Shown piece after piece: positions 1 to 64,000 of a DNA stretch of 64,000 nucleotides. Below the pieces are notes generated by a model. That model saw only the letters and a program-made list of their open reading frames with translations. It searched no databases and was not told the origin of the DNA. The translations under genes were made by a program, and so were the position numbers. How positions within the stretch are numbered: position 1 is the first letter of the stretch; each line of letters begins with the position of its first letter. Source of the DNA: an uncultured Bacteroidota bacterium (lineage in GTDB: Bacteria; Bacteroidota; Bacteroidia; Bacteroidales; WCHB1-69); assembly GCA_902774175.1 (NCBI GenBank), contig CACYHG010000003.1, forward strand, positions 7,730 through 71,729, in the 5' to 3' direction.

Positions 1-570
1 TTGCGCCACCTTCTGCTGCAGCGTGACAATCTTCTCCGACACCGCATCGAAGGAGCGGCCTATCCGCCCCACGCGGTAGATGTCGCCGGTGTCTAACCGC
101 AGCGAAATCCAAAAGTCCGCCGCCTCCGGAGCATCCGCAAAGCAGAGCGGGATACGCCGCGCCCTGTCGTCGTGCGGAAAAATGCAGAGGCAGTCCGGAT
201 ACAACGCCACCTTGGCGATGCCGTGCGCCTCCATACCCTGCTCCGTATAGGCGTAATCGCCCTCACCGGCATACAGCGGCTCAGAAGCGACAAAGAGAGC
301 CTCGCGGCTCCTTTCGCCATACGCCTCCCACAGCTTCTCAAAAAAATCCTCCGTCTGAAGGCCCAAACTGGAAATCTCCACCTTTCCGGAGGCGGTCTCC
401 AGCACAACACGGTAGTCTATCAGACGGATATCCGACAAATCGGAATAATCCACCTGCATGCCGCCCCCCTTTGTCCGGACGGACAAGGCCTCACCGCCGA
501 TCATGCACTCCGCCTCGGCCTCCAGCCTGTCACAAGAGACCCTGCAACTATATGCTCCGGAATCAGCCAT
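1..570 (-). CDS. hypothetical protein, C-terminus cut by window edge
   Basis: Hand translation of the minus strand. ATG at 570-568, open for 190 codons to position 1 (MADSGAYSCRVSCDRLEAEAE...SEKIVTLQQKVAQ). Absent from the ORF track because it has no in-window stop. It starts 4 nt after the stop of the upstream zinc-ribbon gene. No family recognised. Confidence 0.55.
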   Translation of the reverse strand, partial: MADSGAYSCRVSCDRLEAEAECMIGGEALSVRTKGGGMQVDYSDLSDIRLIDYRVVLETASGKVEISSLGLQTEDFFEKLWEAYGERSREALFVASEPLYAGEGDYAYTEQGMEAHGIAKVALYPDCLCIFPHDDRARRIPLCFADAPEAADFWISLRLDTGDIYRVGRIGRSFDAVSEKIVTLQQKVAQ

Positions 571-574
571 GGCC

Positions 575-1321
575 TCAGAGTTTGGTCCCGCACTCGCTGC
601 AGAAGCGCGTCCCGGGCTCCTGCTCCTTCCCGCATTGCGGGCAATGTATCTTACCTCCCACAGGCGTGCCGCATTCACTGCAGAACTTGGTATTCTGTTG
701 CAGCATGGCGCCGCACTTCGGGCATTTCAGCATGCCGAGCGGCTGCCCGCAGTTGTTGCAGAACTTGCCCTGTCCGGCAGGCTTGCCGCAATGGGGGCAG
801 ACTGTCGTGCGCTCCTCAAGCTTTCCGTGCCATACCGTGGCGGTCTGCGCCTCCTCGTCAATGTTGCGGCGCATCGCCTCGTTGCGGGCCTTGGCCACAT
901 AGCTGCTCTCGCGGGGTGCGCAGGTGACGCAGAGGCCCTCCTCCTCGTTCCAGCAGTCGGAACAGACCCACTGGTTGCATGAGGGGCATTTCATGAAACT
1001 GGACTTAACCTCCGCCTGCGCCTCGTCGAACGATTTCTCCTGCTCCTTGCGCCATTGCGGGCTGCGGTCCTCCATCCGGTCGCGCAGCACATTGGCCCCC
1101 GACTCAATGGCGTTGCCTATACTGCCAAGACGCCCGCCCAGCAGGCCGCTGAGAATGCCGACACCGCGTCCGAAACCCTCCGTCCGCTTGCGGCTGTTAT
1201 AGGTGGAAGACTCCTTGAAAGTGGATTTGAATCCGTTACCGCAGCAGTCGCAGTAAAACTCATACTGGAATCCCGCGTCAGTGGACAAATCGTTGTAATT
1301 TCTGGTAAAACTGTGCAACAT
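575..1321 (-). CDS. zinc-ribbon domain protein with three C-terminal double-zinc-ribbon repeats
   Basis: ORF 575..1414 trimmed to the internal ATG (MLHSFTRNYND). Three tandem CPxCG-x7-10-(K/R)FCxxCG units at the C-terminus plus further CxxC pairs upstream. Confidence 0.7.
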   Translation of the reverse strand: MLHSFTRNYNDLSTDAGFQYEFYCDCCGNGFKSTFKESSTYNSRKRTEGFGRGVGILSGLLGGRLGSIGNAIESGANVLRDRMEDRSPQWRKEQEKSFDEAQAEVKSSFMKCPSCNQWVCSDCWNEEEGLCVTCAPRESSYVAKARNEAMRRNIDEEAQTATVWHGKLEERTTVCPHCGKPAGQGKFCNNCGQPLGMLKCPKCGAMLQQNTKFCSECGTPVGGKIHCPQCGKEQEPGTRFCSECGTKL

Positions 1322-1557
1322 GACGAAATACAAATGTGGGCTCACGGTCAAAACTCCCCTGTTTTTCCGGACACCGCGACGAACCCACATGAACCGCAAT
1401 GACAGGAAAAACAATTTGCAAAAATAATGTTTTTACCAATACAAAACATATTCCGGCGGATTTTTGGAAAAAATTTTTGTCTGCTGCCATCTTGTCAGTT
1501 CCTGCGCTTTGGTACGGCATTTGATATGGAGACCCCCGTGTTTAAAATCGAATAATT

Positions 1558-3438
1558 ATGGCAAAAGAACAGAAAAAAGGCAGCATCAGCGTGCAGACCG
1601 AAAACATTTTTCCAGTAATAAAAAAGTTCCTGTACTCTGACAATGAGATATTCCTGCGCGAACTGGTCTCCAACGCGGTGGATGCCACATTAAAACTCCA
1701 GACATTGGCCTCCATGGGCAAGATCCAGGGGGAGATCGGCGACACCACCATTGAAATCCGGTTAGATGAGAAGAAAAAGCTGCTCGTCATCTCCGACAAG
1801 GGCATCGGCATGACGGCGGACGAGGTGGAGCGCTACATCAACAACATAGCATTTTCCGGAGCCAGCGAGTTCCTGGACAAATACAAGGAGGCTGACGCGG
1901 CCAAGCTGATCGGCCATTTCGGCCTCGGATTCTATTCCGCCTTCATGGTGTCGGACCGCGTGGAGATACTCACAAAATCCTATCAGGATGCTCCCGCAGT
2001 GCACTGGGAGTGCGACGGCAACACCGAATTCACGCTTGAAGAGGGGAAAAAGGCGGAGCGCGGCACGGATGTCATCCTGCACATCTCGGATGACGCCAAA
2101 GAGTTCCTGGATGAGATCCGGATCCTGAACCTGCTGAAGAAATACGGCAAGTTCCTGCCGGTGCCGGTGCGTTTCGGCAATGAGAAAAAATGGGAGAAGC
2201 CCGAAGGCGAGGAGAAGGAAAAGGAGATTGAGGTCCCAAGGATCATCAACAACACCAAGCCGTTGTGGAAACAGAACCCCTCCGAGCTCAAAGATGAGGA
2301 CTACGACAAATTCTACCGCGAACTGTACCCATACAGTTTCGACCAGCCGCTGTTCCACATCCACATCAACATCGAATACCCGTTCCAGCTGACCGGCATC
2401 CTCTATTTCCCGAAGGCCAAGGAGCGCATCGAGGTGCAGAAGGACAAAATCCAGCTCTACTGTAACCAGGTCTTCATCACCGACAATGTGGAGGGCATTG
2501 TGCCAGAGTTCCTGATGCTGCTGCACGGCGTGATTGACTCCCCCGACATTCCGCTGAACGTGAGCCGCAGCTACCTGCAGAGCGACAGCAATGTCAAGAA
2601 GATTTCCGCACATATCACCAAAAAGGTGGCTGACAAGCTTGAGGAGATGTTCAAGAACGACCGCGCCGACTTCGAGAAGAAATGGGACGACATCAGGACC
2701 TTCATGCAGTACGGCGTGCTCACCGACGAGAAGTTCTTCGAGCGTGCCGAAAAGTTCATGCTGCTGAAAAACACCGAGGGCAACTATTTCACCATCGACG
2801 AATACGAAAAGAAGATCGAGACCCTGCAGAAGGACAAGAACGGCACGCTGGTGCACCTGTACGCCACAAACATAGAGGAACAGTACGCCCCATGCCAGGA
2901 GGCCAAGGCCAAGGGCTACGATGTGCTGCTGCTTGACGGCATTCTCGATGTGCACTTCATCAACTTCCTGGAGCAGAAAAAGGAGAAGATAAGCTTCGCC
3001 CGCATCGATGCCGATGTGATGGACAAGCTGATCCAGAAGGAGGAGGCACTGCCCTCCAAATTCAGCGAGGAGGAGCAGAAAAAGTTGAAGGAGCTGTTTG
3101 AAAAACAGGTTCCCGCCGACAAGTTCACGGTGATTTTGGAGAACATGCAGGAGAATGACCTGCCGATATACATCACCAAGCCGGAGTTCATGCGCCGCTG
3201 GAACGACATGCAGAAAATCAGCGGACAGCCATCTTTCTACGGCATGGGCGAGGAAAAGTGCAACCTGGCGGTCAACACAAACCACCCTGTCGTGGCCGCA
3301 CTGCTTGCCGACAGCGACGAGGCGCACGCAAAGGAGGTATGCTCGCAGCTGATCGACCTGGCACTGCTCTCCCAGCAGATGCTCAAGGGCGAGGCGTTGT
3401 CGAAGTTCATCGAACGGAGCGTGGGGATGATCCGGTAG
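1558..3438 (+). CDS. htpG: molecular chaperone HtpG (Hsp90 family)
   Basis: 626 aa. N-terminal GHKL ATPase motifs (FLRELVSNAVDA, DKGIGMT, GHFGLGFYSAFMV), typical HtpG length and architecture. Confidence 0.97.
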   Translation: MAKEQKKGSISVQTENIFPVIKKFLYSDNEIFLRELVSNAVDATLKLQTLASMGKIQGEIGDTTIEIRLDEKKKLLVISDKGIGMTADEVERYINNIAFSGASEFLDKYKEADAAKLIGHFGLGFYSAFMVSDRVEILTKSYQDAPAVHWECDGNTEFTLEEGKKAERGTDVILHISDDAKEFLDEIRILNLLKKYGKFLPVPVRFGNEKKWEKPEGEEKEKEIEVPRIINNTKPLWKQNPSELKDEDYDKFYRELYPYSFDQPLFHIHINIEYPFQLTGILYFPKAKERIEVQKDKIQLYCNQVFITDNVEGIVPEFLMLLHGVIDSPDIPLNVSRSYLQSDSNVKKISAHITKKVADKLEEMFKNDRADFEKKWDDIRTFMQYGVLTDEKFFERAEKFMLLKNTEGNYFTIDEYEKKIETLQKDKNGTLVHLYATNIEEQYAPCQEAKAKGYDVLLLDGILDVHFINFLEQKKEKISFARIDADVMDKLIQKEEALPSKFSEEEQKKLKELFEKQVPADKFTVILENMQENDLPIYITKPEFMRRWNDMQKISGQPSFYGMGEEKCNLAVNTNHPVVAALLADSDEAHAKEVCSQLIDLALLSQQMLKGEALSKFIERSVGMIR

Positions 3439-3523
3439 CTGACAAAAGGAAGCCCTTCGGGACATCCCGGATCAACTTAAAACCAACAGCCGAAAAATTA
3501 CGCCGAAAAAAAAAAGCGGATGG

Positions 3524-3554
3524 TGTAGTTTTTTGGCTTTTTTTTACGTTATAC
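3524..3554 (+). promoter_or_regulatory. putative ECF-type bipartite promoter motif, copy 1 (TGTAGTTTTT..G / TTTTTTACGT)
   Basis: TGTAGTTTTTTGGCTTTTTTTTACGTTATAC. Same two blocks at the same 22-nt offset as copy 2 at 5598..5629. Lies directly upstream of, and overlapping, the annotated start of the sigma gene. Confidence 0.4.
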
Positions 3555-4027
3555 TCAATGTGAGTACGAACGATCCATTTGATGTCCTGCTTCACCGTTA
3601 TCGCGGATTGATCTTCAATCTCTGCAGGCGGTACCAACGGCGAGGTACAACCATTGAAGACCTTCTGCAAGAGGTATCAGTGGCATTGTGGCTTAACCGC
3701 GAAAAGCTGTACACGCTATCGAAGGGACCCCGACAGGTGGCACTGGTGTGGAAAATCGCACGCAACGCCATCATTGACGACCTGCGGCGCACACCGGTGA
3801 GCGAAAACCTGCCGGAAGAATATGACACCAAGGAGGAGGACCGAAGCAAAGTGCAGGAGCTGCACGAACGGATCGCCCTGCTGCCGGAACCTGACCGCAC
3901 ATTGGTAACGATGCAGCTTGAAGGCTACAGTTACGAAGAGATTGCCAAAGCGCTTGGGATGACGGTGAAAAACGTAAGTGTGAAACTGGTAAGAATAAAA
4001 GACAAAATAAGAAAGGAGTGGACATGA
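3533..4027 (+). CDS. RNA polymerase ECF-type sigma-70 factor
   Basis: Region 2 (EDLLQEVSVALW) and region 4 HTH (LEGYSYEEIAKALGMTVKNVSVKLVRIKDKIRKE). The true start may be the in-frame GTG at 3560 if the upstream motif is its promoter. Confidence 0.85.
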   Translation: MAFFYVILNVSTNDPFDVLLHRYRGLIFNLCRRYQRRGTTIEDLLQEVSVALWLNREKLYTLSKGPRQVALVWKIARNAIIDDLRRTPVSENLPEEYDTKEEDRSKVQELHERIALLPEPDRTLVTMQLEGYSYEEIAKALGMTVKNVSVKLVRIKDKIRKEWT

Positions 4028-4305
4028 TGACAGAACAGGAATTTGACACGCTGTGGCAACGTGCAGCAGCGGCACCGCATGCAACCCGCCTGTTGGAGGA
4101 ATACCCCGTCTGGCACCGCAACCGCCAACGCAGGCTGGGGGCGGCCGCCTTATTGGTGGCAGTGGCCGCTGTGGCCCTGCCCCTGCTGACTCTTCCACAG
4201 CCTGCCGCAACTGACAAAAACCATACGGCCATCTACTGCAACCGGCCGGACATCACAGACCAGTACTGGGATGAGTTGGCCGACGCACTTTTAATGGAAG
4301 CCTGA
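4024..4305 (+). CDS. putative anti-sigma factor (short single-pass membrane protein)
   Basis: ATGA overlap with the sigma gene stop. Central hydrophobic span LGAAALLVAVAAVALPLLTL. Called from position and topology only. Confidence 0.55.
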   Translation: MMTEQEFDTLWQRAAAAPHATRLLEEYPVWHRNRQRRLGAAALLVAVAAVALPLLTLPQPAATDKNHTAIYCNRPDITDQYWDELADALLMEA

Positions 4306-4321
4306 CAAAAAGCCATTGGAA

Positions 4322-4747
4322 ATGAAAAAAGTTTTATACATATTGTTGCCGTTGGCCCTTCTGATGGGGTGTGCCCGCCAGGAAAGACAGCCCGAGTGCG
4401 CGCTCTATCAACATTACGCCGTACAACAGGAGCTGAAAGTGGCGCAGGTAAACGGCTTCAAGCTAAGCGACACGGTACGCGTGGATGTGGTGATGCTGCA
4501 AGCCGAGAGCGAACAGGCATGGCAGCGGCTGACGGAGGAATTCGACATCCGTTGTGAAGAGGGTAAGGTTAGCTGGATCGGCAAGATTGACACCCCTGCC
4601 CTGCGCACACAATGGACAGGCAATCCCGTGATGCGCGTCATTGCCTCCTACAGCAGACGCACAATCGGTTTTTACCGCATCGAAACGGAGGCTCAATACG
4701 ATGCCCTGATTGATTACCAATTGGAAAGAACAAAAAACACGCATTAG
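4322..4747 (+). CDS. lipoprotein, unknown function
   Basis: Signal peptide with lipobox (LALLMGC). ORF trimmed from the TTG at 4316 to the ATG at 4322. Confidence 0.7.
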   Translation: MKKVLYILLPLALLMGCARQERQPECALYQHYAVQQELKVAQVNGFKLSDTVRVDVVMLQAESEQAWQRLTEEFDIRCEEGKVSWIGKIDTPALRTQWTGNPVMRVIASYSRRTIGFYRIETEAQYDALIDYQLERTKNTH

Positions 4748-4749
4748 AG

Positions 4750-5580
4750 ATGAAAAATACATTAAGACTTACCTTATTATTAACGGCATTGGCTGCCATC
4801 TTCATGGCGTGCGAGAAAAACAACACGACCATCGACAACGGAACAACCAATGGCAACGGAGACAATACCGCCATAGAACGTGTCATCATTTACACAGTGG
4901 GCGGCAACGAAAACCGCCGGACACTGGCCACCGAATCGGAATGGGATGCCATGCTGGACAGGCTATGCGACCAGGCTTACAACGGCAGCGAAGTCTCCTT
5001 CTGCAACATAAGCCAGCAGCGCTGTATCAAGGCAACTGGGGAAGAGGCTGTCAAAAACAACCAGACTCTCAGCACCACCAGCCGCGAGGAGATGAAGGAA
5101 TGGATGAAAAAGATGGAAAAACAGGGACTGACGGTATGCGTTTCCTACGACAAAAAATCCGGCACATGGAACGGCAAGGCCTACGCCACCGCACCCTCCC
5201 AACACACCTTGGGCAGCATCCTCGGCACCTGGCACTTCAAGTGCCTGGTGATGTCACAACTGGATGCGGACGGAAACATCAAGCACAACGACCTGTATGA
5301 ACCGGAAGCAGGTGGCGGCACCATGTACTACACCTTCTCCGCAGACGGGACATTGACACTGACGGTTCTTGGCATGGACAGCACCACTGCCACCGACAAA
5401 AGCAAATGGACGCTTTCGGACGACGGTGAGCTCAGCAGCGAACTGCTGCCGGGCGGAACAAGCTGGAACGTCAGCTGGATTACCCCCAGCACCATGATTC
5501 TCTCGCGCAACGAAAAAGGGACAGAAGAGGGTGAATATTTTTATCAGCTTCGTTTTGAATCTGTTGCGGATACCAAATAA
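4750..5580 (+). CDS. lipoprotein with C-terminal lipocalin-like region
   Basis: Lipobox (AAIFMAC). GTWHFK...YYTFSADGTLTL pattern typical of Bacteroidetes lipocalin-like domains. Confidence 0.75.
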   Translation: MKNTLRLTLLLTALAAIFMACEKNNTTIDNGTTNGNGDNTAIERVIIYTVGGNENRRTLATESEWDAMLDRLCDQAYNGSEVSFCNISQQRCIKATGEEAVKNNQTLSTTSREEMKEWMKKMEKQGLTVCVSYDKKSGTWNGKAYATAPSQHTLGSILGTWHFKCLVMSQLDADGNIKHNDLYEPEAGGGTMYYTFSADGTLTLTVLGMDSTTATDKSKWTLSDDGELSSELLPGGTSWNVSWITPSTMILSRNEKGTEEGEYFYQLRFESVADTK

Positions 5581-5597
5581 TTTTTTTCACATTTCCT

Positions 5598-5629
5598 TGT
5601 AGTTTTTGACCCATTTTTTACGTCTTTAC
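5598..5629 (+). promoter_or_regulatory. putative ECF-type bipartite promoter motif, copy 2
   Basis: TGTAGTTTTTGACCCATTTTTTACGTCTTTAC, 44 nt upstream of the 5673 ATG. Shares both blocks and spacing with 3524..3554. Confidence 0.4.
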
Positions 5630-5672
5630 ATACGAATACGAATCAATAACAAATCACAAAATTATTATCAAA

Positions 5673-6233
5673 ATGAACAAAAAAGTTTTATTCGCTGCCA
5701 TCGCAGCCATGGTTCTCTCCTTCACCGCCTGCCAGAAAGATGAAATCACTCTCCCGGGCGACAACAACACCAATCCCTCGACGCCTTTGACACCCACGCG
5801 TGTAAAGACCACCGCCGACCTCCGCAACACCGACTGGACCTTCAGCATGACCTTCGCTGATTTTCTCAGCAAAATGCTTGGATTGGATTCGACCTGCCTG
5901 CAAGGCATCCAAAACGACACTCTCGTCTTCGGTCTGACCTTCGACAGTGCCTACGCGCACTTCTCCTTCCCCGACAACATCGAGGCCTACGGTGGCGAAG
6001 AGGGCACCCTGGAGCAGATTTACGGCGTTTCCTACACCTATTCCTACGACGGCTCCACCCATACCGGATACCTTGACGGTGTGGCCGAGGATAACAACGG
6101 GAACGATGTGCCGGCCAAGCTGAAATTCACCTACAACGACATCACGGATGCCATCACCTTCGTGCTGCCGATGTTCTACGCTGAGGACAACACTCCCGTC
6201 AACCTCACACTGGTGTTCAAACGCAACGAATAA
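5673..6233 (+). CDS. lipoprotein, unknown function
   Basis: Signal peptide with lipobox (VLSFTAC). 186 aa. Confidence 0.7.
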   Translation: MNKKVLFAAIAAMVLSFTACQKDEITLPGDNNTNPSTPLTPTRVKTTADLRNTDWTFSMTFADFLSKMLGLDSTCLQGIQNDTLVFGLTFDSAYAHFSFPDNIEAYGGEEGTLEQIYGVSYTYSYDGSTHTGYLDGVAEDNNGNDVPAKLKFTYNDITDAITFVLPMFYAEDNTPVNLTLVFKRNE

Positions 6234-6249
6234 TAACCGCAGAGGGTAT

Positions 6250-6286
6250 AAAAAAAGTGGTCAGCAATGCTGACCACTTTTTTTTA
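6250..6286. terminator. bidirectional rho-independent terminator
   Basis: A-run, 10-bp stem AGTGGTCAGC/GCTGACCACT with a 3-nt loop, then T8. Sits between convergent genes. Confidence 0.6.
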
Positions 6287-7054
6287 TGCAAACCGTTTCA
6301 AATCCGCCTCCCCGTTTTCCATCACCAGGTAGCTGGCATGATGTATCCAGTCCCCCGTGTTGATGTACCGGCTTTTTTCCGTCAGGGTATAGTCACACGG
6401 CAGGTGCCGGTGGCCGAAAACGAAATAATCGAAAGATTGCTGCCGCAGCACTTCGCGGCAGTATCTGATGATGGGTTCCTCCTCGCCCCGGAAAACCTTG
6501 TCCGCCTCCTCATGGGCGCGGCGGCTCTTGAAGGAGACCGCCCGAGCCAGGCTAAACGCCTGCCGGGGATGCAGCATGGCAAACAGCCGCTGGTTGAACG
6601 GCTGCGCATAAATCCACTTGATAATGTGATAGCCATAATCTTTGGGATCAAGCGCATCGCCATGCCCCATACGGACCTTTTTCCCGTTTATCTCAACATC
6701 CACAATCCCGCGAATCTGTTTCAGTCCAATCTCATCCTGAAGGTAGGAAAAACTCCACATGTCGTGGTTGCCCAGAATGTAATATACCTGCACGCCTCTG
6801 TCAACAAGCGATGCCAGCCTTCCAAGAAAGCGCAGGCAGTGCTTGGGCACCACATCCCTGTATTCAAACCAGAAGTCGAACACGTCGCCCAGCAGGAACA
6901 GATGTGTGGCATCACCCGCAATACTGTCCAGAAAGGCGCACAGACGCGCCTCCCTCTCCCGTGAGGCATCCCAGTCGGGCAGGCCGAAATGACAGTCAGA
7001 GAGGAAAAAGACCTTGCCATTGACCGGTTCCATTGGATTGATTTTATCGCGCAT
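6284..7054 (-). CDS. lpxH: UDP-2,3-diacylglucosamine diphosphatase (LpxH)
   Basis: Calcineurin-like metallophosphoesterase motifs in the LpxH arrangement (FLSDCHFG, GDVFDFWFEY, GNHD, GHRH). Confidence 0.9.
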   Translation of the reverse strand: MRDKINPMEPVNGKVFFLSDCHFGLPDWDASREREARLCAFLDSIAGDATHLFLLGDVFDFWFEYRDVVPKHCLRFLGRLASLVDRGVQVYYILGNHDMWSFSYLQDEIGLKQIRGIVDVEINGKKVRMGHGDALDPKDYGYHIIKWIYAQPFNQRLFAMLHPRQAFSLARAVSFKSRRAHEEADKVFRGEEEPIIRYCREVLRQQSFDYFVFGHRHLPCDYTLTEKSRYINTGDWIHHASYLVMENGEADLKRFA

Positions 7055-7069
7055 TTTCTATAAATGTAT

Positions 7070-7489
7070 TCAGGTCCGGCGAAGCTTGTGCACATTGGAG
7101 GCATCAAGCGACTGCTGCAGCAGGATGCGCTGTATGGTGTCAATCAGCAGCAGGAACATTTTCAGGTCGCGGTCGCGGAACCATTGCATGGCAGACGTAT
7201 CCTGACGGCAGGCCGCCGCAAAAAGGGAGAGGAAATCATAATGGAACCTCTCCAGCCATTCGGTCGCCTCATCCTCATCATCGATGGAGTCGCTCAGGGC
7301 CGCGAATTCCGGATAACCGTTTTTCAAAAGCCAGTCAAAAGCCTCCGTGTCGGAATTGACACTGGCCGCCAAAGCCGCCAGCTCCGGATAAGCCTGCAGG
7401 TAGAGTTCCATGAAGTTCTTCTTTTTCTGGAGGCACATGTTGAAGCCCATCAGAACCTTAACATCATAATCAGTCAGACAGTGCCTCAC
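7070..7489 (-). CDS. hypothetical protein
   Basis: 139-aa ORF with a GTGA overlap to the upstream PhoH-like stop. Three loosely repeated xW(L/F)xxxxxxxF units. Start uncertain (internal ATGs). Confidence 0.5.
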   Translation of the reverse strand: MRHCLTDYDVKVLMGFNMCLQKKKNFMELYLQAYPELAALAASVNSDTEAFDWLLKNGYPEFAALSDSIDDEDEATEWLERFHYDFLSLFAAACRQDTSAMQWFRDRDLKMFLLLIDTIQRILLQQSLDASNVHKLRRT

Positions 7490-8490
7490 TCCGCGCCCTC
7501 CTGTTCCGAGGCCGCCTCACGCGTCGCCCGCTGCGCCTCATCCAAAGCCTCCTGCCGCGCGTATGCCCCTACGATGGCCGTCACCAAACGGTGCCGCACA
7601 ATGTCGCACGAATCCATGAAAATCATGCTGATTCCGGGTATATCCTTCAAAATCCGGGTGGCCTGCACCAATCCGGATTTCTGGTGCCGTGGCAGGTCAA
7701 CCTGCGTCGCGTCCCCCGTGATGAAGAACTTGGCGTTCTCACCCATCCGGGTCAGGAACATCTTAAGCTGTGTGGCGGTCGCATTCTGCGCCTCGTCCAA
7801 TATCACGTATGCATGGTCAAGCGTCCTGCCGCGCATAAAGGCCAGCGGAGCTATCTCTATTGTCTTGTCCTCCATGTAGGAGAGGAGCCGCTGCGGCGGA
7901 AGCATGTCCCTCAGCGCATCATAGAGCGGCTGCAGGTACGGGTCTAACTTGTCGCGCATGTCTCCGGGCAAAAAACCGAGATTCTCCCCAGCCTCCACCG
8001 CAGGCCGCGTCAGTATTATCCTTTTTATCTCCTTATTTTTCAAAGCCCTGACAGCCAAGGCCACCGCTGTATAGGTTTTGCCGGTTCCAGCCGGACCGAT
8101 GGCGAATATCAGATCGTTTGAAGCCGACTCGCGCAGCATCCGCAACTGGTTGGGCGTGCGTGCGCGGATAGCCTTCCCGTCCCTTCCGTACAGGATAAGG
8201 TCTCCCTCCGGCGAGCCCTCCTCCCCAATATCCTGCGCATCCTCCTCCCACAAACGGAGCAGGTCGTCGGTGCGGAGCCGCCCGTACTTGTGCAGGAACT
8301 GCCGCATCCTTTCAAAAAAGGCGGAAAATGCCTCCAGCTGCCCCTCATCTCCCATTGCACGCAGCTCCGTCCCACGCGCGACCAGCTTCAACTGCGGGAA
8401 AAGCCGCGAGAGGAACGAGACATTGTCGTTGTTGACCCCATACAGGTCCGTCAGCTCCGACGGCTCAATAACTATCTTTATGTCAGTCAT
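7486..8490 (-). CDS. phoH: PhoH-family ATPase
   Basis: Walker A GPAGTGKTYTAVA, LDEAQN, ITGDATQVDLP. Typical PhoH length. Confidence 0.93.
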   Translation of the reverse strand: MTDIKIVIEPSELTDLYGVNNDNVSFLSRLFPQLKLVARGTELRAMGDEGQLEAFSAFFERMRQFLHKYGRLRTDDLLRLWEEDAQDIGEEGSPEGDLILYGRDGKAIRARTPNQLRMLRESASNDLIFAIGPAGTGKTYTAVALAVRALKNKEIKRIILTRPAVEAGENLGFLPGDMRDKLDPYLQPLYDALRDMLPPQRLLSYMEDKTIEIAPLAFMRGRTLDHAYVILDEAQNATATQLKMFLTRMGENAKFFITGDATQVDLPRHQKSGLVQATRILKDIPGISMIFMDSCDIVRHRLVTAIVGAYARQEALDEAQRATREAASEQEGAE

Positions 8491-8496
8491 GGGCTG

Positions 8497-11400
8497 CTAC
8501 TTTACGTTGGCTTTCAGCGATTGCGTGATCATCTGCTTGAGCTTCATGGTCTCCTGCTCTACAACATTTCGTTTTTCAGGCTTGAACAAGGTGGCGTACT
8601 GCGGCTTCTCAAGCTTGTACTTCATCTTGTCGGGGGAACCGTATACATTCAGCCCCAGACGTGCAGGCAGCGGGCTCTCCACCAGTGAGAGGTGGCAGTC
8701 GTAATTCTGGTTGATCACATAGTGTCCCGCAACAATGGCCTGGTACTTGTCCATCGACACCAGGAATGGATAGAGGTCCACATTCTTCTGGAAGACCGTC
8801 ATCTCCACAGATATGCTGTCCACCTTGTTTTCGGTCTGCTTCTTGAACCTCAGATATTTGGCGATGGTTGAGAAGGTCTCGTTGTCCAGCACCACCAGAT
8901 CCTGCCCGCTTATGGAGGCGGCTGCACGCAAGGTGGAATACTTGATGTCGTAATTGGCGTTCAGGTTGGTCTGTGCGGCAAAATGGAACTCCGCCCTGCC
9001 GGCGAAACTCTTCAGCATCGGGACAATTGTGTCGATGTCGGGAATCATCTCAATCAGGTCCGCAATCTGGATATCCATCAGATGGAAGTCCACATAGGCG
9101 AACAGGTGGTTCATCCGCGGGGACTTGTAGATGGCGGTCAGCTGCATCCGTGCAGCATCGCAGGTGAAGCCCATCTCCTCCAGCACCAGCACGCCGTCCT
9201 TTACAGTCACCGTACCGCCCAAATCCTCCACAATGGTCTCACCGACCAGCAGTTTGGTGGCATTGGTGTTCAGCGTGACATCCATGCCGAGCGGCACCAT
9301 GAAAGGCATCGCTTCCGACGGGTCAGGCTCTGGTTCAGGCTCCGCAAGGGAATCCGCACCGAGGTTCATACCGCTGAAGAAATCCATCAGATAGTTTACA
9401 TCTATATAATCCGAAACCAAATCCAGATCGGCCTTCAGCATCGCCTCGTCATTCAGGAATTCGGACAGATGCAGCACCTTCCCCGACAGGTTAAGCTCCG
9501 TTTCACCCAATCCGAACCGCCCGGATTTCAAATCCAGTGTCGAAGGGGTAAGGGCGAATGAAACCTCCGGAATTGAGACCTCATCCTTGAACATATCCAT
9601 GCCGACTGTCGCCTTGCTTAGCCTGAAGTTCAGATGTGGGCTCCACTGCTCCAGCAGGTTGCCCGGCGTGGAGTCATACACCGCGTTGCCGGACACGGAC
9701 ATGCCCTGCGTCACAGTCTTCAGGAAAGAACCCATCCGTACAGCCATGGCTGTCTGCGAGTAGTCGACCGTAAAGGCCGGACTGGAGGCATCCTTCTTGG
9801 AAGGGGTCATTGTGACGTGGCCCTTCGGATGGCTTATGCCGGCATCCAGCGTGTCCATCACGGCATGAAGCGATGAGATGTCGAAATCACAGGCAAGCGA
9901 GAGCAGTTTGGTCGTATCCATGAAATCGGACAGACCCACCAGCAGGTCGGGATTGTCCAGACTGGCATTCATACCGTTGGACATGGAGACTTTAAGACCG
10001 CCTCCTGTCACCTTAGCCTGCATCAGCTCATTGAATTTCTTATTTGTCTTTTGGTTTGGTGAGGGCAACTGTATTCCGAGCGTCAGCGCGTCCGAACGGA
10101 GCTGAAGGCTGTCGTAGTCCGCATCTAACGACTTGAACGCCAGCGTACCCTTCGCCTGCATCCGCTGCAGTGCCACCTGCTGCAGATCATCCAAGTTGAA
10201 TTTCACCTTCATGTTAGGCTGCATGGTGCCGCGCATAGTGAGTGGCAGCGAATCAGGCAAAAACGGCTCCACATCCGGCAGGTTCACCTTGCCGGTCAGC
10301 AGCAGGTCACAACAGAGCTTGTCTAACAAATCGGTGATTTTTCCCTGCAGCTGGACTTTGCTTTTCCCGGTCTCAGCCGCAAAATTGTGCACCTCCACAT
10401 TGGAGCGGGACTGCCTGTTCAGATCAAGCAAAGCACGGGCATCCAGCACGATATTTTTCACAGGATTTGGCAGAAGCTCCTGATCCTCAAATTTTCCCTG
10501 TTTTAACAGGAGATTGGCGGCAACCTCAGGCATGAGCGAATCCGCATAGACACCCTTCACCGTACCGTCCAGCGTCAGGAATCCGTCGACGCGCATCCCT
10601 TCCAAAACTCCGGGGGCGAACCGCTCCACCCAGGGGAGCAGTTCCGGCACCTCCACGGTCCGCAGCGCAAAATCCACGGCACAGTCGAAAGAGGAGAAGG
10701 AGGTGTCCTCCGCCTGCACGCTTCCGTCCAAGGTCAGCAGCAGGTTGTCCAGCCCCACCTCCGCCTTGTCCAGCTGGAGCCTGCGCTGCCCCATGTCATA
10801 TTTGACAGGAATCATTATATCCAGAGCCGCGCTGTCAGCATAACGGAGCGAATCCATCGCAAACGTCAGCGCAGGCACGGTCAGCTGCACCACACCATCC
10901 GCCGCATTCTCCTTCATCTCACCCTTGAACCGCAGCCGCACATCTCCCAACGCGGCATCCATCCGCGAGGAATCAGCCAGATGGAACATTATCCGCCCGA
11001 TGTCGGCCTTCAGCTGCCCGTCAAAGCTCTCCTCAGAAAGCTCGGCATCGGCACGTGTGTTGAAATCGTCCAGATGCAGATTCATGTGCGAAGCCTCATC
11101 CACGTATGTGACATTCAGATGCTCCAAATTCAGCTTTTTTGCGCTTATCCATTCGAACGGGAACTCGGAAGCGGTGGTGTCCAGAGTGTCGGAAGGTGCC
11201 AGCACATCAAAATTCTGGCGGCCCTCCGCATCGGTATAAAGCAGGGCATCACCGTTTTTCAGATGCAGGCTCTTCACCTCCAGCACATCCTCCTTCAGCA
11301 GTTTGCGTATGTTCACCGCCGCATCGAGCCGCTCCACGCGAAGCAGGGTGTCCGAGGGTGCGCCCTTCATCGGATTCAGCAGCAGCACATCGTCCACCCG

Positions 11401-11610
11401 AAGCGAAACCTTGGGGAATGTGGAGAAAAAGGTCAATTCGACCGAACCTATTTTTGTCGGGCAGGTTACAAACGAGGCCGCCGCCTTGTTTACAATCGGG
11501 GTCAGCCGCTTGGGAGTCAGCACCACCCAAACCAGCACAGCGGCCGCCAACAGCACGAGCCCTATCAGCGACCCTAAGGAAATCAGCGTGATTTTTACAG
11601 GTTTCTTCAT
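8497..11610 (-). CDS. AsmA/TamB-like envelope protein (N-terminal anchor, long beta-rich body)
   Basis: 1037 aa, single N-terminal TM (LISLGSLIGLVLLAAAVLVWVVL), low-complexity beta-rich repeats. Size and architecture fit the AsmA family. Confidence 0.75.
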   Translation of the reverse strand: MKKPVKITLISLGSLIGLVLLAAAVLVWVVLTPKRLTPIVNKAAASFVTCPTKIGSVELTFFSTFPKVSLRVDDVLLLNPMKGAPSDTLLRVERLDAAVNIRKLLKEDVLEVKSLHLKNGDALLYTDAEGRQNFDVLAPSDTLDTTASEFPFEWISAKKLNLEHLNVTYVDEASHMNLHLDDFNTRADAELSEESFDGQLKADIGRIMFHLADSSRMDAALGDVRLRFKGEMKENAADGVVQLTVPALTFAMDSLRYADSAALDIMIPVKYDMGQRRLQLDKAEVGLDNLLLTLDGSVQAEDTSFSSFDCAVDFALRTVEVPELLPWVERFAPGVLEGMRVDGFLTLDGTVKGVYADSLMPEVAANLLLKQGKFEDQELLPNPVKNIVLDARALLDLNRQSRSNVEVHNFAAETGKSKVQLQGKITDLLDKLCCDLLLTGKVNLPDVEPFLPDSLPLTMRGTMQPNMKVKFNLDDLQQVALQRMQAKGTLAFKSLDADYDSLQLRSDALTLGIQLPSPNQKTNKKFNELMQAKVTGGGLKVSMSNGMNASLDNPDLLVGLSDFMDTTKLLSLACDFDISSLHAVMDTLDAGISHPKGHVTMTPSKKDASSPAFTVDYSQTAMAVRMGSFLKTVTQGMSVSGNAVYDSTPGNLLEQWSPHLNFRLSKATVGMDMFKDEVSIPEVSFALTPSTLDLKSGRFGLGETELNLSGKVLHLSEFLNDEAMLKADLDLVSDYIDVNYLMDFFSGMNLGADSLAEPEPEPDPSEAMPFMVPLGMDVTLNTNATKLLVGETIVEDLGGTVTVKDGVLVLEEMGFTCDAARMQLTAIYKSPRMNHLFAYVDFHLMDIQIADLIEMIPDIDTIVPMLKSFAGRAEFHFAAQTNLNANYDIKYSTLRAAASISGQDLVVLDNETFSTIAKYLRFKKQTENKVDSISVEMTVFQKNVDLYPFLVSMDKYQAIVAGHYVINQNYDCHLSLVESPLPARLGLNVYGSPDKMKYKLEKPQYATLFKPEKRNVVEQETMKLKQMITQSLKANVK

Positions 11611-11617
11611 GATGCCG

Positions 11618-11977
11618 TCAGTTTACCTTAATATATTTGTGTTCCGTGCCGACATTGTCATGGTAGGCCAGCTCCGATTCGGAGAGTTTTGTCAGAGTAT
11701 AGGCCTGAGGCACCACCTGTCCGCCCTCCATGGTGTGGTAGTGTATCAGCCTGTCCTCCGAAAGCGACCATGTGAAGGGTAGAGCCTCCTCCTCCTCCAC
11801 ATCCTCACCCGGATTCCATGTGGCGCCGGTATGCCCTTCGTCATACCGGTAGTATTCCGTGCCTTCAACCCACCTTCCCAACAGCAGGTTTTCGTCAAAC
11901 ACAGGGTCTTCCTTGCAGCATGTCAGCAGAACTGACAGCGAAAAACAGGCAAGCGCCCCTAAAATAACTCTCTTCAT
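11618..11977 (-). CDS. lipocalin-like lipoprotein
   Basis: Lipobox (SVLLTCC). LLGRWVE..., a small beta-barrel-type sequence. Confidence 0.7.
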   Translation of the reverse strand: MKRVILGALACFSLSVLLTCCKEDPVFDENLLLGRWVEGTEYYRYDEGHTGATWNPGEDVEEEEALPFTWSLSEDRLIHYHTMEGGQVVPQAYTLTKLSESELAYHDNVGTEHKYIKVN

Positions 11978-11991
11978 TATAATATTTGTTG

Positions 11992-12660
11992 TTAATTGTT
12001 CTCTTCGCTCCGTACAAAACGGTCATTTTCATAAAACTCCGTGCGGTATTCCCGGCCATCCACGTCAAAAAAGGACTCCGGCCCCTCCTTCACACTGCCG
12101 GCATAGGTCACGCGGCGGCGGACACGGTTCATGTCATCAAAATATTCCAACACCCCGTCCCCTTTCACAAAACGCCCCTTCCCGATGACAAAACCCTGTT
12201 CGTCATAATAGGTCCACTCACCATCGAACTGGTCATCCAGGAAAGCGCCCTCAATCTTTTTCTGCTCACCGTCATGATAGCACAGATATTGTCCGTTTTT
12301 CACGCCCATCCTGTACAACAACCGTTCCGAAAGCCAGCCCTGCTCGTCATACTGCAGGTATTCGCCGTCCAGAGTGTCGCGGCAATAGCTGCACCTGACC
12401 TCCGGCTTCCCGTTGCGGTAATAGCGCACGCAAGGCCCCTGGAGTCTTCCCTTCACATATTCCACCTCCATCCTGATGGAGCCGTTTTCGTAATACCAAA
12501 CCGCCTTTCCGTCCATTTTTCCACCCCAAAATGAAACTTCAGACTCTATGCCCCCGCTCGGATAATAGGTTTTCTCCACATGGGAACATGACATAAATAT
12601 CAATGATACAATGCCTAAAATAAGCACTGAATTTTTTTTCACAAAAAGTCTGTTTCGCAT
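11992..12660 (-). CDS. MORN-variant repeat (YwqK-like) lipoprotein
   Basis: Lipobox (LIFMSC). Repeated G-x-G-x-W-x-Y-Y-x-N-G units (DGKAVWYYENG, QGPCVRYYRNG, DGEWTYYDEQG). Confidence 0.8.
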   Translation of the reverse strand: MRNRLFVKKNSVLILGIVSLIFMSCSHVEKTYYPSGGIESEVSFWGGKMDGKAVWYYENGSIRMEVEYVKGRLQGPCVRYYRNGKPEVRCSYCRDTLDGEYLQYDEQGWLSERLLYRMGVKNGQYLCYHDGEQKKIEGAFLDDQFDGEWTYYDEQGFVIGKGRFVKGDGVLEYFDDMNRVRRRVTYAGSVKEGPESFFDVDGREYRTEFYENDRFVRSEENN

Positions 12661-12672
12661 TGCGATTTGTTA

Positions 12673-12680
12673 TACTTTTG
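12673..12680 (+). promoter_or_regulatory. Bacteroidetes -7 promoter box TACTTTTG for tRNA-Lys
   Basis: TTTGTTATACTTTTGCA, ending 8 nt before the tRNA 5' end. The same TACTTTTGCA box precedes all four tRNAs in the window. Confidence 0.55.
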
Positions 12681-12688
12681 CAATTGCT

Positions 12689-12761
12689 GTCTCAGTAGCT
12701 CAGTTGGTAGAGCAATTGACTCTTAATCAATGGGTCCAGGGTTCGAGTCCCTGCTGGGACA
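12689..12761 (+). tRNA. tRNA-Lys (anticodon CTT)
   Basis: Hand-folded cloverleaf. Acceptor GTCTCAG/CTGGGAC, D arm GCTC..GAGC, anticodon stem ATTGA/TCAAT with loop CTCTTAA, T arm CAGGG-TTCGAGT-CCCTG. 73 nt. Confidence 0.93.
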
Positions 12762-12765
12762 CTCC

Positions 12766-12800
12766 AACCGTTTGCAGTATTGCTGCAAACGGTTTTTCAT
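12766..12800 (+). terminator. rho-independent terminator after tRNA-Lys
   Basis: 12-bp stem AACCGTTTGCAG/CTGCAAACGGTT, 5-nt loop, then TTTCATTTTT. Confidence 0.6.
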
Positions 12801-14479
12801 TTTTGTCCGTCCGCATCCTCATGGCTGATAAGGATCACAAGCCGGTCCCTGCACAATTCCGGCAAATGTTTCCTAAAATTGGCGCGGCCCTCGGCGTCCA
12901 TCCATGAATTTGGTTCGTCAAGCACCAGAATGGGAGCCTTCTTGTATAAGGCACGTGCAAGGGCGACACGCTGCCACTGCCCCATACTCAGCTCCTCTCC
13001 GCCTTCAAACAGTTTCCCCAACAACGTTTTTTCCCCGTGTGTGAGCTTTGCGATAACCTCATCCGCACCGGAGGCGGAGAGAGCATCGGCAAAACAATTC
13101 AAATCATCCGTCGACCGCCTGCCCATTTTCACATTCTCCTCCGCCGTAAAGGCGTAACCGACAAAATCCTGGAAAATCACGGCGATGTTGTCCCGCAATT
13201 CCTTCATGTCAAACTGACGGATATCCGTGCCGTCGATGGTGATGGAGCCCTCCTTGGCATCATACAGCCTGCACAGCAGCTTCACCAGCGTGGTCTTCCC
13301 CATGCCGTTGGCACCGCTAATCCTGTTAATCCGGTTGGGTTCAAAGAAATAATCCGCCCTGTCCAGCACATTCGCTTCAGCGCCTGGATAGCTGAAACTG
13401 ACATTGTTAAACCGGATGCCATCCCTGATTTTAGCCGGGAACGGCAACGGATTCTGCGGGGACTGTATGCGATGCTCCAATTCCAGGAACTGGAACAGGT
13501 TGGAGAGGAAGAGATGGTTCTCATAAATGCCGGAAACCGCCTTGACAAGCGACTGCATGGCGGAACCGCCCTTCCGGAAGGCCTGGAAATACATCACAAA
13601 GCCGCCGACCGTCAGCAGGCCGGCCAGCGTGTTTCGGAACAACAGGTACAGAATCAGCAGCAGAGCCACGACATCCCAACATGCCGTGAAGGCTGCAAGA
13701 ATGGAGGTTTTCCGGGAGATGGCACGGCGCTGGCGGTAAAGACGTTTCCGGATTTCCCAAAAACGCGCCTGCACAAATCCGTAAATACCATAGCTGCGCA
13801 CCTCCTTGGCAAAATTACGGTTTGTTAACAACGCCGCATGGTAGTTGGCCTCGCGATTGTCCTTGATCCTGCTTTTCCGCCATGCATACAGCACCTTCAC
13901 ACGGCGCATGTGCACCAATATGGCCGGCAGGCCAGCCAGAAGCATCACCGGAACCGTCCATAAAGAGAAGGCGCAAAGGATGCAGACAACCCCGACAAGC
14001 GTAATCAGTTCTGAAACCAGCGAGGTCATCTGGTCCAGCAGAACCAGCGGACGATGCGCGGATTCCTGCTGGGCCATATACATTGCATCATAATATGACG
14101 GGGTGTCGTAATAGGACATGTCCACCTCCGCCGACTGCTTCTGGATCATCCGCTGGATGTTGATGACGGTCTTTTCTCCCAACAGTCCCGAGATATACCC
14201 GTCAAATATGGAGCAAAGCCGGTTTAAGAGGTAAATCAGGCAGAAGGCCGCAATGCAAATCCATACACCCGTGGACAATCCCCCATGCGGAAGACGGACA
14301 AGCTGCTCCACAGCATCCACCAGATACTTGACAGCATAAAGCAATGCAAGCGGCAGCAGGCTGGTGCACAGCATCATCAGTACATGCAACAGGAGCAGTC
14401 TCCGGTCACTGCGAACGATGAGACCCAACACTTTCCGCAGATTGCGGAACAAACTTTTCAAACCTTCTTTTTGGGGCAT
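12797..14479 (-). CDS. ABC transporter, fused permease/ATP-binding protein (MsbA-like exporter)
   Basis: Six-TM N-terminal half. Walker A GANGMGKTT, signature LSMGQWQRV, Walker B ILVLDEP. Confidence 0.92.
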   Translation of the reverse strand: MPQKEGLKSLFRNLRKVLGLIVRSDRRLLLLHVLMMLCTSLLPLALLYAVKYLVDAVEQLVRLPHGGLSTGVWICIAAFCLIYLLNRLCSIFDGYISGLLGEKTVINIQRMIQKQSAEVDMSYYDTPSYYDAMYMAQQESAHRPLVLLDQMTSLVSELITLVGVVCILCAFSLWTVPVMLLAGLPAILVHMRRVKVLYAWRKSRIKDNREANYHAALLTNRNFAKEVRSYGIYGFVQARFWEIRKRLYRQRRAISRKTSILAAFTACWDVVALLLILYLLFRNTLAGLLTVGGFVMYFQAFRKGGSAMQSLVKAVSGIYENHLFLSNLFQFLELEHRIQSPQNPLPFPAKIRDGIRFNNVSFSYPGAEANVLDRADYFFEPNRINRISGANGMGKTTLVKLLCRLYDAKEGSITIDGTDIRQFDMKELRDNIAVIFQDFVGYAFTAEENVKMGRRSTDDLNCFADALSASGADEVIAKLTHGEKTLLGKLFEGGEELSMGQWQRVALARALYKKAPILVLDEPNSWMDAEGRANFRKHLPELCRDRLVILISHEDADGQK

Positions 14480-14525
14480 GAAAAATTTTTTTTCAAATTA
14501 ACGCGCAGCGTATTTATTTTTGTTG

Positions 14526-14533
14526 TACTTTTG
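14526..14533 (+). promoter_or_regulatory. -7 promoter box TACTTTTG for tRNA-Glu
   Basis: TTTGTTGTACTTTTGCA, 14 nt upstream of the tRNA. Confidence 0.5.
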
Positions 14534-14547
14534 CAGCCGATTTCAAT

Positions 14548-14621
14548 GCCACATTCGTCTAGTGGTCTAGGATATCAGATTCTCATTCTGAGGACCGCGG
14601 GTTCGAATCCCGCATGTGGTA
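14548..14621 (+). tRNA. tRNA-Glu (anticodon CTC)
   Basis: Acceptor GCCACAT/ATGTGGT (one G-T pair), TTCGTCTAGTGGTCTAGGA D region typical of tRNA-Glu, anticodon stem TCAGA/TCTGA with loop TTCTCAT, T arm GCGGG-TTCGAAT-CCCGC. Confidence 0.9.
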
Positions 14622-15533
14622 CGTAGCCGGGAATTCCCCCGGCTTTTTTTGTGCGATGCAGACACCCGCAACCGTCACAACCATGCCGGCAACTTTCTGC
14701 CAGGTGATGGCCTCCTGACCTATCATTACTGCGAAAAAGAGTGTGAACAGGGGGATGATATTATTGAAAACGCTGGCTCTGGCCGCTCCGACCGCACGCA
14801 CTCCGAAATTGAAAAGCACATAGGCAAGCACCGAGCAGCCTATGCCGAGGCATATCAGTGCGCCCCACATGCCGGCAGTAACCCGCAACTGCACCAGCGT
14901 TGAAAAATGCCCGCAAAACAAAAAGAGGGGCAGAAAAAGGAAAAGTCCGAACAGATTTGTATACAATGTCAGGGTGTAAGGGCGGTACTTATTCACCATC
15001 TTGACCAATATAACACTGTATATCACTGCAGTAATAACCGCACAAACCAGATAAAGGATACCTTGTAACGAAACCTCCGCCCCATCGCCTTTTCCCATAA
15101 TCATCAGCATGACCCCGCCCAACGACAGCAGCAGTCCCGCCCAGTTGAGCCAATGCAGCTTCTCGCGATAGGCCGCATAGAGTCCGAACGGGACAAAAAT
15201 CGGGATTGTGGCGATAATTATTGAGGAGAGCCCTCCAGGCACACGGCGCAACCCATTGTTTTCACAAAGGAAATACAAAAAAGGCTCAAGCAGCGCCAAC
15301 AGGACAAACCAGTGCAGATCCTCCCGCCGGAGACGCTCCACGCGGCCTGTGGCAAGCAGGCACGGCCATAAGAACAGTGCTGCAATCACAAGGCGCATGG
15401 AGACAACCATCACCGGTGTCAGTGCAGGCTCCGCCAGAAAAAGGTATCGAGTGAAGACAAAGGATGAACCCCAGAGCGCCGATGTCAGCAACAGGCAGAG
15501 GTACACCCAAAAGGCACTGTGCTTATGCGGCAT
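14583..15533 (-). CDS. EamA/DMT-family transporter
   Basis: About ten predicted TM helices in two EamA-like halves. The last ~13 codons run antisense through the terminator and tRNA-Glu before reaching a stop. Confidence 0.88.
   Translation of the reverse strand: MPHKHSAFWVYLCLLLTSALWGSSFVFTRYLFLAEPALTPVMVVSMRLVIAALFLWPCLLATGRVERLRREDLHWFVLLALLEPFLYFLCENNGLRRVPGGLSSIIIATIPIFVPFGLYAAYREKLHWLNWAGLLLSLGGVMLMIMGKGDGAEVSLQGILYLVCAVITAVIYSVILVKMVNKYRPYTLTLYTNLFGLFLFLPLFLFCGHFSTLVQLRVTAGMWGALICLGIGCSVLAYVLFNFGVRAVGAARASVFNNIIPLFTLFFAVMIGQEAITWQKVAGMVVTVAGVCIAQKKPGEFPATYHMRDSNPRSSE
14625..14651 (+). terminator. rho-independent terminator after tRNA-Glu
   Basis: Stem AGCCGGG/CCCGGCT followed by T7. 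Confidence 0.65.
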
Positions 15534-15536
15534 CTG

Positions 15537-18047
15537 CTACTCGGTGGTATGATGATGGTGGCTGTGTTTCTTTTTCCACGGGAGATACGGACGGATGGCC
15601 CTGTAGGCAGGATACCACCATTTCTTCCTTCTCTCCTTTTCCTCCTCGCTGCCATAGCCATAGCCGTAACCGTAGCCATAACCGTAGCCATAACCATAGC
15701 CGTAACCGTAACCATAGCCATAACCGTAGCCGTAGCCACGCTGCTTTTTCAGTTTGATGGCATTCAGCACTACACCCATCTGCTTGAACATCTTGCGCTT
15801 GTGAATCTTTTCCAGCTCCGAGAGTATGCGCTTGTCCGTCACGCCGGAACGGAGCACAAACACAGCCATGTCGCACAAACGCTTGCAGACCTGTGCATCA
15901 GCAACCTGACCCATAGGCACGGAATCGAGGAACACATAGTCATATCTTTCCTTCAGATAGTCGACCAACTGGTCCAGACGCTGGCTGCCTAAAAGTTCCG
16001 TCGGGTTCGGAGGTATGGCTCCGGAAAAGATATAGTCCAAATTATGCACATCCTTTGAAGGTATGACCAGCTGCTCCACATCGTCCACCTTGTGCGACAG
16101 ATAATGGGTTACACCCGTCTGGTTTTTCGGATAATGCAGTGTACGCGCCAAAGTGCCCTTCCGGATATCCAAGTCGACCAGCACAACCTTTTTTCCGGCA
16201 AAGGCATAACTGGCCGCCAGATTCATGGAAAGAAACGACTTGCCGGCAGACTCCATAAAGGAGGTCATCATCAGCACCTTGCCCTTGTCGGTATCCAGAT
16301 GCAGATATTCGATGTTGGAACGCACCATACGCAACGCCTCCGAGATCGGATCGCGGCTGCTTTCGGTGATCACCAGACGGCGCTCCTTCATCTCCTTGTT
16401 GTAAGGCACCTCGCCAAGGAACGGGACTTCGGTCCTGTCCTCCACATCCCTGCGGTAATGGATGGAGGTGTCGAGCCAATGTATCAGGAAAATCACACCG
16501 ACCGGAATGGCCAGTCCGATCAGCAGACCCATCAGGTACATCTTCTTCTTGTTAGGACTTACCGGAACGGCAGAACCCATAGGCGGCTCCACGATGCGCG
16601 CCAGATCCTCAATCGAGGGCTTGGTCATCAGCAGTTCCTCCCGACGGCTGAGCAGATCGATATACAGGGATTCCTTGATTTTCTGGATACGCTCCACCGA
16701 CATGTAATACCTTTGCTGCATCGGCACCGTCTGCATCTGCCCGCTGACAATGGAGCGGTCGTTCTCCACCTTGCTCACCTGCTGGTTCAGGGACTGTATC
16801 TGACTGACCAATATCGACATGATATTCTCCCTCATGGCGGAGATTGTCAGATACAGGTTCTGCACAAACGGGTTATTGGTGGTTCCGCCTGCCTCGTAAC
16901 GCTGCAGGTCCAAAACCTTCTGGTTATAGGCCTCAATGGCCCTCTCCGTGGCCGGAGAAACGCCCGTATTCAAGGCAATCAGGCTGTTGTCCTTCATGGA
17001 GCGGACCTGTTCAAGCATGTAGCGCGAAGCCACCAGCTCGTTTTCCAAGGAGGTCTTCTCATTGGTATATGACATACGCTGGTCACGGTATTCGGAACCG
17101 AAACTGCCGAAATCCAGCATGTGGTGGTTCACCTTGAAGGAATCGAGCGAGTTTTCAACCCCCTCCAGCTCCTGATCAATGGTCAGCAGACGGTCGTCAA
17201 TGAACTGAGCCGACATCTCTATCACCTTCTGCTTGTCATTGCGGGCACCTTCGTTATACACGTTCAGCAGGGTGGAGAGAATCTCCTCCGCCCGTGTGGG
17301 CAGGACATCGTTCAAGGCGAGCCGTATCAATGTGTTGTCATCCGAAACACGGTTCACCTGGATGGCATTGCAATAATAACTTACAAGATTCTCAATATTG
17401 TAGTGATGCACATATATCTCCTTCTTATAATAGGCCGGGCCGTAGGTGATGGTGGGCGTGATGACCAGCCGTCCGACCGGTGTGCGCAGCACCTTGCCCA
17501 TGGAGACACGGATTGGGGCGGAATTGGAGAAACCCGTCAACTGCACCGTATTTTCATCCAGAGGAATCACCTTGAACTCAAAATCGCTGTACTCATTGGA
17601 TTCCAGTACCTCCACCTTTACAGGAGACTGGGTGTAGAGCTGAGTCTGCCGGTTCATGATGCCAGTCAGATAGTAATATCCCGTCTCCAACCCCAACCTG
17701 TGGATCATCTCCGCAATGATCGGTCGGGACTTCAGGATTATTATCTCATTGTTCAGGTCGGTGTTGACCATGCCCATACGGCTGGTGTAACGGGATGAGG
17801 CATATTGGAAATCACGCCCGTATTGCGTGGAGCTGCTGGAGTTCAGCCGCAGCACCACCACCGTGGAGCGGGAATAGACCGGAACCGCCTTGTGCACCCT
17901 GTATACAGCGACTGTCATGCAGACCAAAACTGAAAGCACAAACCAATGGATGTTGCGCAGAAATATCGCCACAGCATCCTTCAACCCGAAGGAATTATCC
18001 TGCTCCTCCTTGAAGGTTAGTTCGTTATTGTTCTGAAAATCTTCCAT
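15537..18047 (-). CDS. wzc: polysaccharide co-polymerase / tyrosine autokinase (Wzc, PCP-2a type) with (GY)14 tail
   Basis: Wzz-like N-terminus with TM, long coiled periplasmic region, second TM, P-loop kinase (SFMESAGKSFLSMNLA, VVLVDLDIRKG, DYVFLDSVP), C-terminal Tyr cluster. Confidence 0.9.
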   Translation of the reverse strand: MEDFQNNNELTFKEEQDNSFGLKDAVAIFLRNIHWFVLSVLVCMTVAVYRVHKAVPVYSRSTVVVLRLNSSSSTQYGRDFQYASSRYTSRMGMVNTDLNNEIIILKSRPIIAEMIHRLGLETGYYYLTGIMNRQTQLYTQSPVKVEVLESNEYSDFEFKVIPLDENTVQLTGFSNSAPIRVSMGKVLRTPVGRLVITPTITYGPAYYKKEIYVHHYNIENLVSYYCNAIQVNRVSDDNTLIRLALNDVLPTRAEEILSTLLNVYNEGARNDKQKVIEMSAQFIDDRLLTIDQELEGVENSLDSFKVNHHMLDFGSFGSEYRDQRMSYTNEKTSLENELVASRYMLEQVRSMKDNSLIALNTGVSPATERAIEAYNQKVLDLQRYEAGGTTNNPFVQNLYLTISAMRENIMSILVSQIQSLNQQVSKVENDRSIVSGQMQTVPMQQRYYMSVERIQKIKESLYIDLLSRREELLMTKPSIEDLARIVEPPMGSAVPVSPNKKKMYLMGLLIGLAIPVGVIFLIHWLDTSIHYRRDVEDRTEVPFLGEVPYNKEMKERRLVITESSRDPISEALRMVRSNIEYLHLDTDKGKVLMMTSFMESAGKSFLSMNLAASYAFAGKKVVLVDLDIRKGTLARTLHYPKNQTGVTHYLSHKVDDVEQLVIPSKDVHNLDYIFSGAIPPNPTELLGSQRLDQLVDYLKERYDYVFLDSVPMGQVADAQVCKRLCDMAVFVLRSGVTDKRILSELEKIHKRKMFKQMGVVLNAIKLKKQRGYGYGYGYGYGYGYGYGYGYGYGYGYGYGSEEEKERRKKWWYPAYRAIRPYLPWKKKHSHHHHTTE
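15651..15737. repeat. coding hexanucleotide repeat encoding (Gly-Tyr)x14
   Basis: 29 consecutive alternating GGY/TAY codons read on the minus strand. Synonymous variants are mixed (GGC/GGT, TAC/TAT). Confidence 0.95.
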
Positions 18048-18083
18048 ATATTAATTATTTTCAACCATTTACAAATTTAAAAA

Positions 18084-18881
18084 CTATAATGCGGCACCCG
18101 ATCCGAGCTGTGTCAGCAACACCACCGATGTGACAACCGACAGAACTGAAGAGAGAGCGGAGACCCAGGAGAGCCAATAGGAGACCTCCTGCTTATAATA
18201 TTGGCTCCGGATTGACTGTGTAACGACATAGTCGTTCTGCTGCAACTGGAAATAGGGATCGTTGAACACCTTGGAGGAGCGCAAGTCCAGCGTCCGGCAG
18301 GTCATCTTACCGTTTACCTGCCGGTAGACCTTCACCTTGTCGCGGCGCGTATAGGTCCCCAAGTCTCCGGATAGCGCCAACGCCTCAAACAGTGTGCAGC
18401 GGTCACCGTCCACATATATCACCTTGCCGCCGTCCGCACCGAGGAAATTGATCTTGAAATTGCTCAACTCCACAGTGACAAAAGGAGTTTTCAGATAGCC
18501 TCCTTCCACCAGCATCCTTGAGATGGTATCCTGAAGCTCAATGCGGGTCATCCCCTCCACATTTATCTTGCCCAAGACCGGAAAATAGATGTTCCCGTTC
18601 AAATCCACCAGATAGCCGTACCATCCTCTTGTGTTTGTATTACCTCCCTGTTGAGTGCGGTTCTGGTTGAACATCTTCACCAGATTCTCGTCATCGTCGG
18701 CGGAGGAGACAAAAATGCCAAGCCTGTCCGAGGGGGCGATCCGCGCCTCATAGTTGGTTTCCAATTCCACCGAAGAGGAATCATTCATGTCCTGCAGATA
18801 CAGGACCCTACGCGGTGTCATACAGGAGGTGCATACCATCACCGTCATAAGCACCAGTACAAATTCCAAACTTTTTTTCAT
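18084..18881 (-). CDS. wza: outer-membrane polysaccharide export lipoprotein (Wza/OPX family)
   Basis: ORF trimmed to MKKSLEFVLVLMTVMVCTSC (lipobox). Poly_export/SLBB-like body and a hydrophobic C-terminal helix (SALSSVLSVVTSVVLL). Confidence 0.88.
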   Translation of the reverse strand: MKKSLEFVLVLMTVMVCTSCMTPRRVLYLQDMNDSSSVELETNYEARIAPSDRLGIFVSSADDDENLVKMFNQNRTQQGGNTNTRGWYGYLVDLNGNIYFPVLGKINVEGMTRIELQDTISRMLVEGGYLKTPFVTVELSNFKINFLGADGGKVIYVDGDRCTLFEALALSGDLGTYTRRDKVKVYRQVNGKMTCRTLDLRSSKVFNDPYFQLQQNDYVVTQSIRSQYYKQEVSYWLSWVSALSSVLSVVTSVVLLTQLGSGAAL

Positions 18882-18948
18882 ATGTAACAGCATTTGAAAT
18901 GATTTATAACGTAACTTGATTTTGCTTATTGTGTTTGTCAGGATTATT

Positions 18949-20082
18949 TCAGATGCAGGCCAGCATCTTTTCGGCAATTATTGTTGAAGCGTTTCCGTCA
19001 CCGAAAACGGGTTTTAGGTTTAATTTTTTATTTTTAAATACATTATACGCACCAATTATCCTGTCGGAATCCGCATCGGCTATGATGCCGGCTCCCTGCT
19101 CCACAATTTCGACCCACTCCGTTTCAGGCCGCATGATGACGCACGGCCGTGCGAAAAAGAAGGCCTCCTTCTGCACTCCGCCCGAATCGGTCAGCACCAT
19201 ACACGCATTCTGCTCCAATGCTGTCATCTCCAGAAATGAAACAGGCGGAACAATCCTGACATTGGAATGCAGCAACATTTCATGGAGTTCTTTCTCCAAA
19301 TTGGTCTCCAACAATTTGGCGGTGCGCGGATGCAGCGGAAGCGCCACAGCGCAATCCTCCGAAATCTGCAGCAATGCCTTGAAAATGGAGGTCAGACGGT
19401 GCGGGTCGTCCGTATTGTTGTCGCGATGGATGGTGGCCAGCACATAGCGGTCCGGCTCCAGTGCATTATCTTTAAGAACAGTGGTTTTTTCAGCCGCAAT
19501 CCGGGCAAAATAGAGACTGTTGTCATACATTATATCCCCGCTGTTGTATACCTGACGCCCCCTGCCATTGGCAAATACCGCCTTGGAATCCATAAATCCT
19601 TCATGGCGAAGATTTTCCATAGCAGTTTCCGTCGGAGCGAACAGCAGGCTTGAAAGATGGTCGCACACTATGCGGTTCTGCTCCTCCGGCATGGTCATGT
19701 TGAAGGAACGCAGCCCCGCCTCAACATGAACGACAGGCACATGCAGCTTGCAGGCAGCCACCGCTCCCGCCAGGGTCGAATTGGTGTCGCCGTACACTAC
19801 CAACGCATCAAAATGTTCAGCCTGCAGCACCTTCTCAATGCCGGCTATCATTTTCGCAGTCTGCTCGCCGTGGCTTCCCGACCCCACATGCAGGTTATAG
19901 TCCGGCTGTGGAATGCCTAACTCGTCGAAGAAGACCTGCGACATGTTGCTGTCGTAGTGCTGGCCGGTATGCAGAATCTTTTCCATAATGCGGCCGGCGA
20001 AGCCGTTGCGGATGACCCGCGACAATGCCGCCGCCTTGATAATCTGCGGACGGGCGCCTATGATGGTAAGTATTTTAAGCAT
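18949..20082 (-). CDS. UDP-N-acetylglucosamine 2-epimerase family protein (paralog 1)
   Basis: GARPQIIKAA, GDTNSTLAGA, HVEAGLRSFN, TDSGGVQKEA. Confidence 0.9.
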   Translation of the reverse strand: MLKILTIIGARPQIIKAAALSRVIRNGFAGRIMEKILHTGQHYDSNMSQVFFDELGIPQPDYNLHVGSGSHGEQTAKMIAGIEKVLQAEHFDALVVYGDTNSTLAGAVAACKLHVPVVHVEAGLRSFNMTMPEEQNRIVCDHLSSLLFAPTETAMENLRHEGFMDSKAVFANGRGRQVYNSGDIMYDNSLYFARIAAEKTTVLKDNALEPDRYVLATIHRDNNTDDPHRLTSIFKALLQISEDCAVALPLHPRTAKLLETNLEKELHEMLLHSNVRIVPPVSFLEMTALEQNACMVLTDSGGVQKEAFFFARPCVIMRPETEWVEIVEQGAGIIADADSDRIIGAYNVFKNKKLNLKPVFGDGNASTIIAEKMLACI

Positions 20083-20113
20083 ACGAAAACAAAATTTACA
20101 CTCAGGATTGCGA

Positions 20114-20893
20114 TTATTTTTTTACAATGAGCATCTTTTTGACAATGTTCTTTATTTTCTGCGAAACCAATTCTTTACCCCATGGGAGCAGGTGGTCTGT
20201 CCAACGCTGCGGATGAGTCGTCATCATCAGCTGGTGTGGAAATGTCACTTCCTCTACAGCCCGCACCACGTCATCAGTGGAATGATAAACCAGTCCCTTT
20301 TCAATCCACCGGTCCTGATGTAGCGGTATCCTGTCGCGGACACTCACTTTGAATCCATCCCAACGCCGGCCGGTATCGGTAAGATAGAACAGCTTTGAAA
20401 AATCAGTGTCGAAATATGGTTCCCCGATGATTCCAAAATCGCGATAGTTGTAGGTTTTCCACAAATCCCTGCCATCGAACGGGCTGCGTGGCGAGCCATG
20501 CATGCAGACAGTCTTTACGGGATAGAACTTTCGGAAATAGTCCAACTGCTCCTTGAAATGGATTATGGCTTTTTCCGCATCGCCCTGGCAAATCGCCATA
20601 TCCTCATAATGATAGCCAATTTCATGACCCAATGAGGCGATTTCCCTGATGATTTCAGGCTTGTTGCTCTGCGGCACAACACGGAAATAATAGGATGCAT
20701 GCATTCCCAGCGAAGCCTCTATTTTTGCAGTTGCCAGGGAATTCTCCGCCTTCAGGTCCACATCATGGCGCAGGATGACAAAACGGTCGGATTCCACCCT
20801 CCCATCACAATAATCTTCAAATGTGATGAACTGATAGCCTGCCCTTTCAAAGCACAGAAGCAACTGGGTATATTTTTTTAATGTGAAATCCAT
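20114..20893 (-). CDS. polysaccharide deacetylase-family protein
   Basis: LRHDVD...YYFR...GYHY pattern of the NodB-like/divergent deacetylase family. 259 aa. Confidence 0.75.
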   Translation of the reverse strand: MDFTLKKYTQLLLCFERAGYQFITFEDYCDGRVESDRFVILRHDVDLKAENSLATAKIEASLGMHASYYFRVVPQSNKPEIIREIASLGHEIGYHYEDMAICQGDAEKAIIHFKEQLDYFRKFYPVKTVCMHGSPRSPFDGRDLWKTYNYRDFGIIGEPYFDTDFSKLFYLTDTGRRWDGFKVSVRDRIPLHQDRWIEKGLVYHSTDDVVRAVEEVTFPHQLMMTTHPQRWTDHLLPWGKELVSQKIKNIVKKMLIVKK

Positions 20894-20896
20894 AAT

Positions 20897-21015
20897 CTAT
20901 TGCACAATGTCACGCATCTTCTCACCTATCCTTGCCCTCCACCGCTCCGGCACCTGCGCCTCAACTGCGAACACATAGGTGAAATTATTACGGGTATTTT
21001 TTACAATCCTATAAA
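20897..21015 (-). pseudogene. orphaned 3' tail of an unidentified gene
   Basis: Hand translation gives ...NNFTYVFAVEAQVPERWRARIGEKMRDIVQ*, with the stop 3 nt before the deacetylase ATG (operon-like spacing). Visibly GC-richer than its neighbours. No start codon or N-terminal part upstream, only the repeat copies. Confidence 0.35.
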
Positions 21016-21044
21016 GGAAAAAATATTTTCGGTTATGGAAAAAT
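21016..21044. repeat. direct repeat family 1, degenerate copy A
   Basis: GGAAAAAATATTTTCGGTTATGGAAAAAT. Shares the core AT-A-Y-TTTCGGTTATGGA with copy B. Confidence 0.75.
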
Positions 21045-21056
21045 ATGCACCTTAAA

Positions 21057-21087
21057 GCAAAAAAATACTTTCGGTTATGGATAAGGG
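21057..21087. repeat. direct repeat family 1, copy B (8 nt downstream of the cassette gene stop)
   Basis: GCAAAAAAATACTTTCGGTTATGGATAAGGG. 27 of 31 aligned positions identical to copy C. Confidence 0.85.
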
Positions 21088-21095
21088 TGTGGCCT

Positions 21096-22613
21096 TCAAT
21101 CTTCCTTTTTTTGTTCTATAATTTTAAGCCCCTTTTGCGTCAAATAATAGGCCTGACCTTTACGTTTGGGATTATCCGGATACAGCATCGCCAAAAAACC
21201 ATCACGAAGAGCAGGATTCAAATAATTCTTTCTAAAATTATCTCCACCCTTCAATCCTATGCCTTTCATCATTTCAATGACATTTATCGTATGTTTCCCG
21301 ACTATTTCCAACAATTTTAAAACATGGACGTCTACGCATTCTACAGAATTTGTTTCTTTACCTGTTTCTTTACCTGTTTCTTTACCTGTTTCTTTACCTG
21401 TTTCTTTACCTGTTTTCCTCCAAAGCACCACCGAAAAGCCTTCATCCTGACGAAATTCCGGCTTACGCAACCCCATATCCACGCACCTATCAATCAAATC
21501 ATTGGTGCCTGTACCAACTTGTTCTATGTAACCGGCCAAATAAACAGGATTTGCCAACAATGGATTAACAGGCAACGAAGTATGTTCACCATTCAATTTC
21601 TTAATAGTCATCCCCTTCGGCAAACGACCAGGATTCCATACTTCCAACCGATCCTTGAAAAGCATCACCTGAACAGAACCGTTACTACGATAATCACGGT
21701 GAACCACAGCATTTACTATTGCTTCTGTCACTGCCTGAACAGGCAGCTCATGCTGAATATCCACTTGCGCCGACTCTGTCCTTTCCCCCACACGGGAATC
21801 AATACGCGACATGACAAAAGCCACCGCCTGATCCACCACTTCAAACACAGTTCCACCAAATATCTCCATTGTAACTAAAGGCTTCTGTATTTTCGTCCCA
21901 TAAAAGTGGACACACTTTACCGTTGACGAAACAAACCATAGTTGCGGGTCTTTAGCAAACAGTAGGAGCGCAGCATTGGAAACACGTTCATCCTCCGAAA
22001 TCAAATGCAAGCTGCTCAATATTTTATGGATATTATCATCACTATAGGCAAGCGGAAAATTTCTTTTCTCACGTGCCATACCTGTCCACCAACGGATCTT
22101 TTCACTATCCAAATCTCCAATGGAAGCCTCCTGATGCAATGTTGCATCAAAAGGGGCATAATGAAGATAACCCTTTAATATCAAATAATAAACCAAAGCA
22201 GCATAGACAGCACTTTTCATTTCCTCCACCGAACAGAACGTGTTACGGACCACATCCTGCTCCACCCTGCCTATAAAGGCATTTTCCTTCGGATGTCTTT
22301 GAGCAGCAGTTTTAATCAACACAATCCTATACTTGTGATTTTCTGTGGCTTTGTCATATTCCCGTTCTGTAGGAGAAACACCTTTAGCATCCTCATTGCC
22401 ATATTTTTCACCTAAAAGACCCAAATACACATCAGAATCTGCTACCTCAGACAAGTATGCCTGCTCAGCGGAAACATCCTTTGCCGGCAACTCCTCAAAC
22501 AGAAAAGGATCAAAGAATCTTCCAAGAACAGCATCCTGACGGATATACGCCACCAACTCGCGACGTTCTGTGGCAAATTCCTGTTGTACGCTGCTAATGA
22601 AAAGTTTAATCAT
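21096..22613 (-). CDS. DUF4062 (TIR-like) / HATPase_c_4 / C-terminal winged-helix protein (RecG-like putative DNA-binding family)
   Basis: N-terminus LFISSVQQEFATERRELV...DSDVYLGLLGEKYG...SPTEREYDKA matches the DUF4062 pattern. Middle NAALLLFAKDPQLWF and AIVNAVVHRDY...NPGRLP...VGTGTNDL match the HATPase_c_4 family. (KETG)5 linker, then a wHTH-like tail. Confidence 0.8.
   Translation of the reverse strand: MIKLFISSVQQEFATERRELVAYIRQDAVLGRFFDPFLFEELPAKDVSAEQAYLSEVADSDVYLGLLGEKYGNEDAKGVSPTEREYDKATENHKYRIVLIKTAAQRHPKENAFIGRVEQDVVRNTFCSVEEMKSAVYAALVYYLILKGYLHYAPFDATLHQEASIGDLDSEKIRWWTGMAREKRNFPLAYSDDNIHKILSSLHLISEDERVSNAALLLFAKDPQLWFVSSTVKCVHFYGTKIQKPLVTMEIFGGTVFEVVDQAVAFVMSRIDSRVGERTESAQVDIQHELPVQAVTEAIVNAVVHRDYRSNGSVQVMLFKDRLEVWNPGRLPKGMTIKKLNGEHTSLPVNPLLANPVYLAGYIEQVGTGTNDLIDRCVDMGLRKPEFRQDEGFSVVLWRKTGKETGKETGKETGKETGKETNSVECVDVHVLKLLEIVGKHTINVIEMMKGIGLKGGDNFRKNYLNPALRDGFLAMLYPDNPKRKGQAYYLTQKGLKIIEQKKED
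21351..21414. repeat. perfect 12-bp tandem repeat x5 (GTTTCTTTACCT) encoding (KETG)5
   Basis: Five identical head-to-tail units plus a 4-nt partial sixth, inside CDS 21096..22613. Confidence 0.95.
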
Positions 22614-22623
22614 AATTCTGTTA

Positions 22624-22653
22624 GCAAAAAGTACTTTCGGTTATAGACAAGGG
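22624..22653. repeat. direct repeat family 1, copy C (10 nt upstream of the cassette gene start)
   Basis: GCAAAAAGTACTTTCGGTTATAGACAAGGG, in the 47-nt gap between the acetyltransferase stop and the cassette gene ATG. Confidence 0.85.
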
Positions 22654-22660
22654 AAGCATA

Positions 22661-23182
22661 TTAGGCATTCCTATATCTGATAACCCTCGCAGGATTTCCA
22701 CCAACAATTGAATAATCCGGCACATCCTTCGTAACAACAGATCCTGCACCGATAATAGCCCCATGACCTATCCGCCTGCAACCCGGAAGAATAATGGAAC
22801 GGCTTCCTATCCAGACATCACCTCCTATATGCAACGGTGTTTTCCCCTTTGAACCTTGAAGCCCCATCGGAACATCAGTCCTATCAAATTTATGACCTCC
22901 ACCCAAAATCATAACATCCTCTCCCATCATCAAATAATCATCAATGGTCAAAATACAGTTATGCAGTGTGAAATTCTTGCCAAATCCTACACTATTTCCA
23001 ACCCGGATATTTTTCCCGTTTCCAAAATATGCACCTTTTTCCACGTTCAGTTTTTCACCGCATTCATCAAACATGTGCTTACAACACCAACGGCGGAAAC
23101 TACGCGAAACCTTTCCAAAAACAGGCATGGTTGACTTGGGAAAATGCTTGGCAAATCCATAATATAACAAAGAAAAAAACAT
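22661..23182 (-). CDS. hexapeptide-repeat O-acetyltransferase (LacA/WcaF-like)
   Basis: Left-handed beta-helix repeats ([34 protein letters not shown]). Confidence 0.85.
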
Positions 23183-23197
23183 AATGGCAAGCTATAC

Positions 23198-24286
23198 TTA
23201 AATAATTGATAACATATCAACAATCCTTTCTGCAGCATGTCCATCCCACAACGGTGGAACACCACCTTTTTTCCACTGTCCTGCAAACAGTTTGTCCAAA
23301 GCAGGCTTAATATTATCTGGATTTGTCCCTATCAGTTCATTAGTCCCAATTGTGCAAGTTTCAGGACGTTCCGTATTGTCGCGCAGAGTGATACACGGCA
23401 CGCCCATCACTGTTGTCTCCTCGGTGATGCCGCCACTGTCAGTAACCACCACTTTGGCTCTTTCAACCAAATAGTTAAACTCCAAGTAACCCATAGGTTC
23501 AACAATATGGAGGTTGTCGGCATGGATACCTAACTCATCAAAAATCTTTGCAGTGCGCGGATGGATGGGGAAAACAACCGGCAAACCATGTACATTTGTA
23601 ACTATTTCATTCATCAGGCGTTTCAATTTCCCCGCCTCATCAACATTGGCAGGACGGTGCATTGTCAAGACAATGTATTGCTGCGGCTGGAGCGCCAACA
23701 CATCACAGACCGCCGGTTTTACAAATCTTGGACGATTGGCCAGCAAGGTGTCTATCATCACATTGCCGACGAAAAAGAGGTTTTTCTCCTCCACTCCAAA
23801 ACGGCGCAGATTGGCGTTGGCCACCTCGGAGGTGGTAAAGAAATAATCCGCCAGACTATCAGTCACCATGCGGTTAATTTCCTCAGGCATAGTCAAATCC
23901 CAAGAACGTATGCCGGCTTCCACATGTGCAACCTTTGTGCATAGTTTCTTAGCTACAATGGAGCAGGCCATTGTGGAAGTCACATCACCCACCACCAGAA
24001 CAAGGTCAGTGGGATGTTCCATCAAGTCCTTTTCAAATGCCACCATGATGGCTGCCGTCTGCTCCGCCTGCGTGCCGCCGCCACAACCCAAATTGACACC
24101 CGGCTTGGGAATGTTGAGTTCTTCAAAAAAGGTCTCGCTCATCTGCCGGTCATAATGCTGACCAGTATGCACAAGACGATAATGGATGTTCTTCCCTTTT
24201 TTTTCTGCCTTTTGGATTGCATGAATCAAAGGGGCAATCTTCATGAAATTGGGGCGTGCGCCCGCTATAAGAGTTATATGGTGCAT
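23198..24286 (-). CDS. UDP-N-acetylglucosamine 2-epimerase, non-hydrolysing type (paralog 2)
   Basis: GARPNFMKIAP, GDVTSTMAC, HVEAGIRSWD, TDSGGITEET. Confidence 0.92.
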   Translation of the reverse strand: MHHITLIAGARPNFMKIAPLIHAIQKAEKKGKNIHYRLVHTGQHYDRQMSETFFEELNIPKPGVNLGCGGGTQAEQTAAIMVAFEKDLMEHPTDLVLVVGDVTSTMACSIVAKKLCTKVAHVEAGIRSWDLTMPEEINRMVTDSLADYFFTTSEVANANLRRFGVEEKNLFFVGNVMIDTLLANRPRFVKPAVCDVLALQPQQYIVLTMHRPANVDEAGKLKRLMNEIVTNVHGLPVVFPIHPRTAKIFDELGIHADNLHIVEPMGYLEFNYLVERAKVVVTDSGGITEETTVMGVPCITLRDNTERPETCTIGTNELIGTNPDNIKPALDKLFAGQWKKGGVPPLWDGHAAERIVDMLSII

Positions 24287-24288
24287 TT

Positions 24289-25392
24289 TTATTTGAATCT
24301 TAATTGATAATCAGGATTCTTCTTCATAATATCCCTACTTTCAGGATAATATTCAATAAACCAAGTCAAAAACTGTGCATAGTCGATTTTCTCGGAGAGC
24401 ATCTTCTGCCTGCGGCGCTGCCATTCGGCTTTGAGGTCGGGCAGCGAGAGGAGTTCTTCTACTGTCCTGTACATCTTGTCTGCCGAGCCTTCTTCGGAAG
24501 CTTTAATGCCAAATCCCAAATGATAGACATTCTCCAACTCGTTAAGATAGCCTATTCTGCCGACAAAATCGTTGAACCGAACAAAAGGCACTCCCAACAC
24601 TGCAGCCTCTGCCGCCATTGTCTGGCTGTCGCCGATATACAATGTCGAGAAAGCCATAACGTGATGAATGTCAAGAGTGTTGATTGGAATGCGATACTGC
24701 TCAAACTGTGGTTCAAGTTCACGCTCAGAAGTGATATAAATTCTGCCATGAGGCTTCAGGATGTCAATCAGGTGCTGGGCTATTTCGGTGTTTATACCTT
24801 TAATGCCCACATCATGATGTGCATTCAGGCTGGCAAAACGGAGGATAAAAAAAGGTGTATCTGTCGGGAAATATCGTTCGACGATAGTTTTGTCCGCACT
24901 AAAATGATTCGGGTGCAAATAGGCTAACTCATGATAGGAAGCATACTTTACCGATTTTGGCTCCAATCTCCAATTATCGCAAACAACAGGTGACAATAAG
25001 CTTTGCATAAACAATCCTCCAAGTTCTTGCACCAATGGCACTACTCGCATGTCATCTTCTCCAGTGTTCACCCTATATTTTCTTGTCAACCAACCCACTT
25101 GCGCAACCTCAACAGTAGAGCCCGTCAACAGGTCTATTTTGTTTTTCCTTACAAAACGCAACATACGCCAATCTCGCACAAACATATCCCAAAGGATACC
25201 TAATTTGTTCTTTCGATGAGCTTCTGTCAAGATGTTGTAATAAGGCAACCCTGACTGCTTTAACAAATCTTCAAGTATATCCTTGGTCTTTATCAGGATA
25301 AAGACCTTGTGACCATCAACCATCAGATTCTTGGCCACATTCTTATACAAATGATAATGAGCTGGATGGCTCAATTGGATTAATATATTCAT
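24289..25392 (-). CDS. DUF354-family protein (GT-B-like)
   Basis: N-terminus MNILIQLSHPAHYHLYKNVAKNL typical of DUF354. 367 aa. Confidence 0.75.
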   Translation of the reverse strand: MNILIQLSHPAHYHLYKNVAKNLMVDGHKVFILIKTKDILEDLLKQSGLPYYNILTEAHRKNKLGILWDMFVRDWRMLRFVRKNKIDLLTGSTVEVAQVGWLTRKYRVNTGEDDMRVVPLVQELGGLFMQSLLSPVVCDNWRLEPKSVKYASYHELAYLHPNHFSADKTIVERYFPTDTPFFILRFASLNAHHDVGIKGINTEIAQHLIDILKPHGRIYITSERELEPQFEQYRIPINTLDIHHVMAFSTLYIGDSQTMAAEAAVLGVPFVRFNDFVGRIGYLNELENVYHLGFGIKASEEGSADKMYRTVEELLSLPDLKAEWQRRRQKMLSEKIDYAQFLTWFIEYYPESRDIMKKNPDYQLRFK

Positions 25393-25793
25393 GGCAGTTT
25401 CACTAATGCTGTCCCCTCTATCAGAACCTGTTTGTCCTTATCCAAACACAATGTTTCAAGTAATACACGATGCTTTTCCGGAAAAAGTTCTTTTACAGAC
25501 ACCACCGCTGTCACTTCACATTCAGGAAATACTGGTTTGCGAAAACACATATTCTGGCTCAAGTAAATGGAACCGAATCCGGGGAACTTCGTCCCAATAA
25601 TTGCACTGAACATGGAACCCGTAAGAAAACCAGGCACAATCACGCCTCCAAACGGTGTGCTTTTGGCAAACTCCTCATCAGTGTGTATAGGATTGGTATC
25701 AAATGAAAGTTCCGCAAACCTCAGAACCTCCTCCTGCGTAAACACACGGTTCATCTCATACGATTGCCCGACTTTTAGATCTTCAAATTTCAT
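25389..25793 (-). CDS. MaoC-like (R)-hydratase/dehydratase hot-dog protein
   Basis: 134 aa. SFDTNPIHTDEEFAK...G.IVPG motif. Confidence 0.85.
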   Translation of the reverse strand: MKFEDLKVGQSYEMNRVFTQEEVLRFAELSFDTNPIHTDEEFAKSTPFGGVIVPGFLTGSMFSAIIGTKFPGFGSIYLSQNMCFRKPVFPECEVTAVVSVKELFPEKHRVLLETLCLDKDKQVLIEGTALVKLP

Positions 25794-26413
25794 ATTCCAT
25801 ATTTTTCCTTACGCTCTTTCAGTATTTTTTCAAACTCCTCAGAAGAATAATTGTCTTTTAATTTGTCGGACAAATCCTTTATATATTTGGCCGGGATGCC
25901 TCCACAAAAAGTCAAAGGCGGAACATCTTTGTTCACAAGACTATTGGAGGCCACAATGGCTCCTTCCCCTATCTCCACTCCAGGAAGAATGGTCACATTG
26001 ACCGCAACCCATGCGTTTTTGTGGACCGTCACAGGTGCGATATATGAAGGACTACAGTTCCTGTGATATTCCAAAGGCTTGTTATGTGTCAAAATAGTGA
26101 TGCTTCCGGCAAGTGAAACGCCATCCTCCACTGTGATGAAATAAGGATATGGCAAATCCATATTGACATATGTGCCCACATGTACATTTTTCCCAATGTT
26201 CACTCCACGCCATCGCTGCATTTTAATTCTGGCCTTGTTCCATGGAAAAGTTTGCGCCCAAACATTGAGCATGTGATCCTTCCATCTTACAAGCCCAAAC
26301 AGCAATGCGGACTTATAGCCATGTTCCTTGGCTGAAAGCCTCATGGTCTTCCATAGACCATTGGCTTCATAATTAGGAACCGGCTGTTTTTTTAGCTCAA
26401 GATATGCTTTCAT
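25790..26413 (-). CDS. hexapeptide-repeat acyltransferase
   Basis: LbH repeats (VTILPGVEIGEGAIVASNSLVNKDVP). ATGA-type overlap with the MaoC gene. Confidence 0.8.
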   Translation of the reverse strand: MKAYLELKKQPVPNYEANGLWKTMRLSAKEHGYKSALLFGLVRWKDHMLNVWAQTFPWNKARIKMQRWRGVNIGKNVHVGTYVNMDLPYPYFITVEDGVSLAGSITILTHNKPLEYHRNCSPSYIAPVTVHKNAWVAVNVTILPGVEIGEGAIVASNSLVNKDVPPLTFCGGIPAKYIKDLSDKLKDNYSSEEFEKILKERKEKYGI

Positions 26414-26428
26414 TAATATTACTTTTTT

Positions 26429-27406
26429 CTATCTGATCACCTTCCAATACCCGTTCTTCCGTGCACCAACACGAACGAAATATCCTGCAATTCTCCTATA
26501 TATATCCATCAATCTTTCCGCCACCTGCTTATTATCCAAACCATCGGCAATTATCTTTTCCCTACCATTAGTTTTCCCATTAAAAGCCATAGCTTTCTTA
26601 AGCAGTTCTGCCAATTCCTCGGGATTGCGAGTATTTGCCACATAACAGCCTTCGACTCCTTCCATTCTTTCCCGAACATCACCAACATCCGTTGAAACAA
26701 TCGGACATCCGCAAGCCATGGCCTCTTTGATAACCTGAGGTGAACCTTCGGATAAAGAGGTCATCAAAAAGGTATCTGCAGCACACATGAGTAGGGTTAC
26801 TTCATCGCGGGAATATCCCTTCAACTCCAGCAATTCAACACTTTTATCGTTTAATAAAGTTACGGATTCCTTGGCCAAAGGTGCGTTTTTCACTTTGTTG
26901 TTGAATGCTCCGGCAAAAAGGATGTATTTCTTATCAAAATCAAGTCCCATTTTTCGTCTTGCCTCAGATTTATCTGTCAGCTGCAAATCGGACAAATCTA
27001 TTCCGCAAGGCAAAAGCGTGTATTTCTTTGAGGGTTTGGCTATTTCCAACGTCTTTTGTGATACAAAAATGTTCCAAGCCGAAAAAAACATAGCCAATTT
27101 AGAAAAACGCAACACTTTTTTTTCGTTGATATCTGAGCCGTGATAAGTTGTTACAACCGGGATTTTTCGTTGAAAATTTGCCAAAAGGCCTGATAATCCA
27201 TAATGCGCATGAATTACATCAGGCTGATATTCAGAGATCATTTGTTTCAATGCTGATAAGTTCTTCAAATAGCCTCTGACGCCATTGCCCTGCAAACCGA
27301 AAAAAACAATCTCACAATCTGCAGCCTGCAACGCTGCGGCCTGCTCCAGAATAAATGGGGCAAACCGGCCTTTATTGAAAGATGCGACAATCAGAACTTT
27401 CATCAT
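26429..27406 (-). CDS. glycosyltransferase family 4 (GT-B)
   Basis: ORF trimmed to the ATG giving an ATGA overlap with the upstream stop (MMKVLIVASF). C-terminal E-x7-E region (SLSEGSPQVIKEAMACGCPIVSTDVGD). Confidence 0.88.
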   Translation of the reverse strand: MMKVLIVASFNKGRFAPFILEQAAALQAADCEIVFFGLQGNGVRGYLKNLSALKQMISEYQPDVIHAHYGLSGLLANFQRKIPVVTTYHGSDINEKKVLRFSKLAMFFSAWNIFVSQKTLEIAKPSKKYTLLPCGIDLSDLQLTDKSEARRKMGLDFDKKYILFAGAFNNKVKNAPLAKESVTLLNDKSVELLELKGYSRDEVTLLMCAADTFLMTSLSEGSPQVIKEAMACGCPIVSTDVGDVRERMEGVEGCYVANTRNPEELAELLKKAMAFNGKTNGREKIIADGLDNKQVAERLMDIYRRIAGYFVRVGARKNGYWKVIR

Positions 27407-28803
27407 AACCATCCCCGGCTTCCAATCTTGAAGTATGCCCAAGCCACCTCCATGACCACCACAATCACATACCAATAGTTCACAAACTTGTAGTTTTTTT
27501 TGTTCAGCACAGAAATACCGTATGCCCACATGATAATCAGGCAGGGTAGCCCCGGCAGCAGGAAACGCTCCGAATTGGCAAAGCCGCTGAGCGAGATTAC
27601 TCCCAAATATCCTATAACAAAAGATCCCACCAAAGAGAACTCACGCCAGTTCTTTTTCACAAACAACACCGTTGCCAAGGCAATCAGCACGAATATTCCC
27701 ATAAAATTACGTACATAATTGCCCGCATGTAACACCATTTGGTTATGCTGGTCCGTATCAACCATTGTGGAAAATGGCATCACGAACTCCATGGGGGCCA
27801 ATACCGTAGCAGTGGCATATTTCGCCCATTGGTTACCACGTATCGTCTGCTGTGTCCGTTTTACATCCTGATTGGATTCCCTGTTTTCCCACAATCCTTC
27901 GATTTCATTACTAATAGTTCCACCCGCCAATACCGCAATAGCCAACACCACCCAAAAGGCAAGCAAAACCTTCCGTCCTGCCTTTATCACCCTATCAGGA
28001 CTAAACATCACTGCCGTGGCAAATGAAAACAGCGCTACCGCACCCAAAACCGTCCGGAACAGGAAAAGGCTGCCAGCCAACAATAAAGGCAAAACAATAT
28101 TCCACCATGTGTATCTCTTTGCCCGCAACACATAATCGGCACGCTCCAGAAATGCTACAATCAGCAGCAACATTTCCGTCTCCTTCAGGTGCATGCCGCA
28201 ATAAATGATCAGATTAGGCATTAACATTGAAAATATACCAGCCATGCGACCCACCTGTTCGCCCATGCTACGGGCAGCCAAGCGATACAACAGCACGCAT
28301 GTAACAGCACTATAAACCGCCTTCATTGACCTTGCAACTAAAATGTTTGGTCCGAAGAGTTTATAGACGGTCGTAAGATACAAGACATATCCAGAATCAG
28401 AGACCCCAGCCCTTGAAGCAAACAGATAAAACCATGTCATTTTCCATGGCTCTCCCGCTAACCATTCGGCCTCACCATGATAGCCCAATGCATCCGCCGC
28501 ATCAAATTCAAACGGAATTCCTGTTTGGGACTGGTAAAAAAAGTAGGAAAACAGCACCCAGACAATACGCAGCAGCAAGGCGGTAACAAAAAGATCCTTA
28601 ATAAAATCCTTAACGGAAAGCCTCTGCCATTGAACCGTAAGACGATTGGATAACAGGAAGAAAAGCAAAATTTCCACTATACCAAGCACAATCCACACAA
28701 ATCCCATTGCATAGTTCATAAAGGCAATGCTGACCGCCGCCAGACTGATGGCATACAGCAGGATTCCCCGACTGGAAATTTGTTTGGGCAAAAAAGGAAC
28801 CAT
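27403..28803 (-). CDS. polytopic membrane protein, putative polymerase (Wzy-like) or GT-C glycosyltransferase
   Basis: 466 aa with at least 10 hydrophobic spans and one large loop. The only polytopic protein in the wza-proximal half of the locus. Family not resolved by eye. Confidence 0.6.
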   Translation of the reverse strand: MVPFLPKQISSRGILLYAISLAAVSIAFMNYAMGFVWIVLGIVEILLFFLLSNRLTVQWQRLSVKDFIKDLFVTALLLRIVWVLFSYFFYQSQTGIPFEFDAADALGYHGEAEWLAGEPWKMTWFYLFASRAGVSDSGYVLYLTTVYKLFGPNILVARSMKAVYSAVTCVLLYRLAARSMGEQVGRMAGIFSMLMPNLIIYCGMHLKETEMLLLIVAFLERADYVLRAKRYTWWNIVLPLLLAGSLFLFRTVLGAVALFSFATAVMFSPDRVIKAGRKVLLAFWVVLAIAVLAGGTISNEIEGLWENRESNQDVKRTQQTIRGNQWAKYATATVLAPMEFVMPFSTMVDTDQHNQMVLHAGNYVRNFMGIFVLIALATVLFVKKNWREFSLVGSFVIGYLGVISLSGFANSERFLLPGLPCLIIMWAYGISVLNKKNYKFVNYWYVIVVVMEVAWAYFKIGSRGWL

Positions 28804-29522
28804 TAGCCTAACAATTTGCGTTTTAATTTAATGAGATTGGTCATATTTCTTGCACCGACAATTTCTCCGATTTTGGCTTTCCAACCACCTCCGCCTTCTG
28901 TCCACGAACCAAGTCCAAGGTGTTCACAATAGGTATTGTCGGTTTTGAAATACTCACCAGTAGTCTGATGTGGGCAGAAATATTCCACCGGAAATACATG
29001 CAAATCTTTGTAGTCCTGCTCTTTACCATTTTGGACAAAACCGCTTTCCCGCATTTTGGCAGAAATGAACTGGACATTGGTTGTCAAATCAAAAGAATTA
29101 TCCGGAAGAACAAAGTGTCTGTCTTTATATGCCTCCAACATTTCCAGGACCCATTCGCCATGAGATTCAGAAGCCATCACGCAAGTGCCCACAGGCAGAT
29201 GTTTGCTCCCCTCTAATCCAGCAAAAGCCCTATAATCAAGCAAAGTATCAAAAGATTTGAATACTTCAACATCAGTATCCAAATATAATCCACCCTCATT
29301 ATACAATGCCCAAAGCCGGACATAATCGCTAACAAAAGCAAATTTTTTCGCTACGTATGCCTCTTTAGTATAAGGGATTTGGTTCACATCAAAATTATCC
29401 TCAGTCCAAAGCCTGTATTCCCAATCGGGCATGTACTTTTGCCAGCTTGCAATGCAATCCTTGGCCAATTGCGGCATTTCGCCACGACCGAACCAACAGT
29501 AATGTATGTTTTTTGGGATCAT
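28803..29522 (-). CDS. GT32-like glycosyltransferase (Gly_transf_sug type), paralog 1
   Basis: IHYCWFG..., YVRLWALYNEGGLYLDTDVEV (DXD). Confidence 0.85.
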   Translation of the reverse strand: MIPKNIHYCWFGRGEMPQLAKDCIASWQKYMPDWEYRLWTEDNFDVNQIPYTKEAYVAKKFAFVSDYVRLWALYNEGGLYLDTDVEVFKSFDTLLDYRAFAGLEGSKHLPVGTCVMASESHGEWVLEMLEAYKDRHFVLPDNSFDLTTNVQFISAKMRESGFVQNGKEQDYKDLHVFPVEYFCPHQTTGEYFKTDNTYCEHLGLGSWTEGGGGWKAKIGEIVGARNMTNLIKLKRKLLG

Positions 29523-29526
29523 TCCA

Positions 29527-30492
29527 TTAGTTCTTCAAATGCAACATAAAGCAAAGCAGCCTTGGAGACAGATTCGCACACTTGATTTTTCTCGTTCCCG
29601 TTTGGTTGGATTGGTATGTTGACAAGGGGAAAATATCTTTCTCCACCAATGCTTTCAAAACCATTTTCCTATTGGGATAATAGTTTGCAGCTACATAACT
29701 GATTATGGAAATCACAGTTTGGGCAACCATCCCCTCAAACCATCTTTTATCCTCCACCTGTTGCATTTGATCTTTCAACGCATCTATCAGCAACAATTTG
29801 TCATCAAGCACCTTCCTTTTCTTCTTCTCTTCCACACTTTGAGTGATAGATCCTTTACGTAACAGATAGTTGTAAACTATCTTATCGGTCGAAACTGCCC
29901 TACAGGCTTTCAGCAACAGCCGTGGAGTCCACTCTGTATCTTCAAAATAGATGCCTTCCTTGAAGTAACAATTGGTAAGCAATTCACGCCGCAATATGAA
30001 TTGACATGCATAACAAGCCGGACCGAGTCGCTCATTAAGGAAGGTCATGCCATCGCAAACCTCATCAGAATAATTTACAAACCTTTTGGAATCCTTGTTA
30101 GGCTCAACGACCTCATATTTTTCGTTCACGTTCCTATAGTTGAAGCGGAGCACATCCAACATGTCACTTTCCATCTTCTCTACCAGAGCTTTTAACACAT
30201 TGGGTTCCAAATAATCGTCAGAATCGACAAACTGGATGTATTTCCCTTCAGCTGCATCTATACCTCTATTTCGTGCCGCGCTCAATCCACCGTTTTGTTG
30301 ATGGATAACCTTCACATTGGGATTATTTTCAGCATATTCGTCACAAATCGCCCCGCCTTGATCAGTAGATCCGTCATCCACAAGAATTATTTCATAGTCA
30401 TCGGACAACAAATCCTGAACTAAAAGGCTGTCGATGCATTTGCGAAGATATTTCTCCACGTTATAAACAGGAACAATGATGCTCAACAACAT
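29527..30492 (-). CDS. glycosyltransferase family 2
   Basis: LSIIVPVYNVEKYL, VDDGSTD, FVDSDD. Confidence 0.9.
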   Translation of the reverse strand: MLLSIIVPVYNVEKYLRKCIDSLLVQDLLSDDYEIILVDDGSTDQGGAICDEYAENNPNVKVIHQQNGGLSAARNRGIDAAEGKYIQFVDSDDYLEPNVLKALVEKMESDMLDVLRFNYRNVNEKYEVVEPNKDSKRFVNYSDEVCDGMTFLNERLGPACYACQFILRRELLTNCYFKEGIYFEDTEWTPRLLLKACRAVSTDKIVYNYLLRKGSITQSVEEKKKRKVLDDKLLLIDALKDQMQQVEDKRWFEGMVAQTVISIISYVAANYYPNRKMVLKALVEKDIFPLSTYQSNQTGTRKIKCANLSPRLLCFMLHLKN

Positions 30493-30609
30493 ATCCTAAA
30501 ATGTTATTTCAATTTTTAAAACGCTGTTCTCACCAAAATGAAATTGATAGGGACAACCAAGCAATGCACTGGAATGGTCGCCCATTGTTCTGACCTCCCC
30601 AACCAAAGA

Positions 30610-30798
30610 TCACCTGTTCTCTCTTCCTTGTTTCATCTGATTGAGCATAAGCTCATACAGCTGGCGGTGTTTTTTCACTACCACATCAAGGATAACGCCA
30701 CAAAACCACAAAAGCATACCCATGATTGCAGTGGCGCCACAAACAATCAGCGTAGGATATCTCGGCACCAAACCCGTATGCAAATACTCGCTAAACAC
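30610..30798 (-). pseudogene. orphan two-TM fragment resembling the C-terminus of a membrane-anchored GT2 glycosyltransferase
   Basis: GTG-initiated 62-aa ORF (..TGLVPRYPTLIVCGATAIMGMLLWFCGVILDVVVKKHRQLYEL). An in-frame stop lies only ~17 codons upstream, so no catalytic domain is attached. Confidence 0.35.
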
Positions 30799-30842
30799 AG
30801 GGATAAAAAAAGCAATCGCGACAATCCATAGTACAATACTAA

Positions 30843-32325
30843 TTAGTCAACCCTTAAAAAGCCCCTTTTTCCCGTTCCACGGCTACAGCCGGTATCCGTT
30901 TCACAGGAGGCATAATCAATAATACGCTATAAAATGGCTGGAAAATCTCCAGACGCAACAGGGCAAAAAGAAGCCTCATGGCTCTTTTGAAGTTGAAAGC
31001 GGCAGCGGACAGCATCACATTGATGTTGTCACCAAACACCCTTGCATAGAAGTTCCGGCAGAGCCAGTGATCCGATTTCAGATGGCCGATGACTGGCTCT
31101 ATACCAGCTCGTTTGCAGAACAGTTCGTGCTTCTTCCGTTTGATGTAGTAACTGTCACCCTTATTCGGCACACCTGGTATCACCACCTCCGTCTGCTCTG
31201 ACCGCTTCTGGCCACGGTATCCGCGGTCCCCGGCAAGCAGCTTCGGCCTGCGGCCGGTCAAACGCTCTGTCTGTTCAAGGCTGGCATCAATCGTGTGTCC
31301 ATAATATTCGTTACGGAATGACAGTGCACCTACTATCAGTCCGTTCCATGTCCGGACAATGGAGACTTTGTTCCCGAACTCGTATTTCTTGTGTTCCTTC
31401 CCTTTGCTAATGCACTGGACTTCCGGTTCATGGAGCGAATAAATTTTGTCCTTGCTGTCCTTCCTCTGGGACAACACTTTGAAATACATGGCAATGCTTT
31501 CGGCATAACCCTCAAGCAAACCTCGCTTTTCAAGGTTGCGTTCCAGTTCGCGCAACAGACGTAGCGCAATTGTCTTCATCTTCCGGTCCGCTTTCAGTGC
31601 CTTCTTCCTGTTCTTCGGATGGTTGCGGAATCGCTGGTCCCGGGCGAGTTCCTTGACCACAAACTTGTAGCTCTGGCGCATCGGCAGCTTTAATTTACCG
31701 TTAATCTTCAACACCCTGCCGATAATCTTCCTGGTCAGTTTTGCATCTGTCGGAAACGTGACGTTCTTCTCCTGCACTGTCGAGTCGATGAACGCTTTGT
31801 CCGTCTCATCATGGTCATCGTTCACGCGAACACTTTCCTTGAGGATGAGTTCTATGCCCGACTCCCCGATGCGCTTGCGGAACGCCACAAGTTCCGTCGG
31901 CGTGCATGGAACTCCGGTCTGGAGCTCCTGCTCTCCACAGAAATACTGGTAGTACACATTCTCCTGCCACTGCTCCACAACACTCTCGTCAGAAACATTG
32001 CGCACGTGCTTCAGTATCAGCAGCCCCACCATCCTGCGGATGGGCTTGCACGGACGGCCATTGTCCTCGCAATAGAGGGGATTGAACGCCTCCTCAAACA
32101 CATTCCAATCTATCTTGTTGGCTAAAAGATATAACGGGTGCTTTTGGTTGAGTTGGGATTCCAAGTTGAAAAACAATGTCTGCTGGTTGCTACGTGTCGG
32201 TTTTGTGTACATGTTTCTGCAAGTTTTATGCTGCAAAGATAACACTTTTTTGCATTCAAAACACAATTTTTCTTAACTTTTTTTACACAATTTCAAATTG
32301 TTAAGGCTTTTTGAGGGGCGACTAA
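30843..32325 (-). mobile_element. IS5-family insertion sequence, intact (1483 bp)
   Basis: Terminal inverted repeats TTAGTCAACCCTTAAAAAGCC and TTAGTCGCCCCTCAAAAAGCC (18 of 21 identical). 4-bp direct target duplication CTAA at 30839..30842 and 32326..32329. Single DDE transposase ORF. Confidence 0.88.
30854..32212 (-). CDS. IS5-family DDE transposase
   Basis: ORF trimmed to MYTKPTRSNQQTLFF. N-terminal DUF772-like region (PCKPIRRMVGLLILKH) and DDE_Tnp_1 region (DSTVQEKN...LAGDRGY...IEPVIGHLK). Confidence 0.9.
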   Translation of the reverse strand: MYTKPTRSNQQTLFFNLESQLNQKHPLYLLANKIDWNVFEEAFNPLYCEDNGRPCKPIRRMVGLLILKHVRNVSDESVVEQWQENVYYQYFCGEQELQTGVPCTPTELVAFRKRIGESGIELILKESVRVNDDHDETDKAFIDSTVQEKNVTFPTDAKLTRKIIGRVLKINGKLKLPMRQSYKFVVKELARDQRFRNHPKNRKKALKADRKMKTIALRLLRELERNLEKRGLLEGYAESIAMYFKVLSQRKDSKDKIYSLHEPEVQCISKGKEHKKYEFGNKVSIVRTWNGLIVGALSFRNEYYGHTIDASLEQTERLTGRRPKLLAGDRGYRGQKRSEQTEVVIPGVPNKGDSYYIKRKKHELFCKRAGIEPVIGHLKSDHWLCRNFYARVFGDNINVMLSAAAFNFKRAMRLLFALLRLEIFQPFYSVLLIMPPVKRIPAVAVEREKGAF

Positions 32326-33412
32326 CTAACCTAACTACGATCTCGCATTCTTCTTTAGTCATCACCTGGCTAATCGGCAGACTCAATTCCTGCTTCGCCA
32401 AACGTTCAGTGATGGGAAGTTGCACGCCTTGCCACATTCCTGCATAACACTCCTGCAAATGCGGTGGAATGGGGTAATGTATCAAAGTTTGCACACCGTT
32501 TTCTTTGAGATATTGCTGAAGTTCATCCCTCCTTTCGCACAGGATTGGAAAAAGATGATAAACATTGTTCTCATCAGGCAAACGTTTGGGCAAGGTTATC
32601 AACGGGTTATTGATGTTGTCGTAGTAGAATGCTGCAACTTGTTGGCGCAAGCGGTTGTCCTCGTCCAGATGCCGCAGTTTCACATCAAGCACAGCAGCTT
32701 GCATCTCGTCCAAGCGGCTGTTGCGACCGCAATACTTGAACACATACTTTTTCGTGCTGCCATAATTGGCCAAGGCACGGATGCAGTCGGCCAGTGTCGT
32801 GTTGTCTGTCGTCACGGCGCCGCCATCGCCCAAGGCACCCAGGTTTTTGCCAGGATAGAAGCTATGGCCAGCAGCTTCGCCCAACGAACCTGTTTTTCTT
32901 CCCTGATAAGTACAGCCATGAGCCTGCGCGTTATCTTCCACCAGATGAAGATGGTATCGTTCGCATATCTCCCCTATCTTTTCCGTATAGGCGCAACGCC
33001 CATAGAGGTGCACCAAGAGGATGGATTTGGTTCGCGGCGTGATAGCCGCCTCTATCTTCGAGTCGTCCAGTTCCAAGGTATCGGGGTTAGGCTCCACCAA
33101 CACTGCCTTCAAGCCATTCTCGGTAATGGCCAATATCGAAGCGATATAGGTATTGGCGGACACGATGACCTCGTCGCCAGGCTGCATTACACCTAATTCG
33201 ATATAGGCACGATAAATCCAAATCAGCGCATCGAGACCGTTGGCACAGCCGATGCAATGCTTGGTGCCAATGTATTCGGCATAGTGTTGCTCAAAGGCTT
33301 CGTTCTCCTTGCCTTGGAGATACCAGCCGCTATCAACCACTCGTGACACAGCCTCGTGGATTTCATCGGCATACTTCGCCGTAATGTCCTTTAATGATAA
33401 AAAAGATATCAT
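32273..33412 (-). CDS. DegT/DnrJ/EryC1-family PLP aminotransferase (FdtB/QdtB-type), 3' end rewritten by the IS
   Basis: [24 protein letters not shown] (PLP lysine). Start trimmed to the ATGA overlap. The last ~17 codons and the stop lie inside the IS right end. Confidence 0.9.
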
Positions 33413-33858
33413 ACTTTTCTGACAAACTTTGCTGGATTGCCAAACCAAACTTCACCTGCTGGCACATCCTTGGTTACTACACTTCCTATGCCAATCATGG
33501 CGTTTTCACCTATTGTAACACCACATAAGACAGCACTACCAGCTCCTATGCTTGCACCTTTCTTCACTATAGTCTTCTCCAATTTCCATTCAGCATTCTT
33601 TGCACGAGGATAGCGATCATTGGTAAAAGTGACGTTTGCACCAATACAAACATCGTCCTCCAATGTAATGCCATCCCATAGCTGCACTCCGCCCTTCACC
33701 GTAACGTGATTTCCTATTATCACATCATTCTCAATAAAGCAATGAGAACAAATGTTACAATACTCACCTATTTGTGCATCAGGCAGAATGACGCAGAACT
33801 GCCACACATTGGTGGAAGCTGGAACCGAAGCTTGGCAATCTGACAACGGATGTATCAT
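33409..33858 (-). CDS. LbH N-acetyltransferase (FdtC/QdtC, WxcM-like)
   Basis: 149 aa of hexapeptide repeats, flanked by the ketoisomerase and the aminotransferase. Confidence 0.82.
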
Positions 33859-34274
33859 AATTTCTTATATTTCAAAAACTCTTCATAATCACGGATGTAG
33901 TCTTCCGCCTCGTATTTCTCGCTTGCAAGCACCATACATACAGTTCCACCCGAAAAATCATCCAAATCACGCCATAAACCAGGAGCAACATACAAACCTT
34001 TCCATGGCTTGTCAAGCACAAAAGTTTTTTTATTTGTTCCATCATCCATGGTGACATGAACCGAACCGCTAGTGGCAATCATCAGCTGTTGCAACTGCTT
34101 GTGGGCATGAGCGCCACGTGCCGCCTCAGGCACCATATACAAATAATAAATACGTTTGATTTCAAAAGGTATGTCTATTCCTCCTTCTACTACAGACAAA
34201 TAGCCCCGATTATCGGAAAACCTTTGGATGTCAACCATTCTGCAATCATATACCGTTGTTCCTTTCGTATTCAT
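33855..34274 (-). CDS. cupin sugar 3,4-ketoisomerase (FdtA/QdtA, WxcM C-terminal type)
   Basis: ORF trimmed to [22 protein letters not shown]...RGAHAHK...WRDLDDFS cupin pattern. Confidence 0.82.
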
Positions 34275-34278
34275 GTTG

Positions 34279-35286
34279 TCAAGCACGTTTTTCAATGTCC
34301 TTTCTATAACTCGACTCCTTATATATGGCAAAAACCATAAATCCCAGCCAAGTAGATGCCACTTGCTTAGCCTGTTTAAGTTTTTGACTATCTGGAATTC
34401 TATTTGAATAATCTGAAACCAACCTCTTTGCCTTTCCATAGCATCTCTTGTGCAAAAGCAACAGGAACTCCTTGTAAAACACATATTCCTGCATCCCTTC
34501 TTCCGAAACGCAAGCATCCTGAGGGAAAAGCTCGTTGAGGTAACGGCGAATGTCCATCAAGCCTTTATGATAATCCAAATACTTGGAATGATTTACAGAA
34601 ACGAAGGTCGAAGACTCTTTATAAACCCGATACACGACAGTCAGTTCAGGGATATGGCCCCATTTTGCGTATTGCGACATCACGGCTTGCATAGGATAAT
34701 CCTCCACCGGGAAACCTCGGCGCACAAACTCATCAAAGTCAACCTTTTCGATTACCTCCTTTCTAATCAATAAGGATAATGGAGTCGCATAAATCCCACC
34801 TGGATAATCGGGAGAAAAAAAGAAAGGTTTGACATTGCCATCCTCGACTGGATGATGAGGAGCTATCGCATGGGGTATCAAACGGTTTTCGCGAACCAGC
34901 AACTTATATCCCGATGTTGAAACTACGCCATAATCGGGATGTTGATTTAAAAAAAACAACTGCTTTTGCAGCTTTTGTTCGTCGCACCAATAGTCGTCAC
35001 CTGCACAAATCGCCACAAAATCTCCCGAGCAGGCTTTCATCACCCTGGCAAAGTTGCCCATAATCCCCAAATTATGCGTATTGGGCAGCAACCGGACGAT
35101 GTCTGGATAACGCAAAGCATATTCCCGGCAAATGTTCCAAGTATTGTCTTTACTGCAATCCTCGCCCACCACCAGTTCCAGCTCAAAATCGCCTTTCTGC
35201 ATCAGGATGCTGTCGAGCGTTTGTGCGATGGTGTCCTGCTGGTTGTAGGTGATAACCGCTACAGAGATTTTAGGTCCGTTATTCAT
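34279..35286 (-). CDS. glycosyltransferase family 2
   Basis: ISVAVITYNQQDTI, GEDCSKD, AGDDYW. Start at the ATGA overlap. Confidence 0.88.
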   Translation of the reverse strand: MNNGPKISVAVITYNQQDTIAQTLDSILMQKGDFELELVVGEDCSKDNTWNICREYALRYPDIVRLLPNTHNLGIMGNFARVMKACSGDFVAICAGDDYWCDEQKLQKQLFFLNQHPDYGVVSTSGYKLLVRENRLIPHAIAPHHPVEDGNVKPFFFSPDYPGGIYATPLSLLIRKEVIEKVDFDEFVRRGFPVEDYPMQAVMSQYAKWGHIPELTVVYRVYKESSTFVSVNHSKYLDYHKGLMDIRRYLNELFPQDACVSEEGMQEYVFYKEFLLLLHKRCYGKAKRLVSDYSNRIPDSQKLKQAKQVASTWLGFMVFAIYKESSYRKDIEKRA

Positions 35287-36278
35287 CCTATATGCAACCA
35301 CTTTTTAATAATTGCCACCCACTGTCTGCGATGTCGCTTGGAATACCAATGGCCCGAATACCATATACGAATAAAGCGAAATGCTTTTTTATTCCTTTCA
35401 ATCGGCACACGCTCCACTTTGATGTACTCAGCAGGATGTTCCACATAATAACGGGTACTGGCCAACGAAGTCTCTCCTGAGTTGTCCCACCCGATGTTGT
35501 TGGACATGGCCGTCCCAGGATAGAGGCACAAACCACCCAAACGCCGCATGGAACTGTACCATTTGACATACCAGGTTTTCAGTGTACCATTGAAATTTCC
35601 GACAAGTTGGCGACTGAGATAGTCTTCTCCTTCAATATCAAACTCGTTCCACTTGTCCTGCCAATAAGCTACATGGTCAGCAGCATCGGGGTTATAATGT
35701 TGCCATGCGCGTTTCCATGTCGCCCAGCCGCCTGCGGGATAAGGACTGTCATAAAAAAACGTCGTCGGGAACTGTCCTCTATTGGGATACATCCAAGCGG
35801 ACACGTGCATCACTTTTTCATCATCTTTATAAAGTTCAAGGGCATCGTTAAGGTAAGTCAAACACCCACGTGTACATACAATATCATCCTCAAAAGCAAT
35901 TAAGCGACCATATTGGTTGACGATTTCCGTAACTGCTCCGACAATGTTATCCGCCAAACCTATATTCTTCTCACGCTCCACCACATGTACTTCTTTGAAG
36001 CCTGTCTGTAGATGTGCCACTTGCCTGGTTGAGTCAACACGTTTCAAATACGCCTCGTATTCGCCTTTCGAACAATGCATCAAGCCATAGCGCTTGGCAA
36101 TATACGGCTCATGTCCTATTGCTCCCTGTTCATCGTCTCCGCCCCATTCTCTTGCGCCATCGCAATACACATACAACACCGACTCACCTGCCAAATCATT
36201 GGCAGCAAGCGCTGCAAGCGTCTGGCTCAAATGGTCAGGACGATCGTAAGCAAAGACCACAACAGGGGCTAAAACCAT
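35283..36278 (-). CDS. GT-A-fold glycosyltransferase (GNT-I-like)
   Basis: VVVFAYDRPDHLSQTLAAL and FEDDIV (DXD-like). Family assignment tentative. Confidence 0.65.
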   Translation of the reverse strand: MVLAPVVVFAYDRPDHLSQTLAALAANDLAGESVLYVYCDGAREWGGDDEQGAIGHEPYIAKRYGLMHCSKGEYEAYLKRVDSTRQVAHLQTGFKEVHVVEREKNIGLADNIVGAVTEIVNQYGRLIAFEDDIVCTRGCLTYLNDALELYKDDEKVMHVSAWMYPNRGQFPTTFFYDSPYPAGGWATWKRAWQHYNPDAADHVAYWQDKWNEFDIEGEDYLSRQLVGNFNGTLKTWYVKWYSSMRRLGGLCLYPGTAMSNNIGWDNSGETSLASTRYYVEHPAEYIKVERVPIERNKKAFRFIRIWYSGHWYSKRHRRQWVAIIKKWLHIG

Positions 36279-36290
36279 TTCAAACTGGCA

Positions 36291-37880
36291 TTATAACAAG
36301 TTATCGATTATCCTATCAGCCATCATGCTATTGAAGAAAACATAATCAGCCTTGATGCGTTTGTACTTATACTCACCGCACATTTTCCAAATAAACTCAA
36401 ATGGTGGTTCAAAGCCTCGTTTTTTCGCATCCAAAATATAGTCTGGAAGCAAGCCGGCCATGATTTCTCTCTGGAACAGCTTTGGCTGTTGGGGATCAAA
36501 CTTCATACTTAATGGCAAGGTGTCCAAAAACGTCACCAGTTCCGGGTCCAAAAAAGGGAACCTAATCTCCAATCCGTTGGCCGCACATAACTTATTTTCC
36601 AAATAGGCGCACATCAAAGCAACATAATTCGAGAAGAGGTCTCCATAATGCGTAATAACATTTTCATGTTGGGGGTAATGATACTCCACGTAGAGATCTC
36701 TAAACTTTATCTCATCGTTTCCATTGATTAACGTTGCCGTCTTTGCAAACTTATTATAAGGTTCGTATGTCCAAGGAGTAGGATTCTTCTCGCTGACAAT
36801 TGCCGCATCGGTAGGCCACAACAAATGCTTCCAATGACGCCATACAAAAGACAAGTACTCTTTTTTGTGCTTCTTGGCCGGGTATAGGTGAATGAACTGG
36901 TTACGCAACTGCAATATTTTTACCAAACGTTGGGACTCCTTTGATGCATAGAAGCAATCGTCTCCTCCTGCTCCATGTAAAATTGTCTTGAAACCCATAT
37001 CAGCAACTTTCTTAAACAGTGCATATTGCACCATGCAGTTGACGTCGAAACTCGGTTCGTCCAAATACGGAATCAATTCATCCAGATACTTCTGGAAATC
37101 CTCAACATCCAGCTCCACATCATGATAAATCAAGCCATAATCATTCGCAAAGCGTTTCGCCACGTCGCGCTCGTCAATCCTATTCTTGTCTTTATTGCCT
37201 CTGTAACCAGCAGAAAACACATGTACTTCTTGTTGCATCTCTTTTGCAAAGAGGGCAATCGAAGTGGAATCCAAGCCACCGCTAAGCGGTACCGCGATAG
37301 GGCCCGGCGAATTTTCAATGCATTTTCTCACAGACTCTCGCAAAAGGCCCAGGGTTTGTTGTATGGCTTGTTCCTTACTCCCAGAAAATGTCGGAGTGTA
37401 GTCTCTTCTAAAATAGGTGTGGGTGTGCAGTCCTTCATCGTCCACAATAGCATATTCTCCGTCACATAGTCGCATGATCTGATTGATCCATGTATGTTGA
37501 GGTTCGATGGGATAATTATGGCGAATTGGTTGAGCCAACTCATGCGGACGAATGGTGGGATGCCCTATATACGGGAGAATCTCTTTTAATTCCGTTGAAA
37601 ACAAGATGCCCGTCTGAAGCTGGGAATAATACATTGGCCTTGTGCCCAATTTATCCCTCACGGCCATAAGCCGTCTACACTTCTTATCATACAACGCGAA
37701 TGAGAACGACCCAGACAAGTGTTTGACGCAATCTTTGCCATAGGTTACATATGCATGAACAATATCTTCTGTCGAACAGGTCGCACTATTATTGCAAAGC
37801 ATCAAATCGTGTTCTTTGCTTTCGAGCGATTCACCGGTAAACGAACAGTCTCGTGACAAAAAATCATAAAGAACTTTCAT
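36291..37880 (-). CDS. asparagine synthetase B-like amidotransferase lacking the N-terminal Cys nucleophile
   Basis: PP-loop PLSGGLDSTSIA and an AsnB-like FSFALYD..AVRDKLGTRPMYY segment. The N-terminus is MKVLYDF rather than MCG. Confidence 0.85.
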   Translation of the reverse strand: MKVLYDFLSRDCSFTGESLESKEHDLMLCNNSATCSTEDIVHAYVTYGKDCVKHLSGSFSFALYDKKCRRLMAVRDKLGTRPMYYSQLQTGILFSTELKEILPYIGHPTIRPHELAQPIRHNYPIEPQHTWINQIMRLCDGEYAIVDDEGLHTHTYFRRDYTPTFSGSKEQAIQQTLGLLRESVRKCIENSPGPIAVPLSGGLDSTSIALFAKEMQQEVHVFSAGYRGNKDKNRIDERDVAKRFANDYGLIYHDVELDVEDFQKYLDELIPYLDEPSFDVNCMVQYALFKKVADMGFKTILHGAGGDDCFYASKESQRLVKILQLRNQFIHLYPAKKHKKEYLSFVWRHWKHLLWPTDAAIVSEKNPTPWTYEPYNKFAKTATLINGNDEIKFRDLYVEYHYPQHENVITHYGDLFSNYVALMCAYLENKLCAANGLEIRFPFLDPELVTFLDTLPLSMKFDPQQPKLFQREIMAGLLPDYILDAKKRGFEPPFEFIWKMCGEYKYKRIKADYVFFNSMMADRIIDNLL

Positions 37881-37925
37881 AATGAATCCAAGTTAATAAT
37901 ATGGCCAGTCAATAGCCCAAAATAC

Positions 37926-38837
37926 TTATAGCCACGTTCCCCTTTTTTGCATGTTTTGTTTCCTGTGGCTTTTGATTTCCTTCGCTTTCCCCAAAAGAAA
38001 ACCGATATCCTTCCCAAAACCGCGACATTGTTTCCAATTGAAACGGAACAGACCCACCAACCATTTACTCACATATTTTCTCAAGTACTCACCAACCTTA
38101 AACGGATGATTAATATTGAGGTACTCCACCAAATTATTCAAATCATGGAGGTATTGTAATTGTGCACTGGTTTTTGGACGGTCTTGATGATCATGGACAA
38201 TCGTCGTCGAAGGACAAACACCGATTTTCAATCCATGATATTGCACGCGATGGAGATAATCATCGTCCTCCCCATAATGGGGGAAAACAGGATCAAATCC
38301 TCCTATGGTTTGAAGGGTGCGCTTTGAAAGCATCCAAGCAGCAGCGTGAATATAGGTAGTTTCGTATATATCCGACAACTTGTTTAAATACAAGTCTGTT
38401 ATCAATTTCTCGTTACAAGGCCGCCTGCAGAACTCCTTCATGACCAGACCTGTCTTATCCACATTCAGATGCATCGGGCTGATTATACCGTATTCCGGAT
38501 GCTTTTGATAAATCATTACCAGTTTTTCAAGAGTATCAGGCTCCATCCAGGCATCTTGGTTGAGAAGAAACACGTAATCACAACCCTGTTCCAAAGCATA
38601 CCGTATCCCTATGTTATTCGCCTTTCCGAACCCCAAATTCTCTTTCGATTCAATCAGATAGATTTCAGGGAAGTATTCCTTAATATACTCCACCGTCCCA
38701 TCGTTCGATGCATTGTCCACAACAATGGTCTGCACTGGAATCGTAGAGTTACGCAAGGAGGGAAAGCAGCGGTCGTACCACTGCTTTCCCTTATAGGTTA
38801 TTACTATGACAAAGATTTTTGGGACAGGTGATTCCAT
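37926..38837 (-). CDS. glycosyltransferase family 2
   Basis: IFVIVITYKG, VDNASNDGT, QDAW, GEDDDY. Confidence 0.88.
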   Translation of the reverse strand: MESPVPKIFVIVITYKGKQWYDRCFPSLRNSTIPVQTIVVDNASNDGTVEYIKEYFPEIYLIESKENLGFGKANNIGIRYALEQGCDYVFLLNQDAWMEPDTLEKLVMIYQKHPEYGIISPMHLNVDKTGLVMKEFCRRPCNEKLITDLYLNKLSDIYETTYIHAAAWMLSKRTLQTIGGFDPVFPHYGEDDDYLHRVQYHGLKIGVCPSTTIVHDHQDRPKTSAQLQYLHDLNNLVEYLNINHPFKVGEYLRKYVSKWLVGLFRFNWKQCRGFGKDIGFLLGKAKEIKSHRKQNMQKRGTWL

Positions 38838-40118
38838 TTATTCTTTTTTATTTTTCCTTATGCTATAGACCTCAAGTCTATTCTTTCTCAAAGCCTCAAG
38901 GGTATAGTGTTCTTTCGCCAAACGGTTGGCATTTTCGGCCAATTGCTTTCTCAATTGTTCATCCTTCAGTCGCATAATGGCATTCATAAAGTCTTCCGGG
39001 GTATCGGCAACAAAGCAATGCTCTCCATCGGTGACGGGGATGCCTTCAACACCCACTGAGGTGGTGACAAAAGGAACACCCATAGCCGCCGCCTCAAGAA
39101 TTTTCATGCGAATGCCACTACCCACCGTGATGGGGACAATCATGATGGTATCTTTCAATACCGATGGCAAATCCTCGACAAAACCGAGATACTCCACATT
39201 CTCGTGTCCACCAATCACTTCTGCGATATGGTCTGGTGACCAACGACCGATGATTTGCAACTTATAACTGCTGTCTTTCTGCCGTAACTGCCTCCACACA
39301 TTGGCAAGGAACCACTTGATTCCCGCCACATTGGGAAGGTTGCACTCGGGACCGACAAACGAAAGCACTTTCCATCCATTGGTCGACAGCATGGTATCCT
39401 GAGGCGTGTTGACCACAGCCAATGAGGTGTGGATATTTGCCGTCACTCCGGCCAGCAACAGCTTTTCGGTATCAATTGACGACAAGGTGATTACATCATC
39501 GTATGTATTGAGCAAGGCGACTTCACACATCTTGTAATAGTCCAAATACAGCTTTTGCTCAAACGCATCGCCTTTTTGCGATTGCAGTTCCAACTCATGC
39601 ACCACCCAGCCCAACTCATGATGCACAAACACCTTTCTGACCTTATCTGGCAAAACCAGTCCCAAAGTCACATTACGGAGCATCTCACATTGCACAATGT
39701 CAATCCCATATTCATCAACGATGCTACAAACATGCTTGGCGAAGCCCATTCTTTTCGGGAAAAGCTCTTCGGGCAGCCATGCCCTATGAGGAATCCGCAC
39801 CGGTGTGAAATCATACCCTGCCAGCTTTCTGAGCTTCTTCTCCGTTTTGAACAAAGGTTGGTATAACTTTTGTTTTAAGGTCTGCTCTTTGCTTTGCTGA
39901 CTCGGAATTAAGTATGGCAACACTGTGACTTTCCTGTCCAACAGCGACTTGAACTTTTCGATATTGTCATTATCCGAAGCAGCAGCCTCAAAAGTGACAT
40001 ACACATCCAAGTCCTCCTTCACCACATCAATGCCGTTGAAGATAGCCTGCGCCCCACCCGAAGTCAAAGGATAGGGCAAAAAAGGCAAAACAAATAAAAT
40101 CTTCTCTTTTTGATTCAT
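38838..40118 (-). CDS. glycosyltransferase family 4 (GT-B)
   Basis: C-terminal GSGIRMKILEAAAMGVPFVTTSVGVEG (E-x7-E). Confidence 0.88.
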   Translation of the reverse strand: MNQKEKILFVLPFLPYPLTSGGAQAIFNGIDVVKEDLDVYVTFEAAASDNDNIEKFKSLLDRKVTVLPYLIPSQQSKEQTLKQKLYQPLFKTEKKLRKLAGYDFTPVRIPHRAWLPEELFPKRMGFAKHVCSIVDEYGIDIVQCEMLRNVTLGLVLPDKVRKVFVHHELGWVVHELELQSQKGDAFEQKLYLDYYKMCEVALLNTYDDVITLSSIDTEKLLLAGVTANIHTSLAVVNTPQDTMLSTNGWKVLSFVGPECNLPNVAGIKWFLANVWRQLRQKDSSYKLQIIGRWSPDHIAEVIGGHENVEYLGFVEDLPSVLKDTIMIVPITVGSGIRMKILEAAAMGVPFVTTSVGVEGIPVTDGEHCFVADTPEDFMNAIMRLKDEQLRKQLAENANRLAKEHYTLEALRKNRLEVYSIRKNKKE

Positions 40119-40915
40119 TTTTTACTTCGCCTTTCCATCCTTTTAGCCAACTTGTCGGCGAATGAATACATTTTGCTGGTCAATTTGTGACGATGAATCC
40201 TACTATATGACTCAGTAACAGGTATAGCTTCAACCATGGCGCGAGGAAACAATTCCTTTGCGACACGTTTACGCTCTTCCAAGCCCATCACGTCAGAGAT
40301 GCCTCCTTCGGCATAAACCGCTATTTTTTTCGGAATGAATTCACTTGTAGTCTTATGATACACAAAGGCATTGACAAAGAACTTCCAATCTGAAACAGCT
40401 TTCAAGTTCTCGTCATAAAGACCGAACTGATTAAAAAGGCTTCTTTTTATGAAGGTGGCCTGATGAGGCAACCCATCTTGATAGAAGTCAATCCACGTCA
40501 AGTTGGGTTTCATCATCGACAGATTATTCACTTCTCCATCCAAACCACCTCGCATCATATAGCCGTAGAGCACATCCGCCGTATGGCTTGCAGAAAAGAT
40601 TTCCTCCAAAATCGTAGATGAAGCAAAACCATCTCCGGAATTCATGAAATTGATATACTCACCTTTTGCCTGCACAATGCCTTTATTCATGGCGTTATAG
40701 ACACCCTTATCCGGTTCGCTCACCCAATAAGAAAAACGCTCGGCATGTTGTTCTATCAACTCTCGGCTTCCGTCGGTCGAGCCACCATCAATTACAATCC
40801 ACTCAAAGTCCTTAAAAGATTGGGAAACAATGCTATCGATGGTCTTTTGGAGACCATCGCGGTTGTTGTAGTTGATGGTGATGATGGAGAGTTTCATATC
40901 AAAAGGCAAAAACAC
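40115..40915 (-). CDS. glycosyltransferase family 2
   Basis: LSIITINYNNRDGL, IDGGSTDGS, NSGD. Confidence 0.9.
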   Translation of the reverse strand: MFLPFDMKLSIITINYNNRDGLQKTIDSIVSQSFKDFEWIVIDGGSTDGSRELIEQHAERFSYWVSEPDKGVYNAMNKGIVQAKGEYINFMNSGDGFASSTILEEIFSASHTADVLYGYMMRGGLDGEVNNLSMMKPNLTWIDFYQDGLPHQATFIKRSLFNQFGLYDENLKAVSDWKFFVNAFVYHKTTSEFIPKKIAVYAEGGISDVMGLEERKRVAKELFPRAMVEAIPVTESYSRIHRHKLTSKMYSFADKLAKRMERRSKK

Positions 40916-40927
40916 TGAGCCCGATTA

Positions 40928-41584
40928 TCAATCCCTGCTTTCGCTTTGAATAAACTGATTGACATCAAAAAACAATTGCTCCACTTTCTTCAGCTTTTCA
41001 TCATCAAAGTTCCACCATTCAATGTGGCGCAACGCCTCAATTTGTTCGGGTTCGAATCTATACTTTATGATTCTTATAGGGCATCCTATCGCAACGGCAT
41101 AAGGAGGAATATCTTTTGAAACCACCGCCCCAGCCCCTATGACTGCACCATCGCCTATGTTCACCCCATCAAGCACCGTCACATTGGCGCCAATAAACAC
41201 ATCATTTCCAATCACAATGGGTTTCCGCTCCTCCACCTTGTCATAATCCGACATCGTCATGCCATTCTGCTTCCTGGTGGAATAGAACATGGGAGAGGTA
41301 CTAATTCCATAATAGGGATGAATACCCCATCCGCAAACAAAATTAGGCCCAATGGAACAAAAATTCCCTATTGTAGTTTTGGAAACACTTGAATTGTGAG
41401 CAATATAGGTATACTTTCCAATGCTTGTCTCAATCACTGAATATGGGGCATAAAGAAGCACATGCTTATTTTTGTCAATGTAGTCTTTTTGCCTCTTTAA
41501 CAAAAATAAGTCGACATCCTGCTGTTCCAGAACCCTAAGTTCAGGGAAAACCCTATAGAATAACTTACGCAGAAACTTTCTCAT
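40928..41584 (-). CDS. xenobiotic-acyltransferase-type (CatB/Vat-like) hexapeptide acetyltransferase
   Basis: IGANVTVLDGVNIGDGAVIGAGAVVSKDIPPYA plus the characteristic C-terminal ..IEWWNFDDEKL extension. Confidence 0.85.
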   Translation of the reverse strand: MRKFLRKLFYRVFPELRVLEQQDVDLFLLKRQKDYIDKNKHVLLYAPYSVIETSIGKYTYIAHNSSVSKTTIGNFCSIGPNFVCGWGIHPYYGISTSPMFYSTRKQNGMTMSDYDKVEERKPIVIGNDVFIGANVTVLDGVNIGDGAVIGAGAVVSKDIPPYAVAIGCPIRIIKYRFEPEQIEALRHIEWWNFDDEKLKKVEQLFFDVNQFIQSESRD

Positions 41585-41585
41585 A

Positions 41586-42821
41586 TTATTCCCAAGTAAC
41601 AGGCATGTTAAAGAAGCCCAATTCCTTATTGCTCACATATTGTGTATGTTCACTTCCCGTATCAGTGATGGTCAAAGGCAGAAACGACTTGCAAACATCC
41701 AACATTTTAACATTAGGCACATGCAGTATCGGCACAACAAAATAATTGCCGGGCAAAAGCAATCCCTTAGGAACAATGGCATCAACAGTAAGATGTCCTT
41801 TCTCCAACTGATGGTGCGATGTAAACAAGGGGGACTGGTGATAGTCAAACAATGTAAAACTGATGGTTGCCTTCTCTACAAACATGTTGCAGCCAATCTC
41901 AAACCTGACTTTCACATCTCTATCATAAGCAAAGTCCGAGACATAATTCCCATCAGTATCCAACATTCCAATACGTTTCAAAAACATGTCATTATCAACA
42001 TTCTCGCTAATAAAAACTTCATCAGTCGCGCCTTCAGAGATATATCGTGATATACAATCACGGACGCCTCCCATATACGCAACTTGACCATTCGACAACA
42101 TCACGCCCGACTTACACAGTTGCGCAATCGATCCCATATTATGACTCACAAACAACACAGTCCTTCCCTCTCCTGAGCTAACATCCTGCATTTTTCCGAT
42201 GGCTTTTTTCTGGAACTCGGCATCGCCTACAGCAAGCACCTCGTCCACCACAAGAATCTCAGGATCAAGATGGGCAGCAACTGCAAAGCCAAGACGCACA
42301 GTCATGCCAGAACTATAACGTTTCACAGGTGTGTCAATATAACGCTCACAACCAGAAAAATCAATAATTTCATCTAACTTTCGAGCAATATTATGCTTGG
42401 ACATACCCAAAATAGCTCCATTAAGGTATATATTTTCACGGCCTGTCATTTCAGGATGAAAACCCGTTCCCACCTCAAGCAAGGAACCAATACGGCCCCT
42501 TGCTCCAATCGTTCCAGTTGTAGGCCCTGTTACTCTTGAAAGCAGCTTAAGTAAAGTGCTTTTCCCAGCCCCATTTTTTCCGATAATACCTACGACATCC
42601 CCTTGCTCAACCTTAAAGTCAATGTCTTTCAAAGCCCAGACATATTCGCTATCAGCTGCCTTGGAGCGGTCATTGACCGAACCCACCTTAAGGAAGGGGT
42701 CTTCCTTGCCCAGTATGGACATCTGCCACCAACGCTTTAAGTCGTTGCTAAGAGTGCGAGTAGAAACCAGTCCCAAGCGGTACTGCTTGCTGATGTTGTT
42801 AAATTCTATTGCTGTTGACAT
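41586..42821 (-). CDS. wzt: glycan-export ABC transporter ATP-binding protein with C-terminal substrate-binding extension (Wzt/TagH type)
   Basis: Walker A GKNGAGKST, signature YSSGMTVRL, Walker B ILVVDEVLAVGD, then ~160 extra residues of beta-rich sequence. Confidence 0.9.
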   Translation of the reverse strand: MSTAIEFNNISKQYRLGLVSTRTLSNDLKRWWQMSILGKEDPFLKVGSVNDRSKAADSEYVWALKDIDFKVEQGDVVGIIGKNGAGKSTLLKLLSRVTGPTTGTIGARGRIGSLLEVGTGFHPEMTGRENIYLNGAILGMSKHNIARKLDEIIDFSGCERYIDTPVKRYSSGMTVRLGFAVAAHLDPEILVVDEVLAVGDAEFQKKAIGKMQDVSSGEGRTVLFVSHNMGSIAQLCKSGVMLSNGQVAYMGGVRDCISRYISEGATDEVFISENVDNDMFLKRIGMLDTDGNYVSDFAYDRDVKVRFEIGCNMFVEKATISFTLFDYHQSPLFTSHHQLEKGHLTVDAIVPKGLLLPGNYFVVPILHVPNVKMLDVCKSFLPLTITDTGSEHTQYVSNKELGFFNMPVTWE

Positions 42822-42836
42822 AATATCATTTTTTTC

Positions 42837-43826
42837 TCAATATAATTTCCTAATCACTTTATCAAAAAAACGAATCAACTTTTTATCTTTCTTCAACGCT
42901 GTCTTCCTCAAATAGGAATGCAACCAACTATCTATTGTTCGCTGCGGGTCTTTCAAGTTATATGTTTTAAGGAATACCTCATCCCAAATGTCCAGTTTAC
43001 GCAAATCTTTTATCGTATGGCGAGAGAAACGTTCTACTATATATTCATCCATATAACATTTGGCTACCTCGGTGTCCACCAATTCCAGCAAATCAAATTC
43101 GCAGTCATCCTTTCTATATAAGAATTTGTTAGGTAGAGACAGTACTTGTTCGTTATGCTTTGTCTGCGTATAACTTCTACTCAATTTCACTGGATGCCTA
43201 TGGTTCATCTCCCAGTCCACAAACTGATAGAAGCGGCGCTTTGAAGCCACCCTATGCTGATTCAGGTACGCCAAATGTAAGACTCTGAAGTCATCCACAT
43301 AATACATCTGCTTTTCCTCTATCGGATAAGGGATGCGCATGGAATGCATGTTTCGCACATAGTTGCCATGAGGCTCCTTGCCGTCATCGTGGAACAGCCA
43401 AGGATAATAAGTCGTTGGCGACAGCCAGTATTCTTTTTGATTAGGACAAATCTCCGCCCATTTAAACCAGAACACATCGCCTGGCTTGGAATTCAAGATA
43501 TGCTTCCAATCCTCCGTCTCAAAAGTATTGGCCGCCAACACCTCATCGGCATCCAATCCCCAAAGCAACGTATCGCGTCCCGCTGCAACCTCTCGTGCCT
43601 TGGCCACCAGCATCGCTTGCCGCTCAGCCTCGTTAAATTCGGGGTTCTTGTTGTCTATGAGAATCACTTTCGGATACTTTTTGACAATCTCGCGACTGCC
43701 GTCGGTTGACATCTGGTCGGCAATAATAATGTGGTCAGCCCACAAAGAAGTAGCTTCCAAAAAAGCTTTTAAAACCCATGCCTCATTGCGGACGGGGGTC
43801 ATTACGATATGAATAGAATTGCTCAC
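42837..43826 (-). CDS. GT2-like glycosyltransferase (Glyco_tranf_2_4 type)
   Basis: IVMTPVRNEAWVL, ADQMSTDGS, GLDADE. Confidence 0.72.
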   Translation of the reverse strand: MSNSIHIVMTPVRNEAWVLKAFLEATSLWADHIIIADQMSTDGSREIVKKYPKVILIDNKNPEFNEAERQAMLVAKAREVAAGRDTLLWGLDADEVLAANTFETEDWKHILNSKPGDVFWFKWAEICPNQKEYWLSPTTYYPWLFHDDGKEPHGNYVRNMHSMRIPYPIEEKQMYYVDDFRVLHLAYLNQHRVASKRRFYQFVDWEMNHRHPVKLSRSYTQTKHNEQVLSLPNKFLYRKDDCEFDLLELVDTEVAKCYMDEYIVERFSRHTIKDLRKLDIWDEVFLKTYNLKDPQRTIDSWLHSYLRKTALKKDKKLIRFFDKVIRKLY

Positions 43827-43836
43827 AATTACCCTT

Positions 43837-44817
43837 TTATTTTTTTATTTTGATTATGCGATTAACCTGAAACACTATCTCTGAAAGAGCAAAATTGCGA
43901 CACCAAAAGCCATTGAGCCCACTCCTTTTCCATTGTATTGCCTCTACAATATCAGGATGAGCATCTATAATACTTACGATATCATAAAAAGTCTGTTTAT
44001 TCCTTCGTTTTAATGCTTGTTTCAAAACAATTTTCAATTGTCTCACTGTCATTTCAACTGCCTTCTCATAAAATTGTTTCTCTTTATCAGAAAAGAAGTC
44101 TAAAATGCTCAACTTGTTTTGCAGGTTTTTATAAGTATTTTTCAATACTTTGTTTTTATCCTGAGCCTCATGCATTACCGAATTTGGATTGTTTTTATCA
44201 TAATGGTAAGTTAGGTTATCACAAGAAAGCATTATGTCGGCAAAATATGACAATAAACATATCAGTCGAACATCCTCTGCCATATTGAAACCTTCAATAC
44301 AACGGATAGCATGTTCTTCAAAAAGAGACAAACGGATAATAGCACCAGTTAAAGGCATATAGTCACCATCCAAATTCAACGCTACTCTTTGACTCTTTTC
44401 AACATTAGGATATCTTATCTCCACGACACCATCTGATCTATGTTCACATCTGGATCCAAAAACTAGATCTGCCTTTGTTTCAACTTGTTTTTTCACTAAG
44501 GTCTGGATTGCATCTTTCTCTAACCAATCGTCTGAATCAACAAAACAAACAAACTCCCCTGATGCATTATCTAAGCACGTATTTCGTGCTGCAGCAAGAC
44601 CTTTATTTCTATCATGACTAATTATTTTGACACAATGTTCTCTTTCAGGATAATCCTTCATTACATACTTCAGAATATCAAGGCTTTTGTCTGGTGTAAA
44701 ATCATCAACAAAAACAAACTCCATATCCAAATAAGTCTGCTCAAAAAGGCTGCGACTACACCTCTCAATGTAATCCTCAACACCATATACTGGTACCAAA
44801 ATGCTTATCTTGCACAT
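43837..44817 (-). CDS. glycosyltransferase family 2
   Basis: Trimmed to MCKISILVPVYGVEDYI. VDDFTPD, VDSDDW. Confidence 0.88.
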   Translation of the reverse strand: MCKISILVPVYGVEDYIERCSRSLFEQTYLDMEFVFVDDFTPDKSLDILKYVMKDYPEREHCVKIISHDRNKGLAAARNTCLDNASGEFVCFVDSDDWLEKDAIQTLVKKQVETKADLVFGSRCEHRSDGVVEIRYPNVEKSQRVALNLDGDYMPLTGAIIRLSLFEEHAIRCIEGFNMAEDVRLICLLSYFADIMLSCDNLTYHYDKNNPNSVMHEAQDKNKVLKNTYKNLQNKLSILDFFSDKEKQFYEKAVEMTVRQLKIVLKQALKRRNKQTFYDIVSIIDAHPDIVEAIQWKRSGLNGFWCRNFALSEIVFQVNRIIKIKK

Positions 44818-44862
44818 ATCAAAAATTAAACACTCTTGCACCTACCCCATCTTTAATACACA

Positions 44863-45594
44863 TTAAAGACGAAATATTATCTTACGAAATAAATTTTTTG
44901 TTTTATAAATACGCCCACCCCACGTTTCTCCAAACATATTTTTTAGTTTGACAAAAAGTTTGTCTTCATTATGCCATGAGCCAGCAAAATGATGTATCGT
45001 ATATGTATTGTCCGTTAATCGAATCTTTCCATCAACGTAAGACTTAGGACAAAAATATTCCTTGGGGAAGATGGCCAATTCTGAATTCACAATCTGGAAT
45101 TGATTATTGGGCACAAGACCTAATTGAATTGCATGTTCAGTAATGATTTGGACATTAGGTTTGGTATTATAAGCCCCATTGGGCAAGATAAAAGACTGAG
45201 TTTCATAGTATTCCAGCTCTCTCTTAGCCCACGAGCTGCCTTTTTCCGCACCCATAATTCCAGTAGGGATTGCTTCATCCACTTCAAAGCCTGAAAACGC
45301 AGGATATACCAAAAACTCATCCAAGGAGCGAAGGACTTCAACATCTGTATCCATATAAACACCGCCTTCGGAATACAAGGCATATAGCCTAACATAATCT
45401 GTCACAAAGGCAAATTTTCTACTATGGTATGCTTCTTTTACGAATTTATTGGAATTAATATCAAAGTTATCCTCGTTCCATAATCTATACTCATATTCCG
45501 GCAAATACTTATGCCACGATTCAATGCAGCGTTTGGCATCCTCTGGCATTTGGCCACGCCCGAACCAACAATAGTGAATAATTTTAGGTATCAT
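44863..45594 (-). CDS. GT32-like glycosyltransferase, paralog 2
   Basis: [28 protein letters not shown]. Roughly half of the residues are identical to 28803..29522 by eye. Confidence 0.85.
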
Positions 45595-46745
45595 AGTCTA
45601 TCACTAAGAAACTGAATAATTCTACTAGATGCAGCGCCATCCCCATAAGGGTTGACTGCCTCACTCATACGACGATACAATAATGGTTGCTCCATCAAAG
45701 CGATTACATTCTGCTGAATTTTTTCCCTATCAGTTCCTACAAGTAAGACTGTTCCTGCTGCAATCGCCTCAGGACGTTCTGTGGTATCCCTCATAACGAG
45801 AACTGGTTTTCCTAAACCTGGAGCTTCTTCCTGAATTCCGCCAGAATCCGTTAAAATAAGATAACTATGCTCCATCAAATATACGAAAGGTAGATACTGA
45901 AGTGGTTCTATAAGGAAAACGTTTTTAAGCATTCTGTCGCCCAAGATATCGAAAACAGGCTTACGAACATTTGGATTCAAGTGTACAGGATATACGAAAT
46001 CGGCATCAGGATAACGGTCTGCCAGCAACTTAATAGCGTGACAAATATTTTGAAAACCATCTCCAAAATTCTCTCTCCTATGACCTGTGACAAGAACCAA
46101 CCGACGTTTTTCCATAAGTCGAGTTGTATCATAACCCTTAGCCAAAATATCTTGCCTCACCACTGATCGAACCGCCTCATCATCATTCAGTCGTTTGATT
46201 ACAATATGCAAGGCATCTATCACGGTATTTCCCGTAACGATAATTCGATCTAGTTCAACTTTTTCTTTGAGAAGGTTTTCTTTTGCCAATTGTGTTGGCG
46301 CAAAGTGAAATGTTGCTATTCTACCAGTCAATTGTCGGTTCATCTCTTCTGGCCACGGACTATAAATATTATAAGTCCTCAATCCAGCCTCAACATGTCC
46401 AACAGGAATTTGTTGATAAAAAGAGGCCAGAGCAGCGGCCGCTGAAGTTGTAGTATCACCGTGAACCAGTACAATATCAGGATTGGTCTCTTTGAGGACA
46501 TCTCGCATACCAACTAATACGCGAGAAGTAACATCATATAAATCTTGCCCCTGTTGCATGATATTCAAATCGTAATCAGGTTGAATATCAAAGACACGCA
46601 ATACTTGGTCAAGCATTTCACGATGTTGTCCTGTTACGCACACTTGAGTACAAAACCGTTCTGGCCTAAGCTGAAGTGATTTCACCAGCGGTGCCATTTT
46701 TATTGCCTCTGGACGAGTGCCAAACACCAACAATACTTTTTTCAT
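45591..46745 (-). CDS. wecB: UDP-N-acetylglucosamine 2-epimerase, non-hydrolysing (paralog 3)
   Basis: [42 protein letters not shown]. Confidence 0.93.
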
Positions 46746-46767
46746 ATCATTAAAAACGAATAAAAAA

Positions 46768-47967
46768 TTATTTCAAAAAATAGGATTCAATTCGTTTACA
46801 GCTACCATCGTCACCAACACTGCCATAGATAAAATCCTTAACCTTAGCTCTTTCCATAGCAAAAGAATCAATACCATTTTTTATCTCTGATATAAAATCA
46901 AAGAGCTGTTGTTTGTCAAAAATATGGTTTCCTGGCATGACATCAAGTATATTATCCCAAACAAAACCACGATCATCTTGATATGAATCCATATCATCAA
47001 GGATATAAGCAATAGGCTTGTCCAATAAAAGATAATCAAAACTAACAGAGGAATAGTCTGTAATAAGGGCATCTGATTTCCCTATCATTTCATATAATTG
47101 AATCCCCCTTCCCCTCAAATCATCATCTGTCACAAAAACAATATTGGAGTAAGTCTTGCAAAATATTGGTTTGTCCGATTGCAAATGATGTATCTTAACA
47201 ATAATCTCCACACTATTCTCCGACAAAAATTTATTCAATTCCTTCACATCGTCTTCCATAGCTATTAAAGGAAGTCCCGTTTCCGTGTCACAGCTTTGTT
47301 CCGACAAGGAATCTTGCACCGACTTCCTAAAAGTAGGCATCCACAAAAGGACTTTTTTGTTGCAACCCGTTGCGAATGGATTACAACCACCCTCTCCTTT
47401 GTTTCCTAGTAACAAATCATTTCTAGGATAACCTATAGGGATAACTCTGTTTTCATCACATTGAAGAAACTTACTTTGTGGTAATATCGCATTCTTTCCA
47501 ATTGACAAAGTAAAATCAAATCCAACCGTACCGCTACCCTTTCCCGCCTTAATAGCACAACCATGACTGGTATATACTAAAACTTGTTCCCCATGTTTTA
47601 CAAACTCTGGCAGTGTACAATGTGTGTAAATTATATACTTGGCACGAGAATAAAACCAATATGCTTTCAATCTAAGTCCACTACCATATCGAGAAATGAA
47701 AATAGTATCATTGCTCTTTCCGTAGGATTTTGGATTAACCACTACCCAAACAAACCTATAACTATGTGTTTCTTTTAGATACTGGTATAAGGCCCAAGCA
47801 TTGTCACAGAAATCAGGTTGACTCTCAAAAATAATCAGTTTATCATCTATTGATAATAAACGAAACAAGGAATAAAACAACGGCCTAATTGGAGTACAAA
47901 GGACATTTTGCACAATCCTAAATGAACCGGCAATTCCATGCTTCTGTATCTTTTCGACTAGATTCAT
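46768..47967 (-). CDS. CDP-glycerol glycerophosphotransferase (TagB/TagF family)
   Basis: LWMPTFRKS and [22 protein letters not shown], the two hallmark TagF-family blocks. Confidence 0.85.
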
Positions 47968-47990
47968 CAGCTAAAACAACTTAAATCGAT

Positions 47991-48686
47991 CTACTTAAAA
48001 CAATACCCTCCGTTCACCTCAATCAAACTCCCATTAACAAACGGATTGTCAATACAGAATCGGAATGCATCAACAATTTCATCAACTGTCGCAAATCGGT
48101 GAATGGCTGTTTTCTTATATATGTTTTGCTTTATTTCCTCGGGCTTCGCTGCTTGCCATGGAGTATCCACAAAACCCGGAACAATGGCGTTCACCGTGGT
48201 ACCTGTACCCTCAAATTCCTTGACAAGATTTCTGCAGAGCGCATGGACAGCCGCCTTAGTCACTCCGTATGCTAGTACTGTGGCATGAGGGTCAATGCCC
48301 ATTTGCGAACCTGTGAAAAGAATACGGGAACCCTTTGGAATCATCTGGAAAAACTCCCGTATCATGATGTAATGTGAATTGACCGCCACCTCCATCATGG
48401 CATCCCATTCATCGTCTTTCATCTCAGTGAACGAACGGCGGACGGTCATGCCGGCATTGCACACAATGCAATCCAAAGGATTGGTTTGCGCCTTTACGTA
48501 TCCAACGAAACGATAGACTTCATCGCGATTGGTCTGGTCAATCTTATGTGCCTCAAAGTTGTCCATCCTATCCTCAAAGTCGGGACCAATATAGGTTGCA
48601 TAGACATAGTAGCCCTTGCCAAGCAACATCTTCGCAACACCCAGACCCAATCCAGAAGTTCCGCCGGTAACAATAGCGTATTTCAT
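47991..48686 (-). CDS. short-chain dehydrogenase/reductase
   Basis: TGGTSGLG, NAG, Y..TK catalytic motif (YGVTKAAV). Confidence 0.9.
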   Translation of the reverse strand: MKYAIVTGGTSGLGLGVAKMLLGKGYYVYATYIGPDFEDRMDNFEAHKIDQTNRDEVYRFVGYVKAQTNPLDCIVCNAGMTVRRSFTEMKDDEWDAMMEVAVNSHYIMIREFFQMIPKGSRILFTGSQMGIDPHATVLAYGVTKAAVHALCRNLVKEFEGTGTTVNAIVPGFVDTPWQAAKPEEIKQNIYKKTAIHRFATVDEIVDAFRFCIDNPFVNGSLIEVNGGYCFK

Positions 48687-48698
48687 CTCTTTGAACTC

Positions 48699-49154
48699 TT
48701 ATTTAACCACATCCGGATTAGGTTGATGGTCGATTTGACGCAGCGTGTCGTGATAACGCTCCAGAATAGTCTTTTTGATACCCGTCGTGGAAGCTCCTTC
48801 GCCTCTCGGGAAGTAGAACACGGTAACACCAAGTCCCTTCAAGTAATCATATTTTCCCACCCAGTCGTCGCCAACAACAAACACATCAATATTCAATTTC
48901 TTCACAACTTCAGTATGTTCCAAAGAACGCTGAGGAATAACAATGTCGGGGTATTTCAGTGCTTTGATAATGGCTATCCTTTCCTCAAAAGGAATAATCG
49001 GTGGATTCTTGTAACTAGCAACAAGTTCATCGGTGCTAACCCCCACAATGAGCGTATCTCCCAAACCACGGGCATATTCTATCATCTTCAGATGATTGGA
49101 GTGGAACATGTCGAAGGTTCCGGAAGTATAGACAACAATCTTATTATTATACAT
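48699..49154 (-). CDS. glycerol-3-phosphate cytidylyltransferase-like (TagD family)
   Basis: YTSGTFDMFHSNHLKMIEYA (HxGH-like), DVFVVGDDWVGKYDYLK, RGEGASTTGIKK. Block-by-block similar to B. subtilis TagD. Confidence 0.88.
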   Translation of the reverse strand: MYNNKIVVYTSGTFDMFHSNHLKMIEYARGLGDTLIVGVSTDELVASYKNPPIIPFEERIAIIKALKYPDIVIPQRSLEHTEVVKKLNIDVFVVGDDWVGKYDYLKGLGVTVFYFPRGEGASTTGIKKTILERYHDTLRQIDHQPNPDVVK

Positions 49155-49633
49155 AAAAGTCTGGAAAAAGAATACAACAAATCTTCACAGGAACTTTTCT
49201 TTTCAATAATGTCAAGTGCATTTTCAAAGGTCAAGTATTCTGAAAAGCAATCGCCTCTGGGTTCAAATAATAGGTAATTGTTCCTGTATATCTCTGACAT
49301 TTTGTCTTTTAAGTATTCCACCGCTTCATTAAAACTCTCCGCATGGAAATCTGAAAAATCCAAAAACAAAACATGGTATGAATTGATTTCCTTTGAAAAA
49401 ATGTCCTTTCCCCCTATCTTTAGATTTTGAAAAACTGACCTGCTGTCAATGTTCTTGTCAAGAAAACAAGCTAAAGTCTTTAAAAGAAAAGAGGAACCGG
49501 TCCCATGACAATTCGTCAAAGTACAGTATCGTAACGAAAAAAGTTTTTCAAAAAACTCGGTCTTGTCACTATATCTTTTTGACTTTACGTCATTCAGCAC
49601 AGACATGTTTTTTTTTATTTCCATTTTCTTCAT
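49088..49633 (-). pseudogene. truncated AAA-ATPase_like (PF09820-type) gene, N-terminal ~150 codons only
   Basis: YSDKTEFFEKLF...CHGTGSSFLLKTLACFLDKN resembles the start of the Bacteroides AAA-ATPase/PDDEXK_9 family (normally ~500 aa). The frame runs into and overlaps the TagD-like start. Confidence 0.5.
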
Positions 49634-49636
49634 CTG

Positions 49637-49669
49637 TTTTCATCGCCAATTGCTCAAATTGTTGAACCC
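49637..49669. repeat. direct repeat family 2, copy 1
   Basis: TTTTCATCGCCAATTGCTCAAATTGTTGAACCC. 29 of 33 positions identical to 50892..50924. Confidence 0.85.
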
Positions 49670-49724
49670 TACCACTGTAGGCATGGTTTATTCTAAATAA
49701 CTGTCTATTAAGTTTATTATTTTA

Positions 49725-50855
49725 TCAGAATTCCCTTTGTATCCAGTATCCCAAAAAAAGGTCATAAACAGAATAAACACCCCTTTCATTGGTTACAAAG
49801 TCCTTTTCCAGAAGTCCCTTCACCGCCGATTGCACCGTACTGGATGAGGGCAATCCATATTTATGCAGAAAAGCCGATGAGGTTATGGCTTTGGAAGGTC
49901 CGTTCTTCGCCAAAGCAATTAGAACCATCTTCTGTTTCTCGGGTAAACGGAACAATGTTTCCTCAAAGCTATAGGATTGCGTCCTGACCACATAATCCAA
50001 AGCATCTTCCACATCCGACACCTTACACTCTTCCCCTTCGGGTGTATGGGCATATAGCGTATTGAACAGTTTTTGCGTGTACCAGGTGATGCCCTGTGAA
50101 CGGGAATAAACCGCTTGGGTCACACCATCAGCCAATTTTCGCCCACCTTCTGCAAAAAGTGCTTTGGCGAAAGCGTCGTACTGCTGAATATCAATGCTGT
50201 CAAGATGCATCATCGAAACACTTTGGAAAAAAGGGCGGGCGGCACTGGTGAACATGGCGCCCATAGTGTGGCGTTGACTCCCTGCAAAAATGAACTTGGC
50301 GTTATGGCACTGCTGCACATAGGTTCGCAAAGTGGCCTCAATGTTCTTTTCGGGATAATTGCCGATTTGTTGGAACTCATCAATAGCCACAATACAGGGG
50401 CGACTGGCTTTTTCCAGATACTGGAATATTTCATCCAATGTTATGATACCGGACTGTATCTCCCCGACTTGCACGTTGAACGAAGGTTCACCCGCCGGCG
50501 AGAAAGAGATGCCGGCCTGCAATGAACGCATGCAATCCCAAAAGTGTTTCAACGCACGCGCACCATGCGGCTGCAGGCGAACAAGGATTTCCCTGCTGAG
50601 TTTCAGAACCAACTCGCGAAGAGACTGGGTGTCGTATATGTCAACGAAAAAGGTATAGTATTCACGCTGTATTTCTGGGAGGCTGAAATAGTGCTGTATC
50701 AGGCCGCTTTTGCCCATACGGCGTGTGGCTATCAGCGCGACATTGTTACCGTTGGCAATCTCCTCCCCCAACCGCAACGTTTCCTGCCTACGGTCACAAA
50801 AATAGCGTTCACCTTCGTATCCACTAATTATGAACGGATTGGATAATCTATTCAT
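49725..50855 (-). CDS. AAA+ ATPase (archaeal-ATPase/PF01637-like) with C-terminal wHTH
   Basis: Walker A ATRRMGKSGL, Walker B VAIDEFQ, C-terminal LIALAKNGPSKAITSSAF. 376 aa. Confidence 0.8.
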   Translation of the reverse strand: MNRLSNPFIISGYEGERYFCDRRQETLRLGEEIANGNNVALIATRRMGKSGLIQHYFSLPEIQREYYTFFVDIYDTQSLRELVLKLSREILVRLQPHGARALKHFWDCMRSLQAGISFSPAGEPSFNVQVGEIQSGIITLDEIFQYLEKASRPCIVAIDEFQQIGNYPEKNIEATLRTYVQQCHNAKFIFAGSQRHTMGAMFTSAARPFFQSVSMMHLDSIDIQQYDAFAKALFAEGGRKLADGVTQAVYSRSQGITWYTQKLFNTLYAHTPEGEECKVSDVEDALDYVVRTQSYSFEETLFRLPEKQKMVLIALAKNGPSKAITSSAFLHKYGLPSSSTVQSAVKGLLEKDFVTNERGVYSVYDLFLGYWIQREF

Positions 50856-50891
50856 ATTTTTATTACTTTATGATTATTAAAAAGTAATAAT

Positions 50892-50924
50892 TTTTCATCG
50901 CCAATTGCCCAAACAGCTGAACCC
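50892..50924. repeat. direct repeat family 2, copy 2
   Basis: TTTTCATCGCCAATTGCCCAAACAGCTGAACCC. Confidence 0.85.
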
Positions 50925-50940
50925 CATCTCTTCCGTCATC

Positions 50941-51150
50941 TCACATATCTTCCAAAGACAACCCGATAAAACGCGATTCCCATTGCTTGTGATGGGCAAG
51001 GATCTTAACCGATTTCTCTTCAAGTTTGGGGATGCTGATCCTATCATGATTACGTTTGACTTCACCGATGACCAGAGACCTGTTTTCACCATCCACTGCG
51101 ATCAGGTCTATTTCCCTGTCTTCGCCCGGCTTGCCGCCAGCTCCTTTTCC
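50941..51150 (-). pseudogene. 3' remnant of a DUF234-type ATPase gene
   Basis: Hand translation gives GKGAGGKPGEDREIDLIAVDGENRSLVIGEVKRNHDRISIPKLEEKSVKILAHHKQWESRFIGLSLEDM*. EIDLIA...GEVK is the DUF234 restriction-endonuclease-like core. An in-frame TAG lies immediately upstream and there is no start. Confidence 0.6.
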
Positions 51151-51183
51151 CTATCGTAGAACTTCATCTCTCCATTCAAATTT

Positions 51184-51212
51184 GTAACCGCTGTTACTGT
51201 AACCGCCGTTAC
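51184..51212. repeat. two tandem 14-bp palindromes GTAAC-N4-GTTAC
   Basis: GTAACCGCTGTTAC T GTAACCGCCGTTAC, 3 nt downstream of the wzm stop. Confidence 0.85.
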
Positions 51213-51215
51213 AAT

Positions 51216-52100
51216 TTACACCGTATCCATAAAGCTCTTCTGGACCTTGTTGAAAATCAAGATACCGAGAGCAAGCACGACCAGCATGAAGACAAAGCTA
51301 TAAGCCAGCCAGCCCCAGCCAATGAACTCTCCGGCACCCAAAGCGGCATGCTTGAATGTCTCGATCACGGGCGTCACAGGGTTGATGCACATGACGTTAT
51401 ATAAGTCGAAACCGGCTACGACCTTCCCTTTCACCTGGCTTAACGGGTAGACAATAGGTGTGGCATACATCCACAACTGGACAAAAAATGTGAAAAATAT
51501 TTGCAGGTCACGGTACTTTGTGGTCATTGAGGAAATGATGATACCGAACCCTAACGCCAGCCCGGCCATCATCAGCACCAGCAGCGGAAACAGCAAAATA
51601 TACCAGTTCGGACAGGCAACCGTACCGCCAATGACATAGAACAGATAGACAATGACAAACAGGCCGAACTGGATGCCGAACCGCACCAAATTGCTCACCG
51701 TGTTTGATATCGGCATAATCAGACGGGGAAAATAGACCTTACCGAAGATGTTGGCATTGGAGACAAAAGTGTTGGAAGTCTTGTTCAGACAATCGGCAAA
51801 ATACTGCCACATGCAGACACCTGCCAGATAGAAGAGCGGTTGTGGGATGCCATCGGTCGGGATGCCGGCGATGCCGCCGAACACCACCATGTACATAATC
51901 ACGGTAAGGGCGGGTTGGATAAGCCACCAGAGCGGCCCCAAAATGGTTTGCTTGTACTGCGTGATGATGTCCCTTTTTACAAACAGTGTCAGCAAATCAC
52001 GATACGCCCAGACCTCTTTCAGATTAACTTCGAAAAGTTTGTTACGAGGTTTGATGACAGTGGTCCATTGCTCTTCGCGAGAAACAGTTTCAGCTTGCAT
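51216..52100 (-). CDS. wzm: ABC-2-type glycan-export permease (Wzm/TagG)
   Basis: Trimmed to MQAETVSREEQW. Six TM helices and the conserved RDIITQYKQTILGPLWW entry motif. Confidence 0.88.
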   Translation of the reverse strand: MQAETVSREEQWTTVIKPRNKLFEVNLKEVWAYRDLLTLFVKRDIITQYKQTILGPLWWLIQPALTVIMYMVVFGGIAGIPTDGIPQPLFYLAGVCMWQYFADCLNKTSNTFVSNANIFGKVYFPRLIMPISNTVSNLVRFGIQFGLFVIVYLFYVIGGTVACPNWYILLFPLLVLMMAGLALGFGIIISSMTTKYRDLQIFFTFFVQLWMYATPIVYPLSQVKGKVVAGFDLYNVMCINPVTPVIETFKHAALGAGEFIGWGWLAYSFVFMLVVLALGILIFNKVQKSFMDTV

Positions 52101-52261
52101 TTTTACGAATAATGTTAGGTTATGATACGGCTTCGCCCGTGTCAGAAACATGCAAATAATTGTAATACAAATATTTACATTATCTGGCACAGGCCAAAAA
52201 ACATCCTGCAAAGGTAACAAAAAAAAAGATATGACAATTAAATTAAAAAAGGAAAATGCAA

Positions 52262-53524
52262 TTAAAAATAGAAAACAGCCTCCAGAATAATGCGAAGGTT
52301 TCCGACAGCGTCGGTCGGCAGGTATCTGAACACTTTCCCATCGGTGAGTTTTTCACCATATTTTGCAGAAGTATACTCTAACTCAGTAAAAAAGGCAACC
52401 GATGCGTTGGGGCAGAAAGCAAGCTGAGGCTGCACCCGCCAAACGTTGTCGATATCAAATCCGCGTCCGTAGACTGCTGCCTCCGCATCGAACCAGATGC
52501 CGAAAGAATTGTTTTGCGTATAGCCGAGAAAAATTCCGGGGCGCCATCTGCCGCAAATCCGGCGGAAATCGGCCCAGAGGGAGGTGCATCCGAAAGGTGT
52601 GTACGCGTAACCGGCATCCTGAGGGAGGCGCGTTTCGAGATAGCCGCCCAACAGACCCTGCTCAAACAGGTTGTCACCATAGATTCCCTGGTAGCGGAGG
52701 CTCCAACACTTATAGTCATGGCGCCCGAACAGCGACACGGTGAACGAGGGGAACGTGGTGGAGGTCCGATGGAGCAGGCCGGCGGCATCATCAAAATAAT
52801 TCCGCGGACGCAGCACCTCGGCATTGAACATGCAGCCCAAAAAGCTGGAGACACGCTCTCCCCAGACGTACCGCAGCTGCAGGTTCCCCTCCGGCAGTGC
52901 AGCGGCACGCAGATACGCGGTGCTTTTTCCGTAAGGGCCCGCAGAGGCATTGTCCAGCTGGAATGCGGCGACAGCCTCCATCTGCACAAAAGGGCGTGAC
53001 GCGGAACTCCTGCAGAGGTATCGTCCCTGCACGTAACGCGAATAGGGATGGAACGGGATGCCCATATTCAGCGGACGGGTGCCCAGCATTATATCCGGCA
53101 CCACTAACGGATGCCAATATTGTCCGAAGAGCCATTCCGAACGTTCCCGCTGCAGGCTGATGTAAGCGTGACGGAGCCGCAGCATATTGATGCCGGCCTC
53201 GTTGGAGCCGGTGAAGTCGCCCTCCAGATATGAGGAGACCTTTGTGGCGCCCCAGTCGGGAGCCTTAATCCGCAGGCCAAGCCGTGTGGTTATGGCCAGC
53301 ATGTTCAGGTTCGGCACAGCATTGAGGTCGTTCCCATTCACATCCGGCAGCCTCGGAGCAGGATAGAAGGACAACTGCCCCTCACGGGCGCCCACCACCT
53401 GACGGCTGTCCATGAAGAGCTGCGGGTCGACAAAACCGGAAAAACGGTAATCGAAACCCGTTCTTTGGGCATAAATGGCCATACAACAGAAAAGCAGCAG
53501 CGCCACAGTGGAAATACGCTTCAT
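52262..53524 (-). CDS. outer-membrane beta-barrel, porin-like
   Basis: Trimmed to MKRISTVALLLFCCMAIYAQ (signal peptide). Alternating beta-strand pattern, aromatic girdle residues, C-terminal ...EAVFYF. Confidence 0.7.
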   Translation of the reverse strand: MKRISTVALLLFCCMAIYAQRTGFDYRFSGFVDPQLFMDSRQVVGAREGQLSFYPAPRLPDVNGNDLNAVPNLNMLAITTRLGLRIKAPDWGATKVSSYLEGDFTGSNEAGINMLRLRHAYISLQRERSEWLFGQYWHPLVVPDIMLGTRPLNMGIPFHPYSRYVQGRYLCRSSASRPFVQMEAVAAFQLDNASAGPYGKSTAYLRAAALPEGNLQLRYVWGERVSSFLGCMFNAEVLRPRNYFDDAAGLLHRTSTTFPSFTVSLFGRHDYKCWSLRYQGIYGDNLFEQGLLGGYLETRLPQDAGYAYTPFGCTSLWADFRRICGRWRPGIFLGYTQNNSFGIWFDAEAAVYGRGFDIDNVWRVQPQLAFCPNASVAFFTELEYTSAKYGEKLTDGKVFRYLPTDAVGNLRIILEAVFYF

Positions 53525-53526
53525 GG

Positions 53527-54567
53527 CTACTGGGAATGATGGCGTTTGATGATAATGCTGCACATTATTTTCCAGAAATAGCCCCACTGGGTCCTGAACG
53601 GATGCTTGAAGTAGGCGTCCAAATAACGTTTTTCGCTCTGCTGCACCTCCTCCAAGCCCTCCGGCATGTCCACATAATATGGGGGGAGCAGGCCGGGTTT
53701 GGCCTTGATGCGGTAGGCCTGCATCTCAGGAGTGTAGAGAAAATAGTACTGCTCGCTCAGCGGACGGACGCCAACCAGTTTCATGTCACACTTAAGTATG
53801 TTCCAAACCATCGGGAGTTCGTCAAGCCAATACTTGCGAAGGAGCCTCCCCCATCCGGACACACGAAAGTCGTTGGCGAACTTGCCGGTCTTGTCCAGCA
53901 TGTTGTGTTCGTACACATATTTCTGCAAATATTCGGAATAGGCATACATGGTCCGGAACTTGTATACAGGGAAACGTCTGCCGTCCTTACCGACCCTGCG
54001 CAGGGAGATGAGCAGGCCGTATGAGGGATGCTCGTCTGTGGAGGGGATCCGTTTTTTCTGACATACCACCAGATTCACACCATCCAGCACCTCCGAATGC
54101 AGGATGTCGAACCCGCAGAAGCACAGACGTCCGAAAACCTCAGGCATAGGATATACCCTTTTCACCTGCTTATAGATGGAGAAATAGAGGCGGCGGGTGA
54201 GCGTCATTTTTGGACATGCCCTGTGCCACAGGAAATCAAAGAAAAGATAAAGGCGGCTCATTTTGGGATGTTTTTCCCGAATCTGGCGCCTGCGGGTCTC
54301 CGAGGAGTAAAAACCGCAGATGAAAATCCCATCCGTCCGCATCTTCTGGTTGACAAAGATCAGATGGCGGTTCAGATAGCGCTGCTGGTTCAGAAAAACG
54401 GAGTCCACCACAAACTGGCAGGTGCCGTCCTCAGCCCCCTCAACCCATTCGGTTGCCTCAAGACTGAGCATCTTCCGCTGCTTCAAAGTGGTGGCATTTT
54501 TCAGCCCCGCAACAAACTCCTGCCACGAACGCGCAGGATGACCATTATCCAAATTATTAATTTCCAA
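53527..54567 (-). CDS. bacterial sugar transferase (initiating phosphoglycosyltransferase) with atypical N-terminal half
   Basis: C-terminal PF02397 core: FPVYKFRTMY...DELPMVWNILKCDMKLVGVRPL. Confidence 0.85.
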   Translation of the reverse strand: MEINNLDNGHPARSWQEFVAGLKNATTLKQRKMLSLEATEWVEGAEDGTCQFVVDSVFLNQQRYLNRHLIFVNQKMRTDGIFICGFYSSETRRRQIREKHPKMSRLYLFFDFLWHRACPKMTLTRRLYFSIYKQVKRVYPMPEVFGRLCFCGFDILHSEVLDGVNLVVCQKKRIPSTDEHPSYGLLISLRRVGKDGRRFPVYKFRTMYAYSEYLQKYVYEHNMLDKTGKFANDFRVSGWGRLLRKYWLDELPMVWNILKCDMKLVGVRPLSEQYYFLYTPEMQAYRIKAKPGLLPPYYVDMPEGLEEVQQSEKRYLDAYFKHPFRTQWGYFWKIMCSIIIKRHHSQ

Positions 54568-54685
54568 TTATTTGAATATAACTATCGTCAATATGTAATG
54601 ATTTGCAAAAATAAAAAAAAACCGATTATGATTCCATTTAAGAAAAAAAATATGACAAAAGATGTTTTCGTATTCCGAATTTGTC

Positions 54686-54693
54686 TACTTTTG
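54686..54693 (+). promoter_or_regulatory. -7 promoter box TACTTTTG for tRNA-Val
   Basis: TTTGTCTACTTTTGCA, 10 nt before the tRNA. Confidence 0.55.
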
Positions 54694-54703
54694 CAGACAT
54701 GAA

Positions 54704-54778
54704 GGGAGCTTAGCTCAGCTGGTTCAGAGCACCTGCCTTACAAGCAGGGGGTCAATGGTTCGAGTCCGTTAGTTCCCA
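54704..54778 (+). tRNA. tRNA-Val (anticodon TAC)
   Basis: Acceptor GGGAGCT/AGTTCCC, D arm GCTC..GAGC, anticodon stem CCTGC/GCAGG with loop CTTACAA, T arm AATGG-TTCGAGT-CCGTT. Confidence 0.92.
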
Positions 54779-54783
54779 CACGC

Positions 54784-54808
54784 AGAGGCTTCACGAAGCC
54801 TCTTTTTT
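54784..54808. terminator. rho-independent terminator (tRNA-Val / ung convergent)
   Basis: Stem AGAGGCTTC/GAAGCCTCT, loop ACG, then T5. Confidence 0.65.
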
Positions 54809-55508
54809 ATTGTTCAAGTCTCCAGTCAACCGGTTCCATGCCCTGCGAAACCAGCCATTCGTTGGCCTTGGAGAAATGACGGCATCCGAAAAAGCCCCTG
54901 GAGGCCGACAACGGTGACGGATGGGGCGCCTTCAGGACCAGATGCCTGCTGGCGTCAATCAAAGGAGCCTTCGCCTGCGCATACTGCCCCCATAACATGA
55001 AGACAACATGTGGGCGCTCTTCGGAGACCCTGCGGATCACAGTATCGGTGAAACGCTCCCACCCGTGGTTCTGGTGCGAACCGGCAAGATGTGCGCGCAC
55101 CGTCAATGTGGCATTCAGCAGCAGCACTCCCTGCCGCGCCCAAGCTGTCAAATCGCCGCATCGCGGGAACGGCACCCCGACATCGGACTGCAATTCCTTA
55201 CATATATTAATTAATGATTTCGGAAGAGGCACTCCCGGCTGTACGGAAAAACAGAGTCCGTGCGCCTGACCCGGCTCGTGGTACGGATCCTGCCCCAGCA
55301 GCACAACCTTAACCTTGTCGAAAGGGGTTTGGTTGAATGCGTTGAAAATGTATTTTCCAGGAGGGAACACAGGGTATTTTGACTTTTCTTCGATCAGAAA
55401 CGCCTTCAAATCTGCAAAATAATCCTGACGGAACTGGTCCGCCAGCACGCGTCCCCACTGCTCTTCGATAACCGGATTTACCGCAACCCTGCTTTCCATA
55501 AATAACAT
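54807..55508 (-). CDS. ung: uracil-DNA glycosylase, family 1
   Basis: GQDPYHEPGQAHGLCFSV, LLLNATLTVR, HPSPLS. Confidence 0.94.
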   Translation of the reverse strand: MLFMESRVAVNPVIEEQWGRVLADQFRQDYFADLKAFLIEEKSKYPVFPPGKYIFNAFNQTPFDKVKVVLLGQDPYHEPGQAHGLCFSVQPGVPLPKSLINICKELQSDVGVPFPRCGDLTAWARQGVLLLNATLTVRAHLAGSHQNHGWERFTDTVIRRVSEERPHVVFMLWGQYAQAKAPLIDASRHLVLKAPHPSPLSASRGFFGCRHFSKANEWLVSQGMEPVDWRLEQ

Positions 55509-55590
55509 GTTTTTGCTTTGAACAATGGCTTTAACGGCGGAATCGATGAAAAATTACATGCGGAGAGCAAAAACATGCCTGAAAAATGAC

Positions 55591-55598
55591 TACTTTTG
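55591..55598 (+). promoter_or_regulatory. -7 promoter box TACTTTTG for tRNA-Leu
   Basis: GACTACTTTTGCA, 18 nt before the tRNA. Confidence 0.5.
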
Positions 55599-55616
55599 CA
55601 TCTCCGATTCACGGAA

Positions 55617-55697
55617 GCGGATATGGCGTAATGGTAGCCGCGCCAGACTTAGGATCTGGTGACGAAAGTCGTGGGGGTTCGAGTCCCCCTATCCGCA
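55617..55697 (+). tRNA. tRNA-Leu (anticodon TAG), class II with long variable arm
   Basis: Acceptor GCGGATA/TATCCGC, anticodon stem CCAGA/TCTGG with loop CTTAGGA, variable arm TGACGAAAGTCGT, T arm GGGGG-TTCGAGT-CCCCC. Confidence 0.9.
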
Positions 55698-56131
55698 CCT
55701 CCTGTTCCAGCCAAACATCACCCGGCAGAAAAAAATCTCATATTTTTTCCAAAAAATTGTCTTTTGTTTTACCAAAATTTGTATTTTTGCGTTTGCTGTT
55801 GGAATGTGTGCCCTGTTTGGAACAAACCCTTTTCCAGACCGGAAAACACAAGCGAAACCAACGGTTGGAACGTATGTTTGGAAGAGGCTTGCCCTAAATC
55901 CATTTTATTGGGTTTTAGTGCATTGTCCTATATAGTAATTGTTATTCCACCAATTTGTGACCGCCGTGAGGCGCGAGGTGGAGGAGAGGGAAGGAACGGA
56001 ATCCGCTTTGCGGAAAAATCGGCCGTTTCCTTCCAAAATAGGCAAATTGACGTGCAAAAACGCCAAATCGGGAGAGTAGGCGGAATAAAGTTTGAAATAA
56101 TTTAAGGTAACTAACAAATAACTTAATTAAA

Positions 56132-59100
56132 ATGTACAAAAAAATATTTTTTGCCCTGGGGTTGGCACTGTTGATGACAGGCTACACCTTCGCCCAAAAC
56201 GCCACACTGAAGGGGAAAGTCACAAATCAGGACGGCAAGCCAGTTGATCTTGCAACCGTAAGGCTAATGCAAGAGGACGCCATGATTCTGGGAACCACCA
56301 CCGATGAGAAAGGCAACTACACATTGAAGCCCATTCCCACAGGAAAGTTCGACCTTGTTGTCACCTACATGGGGTGCGGAACATACAGGATGGAAGGCAT
56401 TGCTTTCAGCGGAAGCCTTGTCAAGTTCCAGGATGTACAGATTGACTGTAAGAGCGGCCAACAACTAAAAACCGTTACCATAAAGGCTGAGAAACCCATT
56501 TTCAACGTTGACGATCCCAGCCAGCAGGCCATGACGTCCGATGAGATGGAAAACGTTTCCGGAAAATCAATCTCCAGCGCCCTGAACACCATGAGCGGTC
56601 TGACATCGTCAGGCGGCGGCACAAGTGTCCGTGGTAACCGTACCGGCCAGCTGGTGTACATGGTGGACGGTGTCCGCAGCGGCAATGACGTGCCCTTTTC
56701 AAGCGTTGCGAGCATGAACATGATTTCCGGCGGTATCCCGGCCAAATACGGTGACGGTGCCGCATTCGTTGAAATCGAGACAAAAGGTGCCGCCCGCCAC
56801 TTTGGGGGATCCATTGACCTATATGACTATATTAACGGATACTATTCCGGAGGAATGCAGTTCTCCCTGACCGGCCCCATCCTGAAAAAACTTGAGAAGA
56901 GAACGGACTCGCTCATGAAACTGGACCAGCGGAAGAGCAAACTGAACTCGGCCGGCTTCTACCTGAGCGGAAGCCTCAGCTACAATCCGGGAAGCACCTC
57001 GCTCAAAGGAGGCTACTACGAAGCCCCGCAATCCCTGATTGACGAGCTGAAGGCCAACCCGCTGCGCATTGAAGAGGACGGCGTGAACTACAACAACACC
57101 CTTTATATCACAAAGGACCAATGGGGAAAAAGCAAAAAGAGACTGAGCAACGCCACCAGCTACGGCGGCAACCTGTTCGGCAAACTAGACATCCGTACCA
57201 CAAACATCGATGTCATTGCCACAGGTAAGTTCAGCTATTCTGCAGGTCAGAGCTACACCTTCGCAAACTCCCTGTACAACACAGAGAACAACGGCTTTTC
57301 GGAGAGCTGGACCGGAGCTGCCATGCTGCGTCTGACACAGCGTTTCCATTCCGACACAAGCTCCATCTTCAAGAACGCCTTCTACCGCATCCAGTTCAGC
57401 TATGAGCACGGAGCCGGCAAGTCCTACAGCAAGACCCACAAGGAAAACATCTTCGACTACGGATACATTGGAAAACTCGAACACAGGGTCATGCCTTACT
57501 ATGAATATGGCACCGATTCCCTGAACGGACGCAAACTTGACAATGTCTATAAGATGACCTCCTTCGCATATGTCATCGACACCTTTATCCCCGGCGACAA
57601 GAACCCGGATCTGGCCAGATACACCGAGAATGTATTCGACATGTTCGGAACAAGAATCCAATATGACAACCATATCCAGTCTCTTGGAGGCCTGCTGAAC
57701 GGTGAGGCCCCCAGCGGAGCGGCATACGGCTTTTTCAGCGCACCAGGCGTAGCCTACAACGGTGTTGGAAGGAGCCTCTCCGATGTACTGGACTTCAACG
57801 CCAACCTCTCCTTTGACATCAAGAACCACGGCATTGAGATGGGATTCCAGTATTACCAGTCAATGAGCCACAGTTTTTCAGTATCGCCAAGAGGCTTGTG
57901 GACTCTGATGCGCACTCTGGCCAACGACCACATCAACGAGCTTGACGAGAACTCCGCCTACGGCACATACGACAACAACGGTGTATTCACCGACACGGTC
58001 AACTACAAACGGCTTATCAACAAGGAGGGTCAGAAGACATTTGACAAGAACCTGCGTGAGAAGCTGGGCGCCGCCGAAGACGAATGGATTGACATCGACC
58101 GCTACGATCCGGAGACCTATTCGCTTGACATGTTCTCCGCCGAAGAGCTCTTCAACAACGGTAACGCCTACGTCTCCTACTACGGATATGACTACACCGG
58201 AAAACATCCCAACAACAAGGCCATCACCATGGATGACATGCAGAAATGGTTCAACGGCGAGGACGGCAGACGTGATTTCACCTCCATCGGAGCATACAAG
58301 CCTATCTATATGGCGGGATACATCCAGGACCACTTCGCAATCAAGACCCTGTACTTCAACGTGGGTGTCCGTCTGGATGTGAACGACGCCAACCAGCCCG
58401 TGGTAAAGGACATGTACCTCTATCGTGAGGCCTACACCGCCAAGGAGGTGAACCAGATGAACGTAACCTTCACCGACAAGAACTACAAGATTCCCGCCAG
58501 CATCGGTGACGACTATACAGTATATGTACAGGATCCCACCGCAGCAGAAATGGAGGTGACCGCCTACCGTAGCGGAACCACATGGTACGACCCGCAAGGA
58601 AACGAGGTCACGGACCCGACCGACCTTGCACAGGAGGCAAATGTCTCCAGCCTGACCCCCTACCTGAAGGAGATGCCGGGCGCATCCGACCAGACCAAGG
58701 TCAGCTACAAGGCATTCCAGGACTACACTCCCACTCTGGAGAACGGCGGAATCTCAATCGCCCCGCGTCTCTCCTTCTCCTTCTCAGTGAATGACGCGTC
58801 GGTGTTCTATGCACACTACAATGTCATGACCAAACGGCAGAACAGCCGCCTTAATCCTGTTTACTACCTCTTCTTTGAAGACTACGCCAAAAACGGAAGC
58901 TATTGCGCCAACACCGGTCTGAAACCGGAAAAGAGCATCGACTATGAAGTCGGATTCCGCCAGAAACTTGGCGACAATATGGCGTTGAACCTTTCCGCAT
59001 ACTATAGTGAGAAGCGTGACCAGGTGCAGGTTTACCGTTACACGGAGGCCTATCCTGCAACTTACTATTCCTACACGAACATCGACTTCGGAACCACCCA

Positions 59101-59815
59101 GGGCTTCACAATCGGACTGGAGATGCGTAAAGTCAAACATGTGAGCTTCTCCACCAACTACACGCTGCAATTCGCAAAAGGAACAGGTTCCAGCAGCACC
59201 TCGGCAGCCAACATCATCGCCGCCGGACAGCCCAACTTGAGGACCCTCACCACCCTGTCCTTTGACCAGCGCCACGTGCTGAACGCAAACATCAACCTAT
59301 CCTGCGGCCACGGTGAAGGAGGTACCTTCTACCTTAATAAGAAAGAGATCCATCCGTTGGAGAACAGCGGTATGAACATCACCGCCAAGGCGGGTTCGGG
59401 ACTTCCCTACACACGTTCAAGCACCATCTCATCCCTGAACGGACAAGGCGCCAGCCAGCTGGTCGGTTCAATATACGGATCCAGGATGCCGTGGCAGTAC
59501 AGCTGCAACATGAAGTTCTACAAATACTGGCAGCTCAAACTGAAGGACAGCGATGACAAGAGAGGACAGAAGAAAGCTATGCTGCAGGCCTATCTTGACA
59601 TTAACAACATCTTCAATTTCAGCAATGTGACCAGTGTCTACCGCTATACCGGAAACGCCTCGGACGACGGGTTCCTTACCGCTGAGGAATACCAGAAATA
59701 CATCTCCCAGCAAACCTGCCCCGAATCCTTCATCGACTATTACACATACATCATGACTGCCGGACGGCTGGGTTCAGCCCGTGTCATCACACTTGGCGCC
59801 ATGTTAAACTTTTAA
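56132..59815 (+). CDS. TonB-dependent receptor-like outer-membrane protein with N-terminal CarboxypepD_reg domain (not SusC-type)
   Basis: Signal peptide. ATLKGKVTNQDGKPVDLATVRL (carboxypeptidase-regulatory fold), plug region (VRGNRTGQLVYMVDGV...IPAKYGD), long barrel, C-terminal ...LGAMLNF. Confidence 0.88.
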   Translation: MYKKIFFALGLALLMTGYTFAQNATLKGKVTNQDGKPVDLATVRLMQEDAMILGTTTDEKGNYTLKPIPTGKFDLVVTYMGCGTYRMEGIAFSGSLVKFQDVQIDCKSGQQLKTVTIKAEKPIFNVDDPSQQAMTSDEMENVSGKSISSALNTMSGLTSSGGGTSVRGNRTGQLVYMVDGVRSGNDVPFSSVASMNMISGGIPAKYGDGAAFVEIETKGAARHFGGSIDLYDYINGYYSGGMQFSLTGPILKKLEKRTDSLMKLDQRKSKLNSAGFYLSGSLSYNPGSTSLKGGYYEAPQSLIDELKANPLRIEEDGVNYNNTLYITKDQWGKSKKRLSNATSYGGNLFGKLDIRTTNIDVIATGKFSYSAGQSYTFANSLYNTENNGFSESWTGAAMLRLTQRFHSDTSSIFKNAFYRIQFSYEHGAGKSYSKTHKENIFDYGYIGKLEHRVMPYYEYGTDSLNGRKLDNVYKMTSFAYVIDTFIPGDKNPDLARYTENVFDMFGTRIQYDNHIQSLGGLLNGEAPSGAAYGFFSAPGVAYNGVGRSLSDVLDFNANLSFDIKNHGIEMGFQYYQSMSHSFSVSPRGLWTLMRTLANDHINELDENSAYGTYDNNGVFTDTVNYKRLINKEGQKTFDKNLREKLGAAEDEWIDIDRYDPETYSLDMFSAEELFNNGNAYVSYYGYDYTGKHPNNKAITMDDMQKWFNGEDGRRDFTSIGAYKPIYMAGYIQDHFAIKTLYFNVGVRLDVNDANQPVVKDMYLYREAYTAKEVNQMNVTFTDKNYKIPASIGDDYTVYVQDPTAAEMEVTAYRSGTTWYDPQGNEVTDPTDLAQEANVSSLTPYLKEMPGASDQTKVSYKAFQDYTPTLENGGISIAPRLSFSFSVNDASVFYAHYNVMTKRQNSRLNPVYYLFFEDYAKNGSYCANTGLKPEKSIDYEVGFRQKLGDNMALNLSAYYSEKRDQVQVYRYTEAYPATYYSYTNIDFGTTQGFTIGLEMRKVKHVSFSTNYTLQFAKGTGSSSTSAANIIAAGQPNLRTLTTLSFDQRHVLNANINLSCGHGEGGTFYLNKKEIHPLENSGMNITAKAGSGLPYTRSSTISSLNGQGASQLVGSIYGSRMPWQYSCNMKFYKYWQLKLKDSDDKRGQKKAMLQAYLDINNIFNFSNVTSVYRYTGNASDDGFLTAEEYQKYISQQTCPESFIDYYTYIMTAGRLGSARVITLGAMLNF

Positions 59816-59833
59816 TCAACGGGGAGGAAATAT

Positions 59834-62800
59834 ATGAATCGCAAAAAAACAACTATCATGAAAAACATAAAAAGTATCGTAGCCATTGCTTTCATTGCCG
59901 CGTTCACCGTTTCTTTGGCAAAGGCCGAGAGATTTGTTGGGGATCCCGTACGGAAATCCAATGCTAAGGTGGCGCAAAAAGCAGCCACATGTCTGCCCGC
60001 ATCCAGTTCAAGCGAACTGAACATCAACAATGTCAGGGCTTATATAGAGACCAGCGGATCAATGTGGTTCAAAGAAATCGCAAAATACGTTGTGCCGAAA
60101 TCCGGAGATGCAAGCTCAATGTTCGCATCCGCCTTATGGATTGGAGGTCTGGACATCACCGGCCAGCTGAAATTGGCAGCCATCCGGTTCCGCCAGGTCG
60201 GTGACGACTTCTGGCCCGGCCCGCTGAACCTGAAGACAGCGGATATCGACCAGGCTGTCTGCAGCTACTACGACCGCCATTTTGAAATGACCAAGGCTAT
60301 GGCCAGGAACCACCGCGACCATTGGGACGACCCCGACTACGTGATGCCGGAAGCCATCAAGAACTGGCCCGCACACCCCTATAACTACACTGGTGACATC
60401 AACGGACCAAGCCAGTTCCTCGCCCCATTCTACGATTTGAACGGAGACGGTGAATACCAGCCTGAAAAGGGTGAATATCCCTACTATGACTTTGAAAACG
60501 AACTCTGCCCGTGGACAGATGAGAACAGGGCCAAAGCCGCCCGTGGCGAACTCCCCAAGACCTATGAGGAGGCCAACAACATTTCCGTCGGAGGTGTGAT
60601 GGCCGACCAGGTGCTGAAAGGCGACCAGACCCTTTGGTGGGTGTTCAACGACAAGGGAGCCGCACACACGGAATCCAAGGGTTCTCCCATCGGACTGGAA
60701 ATCCGTGGACAGGCCTTCGCCTTCACCACCAACGACGAGCTGAACAACATGACATTCTACTCCTACGAAATCATCAACCGTTCCTCATACGAGCTGACCG
60801 AAACATACTTCAGCCAGTGGGTGGACGCCGACCTCGGCTACCAGAAGGATGACTACGTGGGCTGCGATGTTGAAAGAGGTTTGGGATATTGCTACAACGG
60901 AACCAACGTGGACGGCACCGGACTGCCGACCCACTATGGCGCAAATCCTCCCGCAGTCGGTGTGGACTTCTTCCAAGGCCCCTATCTGGATCCGGACGGT
61001 TATGACAACCCCTCCTTCAATGGTGACGGAGTCTATGGTCCCTCCATGGAAGGGAGCTGCGAAATCGTGACCCAGAACGGCAAATTCCGCCAGTTCACCT
61101 GGGATTCGACCGGAAAGGGAGACATGGTCACCCGCCAGATTCTTGTGAGGGCAGAAGCCATCAACGGTGTGAACTTCGGTGACGGAATCGTGGACAACGA
61201 GCGTTTCGGCATGCGCCGCTTCGTATATCACAACAACGACAACTCAATCACAGGCGACCCGAGCATTGCATGGCAGTACTACAATATGCTGAAAGGTATC
61301 TGGAAAGATAACTCCAAAATGCGCTTTGGCTCAACCGGACACAAAAACAAGACCAACGGTCCGGAATGCGACTTCATGTTCCCGGGAACATCCGACCCGT
61401 GTAACTGGGGAACCAACGGAGAGCTGCCAGGTGAAATCTGGACAGAGGAGAACTGCAGCAACGCACCGGCTGACCGCCGTTTCATGCAGTCCGCAGGACC
61501 CTTCACACTGAAAAAAGGCGCCATCAACTACATCACAGTCGGTATTCCATGGGCAAGGGCCACAACCGGAAGCGCATGGGCCTCTGTCGAACTTCTGAAA
61601 ATTGTTGACGACAAATGCCAGAGCCTGTTCGAAAGCTGCTTCAAGGTCATTGACGGTCCCGATGCACCGGATCTGGTCTTCCAGGAGATGGACCAGTCCC
61701 TGATCTGCTACATCACCAACTCGCAGGGCTCCAACAACTACACCAACACTCCTGAAGACTACGCCGAGGAGGATCATTCACTTCCCGCCTTCCACGTGAA
61801 AACATCCTACGAAGACGACACCGCACACATCGTTGCCAAACATATTTATAAGGATATTAACGGACAGGACAGCGTGGCCTACGAAGACTCCGTAATCAAC
61901 ATCATCAAGGAGGTTCGCGACACCACATATTTCGACCGCACCTACCGTTTTGAAGGATATCAGATTTACCAGCTGGCCGACGAAAGCGTGACGGCTGAAG
62001 ACCTCTCCAACCCTTCAAAGGCAATCCTGGTGTTCCAATGCGACAAGAAGAACGATGTGGACAAAATACTCAATTACGAGTTTGACGCCACCATCGGCGC
62101 AGATGTCGCCAAAGAGAAAGTGAACGGAGCCAACACCGGCATCAGCCACACCTTCACACTGACAGAGGATGCGTTCAGCACCAGCAACATCCGCACCCTA
62201 ATCAACTACAAGAAATACTACTTCATGGCAATCGCCTATGCACACAACGGCTATGCAAAATACTCCACCGATGATGACAATCCCTGCCTGTATGGCCAGA
62301 AGAGCGCATACCTCGCCGGTAACAAGAACATCAAGACATACACGGTGATTCCTCACAGGACCAGCATCGAAGAGAACGGAACCGTTGCAAATGCGGAATA
62401 CGGCACCCAGCCGGCCATCACAAGGATAGAAGGTCAGGGTAACGGCGGCATCGCCTTGAACCTCACCAAAAAGACCATCGACAAGATTATGGCAGGTGCA
62501 CCGTGGAAGACAGACACTCTCGAATATGAGGTGAATGCCGGCCCGATCAACGTGAAGGTGATTGACCCGCTGCAGCTGGTGTCACACGACTACACCGTAC
62601 AGCTCTACAATGCGGACACCAATGTGAAGGATGTGAACGACAGCACACGCTGGAGAATCATCTACAACACTGAGGAAGGTTATGACACCATTGAGTCCCA
62701 GACCAGCATTTCCGTGAACAATGAGCAGATTCTCACTGACAAGAAAGGCAACATGATGGGTCTTTCCGTCACTATCTACAACAACAAGTTCGAGCTGCTG

Positions 62801-64000
62801 GACGAAGATGTGCTGCGTCCGGATGTTCCTATCAACCAGAGTATCTATTCCACAGTAAAATACCTGTCCTCAAGCATTGAATTCAGTAACGGCGTCACCT
62901 GGCTGACCGGCGTTGCTGACGTGGACGGCTCCAGCCCGCTGAACTGGATACGTTCCGGTTCGACAAAGGACGGAGACTACTTCATGAGAGGTCAGGACGG
63001 CTATTCGTGGGATCAGACCAACGCAAGAAAGGAGGACGAACACTATGCGCTGAAACTTGACAATGTAATCATGAGACCTGAAGGCGCGAAAAACTTCTAC
63101 TGCTTCCTTGACGGCAAGGAGTACTTCGAGAAAATGATAGGCGGAACGTGGGCACCCTACCCGCTGACCAACAAATACGACGACGGCCCGCAGTTCGGTT
63201 ACGCCGAGATTGAGAATCCTGACTACACCAACAAGAAAGAGCTGGTGCCGCCAATGTGCGACCAGTCATACTCCATCAGCATGACACAATTGTACAGTGT
63301 GGATGTGGTTCTGACACCCGACAAGTCGAAATGGAGCCGCTGCCCCGTTGTGGAGGCCTGCGGTGACAAGGTGCTGACCGTCGGAAAGGCCACCCGCCAT
63401 TTCATGCGCAAATCCTATTCTGTGGACAAGGAGGGTATTCCTTACAACGATCCGAGGTGCAACAAGGCTGAAGCCTGCATGCGCAGCGACAAGAAGGACA
63501 CCATGGGCATGGGCTGGTTCCCGGGATATGCCATCTGCGTGGAGACCGGAGAACGTCTGAACGTCATGTTCGCTGAGGATTCCTGGTTGGTCAAGCACAA
63601 CGGTGCGGACATGCTCTTCAACCCGACCCCCTACACCACCAGCAATGGTGACTATGTGATGGGCGGCAAGCATTATCTGTATGTGTTCGGCCATCAGGAC
63701 ATCGCCTATGACAATGGAGCAGGAAAGATCGGACGGCTCAACGGTAGCGCTGGAACCAACGCAAACTGGATCTGCCCGATATACGATGAGGGCGCATGGG
63801 CGTTCCAGAAACTTTACAATGCGGAGAACCACACCCTTTCCGCCACCAGCAACCTCTGGAAATCCTATGTGTACATGAACGTGATGTGGACCTCCATCCC
63901 GTTGGCCACCGACACCTCCAAATGGCTGAGTTCGGATGCGACCATCAAACTGCGTGTATCACGTCCTTACAAGCAATTCTCCGACAACAAGCTGGCAAAC
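59834..64000 (+). CDS. giant secreted protein of unknown function, over 1388 aa, runs off the window
   Basis: Hand translation. ATG at 59834 (MNRKKTTIMKNIKSIVAIAFIAAFTVSLAKA, type I signal peptide, no lipobox Cys). Frame spot-checked as open at about 61.7-63.1 kb and at the last codons. Absent from the ORF track because it has no stop. No other-frame ORF of 60 aa or more across 61.8-63.0 kb. Confidence 0.8.
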   Translation, partial: MNRKKTTIMKNIKSIVAIAFIAAFTVSLAKAERFVGDPVRKSNAKVAQKAATCLPASSSSELNINNVRAYIETSGSMWFKEIAKYVVPKSGDASSMFASALWIGGLDITGQLKLAAIRFRQVGDDFWPGPLNLKTADIDQAVCSYYDRHFEMTKAMARNHRDHWDDPDYVMPEAIKNWPAHPYNYTGDINGPSQFLAPFYDLNGDGEYQPEKGEYPYYDFENELCPWTDENRAKAARGELPKTYEEANNISVGGVMADQVLKGDQTLWWVFNDKGAAHTESKGSPIGLEIRGQAFAFTTNDELNNMTFYSYEIINRSSYELTETYFSQWVDADLGYQKDDYVGCDVERGLGYCYNGTNVDGTGLPTHYGANPPAVGVDFFQGPYLDPDGYDNPSFNGDGVYGPSMEGSCEIVTQNGKFRQFTWDSTGKGDMVTRQILVRAEAINGVNFGDGIVDNERFGMRRFVYHNNDNSITGDPSIAWQYYNMLKGIWKDNSKMRFGSTGHKNKTNGPECDFMFPGTSDPCNWGTNGELPGEIWTEENCSNAPADRRFMQSAGPFTLKKGAINYITVGIPWARATTGSAWASVELLKIVDDKCQSLFESCFKVIDGPDAPDLVFQEMDQSLICYITNSQGSNNYTNTPEDYAEEDHSLPAFHVKTSYEDDTAHIVAKHIYKDINGQDSVAYEDSVINIIKEVRDTTYFDRTYRFEGYQIYQLADESVTAEDLSNPSKAILVFQCDKKNDVDKILNYEFDATIGADVAKEKVNGANTGISHTFTLTEDAFSTSNIRTLINYKKYYFMAIAYAHNGYAKYSTDDDNPCLYGQKSAYLAGNKNIKTYTVIPHRTSIEENGTVANAEYGTQPAITRIEGQGNGGIALNLTKKTIDKIMAGAPWKTDTLEYEVNAGPINVKVIDPLQLVSHDYTVQLYNADTNVKDVNDSTRWRIIYNTEEGYDTIESQTSISVNNEQILTDKKGNMMGLSVTIYNNKFELLDEDVLRPDVPINQSIYSTVKYLSSSIEFSNGVTWLTGVADVDGSSPLNWIRSGSTKDGDYFMRGQDGYSWDQTNARKEDEHYALKLDNVIMRPEGAKNFYCFLDGKEYFEKMIGGTWAPYPLTNKYDDGPQFGYAEIENPDYTNKKELVPPMCDQSYSISMTQLYSVDVVLTPDKSKWSRCPVVEACGDKVLTVGKATRHFMRKSYSVDKEGIPYNDPRCNKAEACMRSDKKDTMGMGWFPGYAICVETGERLNVMFAEDSWLVKHNGADMLFNPTPYTTSNGDYVMGGKHYLYVFGHQDIAYDNGAGKIGRLNGSAGTNANWICPIYDEGAWAFQKLYNAENHTLSATSNLWKSYVYMNVMWTSIPLATDTSKWLSSDATIKLRVSRPYKQFSDNKLAN

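Follow-up and report, generated by a model that had tools for sequence, protein, structure and literature searches.

A putative NADase effector on a Schlafen-type ATPase body, carried in a repeat-flanked cassette in capsule loci of uncultured Bacteroidales

DUF4062 proteins are NADases, and single genes that join a DUF4062 domain to an auxiliary region protect against phage by abortive infection; the catalytic glutamates are E97 in KpSwz and E87 in Eva01, and the winged-helix auxiliary domain of Swarozyc binds a phage portal, not DNA (bioRxiv 10.64898/2026.05.01.722283, 10.64898/2026.06.25.731849). Among prokaryotic Schlafen proteins, the Schlafen-HisKinase composition accounts for 34.0% and is followed by Schlafen-HisKinase-HTH, the second commonest at 19.2% (PMC13056530). 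In SLFN-pAgo, the PF13749 domain binds ATP and drives the tetramerisation that activates the effector (bioRxiv 10.64898/2026.05.29.728809). The gene described here lies in a capsule operon of an uncultured Bacteroidales bacterium, within the 64-kb stretch of DNA that we analysed (the window), and has features of both groups. We propose, with a probability of roughly 0.6, that it encodes a single-gene NADase effector of the abortive-infection type and belongs to a cassette of ~1.6 kb exchanged among capsule loci; its architecture is best read as an addition to the kind of system described in 2026 as Swarozyc and Evangelion.

The gene was recovered as an ORF of 505 aa at 21096..22613 (-), where the sequence-only reading had placed it, and encodes a DUF4062 TIR-like domain, a middle domain with a GHKL ATPase, a (TGKE)5 linker and a Fic-like_C winged helix. 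The domain assignment of that reading is backed by a Pfam profile search, in which DUF4062 (PF13271; aa 3-89, E 2.7e-19, 69.6 bits vs a cutoff of 24.7, the entire profile being covered), HATPase_c_4 (PF13749; aa 313-396, E 4.6e-19, 68.6 bits) and Fic-like_C (aa 431-492, E 9.5e-17) all exceeded their gathering scores. No NCBIfam family matches the protein, and a look-up returned no identical record. PADLOC 2023 has no model for the architecture and gave only local matches, labelled 'PNTD', to pAgo/Aga models at aa 154-377, which we read as GHKL-region similarity only.

The N-terminal domain (aa 3 to ~146, 22176..22607 (-)) has in common with Swarozyc (KpSwz; PDB 10wc, 11cq, 11cv) and Evangelion (Eva01-04) both its position and an S-x-T-E-x-E/Y motif. 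The putative catalytic residue is Glu83 (codon 22365-22367 (-)): the SPTE83REY motif aligns with SFTE97KAF of KpSwz (PDB 10wc), E83 pairing with chain position 82, which is E97 if the chain begins at residue 16, and E83, S80, T82 and E85 do not vary across 34 homologs. In the comparison with PDB sequences, similarity to KpSwz is limited to aa 36-100, with an E of 0.15 by itself. The AlphaFold2 model of the protein has an overall pLDDT of 71.7, with about 80-90 in the N-domain and values below 50 at aa 343-369 and 402-423, where the GHKL lid and the linker are modelled poorly. Foldseek matched the modelled N-domain to BcmB, nucleoside deoxyribosyltransferases (NDTs), DNPH1 and the SARM1 TIR domain (target TM 0.6-0.72), which supports a TIR / nucleoside deoxyribosyltransferase-like fold.

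The likeness to the two systems extends to the joining of an effector and a C-terminal auxiliary region in one gene, to a patchy horizontal spread and, for Swarozyc, to an auxiliary domain with a winged-helix fold. However, the auxiliary region here is a GHKL ATPase module of ~250 aa followed by Fic-like_C, a combination that the text of the Swarozyc and Evangelion preprints does not mention, and the setting is a capsule operon of a Bacteroidales host instead of a defence island or a resistance plasmid. When compared with KpSwz in the PDB, the auxiliary region showed no homology; the remainder of the protein matches 3lmm and 4rgl. Since the region after DUF4062 is thus unrelated to Swarozyc, the trigger cannot be carried over from that system.

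The relatives of the remainder are instead the Schlatpase-HTH proteins, which consist of SLFN_AlbA_2, PF13749 and an HTH (DIP2311, PDB 3lmm; compare the GHKL of RzAgo) and to which the body is homologous from aa 154 to the end. In a Foldseek search 3lmm was the top match to the remainder of the protein, with 4rgl also found; the similarity of the body to 3lmm holds in sequence and fold alike, and the C-terminal winged helix (aa 431-492, 21138..21323 (-)), a candidate sensor, matches 4rgl in sequence (E 8.5e-8). The part common to Schlafen-ATPase proteins, the middle domain and the PF13749 GHKL ATPase (aa 154-400, 21414..22154 (-)), keeps the ATP-binding motifs, E297/N301 of the N-box, NPG327-329 and GTGT367-370 being invariant in the 34 homologs, and endings of both the Fic-like_C and the DeoR type occur, as in the Schlatpase-HTH proteins. 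Unlike these, the protein lacks the Schlafen tRNA-nuclease domain (no match to PF04326 at E up to 1) and has an NADase-type domain in its place, so that the expected output is NAD+ depletion, not tRNA cleavage. The sequence-only reading had noted that relatives carry a Schlafen AlbA_2 module at this position, and the swap is seen directly in P0246, whose N-terminus is SLFN_AlbA_2 and whose body is 58% identical over aa 154-503; PF04326 was detected in this protein and in P0376, and P0311 carries an additional TIR_2. Exchange also affects the other end: in P0016, identity is 80% as far as aa 400 and the sequence beyond is unrelated, the C-terminal domain having been swapped at the linker. This linker is encoded by an in-frame 12-nt tandem repeat, found by a repeat search at 21351..21415 (-), whose (TGKE) copy number over eight loci is 5, 2, 2, 5, 5, 2, 4 and 3.

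From these features we infer NADase activity, a function in phage defence, a trigger and a role for ATP in the 505-aa protein. The DUF4062 domain would act as a TIR-like NAD+ glycohydrolase, Glu83 being the catalytic residue, and would be placed on a body, PF13749 GHKL plus winged helix, that normally serves prokaryotic Schlafen nucleases. The winged helix, the middle domain or both may sense a phage component, upon which clustering of the TIR-like domains would switch on NAD+ hydrolysis and the infected cell would stop. The gene itself would stand outside capsule synthesis and would be a recent arrival in many of the diverged capsule loci of uncultured Bacteroidales among which it has spread.

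As the earlier reading had claimed, the gene is bracketed by direct repeats, and the third, degenerate copy is present as well. Repeat C, CCCTTGTCTATAACCGAAAGTACTTTTTGC in the sense direction, lies upstream at 22624..22653 (-) and ends 10 nt before the ATG; Repeat B, CACCCTTATCCATAACCGAAAGTATTTTTTTGC (sense), lies downstream at 21057..21090 (-), 8 nt from the stop codon or 5 nt with an extended CAC; and Repeat A, at 21016..21045 (-), forms a 42-bp tandem pair with B. A repeat-family search placed the copies at 21018-21045 (82% identity), 21060-21087 (100%) and 22626-22653 (89%). Within the 64 kb, a 28-mer of B matches only B and C at up to 3 mismatches, against no match in 100 dinucleotide shuffles, and the 16-nt core of the repeat occurs only at these three places. 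The left half of C varies by locus (G/A, T/C) and its right half is constant. B stays with the gene's 3' terminus in all loci (L001, L024, L025, L044); at B, homology to L001 and L044 stops at 21063/21064. The repeat was also considered as a generic element scattered through genomes, which the scans did not bear out: a strict pattern gave three matches in 185,579 species genomes, one of them real, and a looser one gave 27 in JGI metagenomes, of which four are real and adjoin this gene, the others falling in unrelated coding sequence.

These repeats underlie the suggestion that the protein is a locus-specific regulator, whose winged helix would bind them as operators (C for autoregulation, B and A for the downstream export genes) and whose GHKL and DUF4062 domains would sense a metabolite, e.g. 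NAD+ or a nucleotide sugar. The C-terminal winged helix, the position of repeats just upstream of gene starts, the co-orientation of the gene with the operon and its recurrence in glycan loci fit this suggestion, as does the lack of a terminator-like hairpin after the gene, which can therefore be read with the operon. However, L044 has the same repeats, as a B+A pair, immediately ahead of hipB, and L050 has the pair in an empty site, with the gene missing; homologs that are 76% and 68% identical sit in other glycan loci with no such repeat; and the contexts of family members range from housekeeping and defence-like ones to plasmids. The winged helix is moreover swapped between close relatives, the catalytic Glu is invariant, and the corresponding domain of Swarozyc binds a phage portal. 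We therefore consider a regulator very unlikely. Because the repeat precedes hipBA with no DUF4062 gene adjacent, it is not confined to the cassette: it is a resident sequence or upstream element, duplicated in the occupied alleles.

The sequence on the far side of the repeats documents what else this position has held. An orphan 3' tail, reported in the sequence-only reading and confirmed here, occupies 20897..20972 (-); its frame, ...FAVEAQVPERWRARIGEKMRDIVQ followed by a stop at 20897-20899, stops 3 nt short of the start codon (ATG) of the gene at 20114..20893 (-), and the window contains no other part of the truncated gene. The truncated gene, rather than belonging to the glycan set, is hipA of a hipBA toxin-antitoxin pair. 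A tblastn search of the loci gathered first yielded no source for the tail, which was found in the contexts of homologs of the downstream gene: HipA of L044 (Pfam Couple_hipA, HipA_C) ends in ...QFAAEAQVPERWRARIGEKMRDIVQ and a stop, and its aa 392-415 are 96% identical to the translation of 20971-20900, so that the last 24 codons and the stop of hipA remain in the window. The intact gene looked for in related loci is present in L044-L049, in the same slot behind the B+A pair. The alternating occupants, a Ser/Thr kinase toxin with its Xre antitoxin on the one hand and the DUF4062 gene on the other, are unrelated in sequence and mechanism, and hipBA is present in the window as a remnant only. 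When aligned with L044, the window matches from 21090 to 21011 and again from 20972 onward, whereas the stretch between, a 38-nt filler at the hipBA deletion joint (20973..21010 (-)), has no match there.

The downstream glycan gene (deAc, annotated as a deacetylase in the earlier reading; 259 aa, 20114..20893 (-)) has no Pfam match and serves as the right-hand homology anchor, with 63-96% identity to other cassette-bearing loci. The upstream neighbour, a hexapeptide acyltransferase (22661..23182 (-)), is the left neighbour in this allele only; in other alleles a 364-aa or 340-aa gene takes its place. Between such flanks, the segment 20952-22653 is ~99-100% identical among loci and the flanking capsule genes only 60-90%. 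In windows of 100 nt, 22608-21208 is mostly 99-100% identical to L024 and L025, and identity drops to 50-96% downstream in L024; the gene itself has 0-11 mismatches in 1518 nt over seven loci. On the left, homology to L001, L025 and L039 breaks off at exactly 22653, in Repeat C, and three different genes lie upstream. Empty alleles were also found: in L050 and L051, which have the same two neighbours as the window, the hexapeptide transferase is followed by B-like and A-like copies and then by deAc, with no cassette, so that the predicted empty site exists but holds two repeat copies instead of one. In L044, B' and A' are followed by intact hipBA with no DUF4062 gene adjacent, and this locus shares a 45-nt left flank with the occupied L024. 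The same DUF4062 gene lies downstream of deAc in L044-L049, its ATG overlapping the stop, and L001 lacks both Repeat A and the hipA tail. The earlier view that the cassette replaced most of a resident gene needs correction: hipBA is absent from the empty L050 as well, and the scar of its deletion moves together with the cassette, so that insertion alone did not destroy it. With a divergence of 16-18%, even the closest empty allele is not the direct progenitor. As all comparison loci are metagenome contigs, in which a shared segment of 1.7 kb can mis-join left and right flanks in assembly, the combinations of left and right flanks are less certain than the individual junctions, which are sound.

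This layout could alternatively arise with no mobility of the gene, if it were the first of a conserved right-hand capsule block, serotype switching exchanged the genes to its left, and the repeats were promoters or upstream elements that had been duplicated and took no part in recombination. The left boundary is indeed common to all alleles, as at a border between conserved and variable parts, each repeat copy stands 10-35 nt before a start codon in several contexts, and no recombinase lies nearby, the only mobile-element gene found being a DUF772 transposase 8 kb away. The Bacteroidetes promoter consensus is TAnnTTTG, and the repeat is no exact fit to it. A conserved block would also not explain why the gene is 99-100% identical when the rest of the block is 50-96% identical, why L044-L049 place the same gene downstream of deAc, why Repeat A and the hipA tail are missing from L001, or why empty alleles exist. 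An immobile gene is thus quite unlikely.

Integron gene cassettes and the 'minimal mobile elements' of the Neisseria type offer a comparison for an exchanged cassette. As in these, a single gene is co-oriented with the operon and has no promoter in a scan that used the sigma-70 consensus for promoters and terminators, which is uninformative for Bacteroidota promoters; a short repeated site lies at its ends, the unit contains no recombinase, and alternative cargo occupies a fixed slot between conserved genes. Unlike integron cassettes, however, the unit has a plain direct repeat, and its right-hand junction falls within ordinary homologous sequence. An attC-like hairpin was sought and rejected: no inverted repeat exists within or between the copies, and fold energies are weak (B -5.4, C -1.3 kcal/mol). 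A Pfam scan of 31 ORFs of the window, all outside 38-49 kb, showed no IntI-type integrase. Together with the position of the right junction, this makes general or homology-facilitated recombination likelier than a site-specific process. Exchange would most likely have used the ~30-bp site as its left-hand anchor and the conserved hipA-tail/deAc sequence as its right-hand one, replacing hipBA; the site, which otherwise lies ahead of hipBA or in an empty spacer, is duplicated on both sides of the gene.

The family comprises >3000 homologs with the same architecture (552 clusters at E up to 1e-30; >3000 proteins at the 90% clustering level), mostly from Bacteroidales and with a patchy, horizontal distribution. 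A phage origin was considered and rejected, since IMG/VR yielded one contig at 45% identity and GenBank phages gave only partial matches to the GHKL region. Other members adjoin HNH, TIR_2, DUF4143, AAA_15/21, nSTAND and Kinase-PolyVal genes, and glycan loci make up about half of the contexts seen, the gene being co-oriented with the operon there and, in L002, tightly packed with gaps of 4-5 nt. These glycan contexts, the co-orientation and the packing in L002 would also suit a locus-linked function. Homologs on Legionella plasmids sit beside rep/parAB maintenance genes. These plasmid homologs, the slot shared with the hipBA toxin-antitoxin pair and the patchy distribution bring to mind a selfish addiction module, or an effector of another conflict (anti-plasmid or inter-strain), in which an NADase toxin restrained by its own body would stabilise the DNA that carries it and fill the niche of the alternating hipBA. 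Such a module is unlikely: both DUF4062 single-gene systems that were tested act against phage, no conserved antitoxin-like partner adjoins the gene in the loci compared, and toxin-antitoxin and abortive-infection roles can coexist.

The preferred reading, an abortive-infection-type NADase effector, can be extended, though tentatively and with considerable doubt. Capsule operons of gut and rumen Bacteroidales might hold fixed 'slots' marked by a portable ~30-bp sequence. Short-homology recombination might move immune and toxin modules (DUF4062-GHKL NADase, hipBA, ATPase_2 genes) into and out of these slots and even stack them there. A defence gene in such a slot might be transcribed and switched with the capsule type, the latter being a phage receptor or a shield, and the protein might represent a new ATP-gated NADase whose TIR-like effector is under the control of a Schlafen-type GHKL switch. 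Our literature search found no description of defence genes inside Bacteroides capsule operons. An NADase on a Schlafen body links two defence families first characterised in 2025-2026, and the GHKL/winged-helix body of Schlafen proteins would be an interchangeable platform that can bear an NADase instead of a tRNA nuclease, in a large family drawn mostly from Bacteroidales, a group with few tested defence systems. Capsule operons can harbour defence-type and toxin-antitoxin genes, which searches for defence islands would miss there and which may be co-regulated with the very surface structure recognised by phages. Alleles that are occupied, empty or hipBA-bearing form a natural experiment on how such genes move with no dedicated recombinase.

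The cassette gene (21096..22613, minus strand; 505 aa) lies in a single long minus-strand glycan operon, together with genes for a tyrosine-kinase-like Wzc, Poly_export (Wza), two UDP-GlcNAc 2-epimerases, hexapeptide transferases, glycosyltransferases, DegT and an asparagine synthase-like protein. A repeat search of the window and the ORF positions bear out the claim of the sequence-only reading that ~30-bp direct repeats bracket the gene, with a third, degenerate copy: the three copies, at 21018-21045 (A, degenerate), 21060-21087 (B) and 22626-22653 (C), belong to one family. B begins 8 nt after the stop codon and forms a 42-bp tandem pair with A; between C and the ATG lie 10 nt. Searching the 64-kb window with the 28-mer of B, 3 mismatches allowed, recovers B itself and C and nothing else, and no match arose in 100 shuffled sequences. 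Downstream of A, the orphan frame noticed earlier (terminus ...FAVEAQVPERWRARIGEKMRDIVQ*) does stop 3 nt ahead of the ATG of the next operon gene, deAc (20114..20893, minus strand). The sequence-only reading named deAc a deacetylase, but Pfam returns no match for it (E cutoff 0.001) and its numerous homologs carry the label 'hypothetical protein', so its role in the glycan pathway is putative. The epimerase paralogs (18949-20082 and 23198-24286) flank the cassette region on both sides and have short repeated stretches in common (repeat families D3-D9), which could be substrates for rearrangement. An IS-type DUF772 transposase has been inserted into the operon (30854-32266), between GT2 glycosyltransferase and DegT aminotransferase genes.

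The orphan frame is explained by L044, a comparison locus which shares a 45-nt left flank with the occupied locus L024 and in which the repeat pair is directly followed by intact hipB and hipA, a toxin-antitoxin pair. The HipA C-terminus there (...QFAAEAQVPERWRARIGEKMRDIVQ*) matches the window tail, which thus represents the last 24 codons of hipA; the intact version of the truncated gene has therefore been found. An empty-site allele with the same neighbours also exists: L050 and L051 lack the DUF4062 gene but otherwise keep the gene order of the window, at 82-84% identity, from epimerase through EamA (epimerase, hexapeptide transferase, deAc, epimerase, Wza, Wzc, EamA). Their 162-nt spacer keeps the repeat as anticipated, but in two copies (B-like and A-like) instead of one, together with the last 21 nt of hipA. 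The idea that the cassette replaced a resident gene holds insofar as hipBA is lost where the gene is gained. However, the hipBA deletion joint (38 nt filler) falls within a segment nearly identical in the window, L024 and L025, so that the scar moves with the cassette, and L050 has a different, larger hipBA deletion and no cassette.

Two MAGs labelled 'Bacteroidales bacterium' and a set of metagenome contigs supply the closest relatives of the gene, and five arrangements were recovered from these short-read metagenome assemblies, in which each junction is direct sequence and left/right pairings across the shared 1.7-kb segment are possibly chimeric. The window and L005 have hexapeptide transferase, C, gene, B, A, hipA tail and deAc; a 364-aa gene (L025, L039) or a 340-aa gene (L024, L010) precedes the same series from C to deAc; L001 has the 364-aa gene, C, gene, B, 32 nt and deAc. 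In L044-L049, the order is epimerase, B', A', hipB, hipA, deAc, gene, B'' and an epimerase fragment (primes denote counterparts of the window repeats); the ATG of the gene overlaps the deAc stop there, and C is absent. Across seven loci the gene differs by 0-11 mismatches per 1518 nt, linker repeat left out. Between the window and L024, identity in 100-nt windows is 97-100% from 22608 to ~21108 and then falls to 50-96% through deAc, epimerase, wza and wzc. Homology to L001, L025 and L039 begins on the left at 22653, where C has its outer end; for L024 and L010, BLAST carries it on to 22669. On the right it stops either at the end of B, 21063/4 (L001, L044), or within the hipA tail at ~20952. 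Between loci, C varies in its outer half and is constant in its inner half, and B shows the reverse, the pattern expected from crossover inside the repeat.

In the route we propose, the resident ~30-bp site would provide short homology on the left and the hipA tail with deAc long homology on the right, and homology-facilitated recombination would swap B' A' hipBA for C, gene, B, A and scar. Such a replacement would explain the exact left edge at C, the mosaic structure of C, the right edge within the hipA tail and the coupling of hipBA loss to gene gain. Alternatively, a circular intermediate may have recombined at the site, likewise duplicating it. No recombinase was found among the window ORFs scanned, nor any attC-type hairpin at the repeats. 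L044-L046 harbor three stacked units (8320-12798 in L044), each made of the deAc 3' end, an accessory gene and the epimerase 5' end, with the DUF4062 gene and two ATPase_2 (PF01637) genes as cargo. Their flanks are up to ~19% apart from one another and 81-99% identical to the window; because of this divergence they derive from different alleles and not from one fresh duplication. This divergence, too, points to recombination between alleles of the slot, not to transposition. The ATPase_2 proteins weakly match PDC-S27 in PADLOC.

When GTDB species genomes and JGI metagenomes were scanned by pattern, the repeat turned up beside the cassette gene only, chance matches aside, and it is thus not a scattered genome-wide element. 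Copies lie 10-35 nt upstream of the start codons of the DUF4062 gene, hipB, deAc (L001) and the epimerase fragment (L044), which suggests that natively it may be an upstream or promoter-type element, or the HipB operator; however, it is no exact match to the Bacteroidetes promoter motif, TAnnTTTG. That the gene encodes a locus regulator acting on the repeats is unlikely, since there are loci with the repeats but no gene, and family members that lack the repeats.

All three predicted domains were recovered by Pfam well above threshold: DUF4062 (residues 3-89, E 2.7e-19), HATPase_c_4 (PF13749; 313-396, E 4.6e-19) and a Fic-like_C winged helix (431-492, E 9.5e-17). The top PDB matches of the AlphaFold2 model (pLDDT 71.7 overall, ~80-90 in the N-domain) are 3lmm (DIP2311, AlbA_2/HATPase_c_4 family; E 4.5e-12) and then 4rgl (Fic C-terminal domain). 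The model's N-domain resembles the CMP N-glycosidase BcmB, nucleoside 2'-deoxyribosyltransferases, DNPH1 and SARM1 TIR (target TM 0.6-0.72), in line with the proposed TIR / nucleoside-deoxyribosyltransferase-like fold. A PDB sequence search retrieves the Swarozyc NADase KpSwz (10wc, 'TIR/DUF4062'), whose SFTE97KAF aligns with SPTE83REY of the cassette protein, which makes E83 the putative catalytic residue. Among 34 homologs (54-78% identity), N-domain residues S7, S8, E12, R17, G68, Y71, G72, S80, P81, T82, E83 and E85 are invariant, as are the Bergerat-fold motifs E297/N301/H305/R306, N327-P-G329 and G367-T-G-T370-x-D372.

An exhaustive HMMER search yielded 552 representative clusters (E cutoff 1e-30). 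P0246, 58% identical over residues 154-503, has an N-terminal SLFN_AlbA_2 before HATPase_c_4 and Fic-like_C, and P0376 combines AlbA_2, GHKL and a DeoR-type HTH; as foreseen, a Schlafen-type module can occupy the DUF4062 position, and the effector swap is directly visible in relatives. P0311 (TIR_2 plus DUF4062, two GHKL modules) and P0312 (two tandem DUF4062-GHKL units) are fusions of 880-900 aa, suggesting a functional unit no smaller than a dimer. P0016 is 80% identical to residue 400 and unrelated beyond, so the point of winged-helix exchange coincides exactly with the (TGKE)n linker (21351-21415), which joins the GHKL domain to the winged helix and is encoded by an in-frame tandem repeat of 12-nt units. 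Otherwise near-identical genes hold 5, 2, 2, 5, 5, 2, 4 and 3 copies (5 in the window vs 2 in L005, the same locus), which may be linker-length tuning or mere slippage. PADLOC gave only local matches (residues 154-377) to pAgo and pAgo-associated models, consistent with the GHKL module common to both.

Other homologs occur in glycan loci (L002, 76% identity; L003, 68%), at a glycan-locus edge beside AAA_15/21 and Metallophos-nSTAND (L012, 61%), beside HNH_4, TIR_2 and DUF4143 (L015, 54%) or Kinase-PolyVal, DUF4143 and PRiA4 (L054, 63%), alone amid housekeeping genes (L016, 60%), and, full length at 45-47%, adjoining rep/parAB on Legionella plasmids, for instance at 6992-8503 of a L. anisa plasmid (L053, NZ_CP082853.1). 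Phage collections hold almost none. On ~130-kb pLPP-type plasmids the annotation splits the homolog into two ORFs ('ATP-binding protein', 'DUF4062 domain-containing protein'), and it may be frameshifted. The 61% paralog (L012, L013, L014) comes from samples that also yielded the window-type locus. In every case a 417-aa ORF (9524-10777 in L012) without Pfam or PADLOC match begins 8 nt downstream of it and may be a partner gene.

DUF4062 was shown to be a TIR-like NADase in a May 2026 preprint, in which Swarozyc, single proteins of DUF4062 plus auxiliary domain, confer abortive-infection defence that requires E97 and is triggered by binding of a winged-helix auxiliary domain to the portal of the phage (bioRxiv 10.64898/2026.05.01.722283). 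Evangelion (preprint of June 2026) comprises DUF4062 single-gene systems with varied auxiliary regions that deplete NAD+ (bioRxiv 10.64898/2026.06.25.731849). A GHKL or HATPase partner appears in neither text. Within the Schlatpase supradomain, PF13749 constitutes the GHKL ATPase, and its ATP binding in SLFN-pAgo leads to tetramerisation and activation of the Schlafen effector (bioRxiv 10.64898/2026.05.29.728809); Schlafen-HisKinase (34.0%) and Schlafen-HisKinase-HTH (19.2%) are the commonest prokaryotic Schlafen compositions (PMC13056530). The earlier interpretation as a whole is supported, with corrections for the hipA tail, the two-copy empty sites and the resident repeat. A defence function is predicted from homology, conserved catalytic residues and modular logic. 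The protein is best read as an effector-swapped Schlatpase-HTH, carried within a capsule operon by a cassette that is exchanged through recombination, and its gene as a new architecture among the DUF4062 single-gene immune effectors.

Follow-up and report, generated by a model that had tools for sequence, protein, structure and literature searches.

Surface glycans acquire charge and epitopes from phospho-alcohol groups, which thereby shape interactions with phages, the immune system and the host. To our knowledge, the O-antigen-like glycan chemistry of the dominant uncultured Bacteroidales of gut and rumen is almost uncharted. TagF-like polymerases have reportedly been described for Gram-negative capsules. 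In systems such as those of E. coli K2, N. meningitidis serogroup H and A. pleuropneumoniae (Cps), with Cps3D (PDB 8qoy) as a structural representative, a teichoic-acid-like phospho-polyol is placed on the Gram-negative surface by polymerases with a TagF-type domain alongside a glycosyltransferase; these polymerases are large, multidomain and encoded in group 2 (KpsMT) capsule loci with an ordinary TagD-type enzyme. Moreover, two-enzyme routes to CDP-alditols consisting of a cytidylyltransferase and a reductase exist, and C. jejuni HS5.18/HS5.17 (CDP-6-D-glucitol), S. pneumoniae Mnp1/Mnp2 and H. influenzae Bcs1 provide CDP-polyol donors for capsule or O-antigen (PMC10918830). A literature search for Bacteroides or Prevotella modules of TagD, TagF or LicD with an SDR found none.

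We analysed a stretch of 64,000 nt (the window) from an uncultured Bacteroidota bacterium (Bacteroidales; WCHB1-69), corresponding to positions 7,730-71,729 of contig CACYHG010000003.1 (assembly GCA_902774175.1). The genes of relevance are:

53527-54567, minus strand: initiating phosphoglycosyltransferase (Bac_transf, PF02397), head of the locus
51216-52220, minus strand: Wzm ABC-2 permease (PF01061)
49088-50855, minus strand: AAA-ATPase gene (49725-50855) and truncated AAA-ATPase_like remnant (49088-49633), by Pfam
48699-49154, minus strand: cytidylyltransferase of the TagD/ECT fold, 'HSNH' subfamily, 151 aa (PF01467, E=3.1e-19)
47991-48686, minus strand: classical SDR, 'type A', 231 aa (PF00106, E=2.6e-36)
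46768-47967, minus strand: TagF-family CDP-alcohol-phosphate transferase, single domain, 399 aa (PF04464, E=1.8e-48)
45591-46745, minus strand: WecB, non-hydrolysing UDP-GlcNAc 2-epimerase (TIGR00236, 516.8 bits, cut-off 210)
44863-45594, minus strand: GT32-type glycosyltransferase (Gly_transf_sug/Caps_synth), by Pfam
42837-44841, minus strand: two GT2 glycosyltransferases (43837-44841; 42837-43826), by Pfam
41586-42821, minus strand: Wzt ABC ATPase with a variable C-terminal domain of ~150 aa (PF00005; weak PF14524)

The three module ORFs lie on the minus strand at exactly the coordinates given in a preliminary description of this DNA. Its gene assignments held up: a TagD-like protein aligning over its full length with B. 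subtilis TagD, including the blocks quoted, a TagF-like protein with two signature blocks (PF04464 and PTFR were found), an SDR between the two, a wecB directly downstream and Wzm/Wzt in the same locus. The intergenic spacings between the three same-strand genes are 12 and 23 nt, and the block together with wecB is flanked by wzm and wzt. The best explanation is that the three genes are one operon segment in a Wzm/Wzt (ABC-transporter-dependent) glycan locus. Compared with relatives, the dN/dS ratios of the cytidylyltransferase, SDR and TagF-like genes are ~0.009, 0.04 and 0.08, respectively, with dS saturated; purifying selection on all three is strong, far beyond chance.

The TagF-like protein matches PF04464 at profile positions 2-349 of 367 (165.8 bits, gathering threshold 22.1) and contains PTFR and a second, 11-residue block. 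Its residues His135 (SHG) and His260 (KIHH) align with H444 and H584 of S. epidermidis TagF (3l7i); in the H444N mutant chain 3l7j an asparagine occupies the H444 column. The top NCBIfam match is TarF, at 80 bits far below the equivalog cut-off of 550, as is TarL (35 bits, cut-off 1000). Cps3D (PDB 8qoy) matches with E=3e-10. That a TagF occurs in an outer-membrane organism had been considered noteworthy, but of 401 genomes sampled from the order 71 carry TagF-family genes, and B. thetaiotaomicron has one as well. Within the order, TagF-family modules are fairly common, and since teichoic-acid-like polymers in Gram-negatives are already established, the current understanding is not overturned.

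For the cytidylyltransferase, TagD of B. subtilis (PDB 1coz) is the nearest characterised relative; it is the best PDB and NCBIfam match and aligns over the whole length (E=2.2e-28, 102 bits). We considered two rival routes by which the enzyme could supply the TagF-like protein with a donor. First, it could be a true TagD, drawing on the cellular pool to make CDP-sn-glycerol-3-phosphate; the TagF-like protein would then add or polymerise glycerol phosphate as in wall teichoic acid, and the SDR would be an accessory or a passenger. The database matches to TagD and TarF agree with this, glycerol-3-phosphate could be supplied by GpsA, which is encoded in the genome, and some related loci have no SDR at all. 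The protein reaches, however, only 112.1 bits against the TagD equivalog model TIGR01518 (cut-off 165.4), and its active site is altered. The nucleotide-binding motif reads HSNH where TagD has HxGH, with both histidines kept. Tyr48, Lys49 and Asn50 align to positions 44-46 of TagD (1coz), so that the pair Lys44/Lys46, which we take to be important for catalysis, is missing. In place of RTEGISTT the window protein has RGEGASTT. We compared this signature between 97 orthologues and 11 ordinary TagD-like proteins: the asparagine of HSNH is present in 97 of 97 orthologues, whereas all 11 ordinary TagD-likes have glycine there, and glycine replaces Thr114 in every one of the 97. Because of the score below the TIGR01518 cut-off, the HSNH motif and the missing lysine pair, the cytidylyltransferase is, judged by its sequence, a distinct subfamily and not an ordinary TagD; it is predicted to make a CDP-activated alcohol-phosphate donor. 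The label 'TagD-like' is apt for the family relation. Altogether 317 related cytidylyltransferase loci were found. In one locus (L082) an HSNH cytidylyltransferase-SDR pair stands beside an ordinary TagD-like gene, and the presence of both kinds in one locus argues for different donors.

Further evidence against this first route comes from the surroundings. A search for TagA/WecG (PF03808) that recovered the E. coli and B. subtilis copies in a control gave no match in the genome, which is 97.9% complete, and the many glycosyltransferases of the locus argue against plain poly(glycerol phosphate). The wecB gene had been likened to the ManNAc supply of the wall teichoic acid linkage unit; this parallel does not hold, as TagA/WecG was not found and the initiator is of the PF02397 type. 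Wzm matches PF01061, as an ABC-2 exporter of the TagG/TagH type does, and the best NCBIfam matches of Wzt are teichoic-acid and galactan exporters, all under their equivalog cut-offs. What had been called a wall-teichoic-acid toolkit is one as regards the gene families and the ABC-2 exporter, but not with respect to TagA/WecG and the TagD cut-off.

The SDR carries the motifs TGGTSGLG, NAG and YxxxK and has only generic matches in Pfam and NCBIfam. The preliminary description had placed it merely between the other two genes; we found it to be a conserved partner of the HSNH cytidylyltransferase subfamily. Within the order, 16 of 18 orthologue loci have it as the gene next to the cytidylyltransferase, and it adjoins the latter in 69 of the 80 closest loci, while ordinary TagD-like genes are without it. 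In five other genomes the best match to the SDR was always the one adjacent to the cytidylyltransferase. These partner SDRs are orthologues of one another and fall into a single group (E 1e-44 to 1e-52 as compared with ~1e-20 for FabG), and on one contig both enzymes are encoded by a single fused ORF (P0137). Conserved pairing and orthology rule out that the SDR is a mere neighbour, and the specificity of the pairing for this subfamily is a further point against a true TagD. As the genome has GpsA, plain CDP-glycerol synthesis would need no SDR. Taken together, we regard the true TagD route as unlikely.

The SDR type alone comprises >120 protein clusters at an identity of at least 80%, and two unrelated SDR types (A and B) accompany the same cytidylyltransferase. 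We found no cytidylyltransferase residues that track type A, type B or the lack of an SDR. NCBIfam and PDB searches with both SDR types and with neighbouring proteins of 335 aa and 349 aa gave generic SDR matches or none. In three related MAGs, whose completeness is not established, the cytidylyltransferase is found with LicD and no cognate SDR of either type is present anywhere; the SDR is therefore not strictly required. Among the 80 closest loci, LicD is the phosphotransferase at the cassette in 50 and a TagF-like protein in 11, and in other families the cassette stands with a CDP-alcohol phosphatidyltransferase in a lipid operon. Such a use for lipid head groups fits glycerol. The cytidylyltransferase-SDR pair thus has the appearance of a portable donor cassette that serves LicD or TagF-like proteins and, outside these families of organisms, CDP-alcohol phosphotransferases. 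Cultured carriers of the form with LicD include Prevotella sp. P3-122 (L094) and Alloprevotella sp. Lung230 (L139).

Second, the donor could be a different CDP-alditol, carrying ribitol, arabinitol, erythritol, glucitol or mannitol. In this case the cytidylyltransferase would act on a keto-sugar phosphate and the SDR would then reduce the product, or the reverse, as by Bcs1/TarIJ, AbpA/B, Mnp1/2 and HS5.18/HS5.17, and the TagF-like protein would transfer the alditol phosphate. The TagF and LicD families both include CDP-ribitol users, which speaks for this route, and two non-homologous SDR types could give epimeric products, like Mnp2 and HS5.17. What marks these pathways is a reductase next to the cytidylyltransferase, but every such cytidylyltransferase characterised so far is of the IspD type (PF01128), and the reductase is an extended SDR or an MDR (PMC10918830). 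In the window the reductase is adjacent, but it is a classical SDR, and the cytidylyltransferase belongs to PF01467. A pathway of the CDP-6-glucitol/mannitol type is ruled out as a direct homologue, since those enzymes are PF01128 and PF01370. Furthermore, in lipid operons the cassette supplies a CDP-alcohol phosphatidyltransferase, and we know of no precedent for a pentitol or hexitol lipid head group. The alternative donor of syntenic loci, hydroxyethylphosphonate, has two carbons and suggests a small alcohol. We consider such an alditol improbable, to about the same degree as a true TagD.

That the module is a decaying or silent recombination relic beside ATPase debris and has no part in the glycan, as the truncated AAA-ATPase overlapping the cytidylyltransferase start, the lowest GC of the window in the module block (0.37) and an IS element farther down the same locus might suggest, is very hard to reconcile with three full-length ORFs with intact catalytic motifs, dN/dS values of 0.01-0.08 against relatives and a gene order that recurs in many genomes.

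The closest relatives of the TagF-like protein (75-77% identity) are encoded in syntenic loci. There, in L001, L142 and L143, a PEP-mutase/decarboxylase/Fe-ADH cassette, predicted to make CMP-hydroxyethylphosphonate, occupies the slot between wzm and the TagF-like gene. The nearest TagF-like relatives thus appear to use a phosphonate donor, and because they work beside a phosphonate cassette the donor would not be fixed by the transferase. At the DNA level, the start codon of the cytidylyltransferase (window 49154) is exactly where homology to L005 begins; homology to L001 picks up again at wzm, and the AAA-ATPase gene and its remnant occupy the junction of wzm and the donor cassette. WecB is 81% identical to the L001 gene at the same position and is conserved beside this TagF clade. 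The GT32 gene is conserved downstream of the TagF-like gene in L001 (80% identity), L002 (81%), L005 (38%) and also L147. For the GT2_4 gene, identity to the corresponding genes of L001 and L005 is 84-86%, and Wzm is 84% identical to that of L001. From this mosaic the donor slot seems to be swappable in otherwise syntenic loci. In the window's genome itself we found no genuine PEP mutase, only matches of 32 bits and 23 bits; this rules out a phosphonate substrate here, and the donor must consequently be a phosphate ester.

The nucleotide-binding domain of Wzt is 75-92% identical over 11 loci, and the C-domain (about residues 265-411) mostly 10-19%. The match to PF14524, the C-terminal carbohydrate-binding domain of Wzt in cap-dependent export as known from E. 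coli O9a and K. pneumoniae O12, is weak (24.5 bits, cut-off 30.4). Like serotype-specific modules, the C-domain is hypervariable from locus to locus. Over the 11 loci its similarity showed no clear pattern with the type of donor cassette.

The explanation towards which we lean is an SDR-assisted synthesis of a CDP-alcohol donor, followed by TagF-family transfer to an exported glycan. The cytidylyltransferase would couple CTP with a small alcohol phosphate. The SDR would reduce a keto-phosphate (e.g. DHAP) to that alcohol phosphate or, alternatively, reduce a CDP-linked keto intermediate. The TagF-family enzyme would then transfer the alcohol phosphate from the CDP donor to a sugar hydroxyl of an undecaprenyl-linked glycan, giving a phosphodiester. 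The analysis shows that the genes are intact, which families they belong to, that the catalytic residues and the cytidylyltransferase-SDR pairing are conserved, and that the cassettes form a mosaic; the substrate, which of the two donor reactions comes first, and where the phospho-alcohol sits in the glycan are what we infer here. Points that weigh against this explanation are GpsA in the genome, the three MAGs with LicD and no cognate SDR, the two unrelated SDR types, the two kinds of cytidylyltransferase in L082 and the apparent phosphonate donor of the nearest TagF-like relatives. Glycerol phosphate is on balance the most likely alcohol, although not via the textbook TagD route. The earlier prediction of phosphodiester-linked glycerol stands in its general form, a small alcohol on a surface glycan, while glycerol as such is not provable from sequence. 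An in-chain position, as in teichoic acids, seems to us more likely than a dead-end decoration because of the conserved TagF-like/GT32 pair and because both alternative donors, glycerol phosphate and hydroxyethylphosphonate, keep a free hydroxyl.

More tentatively, the HSNH cytidylyltransferase and the SDR may make a donor other than CDP-sn-glycerol-3-phosphate, namely CDP-sn-glycerol-1-phosphate from DHAP or another small hydroxy-alcohol phosphate. It could be a general currency of gut and rumen Bacteroidales that LicD, TagF-like and CDP-alcohol phosphotransferases put into glycans as well as lipid head groups. The TagF-like/GT32 pair might then build a teichoic-acid-like O-polysaccharide whose link is exchangeable for C-P-bonded hydroxyethylphosphonate, or else the phospho-alcohol might cap the end of the chain and be recognised there by the variable C-domain of Wzt. 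The two-gene donor cassette is very widespread (317 loci) and very conserved, appears to plug into three phosphotransferase classes and is a concrete, clonable target for enzymology. Its apparent interchangeability with the hydroxyethylphosphonate cassette predicts phosphonate- and phosphate-containing versions of the same glycan.

When compared with known systems, the locus shares with the TagD (TarD) and TagB/TagF/TarF enzymes of B. subtilis and S. aureus the cytidylyltransferase fold (~100 bits) with the GDDW and ...STT blocks, a PF04464 transferase with both catalytic histidines and ABC-2 export of the TagGH/Wzm-Wzt type. It differs from them by HSNH, the lack of the Lys44/Lys46 pair, the glycine for threonine in RTEGISTT and the sub-cut-off score, by an obligate-looking SDR partner, by TagA/WecG not having been found in the genome, by the lack of a TagO-type initiator in the locus, and by its setting in an outer-membrane organism with many extra glycosyltransferases. 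With HS5.18/HS5.17, Mnp1/Mnp2 and Bcs1 it has in common that a cytidylyltransferase and an NAD(P)H reductase are neighbours; there, however, an IspD-type enzyme (PF01128) is combined with an extended SDR (PF01370), here PF01467 with a classical SDR (PF00106). CpgD (CDP-glycerate) was rejected as a relative, as its authors describe a choline-phosphate cytidylyltransferase-like fold and no structural homology to glycerol-3-phosphate cytidylyltransferases. In phosphonyl-tailoring clusters with the Fom1-type cytidylyltransferase/PEP mutase and the PhpC/FomC Fe-ADH (CMP-2-hydroxyethylphosphonate), a PF01467 domain likewise activates a small hydroxy-alkyl phosphorus acid; a cassette of this type sits in the same wzm/TagF-like slot in the three phosphonate loci, whereas the window's genome is without a genuine PEP mutase. 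In contrast to the large capsule polymerases of other Gram-negatives, the locus described here has a free-standing TagF-like protein of 399 aa and a separate GT32 enzyme in a Wzm/Wzt locus, together with a variant cytidylyltransferase and its SDR.

The cytidylyltransferase, SDR and TagF-like genes lie on the minus strand in a long glycan locus with a GC content of 0.37-0.47, against 0.52-0.55 in the flanks; the minimum of 0.37 falls at 44-48 kb of the window. All three open reading frames were found exactly where the preliminary description had placed them, with the families it named and the motifs it quoted, and are separated by gaps of only 12 and 23 nt.

Genes of the glycan locus, in transcription order
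53527-54567, minus strand, Bac_transf initiating transferase (PF02397)
52262-53587, minus strand, beta-barrel protein
51216-52220, minus strand, Wzm
49725-50855, minus strand, AAA ATPase gene
49088-49633, minus strand, truncated AAA-ATPase_like remnant
48699-49154, minus strand, cytidylyltransferase
47991-48686, minus strand, SDR
46768-47967, minus strand, TagF-like transferase
45591-46745, minus strand, WecB
44863-45594, minus strand, GT32
43837-44841, minus strand, first of two GT2
42837-43826, minus strand, second of two GT2
41586-42821, minus strand, Wzt with C-terminal extension

Further glycosyltransferases and an FdtABC set follow. An IS-type transposase (DUF772 + DDE_Tnp_1, 470 aa; 30854-32266) separates the FdtABC/DegT end of this ABC-type locus from a second glycosyltransferase block, which terminates in Wza (18084-18977) and a Wzc-like kinase (15537-18047); given this end, two glycan loci may have been joined at the transposase. 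Three UDP-GlcNAc 2-epimerase (PF02350) paralogues with about 30% mutual identity are found within 28 kb (45591-46745, 23198-24286 and 18949-20082), the first alone reaching the wecB equivalog score.

In a PDB search the cytidylyltransferase was closest to TagD (1coz) over its full length (E=2.2e-28), human ethanolamine-phosphate cytidylyltransferase matching its N-terminal half nearly as well; its TIGR01518 score of 112 bits is below the cut-off of 165.4. Among 401 Bacteroidales genomes the identity of its relatives is bimodal: orthologues at 66-84% identity or above occur in 19 genomes, the window's own counted, and a second set at 49% or less consists of ordinary TagD-likes. We aligned 97 orthologues with 11 ordinary TagD-likes, locating the TagD positions via 1coz. 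The Asn of the HSNH motif is present in 97/97 orthologues, whereas 11/11 ordinary TagD-likes have Gly at this site. Further fixed differences of the orthologues are Tyr-Lys at TagD Lys44-x-Lys46, Leu for TagD Trp74 and Gly for the Thr of RTEGISTT. Judged by its sequence, the window enzyme belongs to a separate subfamily having an SDR partner.

This partner is a classical SDR of 231 aa with intact cofactor and catalytic motifs, for which NCBIfam and PDB gave generic FabG-level matches only. A related SDR is the next gene in 16 of the 18 other orthologue loci, and none stands beside the ordinary TagD-likes of the same Bacteroidales set. When five genomes were compared with the window SDR, each gave as its best match the SDR adjacent to the cytidylyltransferase (E 1e-44 to 1e-52), compared with about 1e-20 for FabG-type proteins. 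One contig has both enzymes fused in one ORF of 387 aa, after which come a TagF-like gene and Wzt; the contig has low coverage, and the fusion is therefore weak evidence for the pairing. An adjacent SDR is found in 69 of the best 80 loci: 46 are of the window's type, and 23 are of a second type without meaningful similarity to the first. The latter, for example L002:5343-6074 (also L064, L065 and L070), lies 3' of a near-identical cytidylyltransferase and, in these 23 loci, is paired with LicD alone; it may represent non-orthologous replacement or lead to another product. Three MAGs carry the cytidylyltransferase with LicD and neither SDR type anywhere in the genome, and no cytidylyltransferase residue was found to track SDR type or presence; both observations speak against the SDR being strictly required.

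Relatives of the cytidylyltransferase are encoded in 317 loci of a species-representative genome collection. The best 80 of these (77-98% identity) derive almost all from gut or rumen Bacteroidales MAGs or isolates (Prevotella, Alloprevotella, Paraprevotella, Paludibacteraceae, Ca. Colimorpha); a LicD-family phosphotransferase lies within 6 kb in 50 of them and a TagF-like gene in 11. More distant orthologue loci have the cytidylyltransferase-SDR pair at the head of a lipid-type operon that also encodes two PlsC-like acyltransferases, an LPG_synthase_TM protein and a CDP-alcohol phosphatidyltransferase; such operons are candidates for making an unusual head group of a phospholipid or sphingolipid. 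Examples from other Bacteroidales families are L056:4634-10585 and L048:7833-13075, with similar arrangements in L046, L054, L057, L058 and L060; KAS III or DUF1573 lies upstream. With LicD, TagF-like and CDP-alcohol phosphatidyltransferase neighbours, the pair is thus a portable donor cassette serving three kinds of output enzyme.

Other donor modules were also seen. At L148:736-4448 LicD, an NTP_transferase-aminotransferase fusion of 602 aa and a protein of the Octopine_DH family make up a candidate module that lies beside a TagF-like gene and a cytidylyltransferase-SDR fusion. The window's organism may itself have further phospho-alcohol modules: its genome encodes a LicD (contig C1:94456-95082) and, some 10 kb away, another PF01467 cytidylyltransferase (C1:105114-105500), together with a further TagD-like ORF (contig C10:18639-18923).

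Among the TagF-like relatives whose context could be read, the closest, P0005 (75% identity) and P0007 (77%), lie in syntenic loci ordered Bac_transf-Wzm-X-TagF-WecB-GT32-GT2-GT2-Wzt, where X is a cytidylyltransferase/PEP-mutase fusion with a TPP decarboxylase and an Fe-ADH. Judging from the reactions published for Fom1 and PhpC/FomC, X is expected to yield CMP-2-hydroxyethylphosphonate. Such a cassette lies between wzm and the TagF-like gene (75-77% identical to the window's) in the rumen/gut Bacteroidales loci L001:3758-9203, L142:2054-7552 and L143:1518-7016, the fusion being (NTP_transf_3-)cytidylyltransferase-PEP mutase. For these loci we predict an O-antigen-type glycan bearing 2-hydroxyethylphosphonate, with the TagF-family enzyme as transferase.

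Closest locus and protein identity of window genes (L005, LicD-cytidylyltransferase-SDR-TagF locus; L001, phosphonate locus)
Cytidylyltransferase, L005, 98%
SDR, L005, 90%
TagF-like, L001, 75%
WecB, L001, 81%
GT32, L001, 80%
GT2_4, L001, 84%
Wzm, L001, 84%

At the DNA level, homology to L005 sets in precisely with the start codon of the cytidylyltransferase, and ATPase debris occupies the junction. With dS at saturation (1.3-2.0) and a tiny dN, the mosaic is old and its genes are kept by selection. These comparisons show the donor slot to be swappable, the window's locus being a mosaic of L005-like and L001-like genes. That phosphate and phosphonate donor modules can occur together in one locus is seen in L049:8952-12347 (genome G344), where the HSNH cytidylyltransferase immediately precedes a cytidylyltransferase-PEP mutase fusion and a phosphonopyruvate decarboxylase; two LicD genes are close by.

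The TagF-like protein clearly belongs to PF04464 (Pfam, E=1.8e-48) but reached no curated equivalog in NCBIfam (TarF, 80 bits vs a cut-off of 550). Its His135 and His260 align with H444 and H584 of S. epidermidis TagF, and in the same alignment the H444N mutant chain has Asn at the column of the active-site His. Wherever the downstream genes could be read in the close TagF clade, a GT32 follows the TagF-like gene, in two loci with WecB in between; only the P0004 contigs (L144-146) have a GT2 there instead. Glycerol phosphate and hydroxyethylphosphonate donors both leave a free hydroxyl open to glycosylation. This and the pairing of TagF-like protein and GT32 favour an in-chain, teichoic-acid-like position of the phospho-alcohol, in which case export by Wzm/Wzt would parallel TagGH; alternatively, the phospho-alcohol may serve as a cap. 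When the window Wzt (41586-42821) was compared with those of L001, L002, L005, L063-L071 and L147, the nucleotide-binding domains showed 75-92% identity over 11 related loci, whereas the C-domains (about 150 aa) mostly showed 10-19%, one cluster reaching 50-74%. Such variability would be expected of serotype-specific glycan-recognition modules. The window C-domain matched PF14524 below threshold, and no correlation of C-domain type with donor cassette was found.

We considered which alcohol phosphate the cassette could activate. Glycerol phosphate of some stereochemistry is somewhat the better bet, since TagD is the nearest characterised enzyme, the cassette is also used in lipid head-group synthesis and a small hydroxy-alkyl acid serves as the alternative donor. 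The plain TagD route, in turn, is disfavoured by the altered active-site motifs, by the side-by-side occurrence of the pair and an ordinary TagD-like gene in L082, and by GpsA, which is found in the window's genome, so that sn-glycerol-3-phosphate requires no extra reductase. Another polyol is a possible but distinctly less probable substrate, and anything else is improbable. No genuine PEP mutase was found in the window's genome; the activated compound is therefore a phosphate ester, a further point in favour of glycerol phosphate.

Of the 401 Bacteroidales genomes sampled, 71 have PF04464 genes, as does B. thetaiotaomicron, and TagF-like polymerases have reportedly been described in Gram-negative capsules. 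The new elements are the HSNH-cytidylyltransferase/SDR cassette, as yet uncharacterised, its wide spread and the exchange between it and a phosphonate cassette. The preliminary interpretation is borne out in part. The proposed likeness to wall teichoic acid is incomplete: a PF03808 search of the 97.9%-complete genome found no TagA/WecG, and initiation falls to a PF02397 enzyme. With the published CDP-alditol pathways (PMC10918830) the cassette has its logic in common, but the protein families are different.
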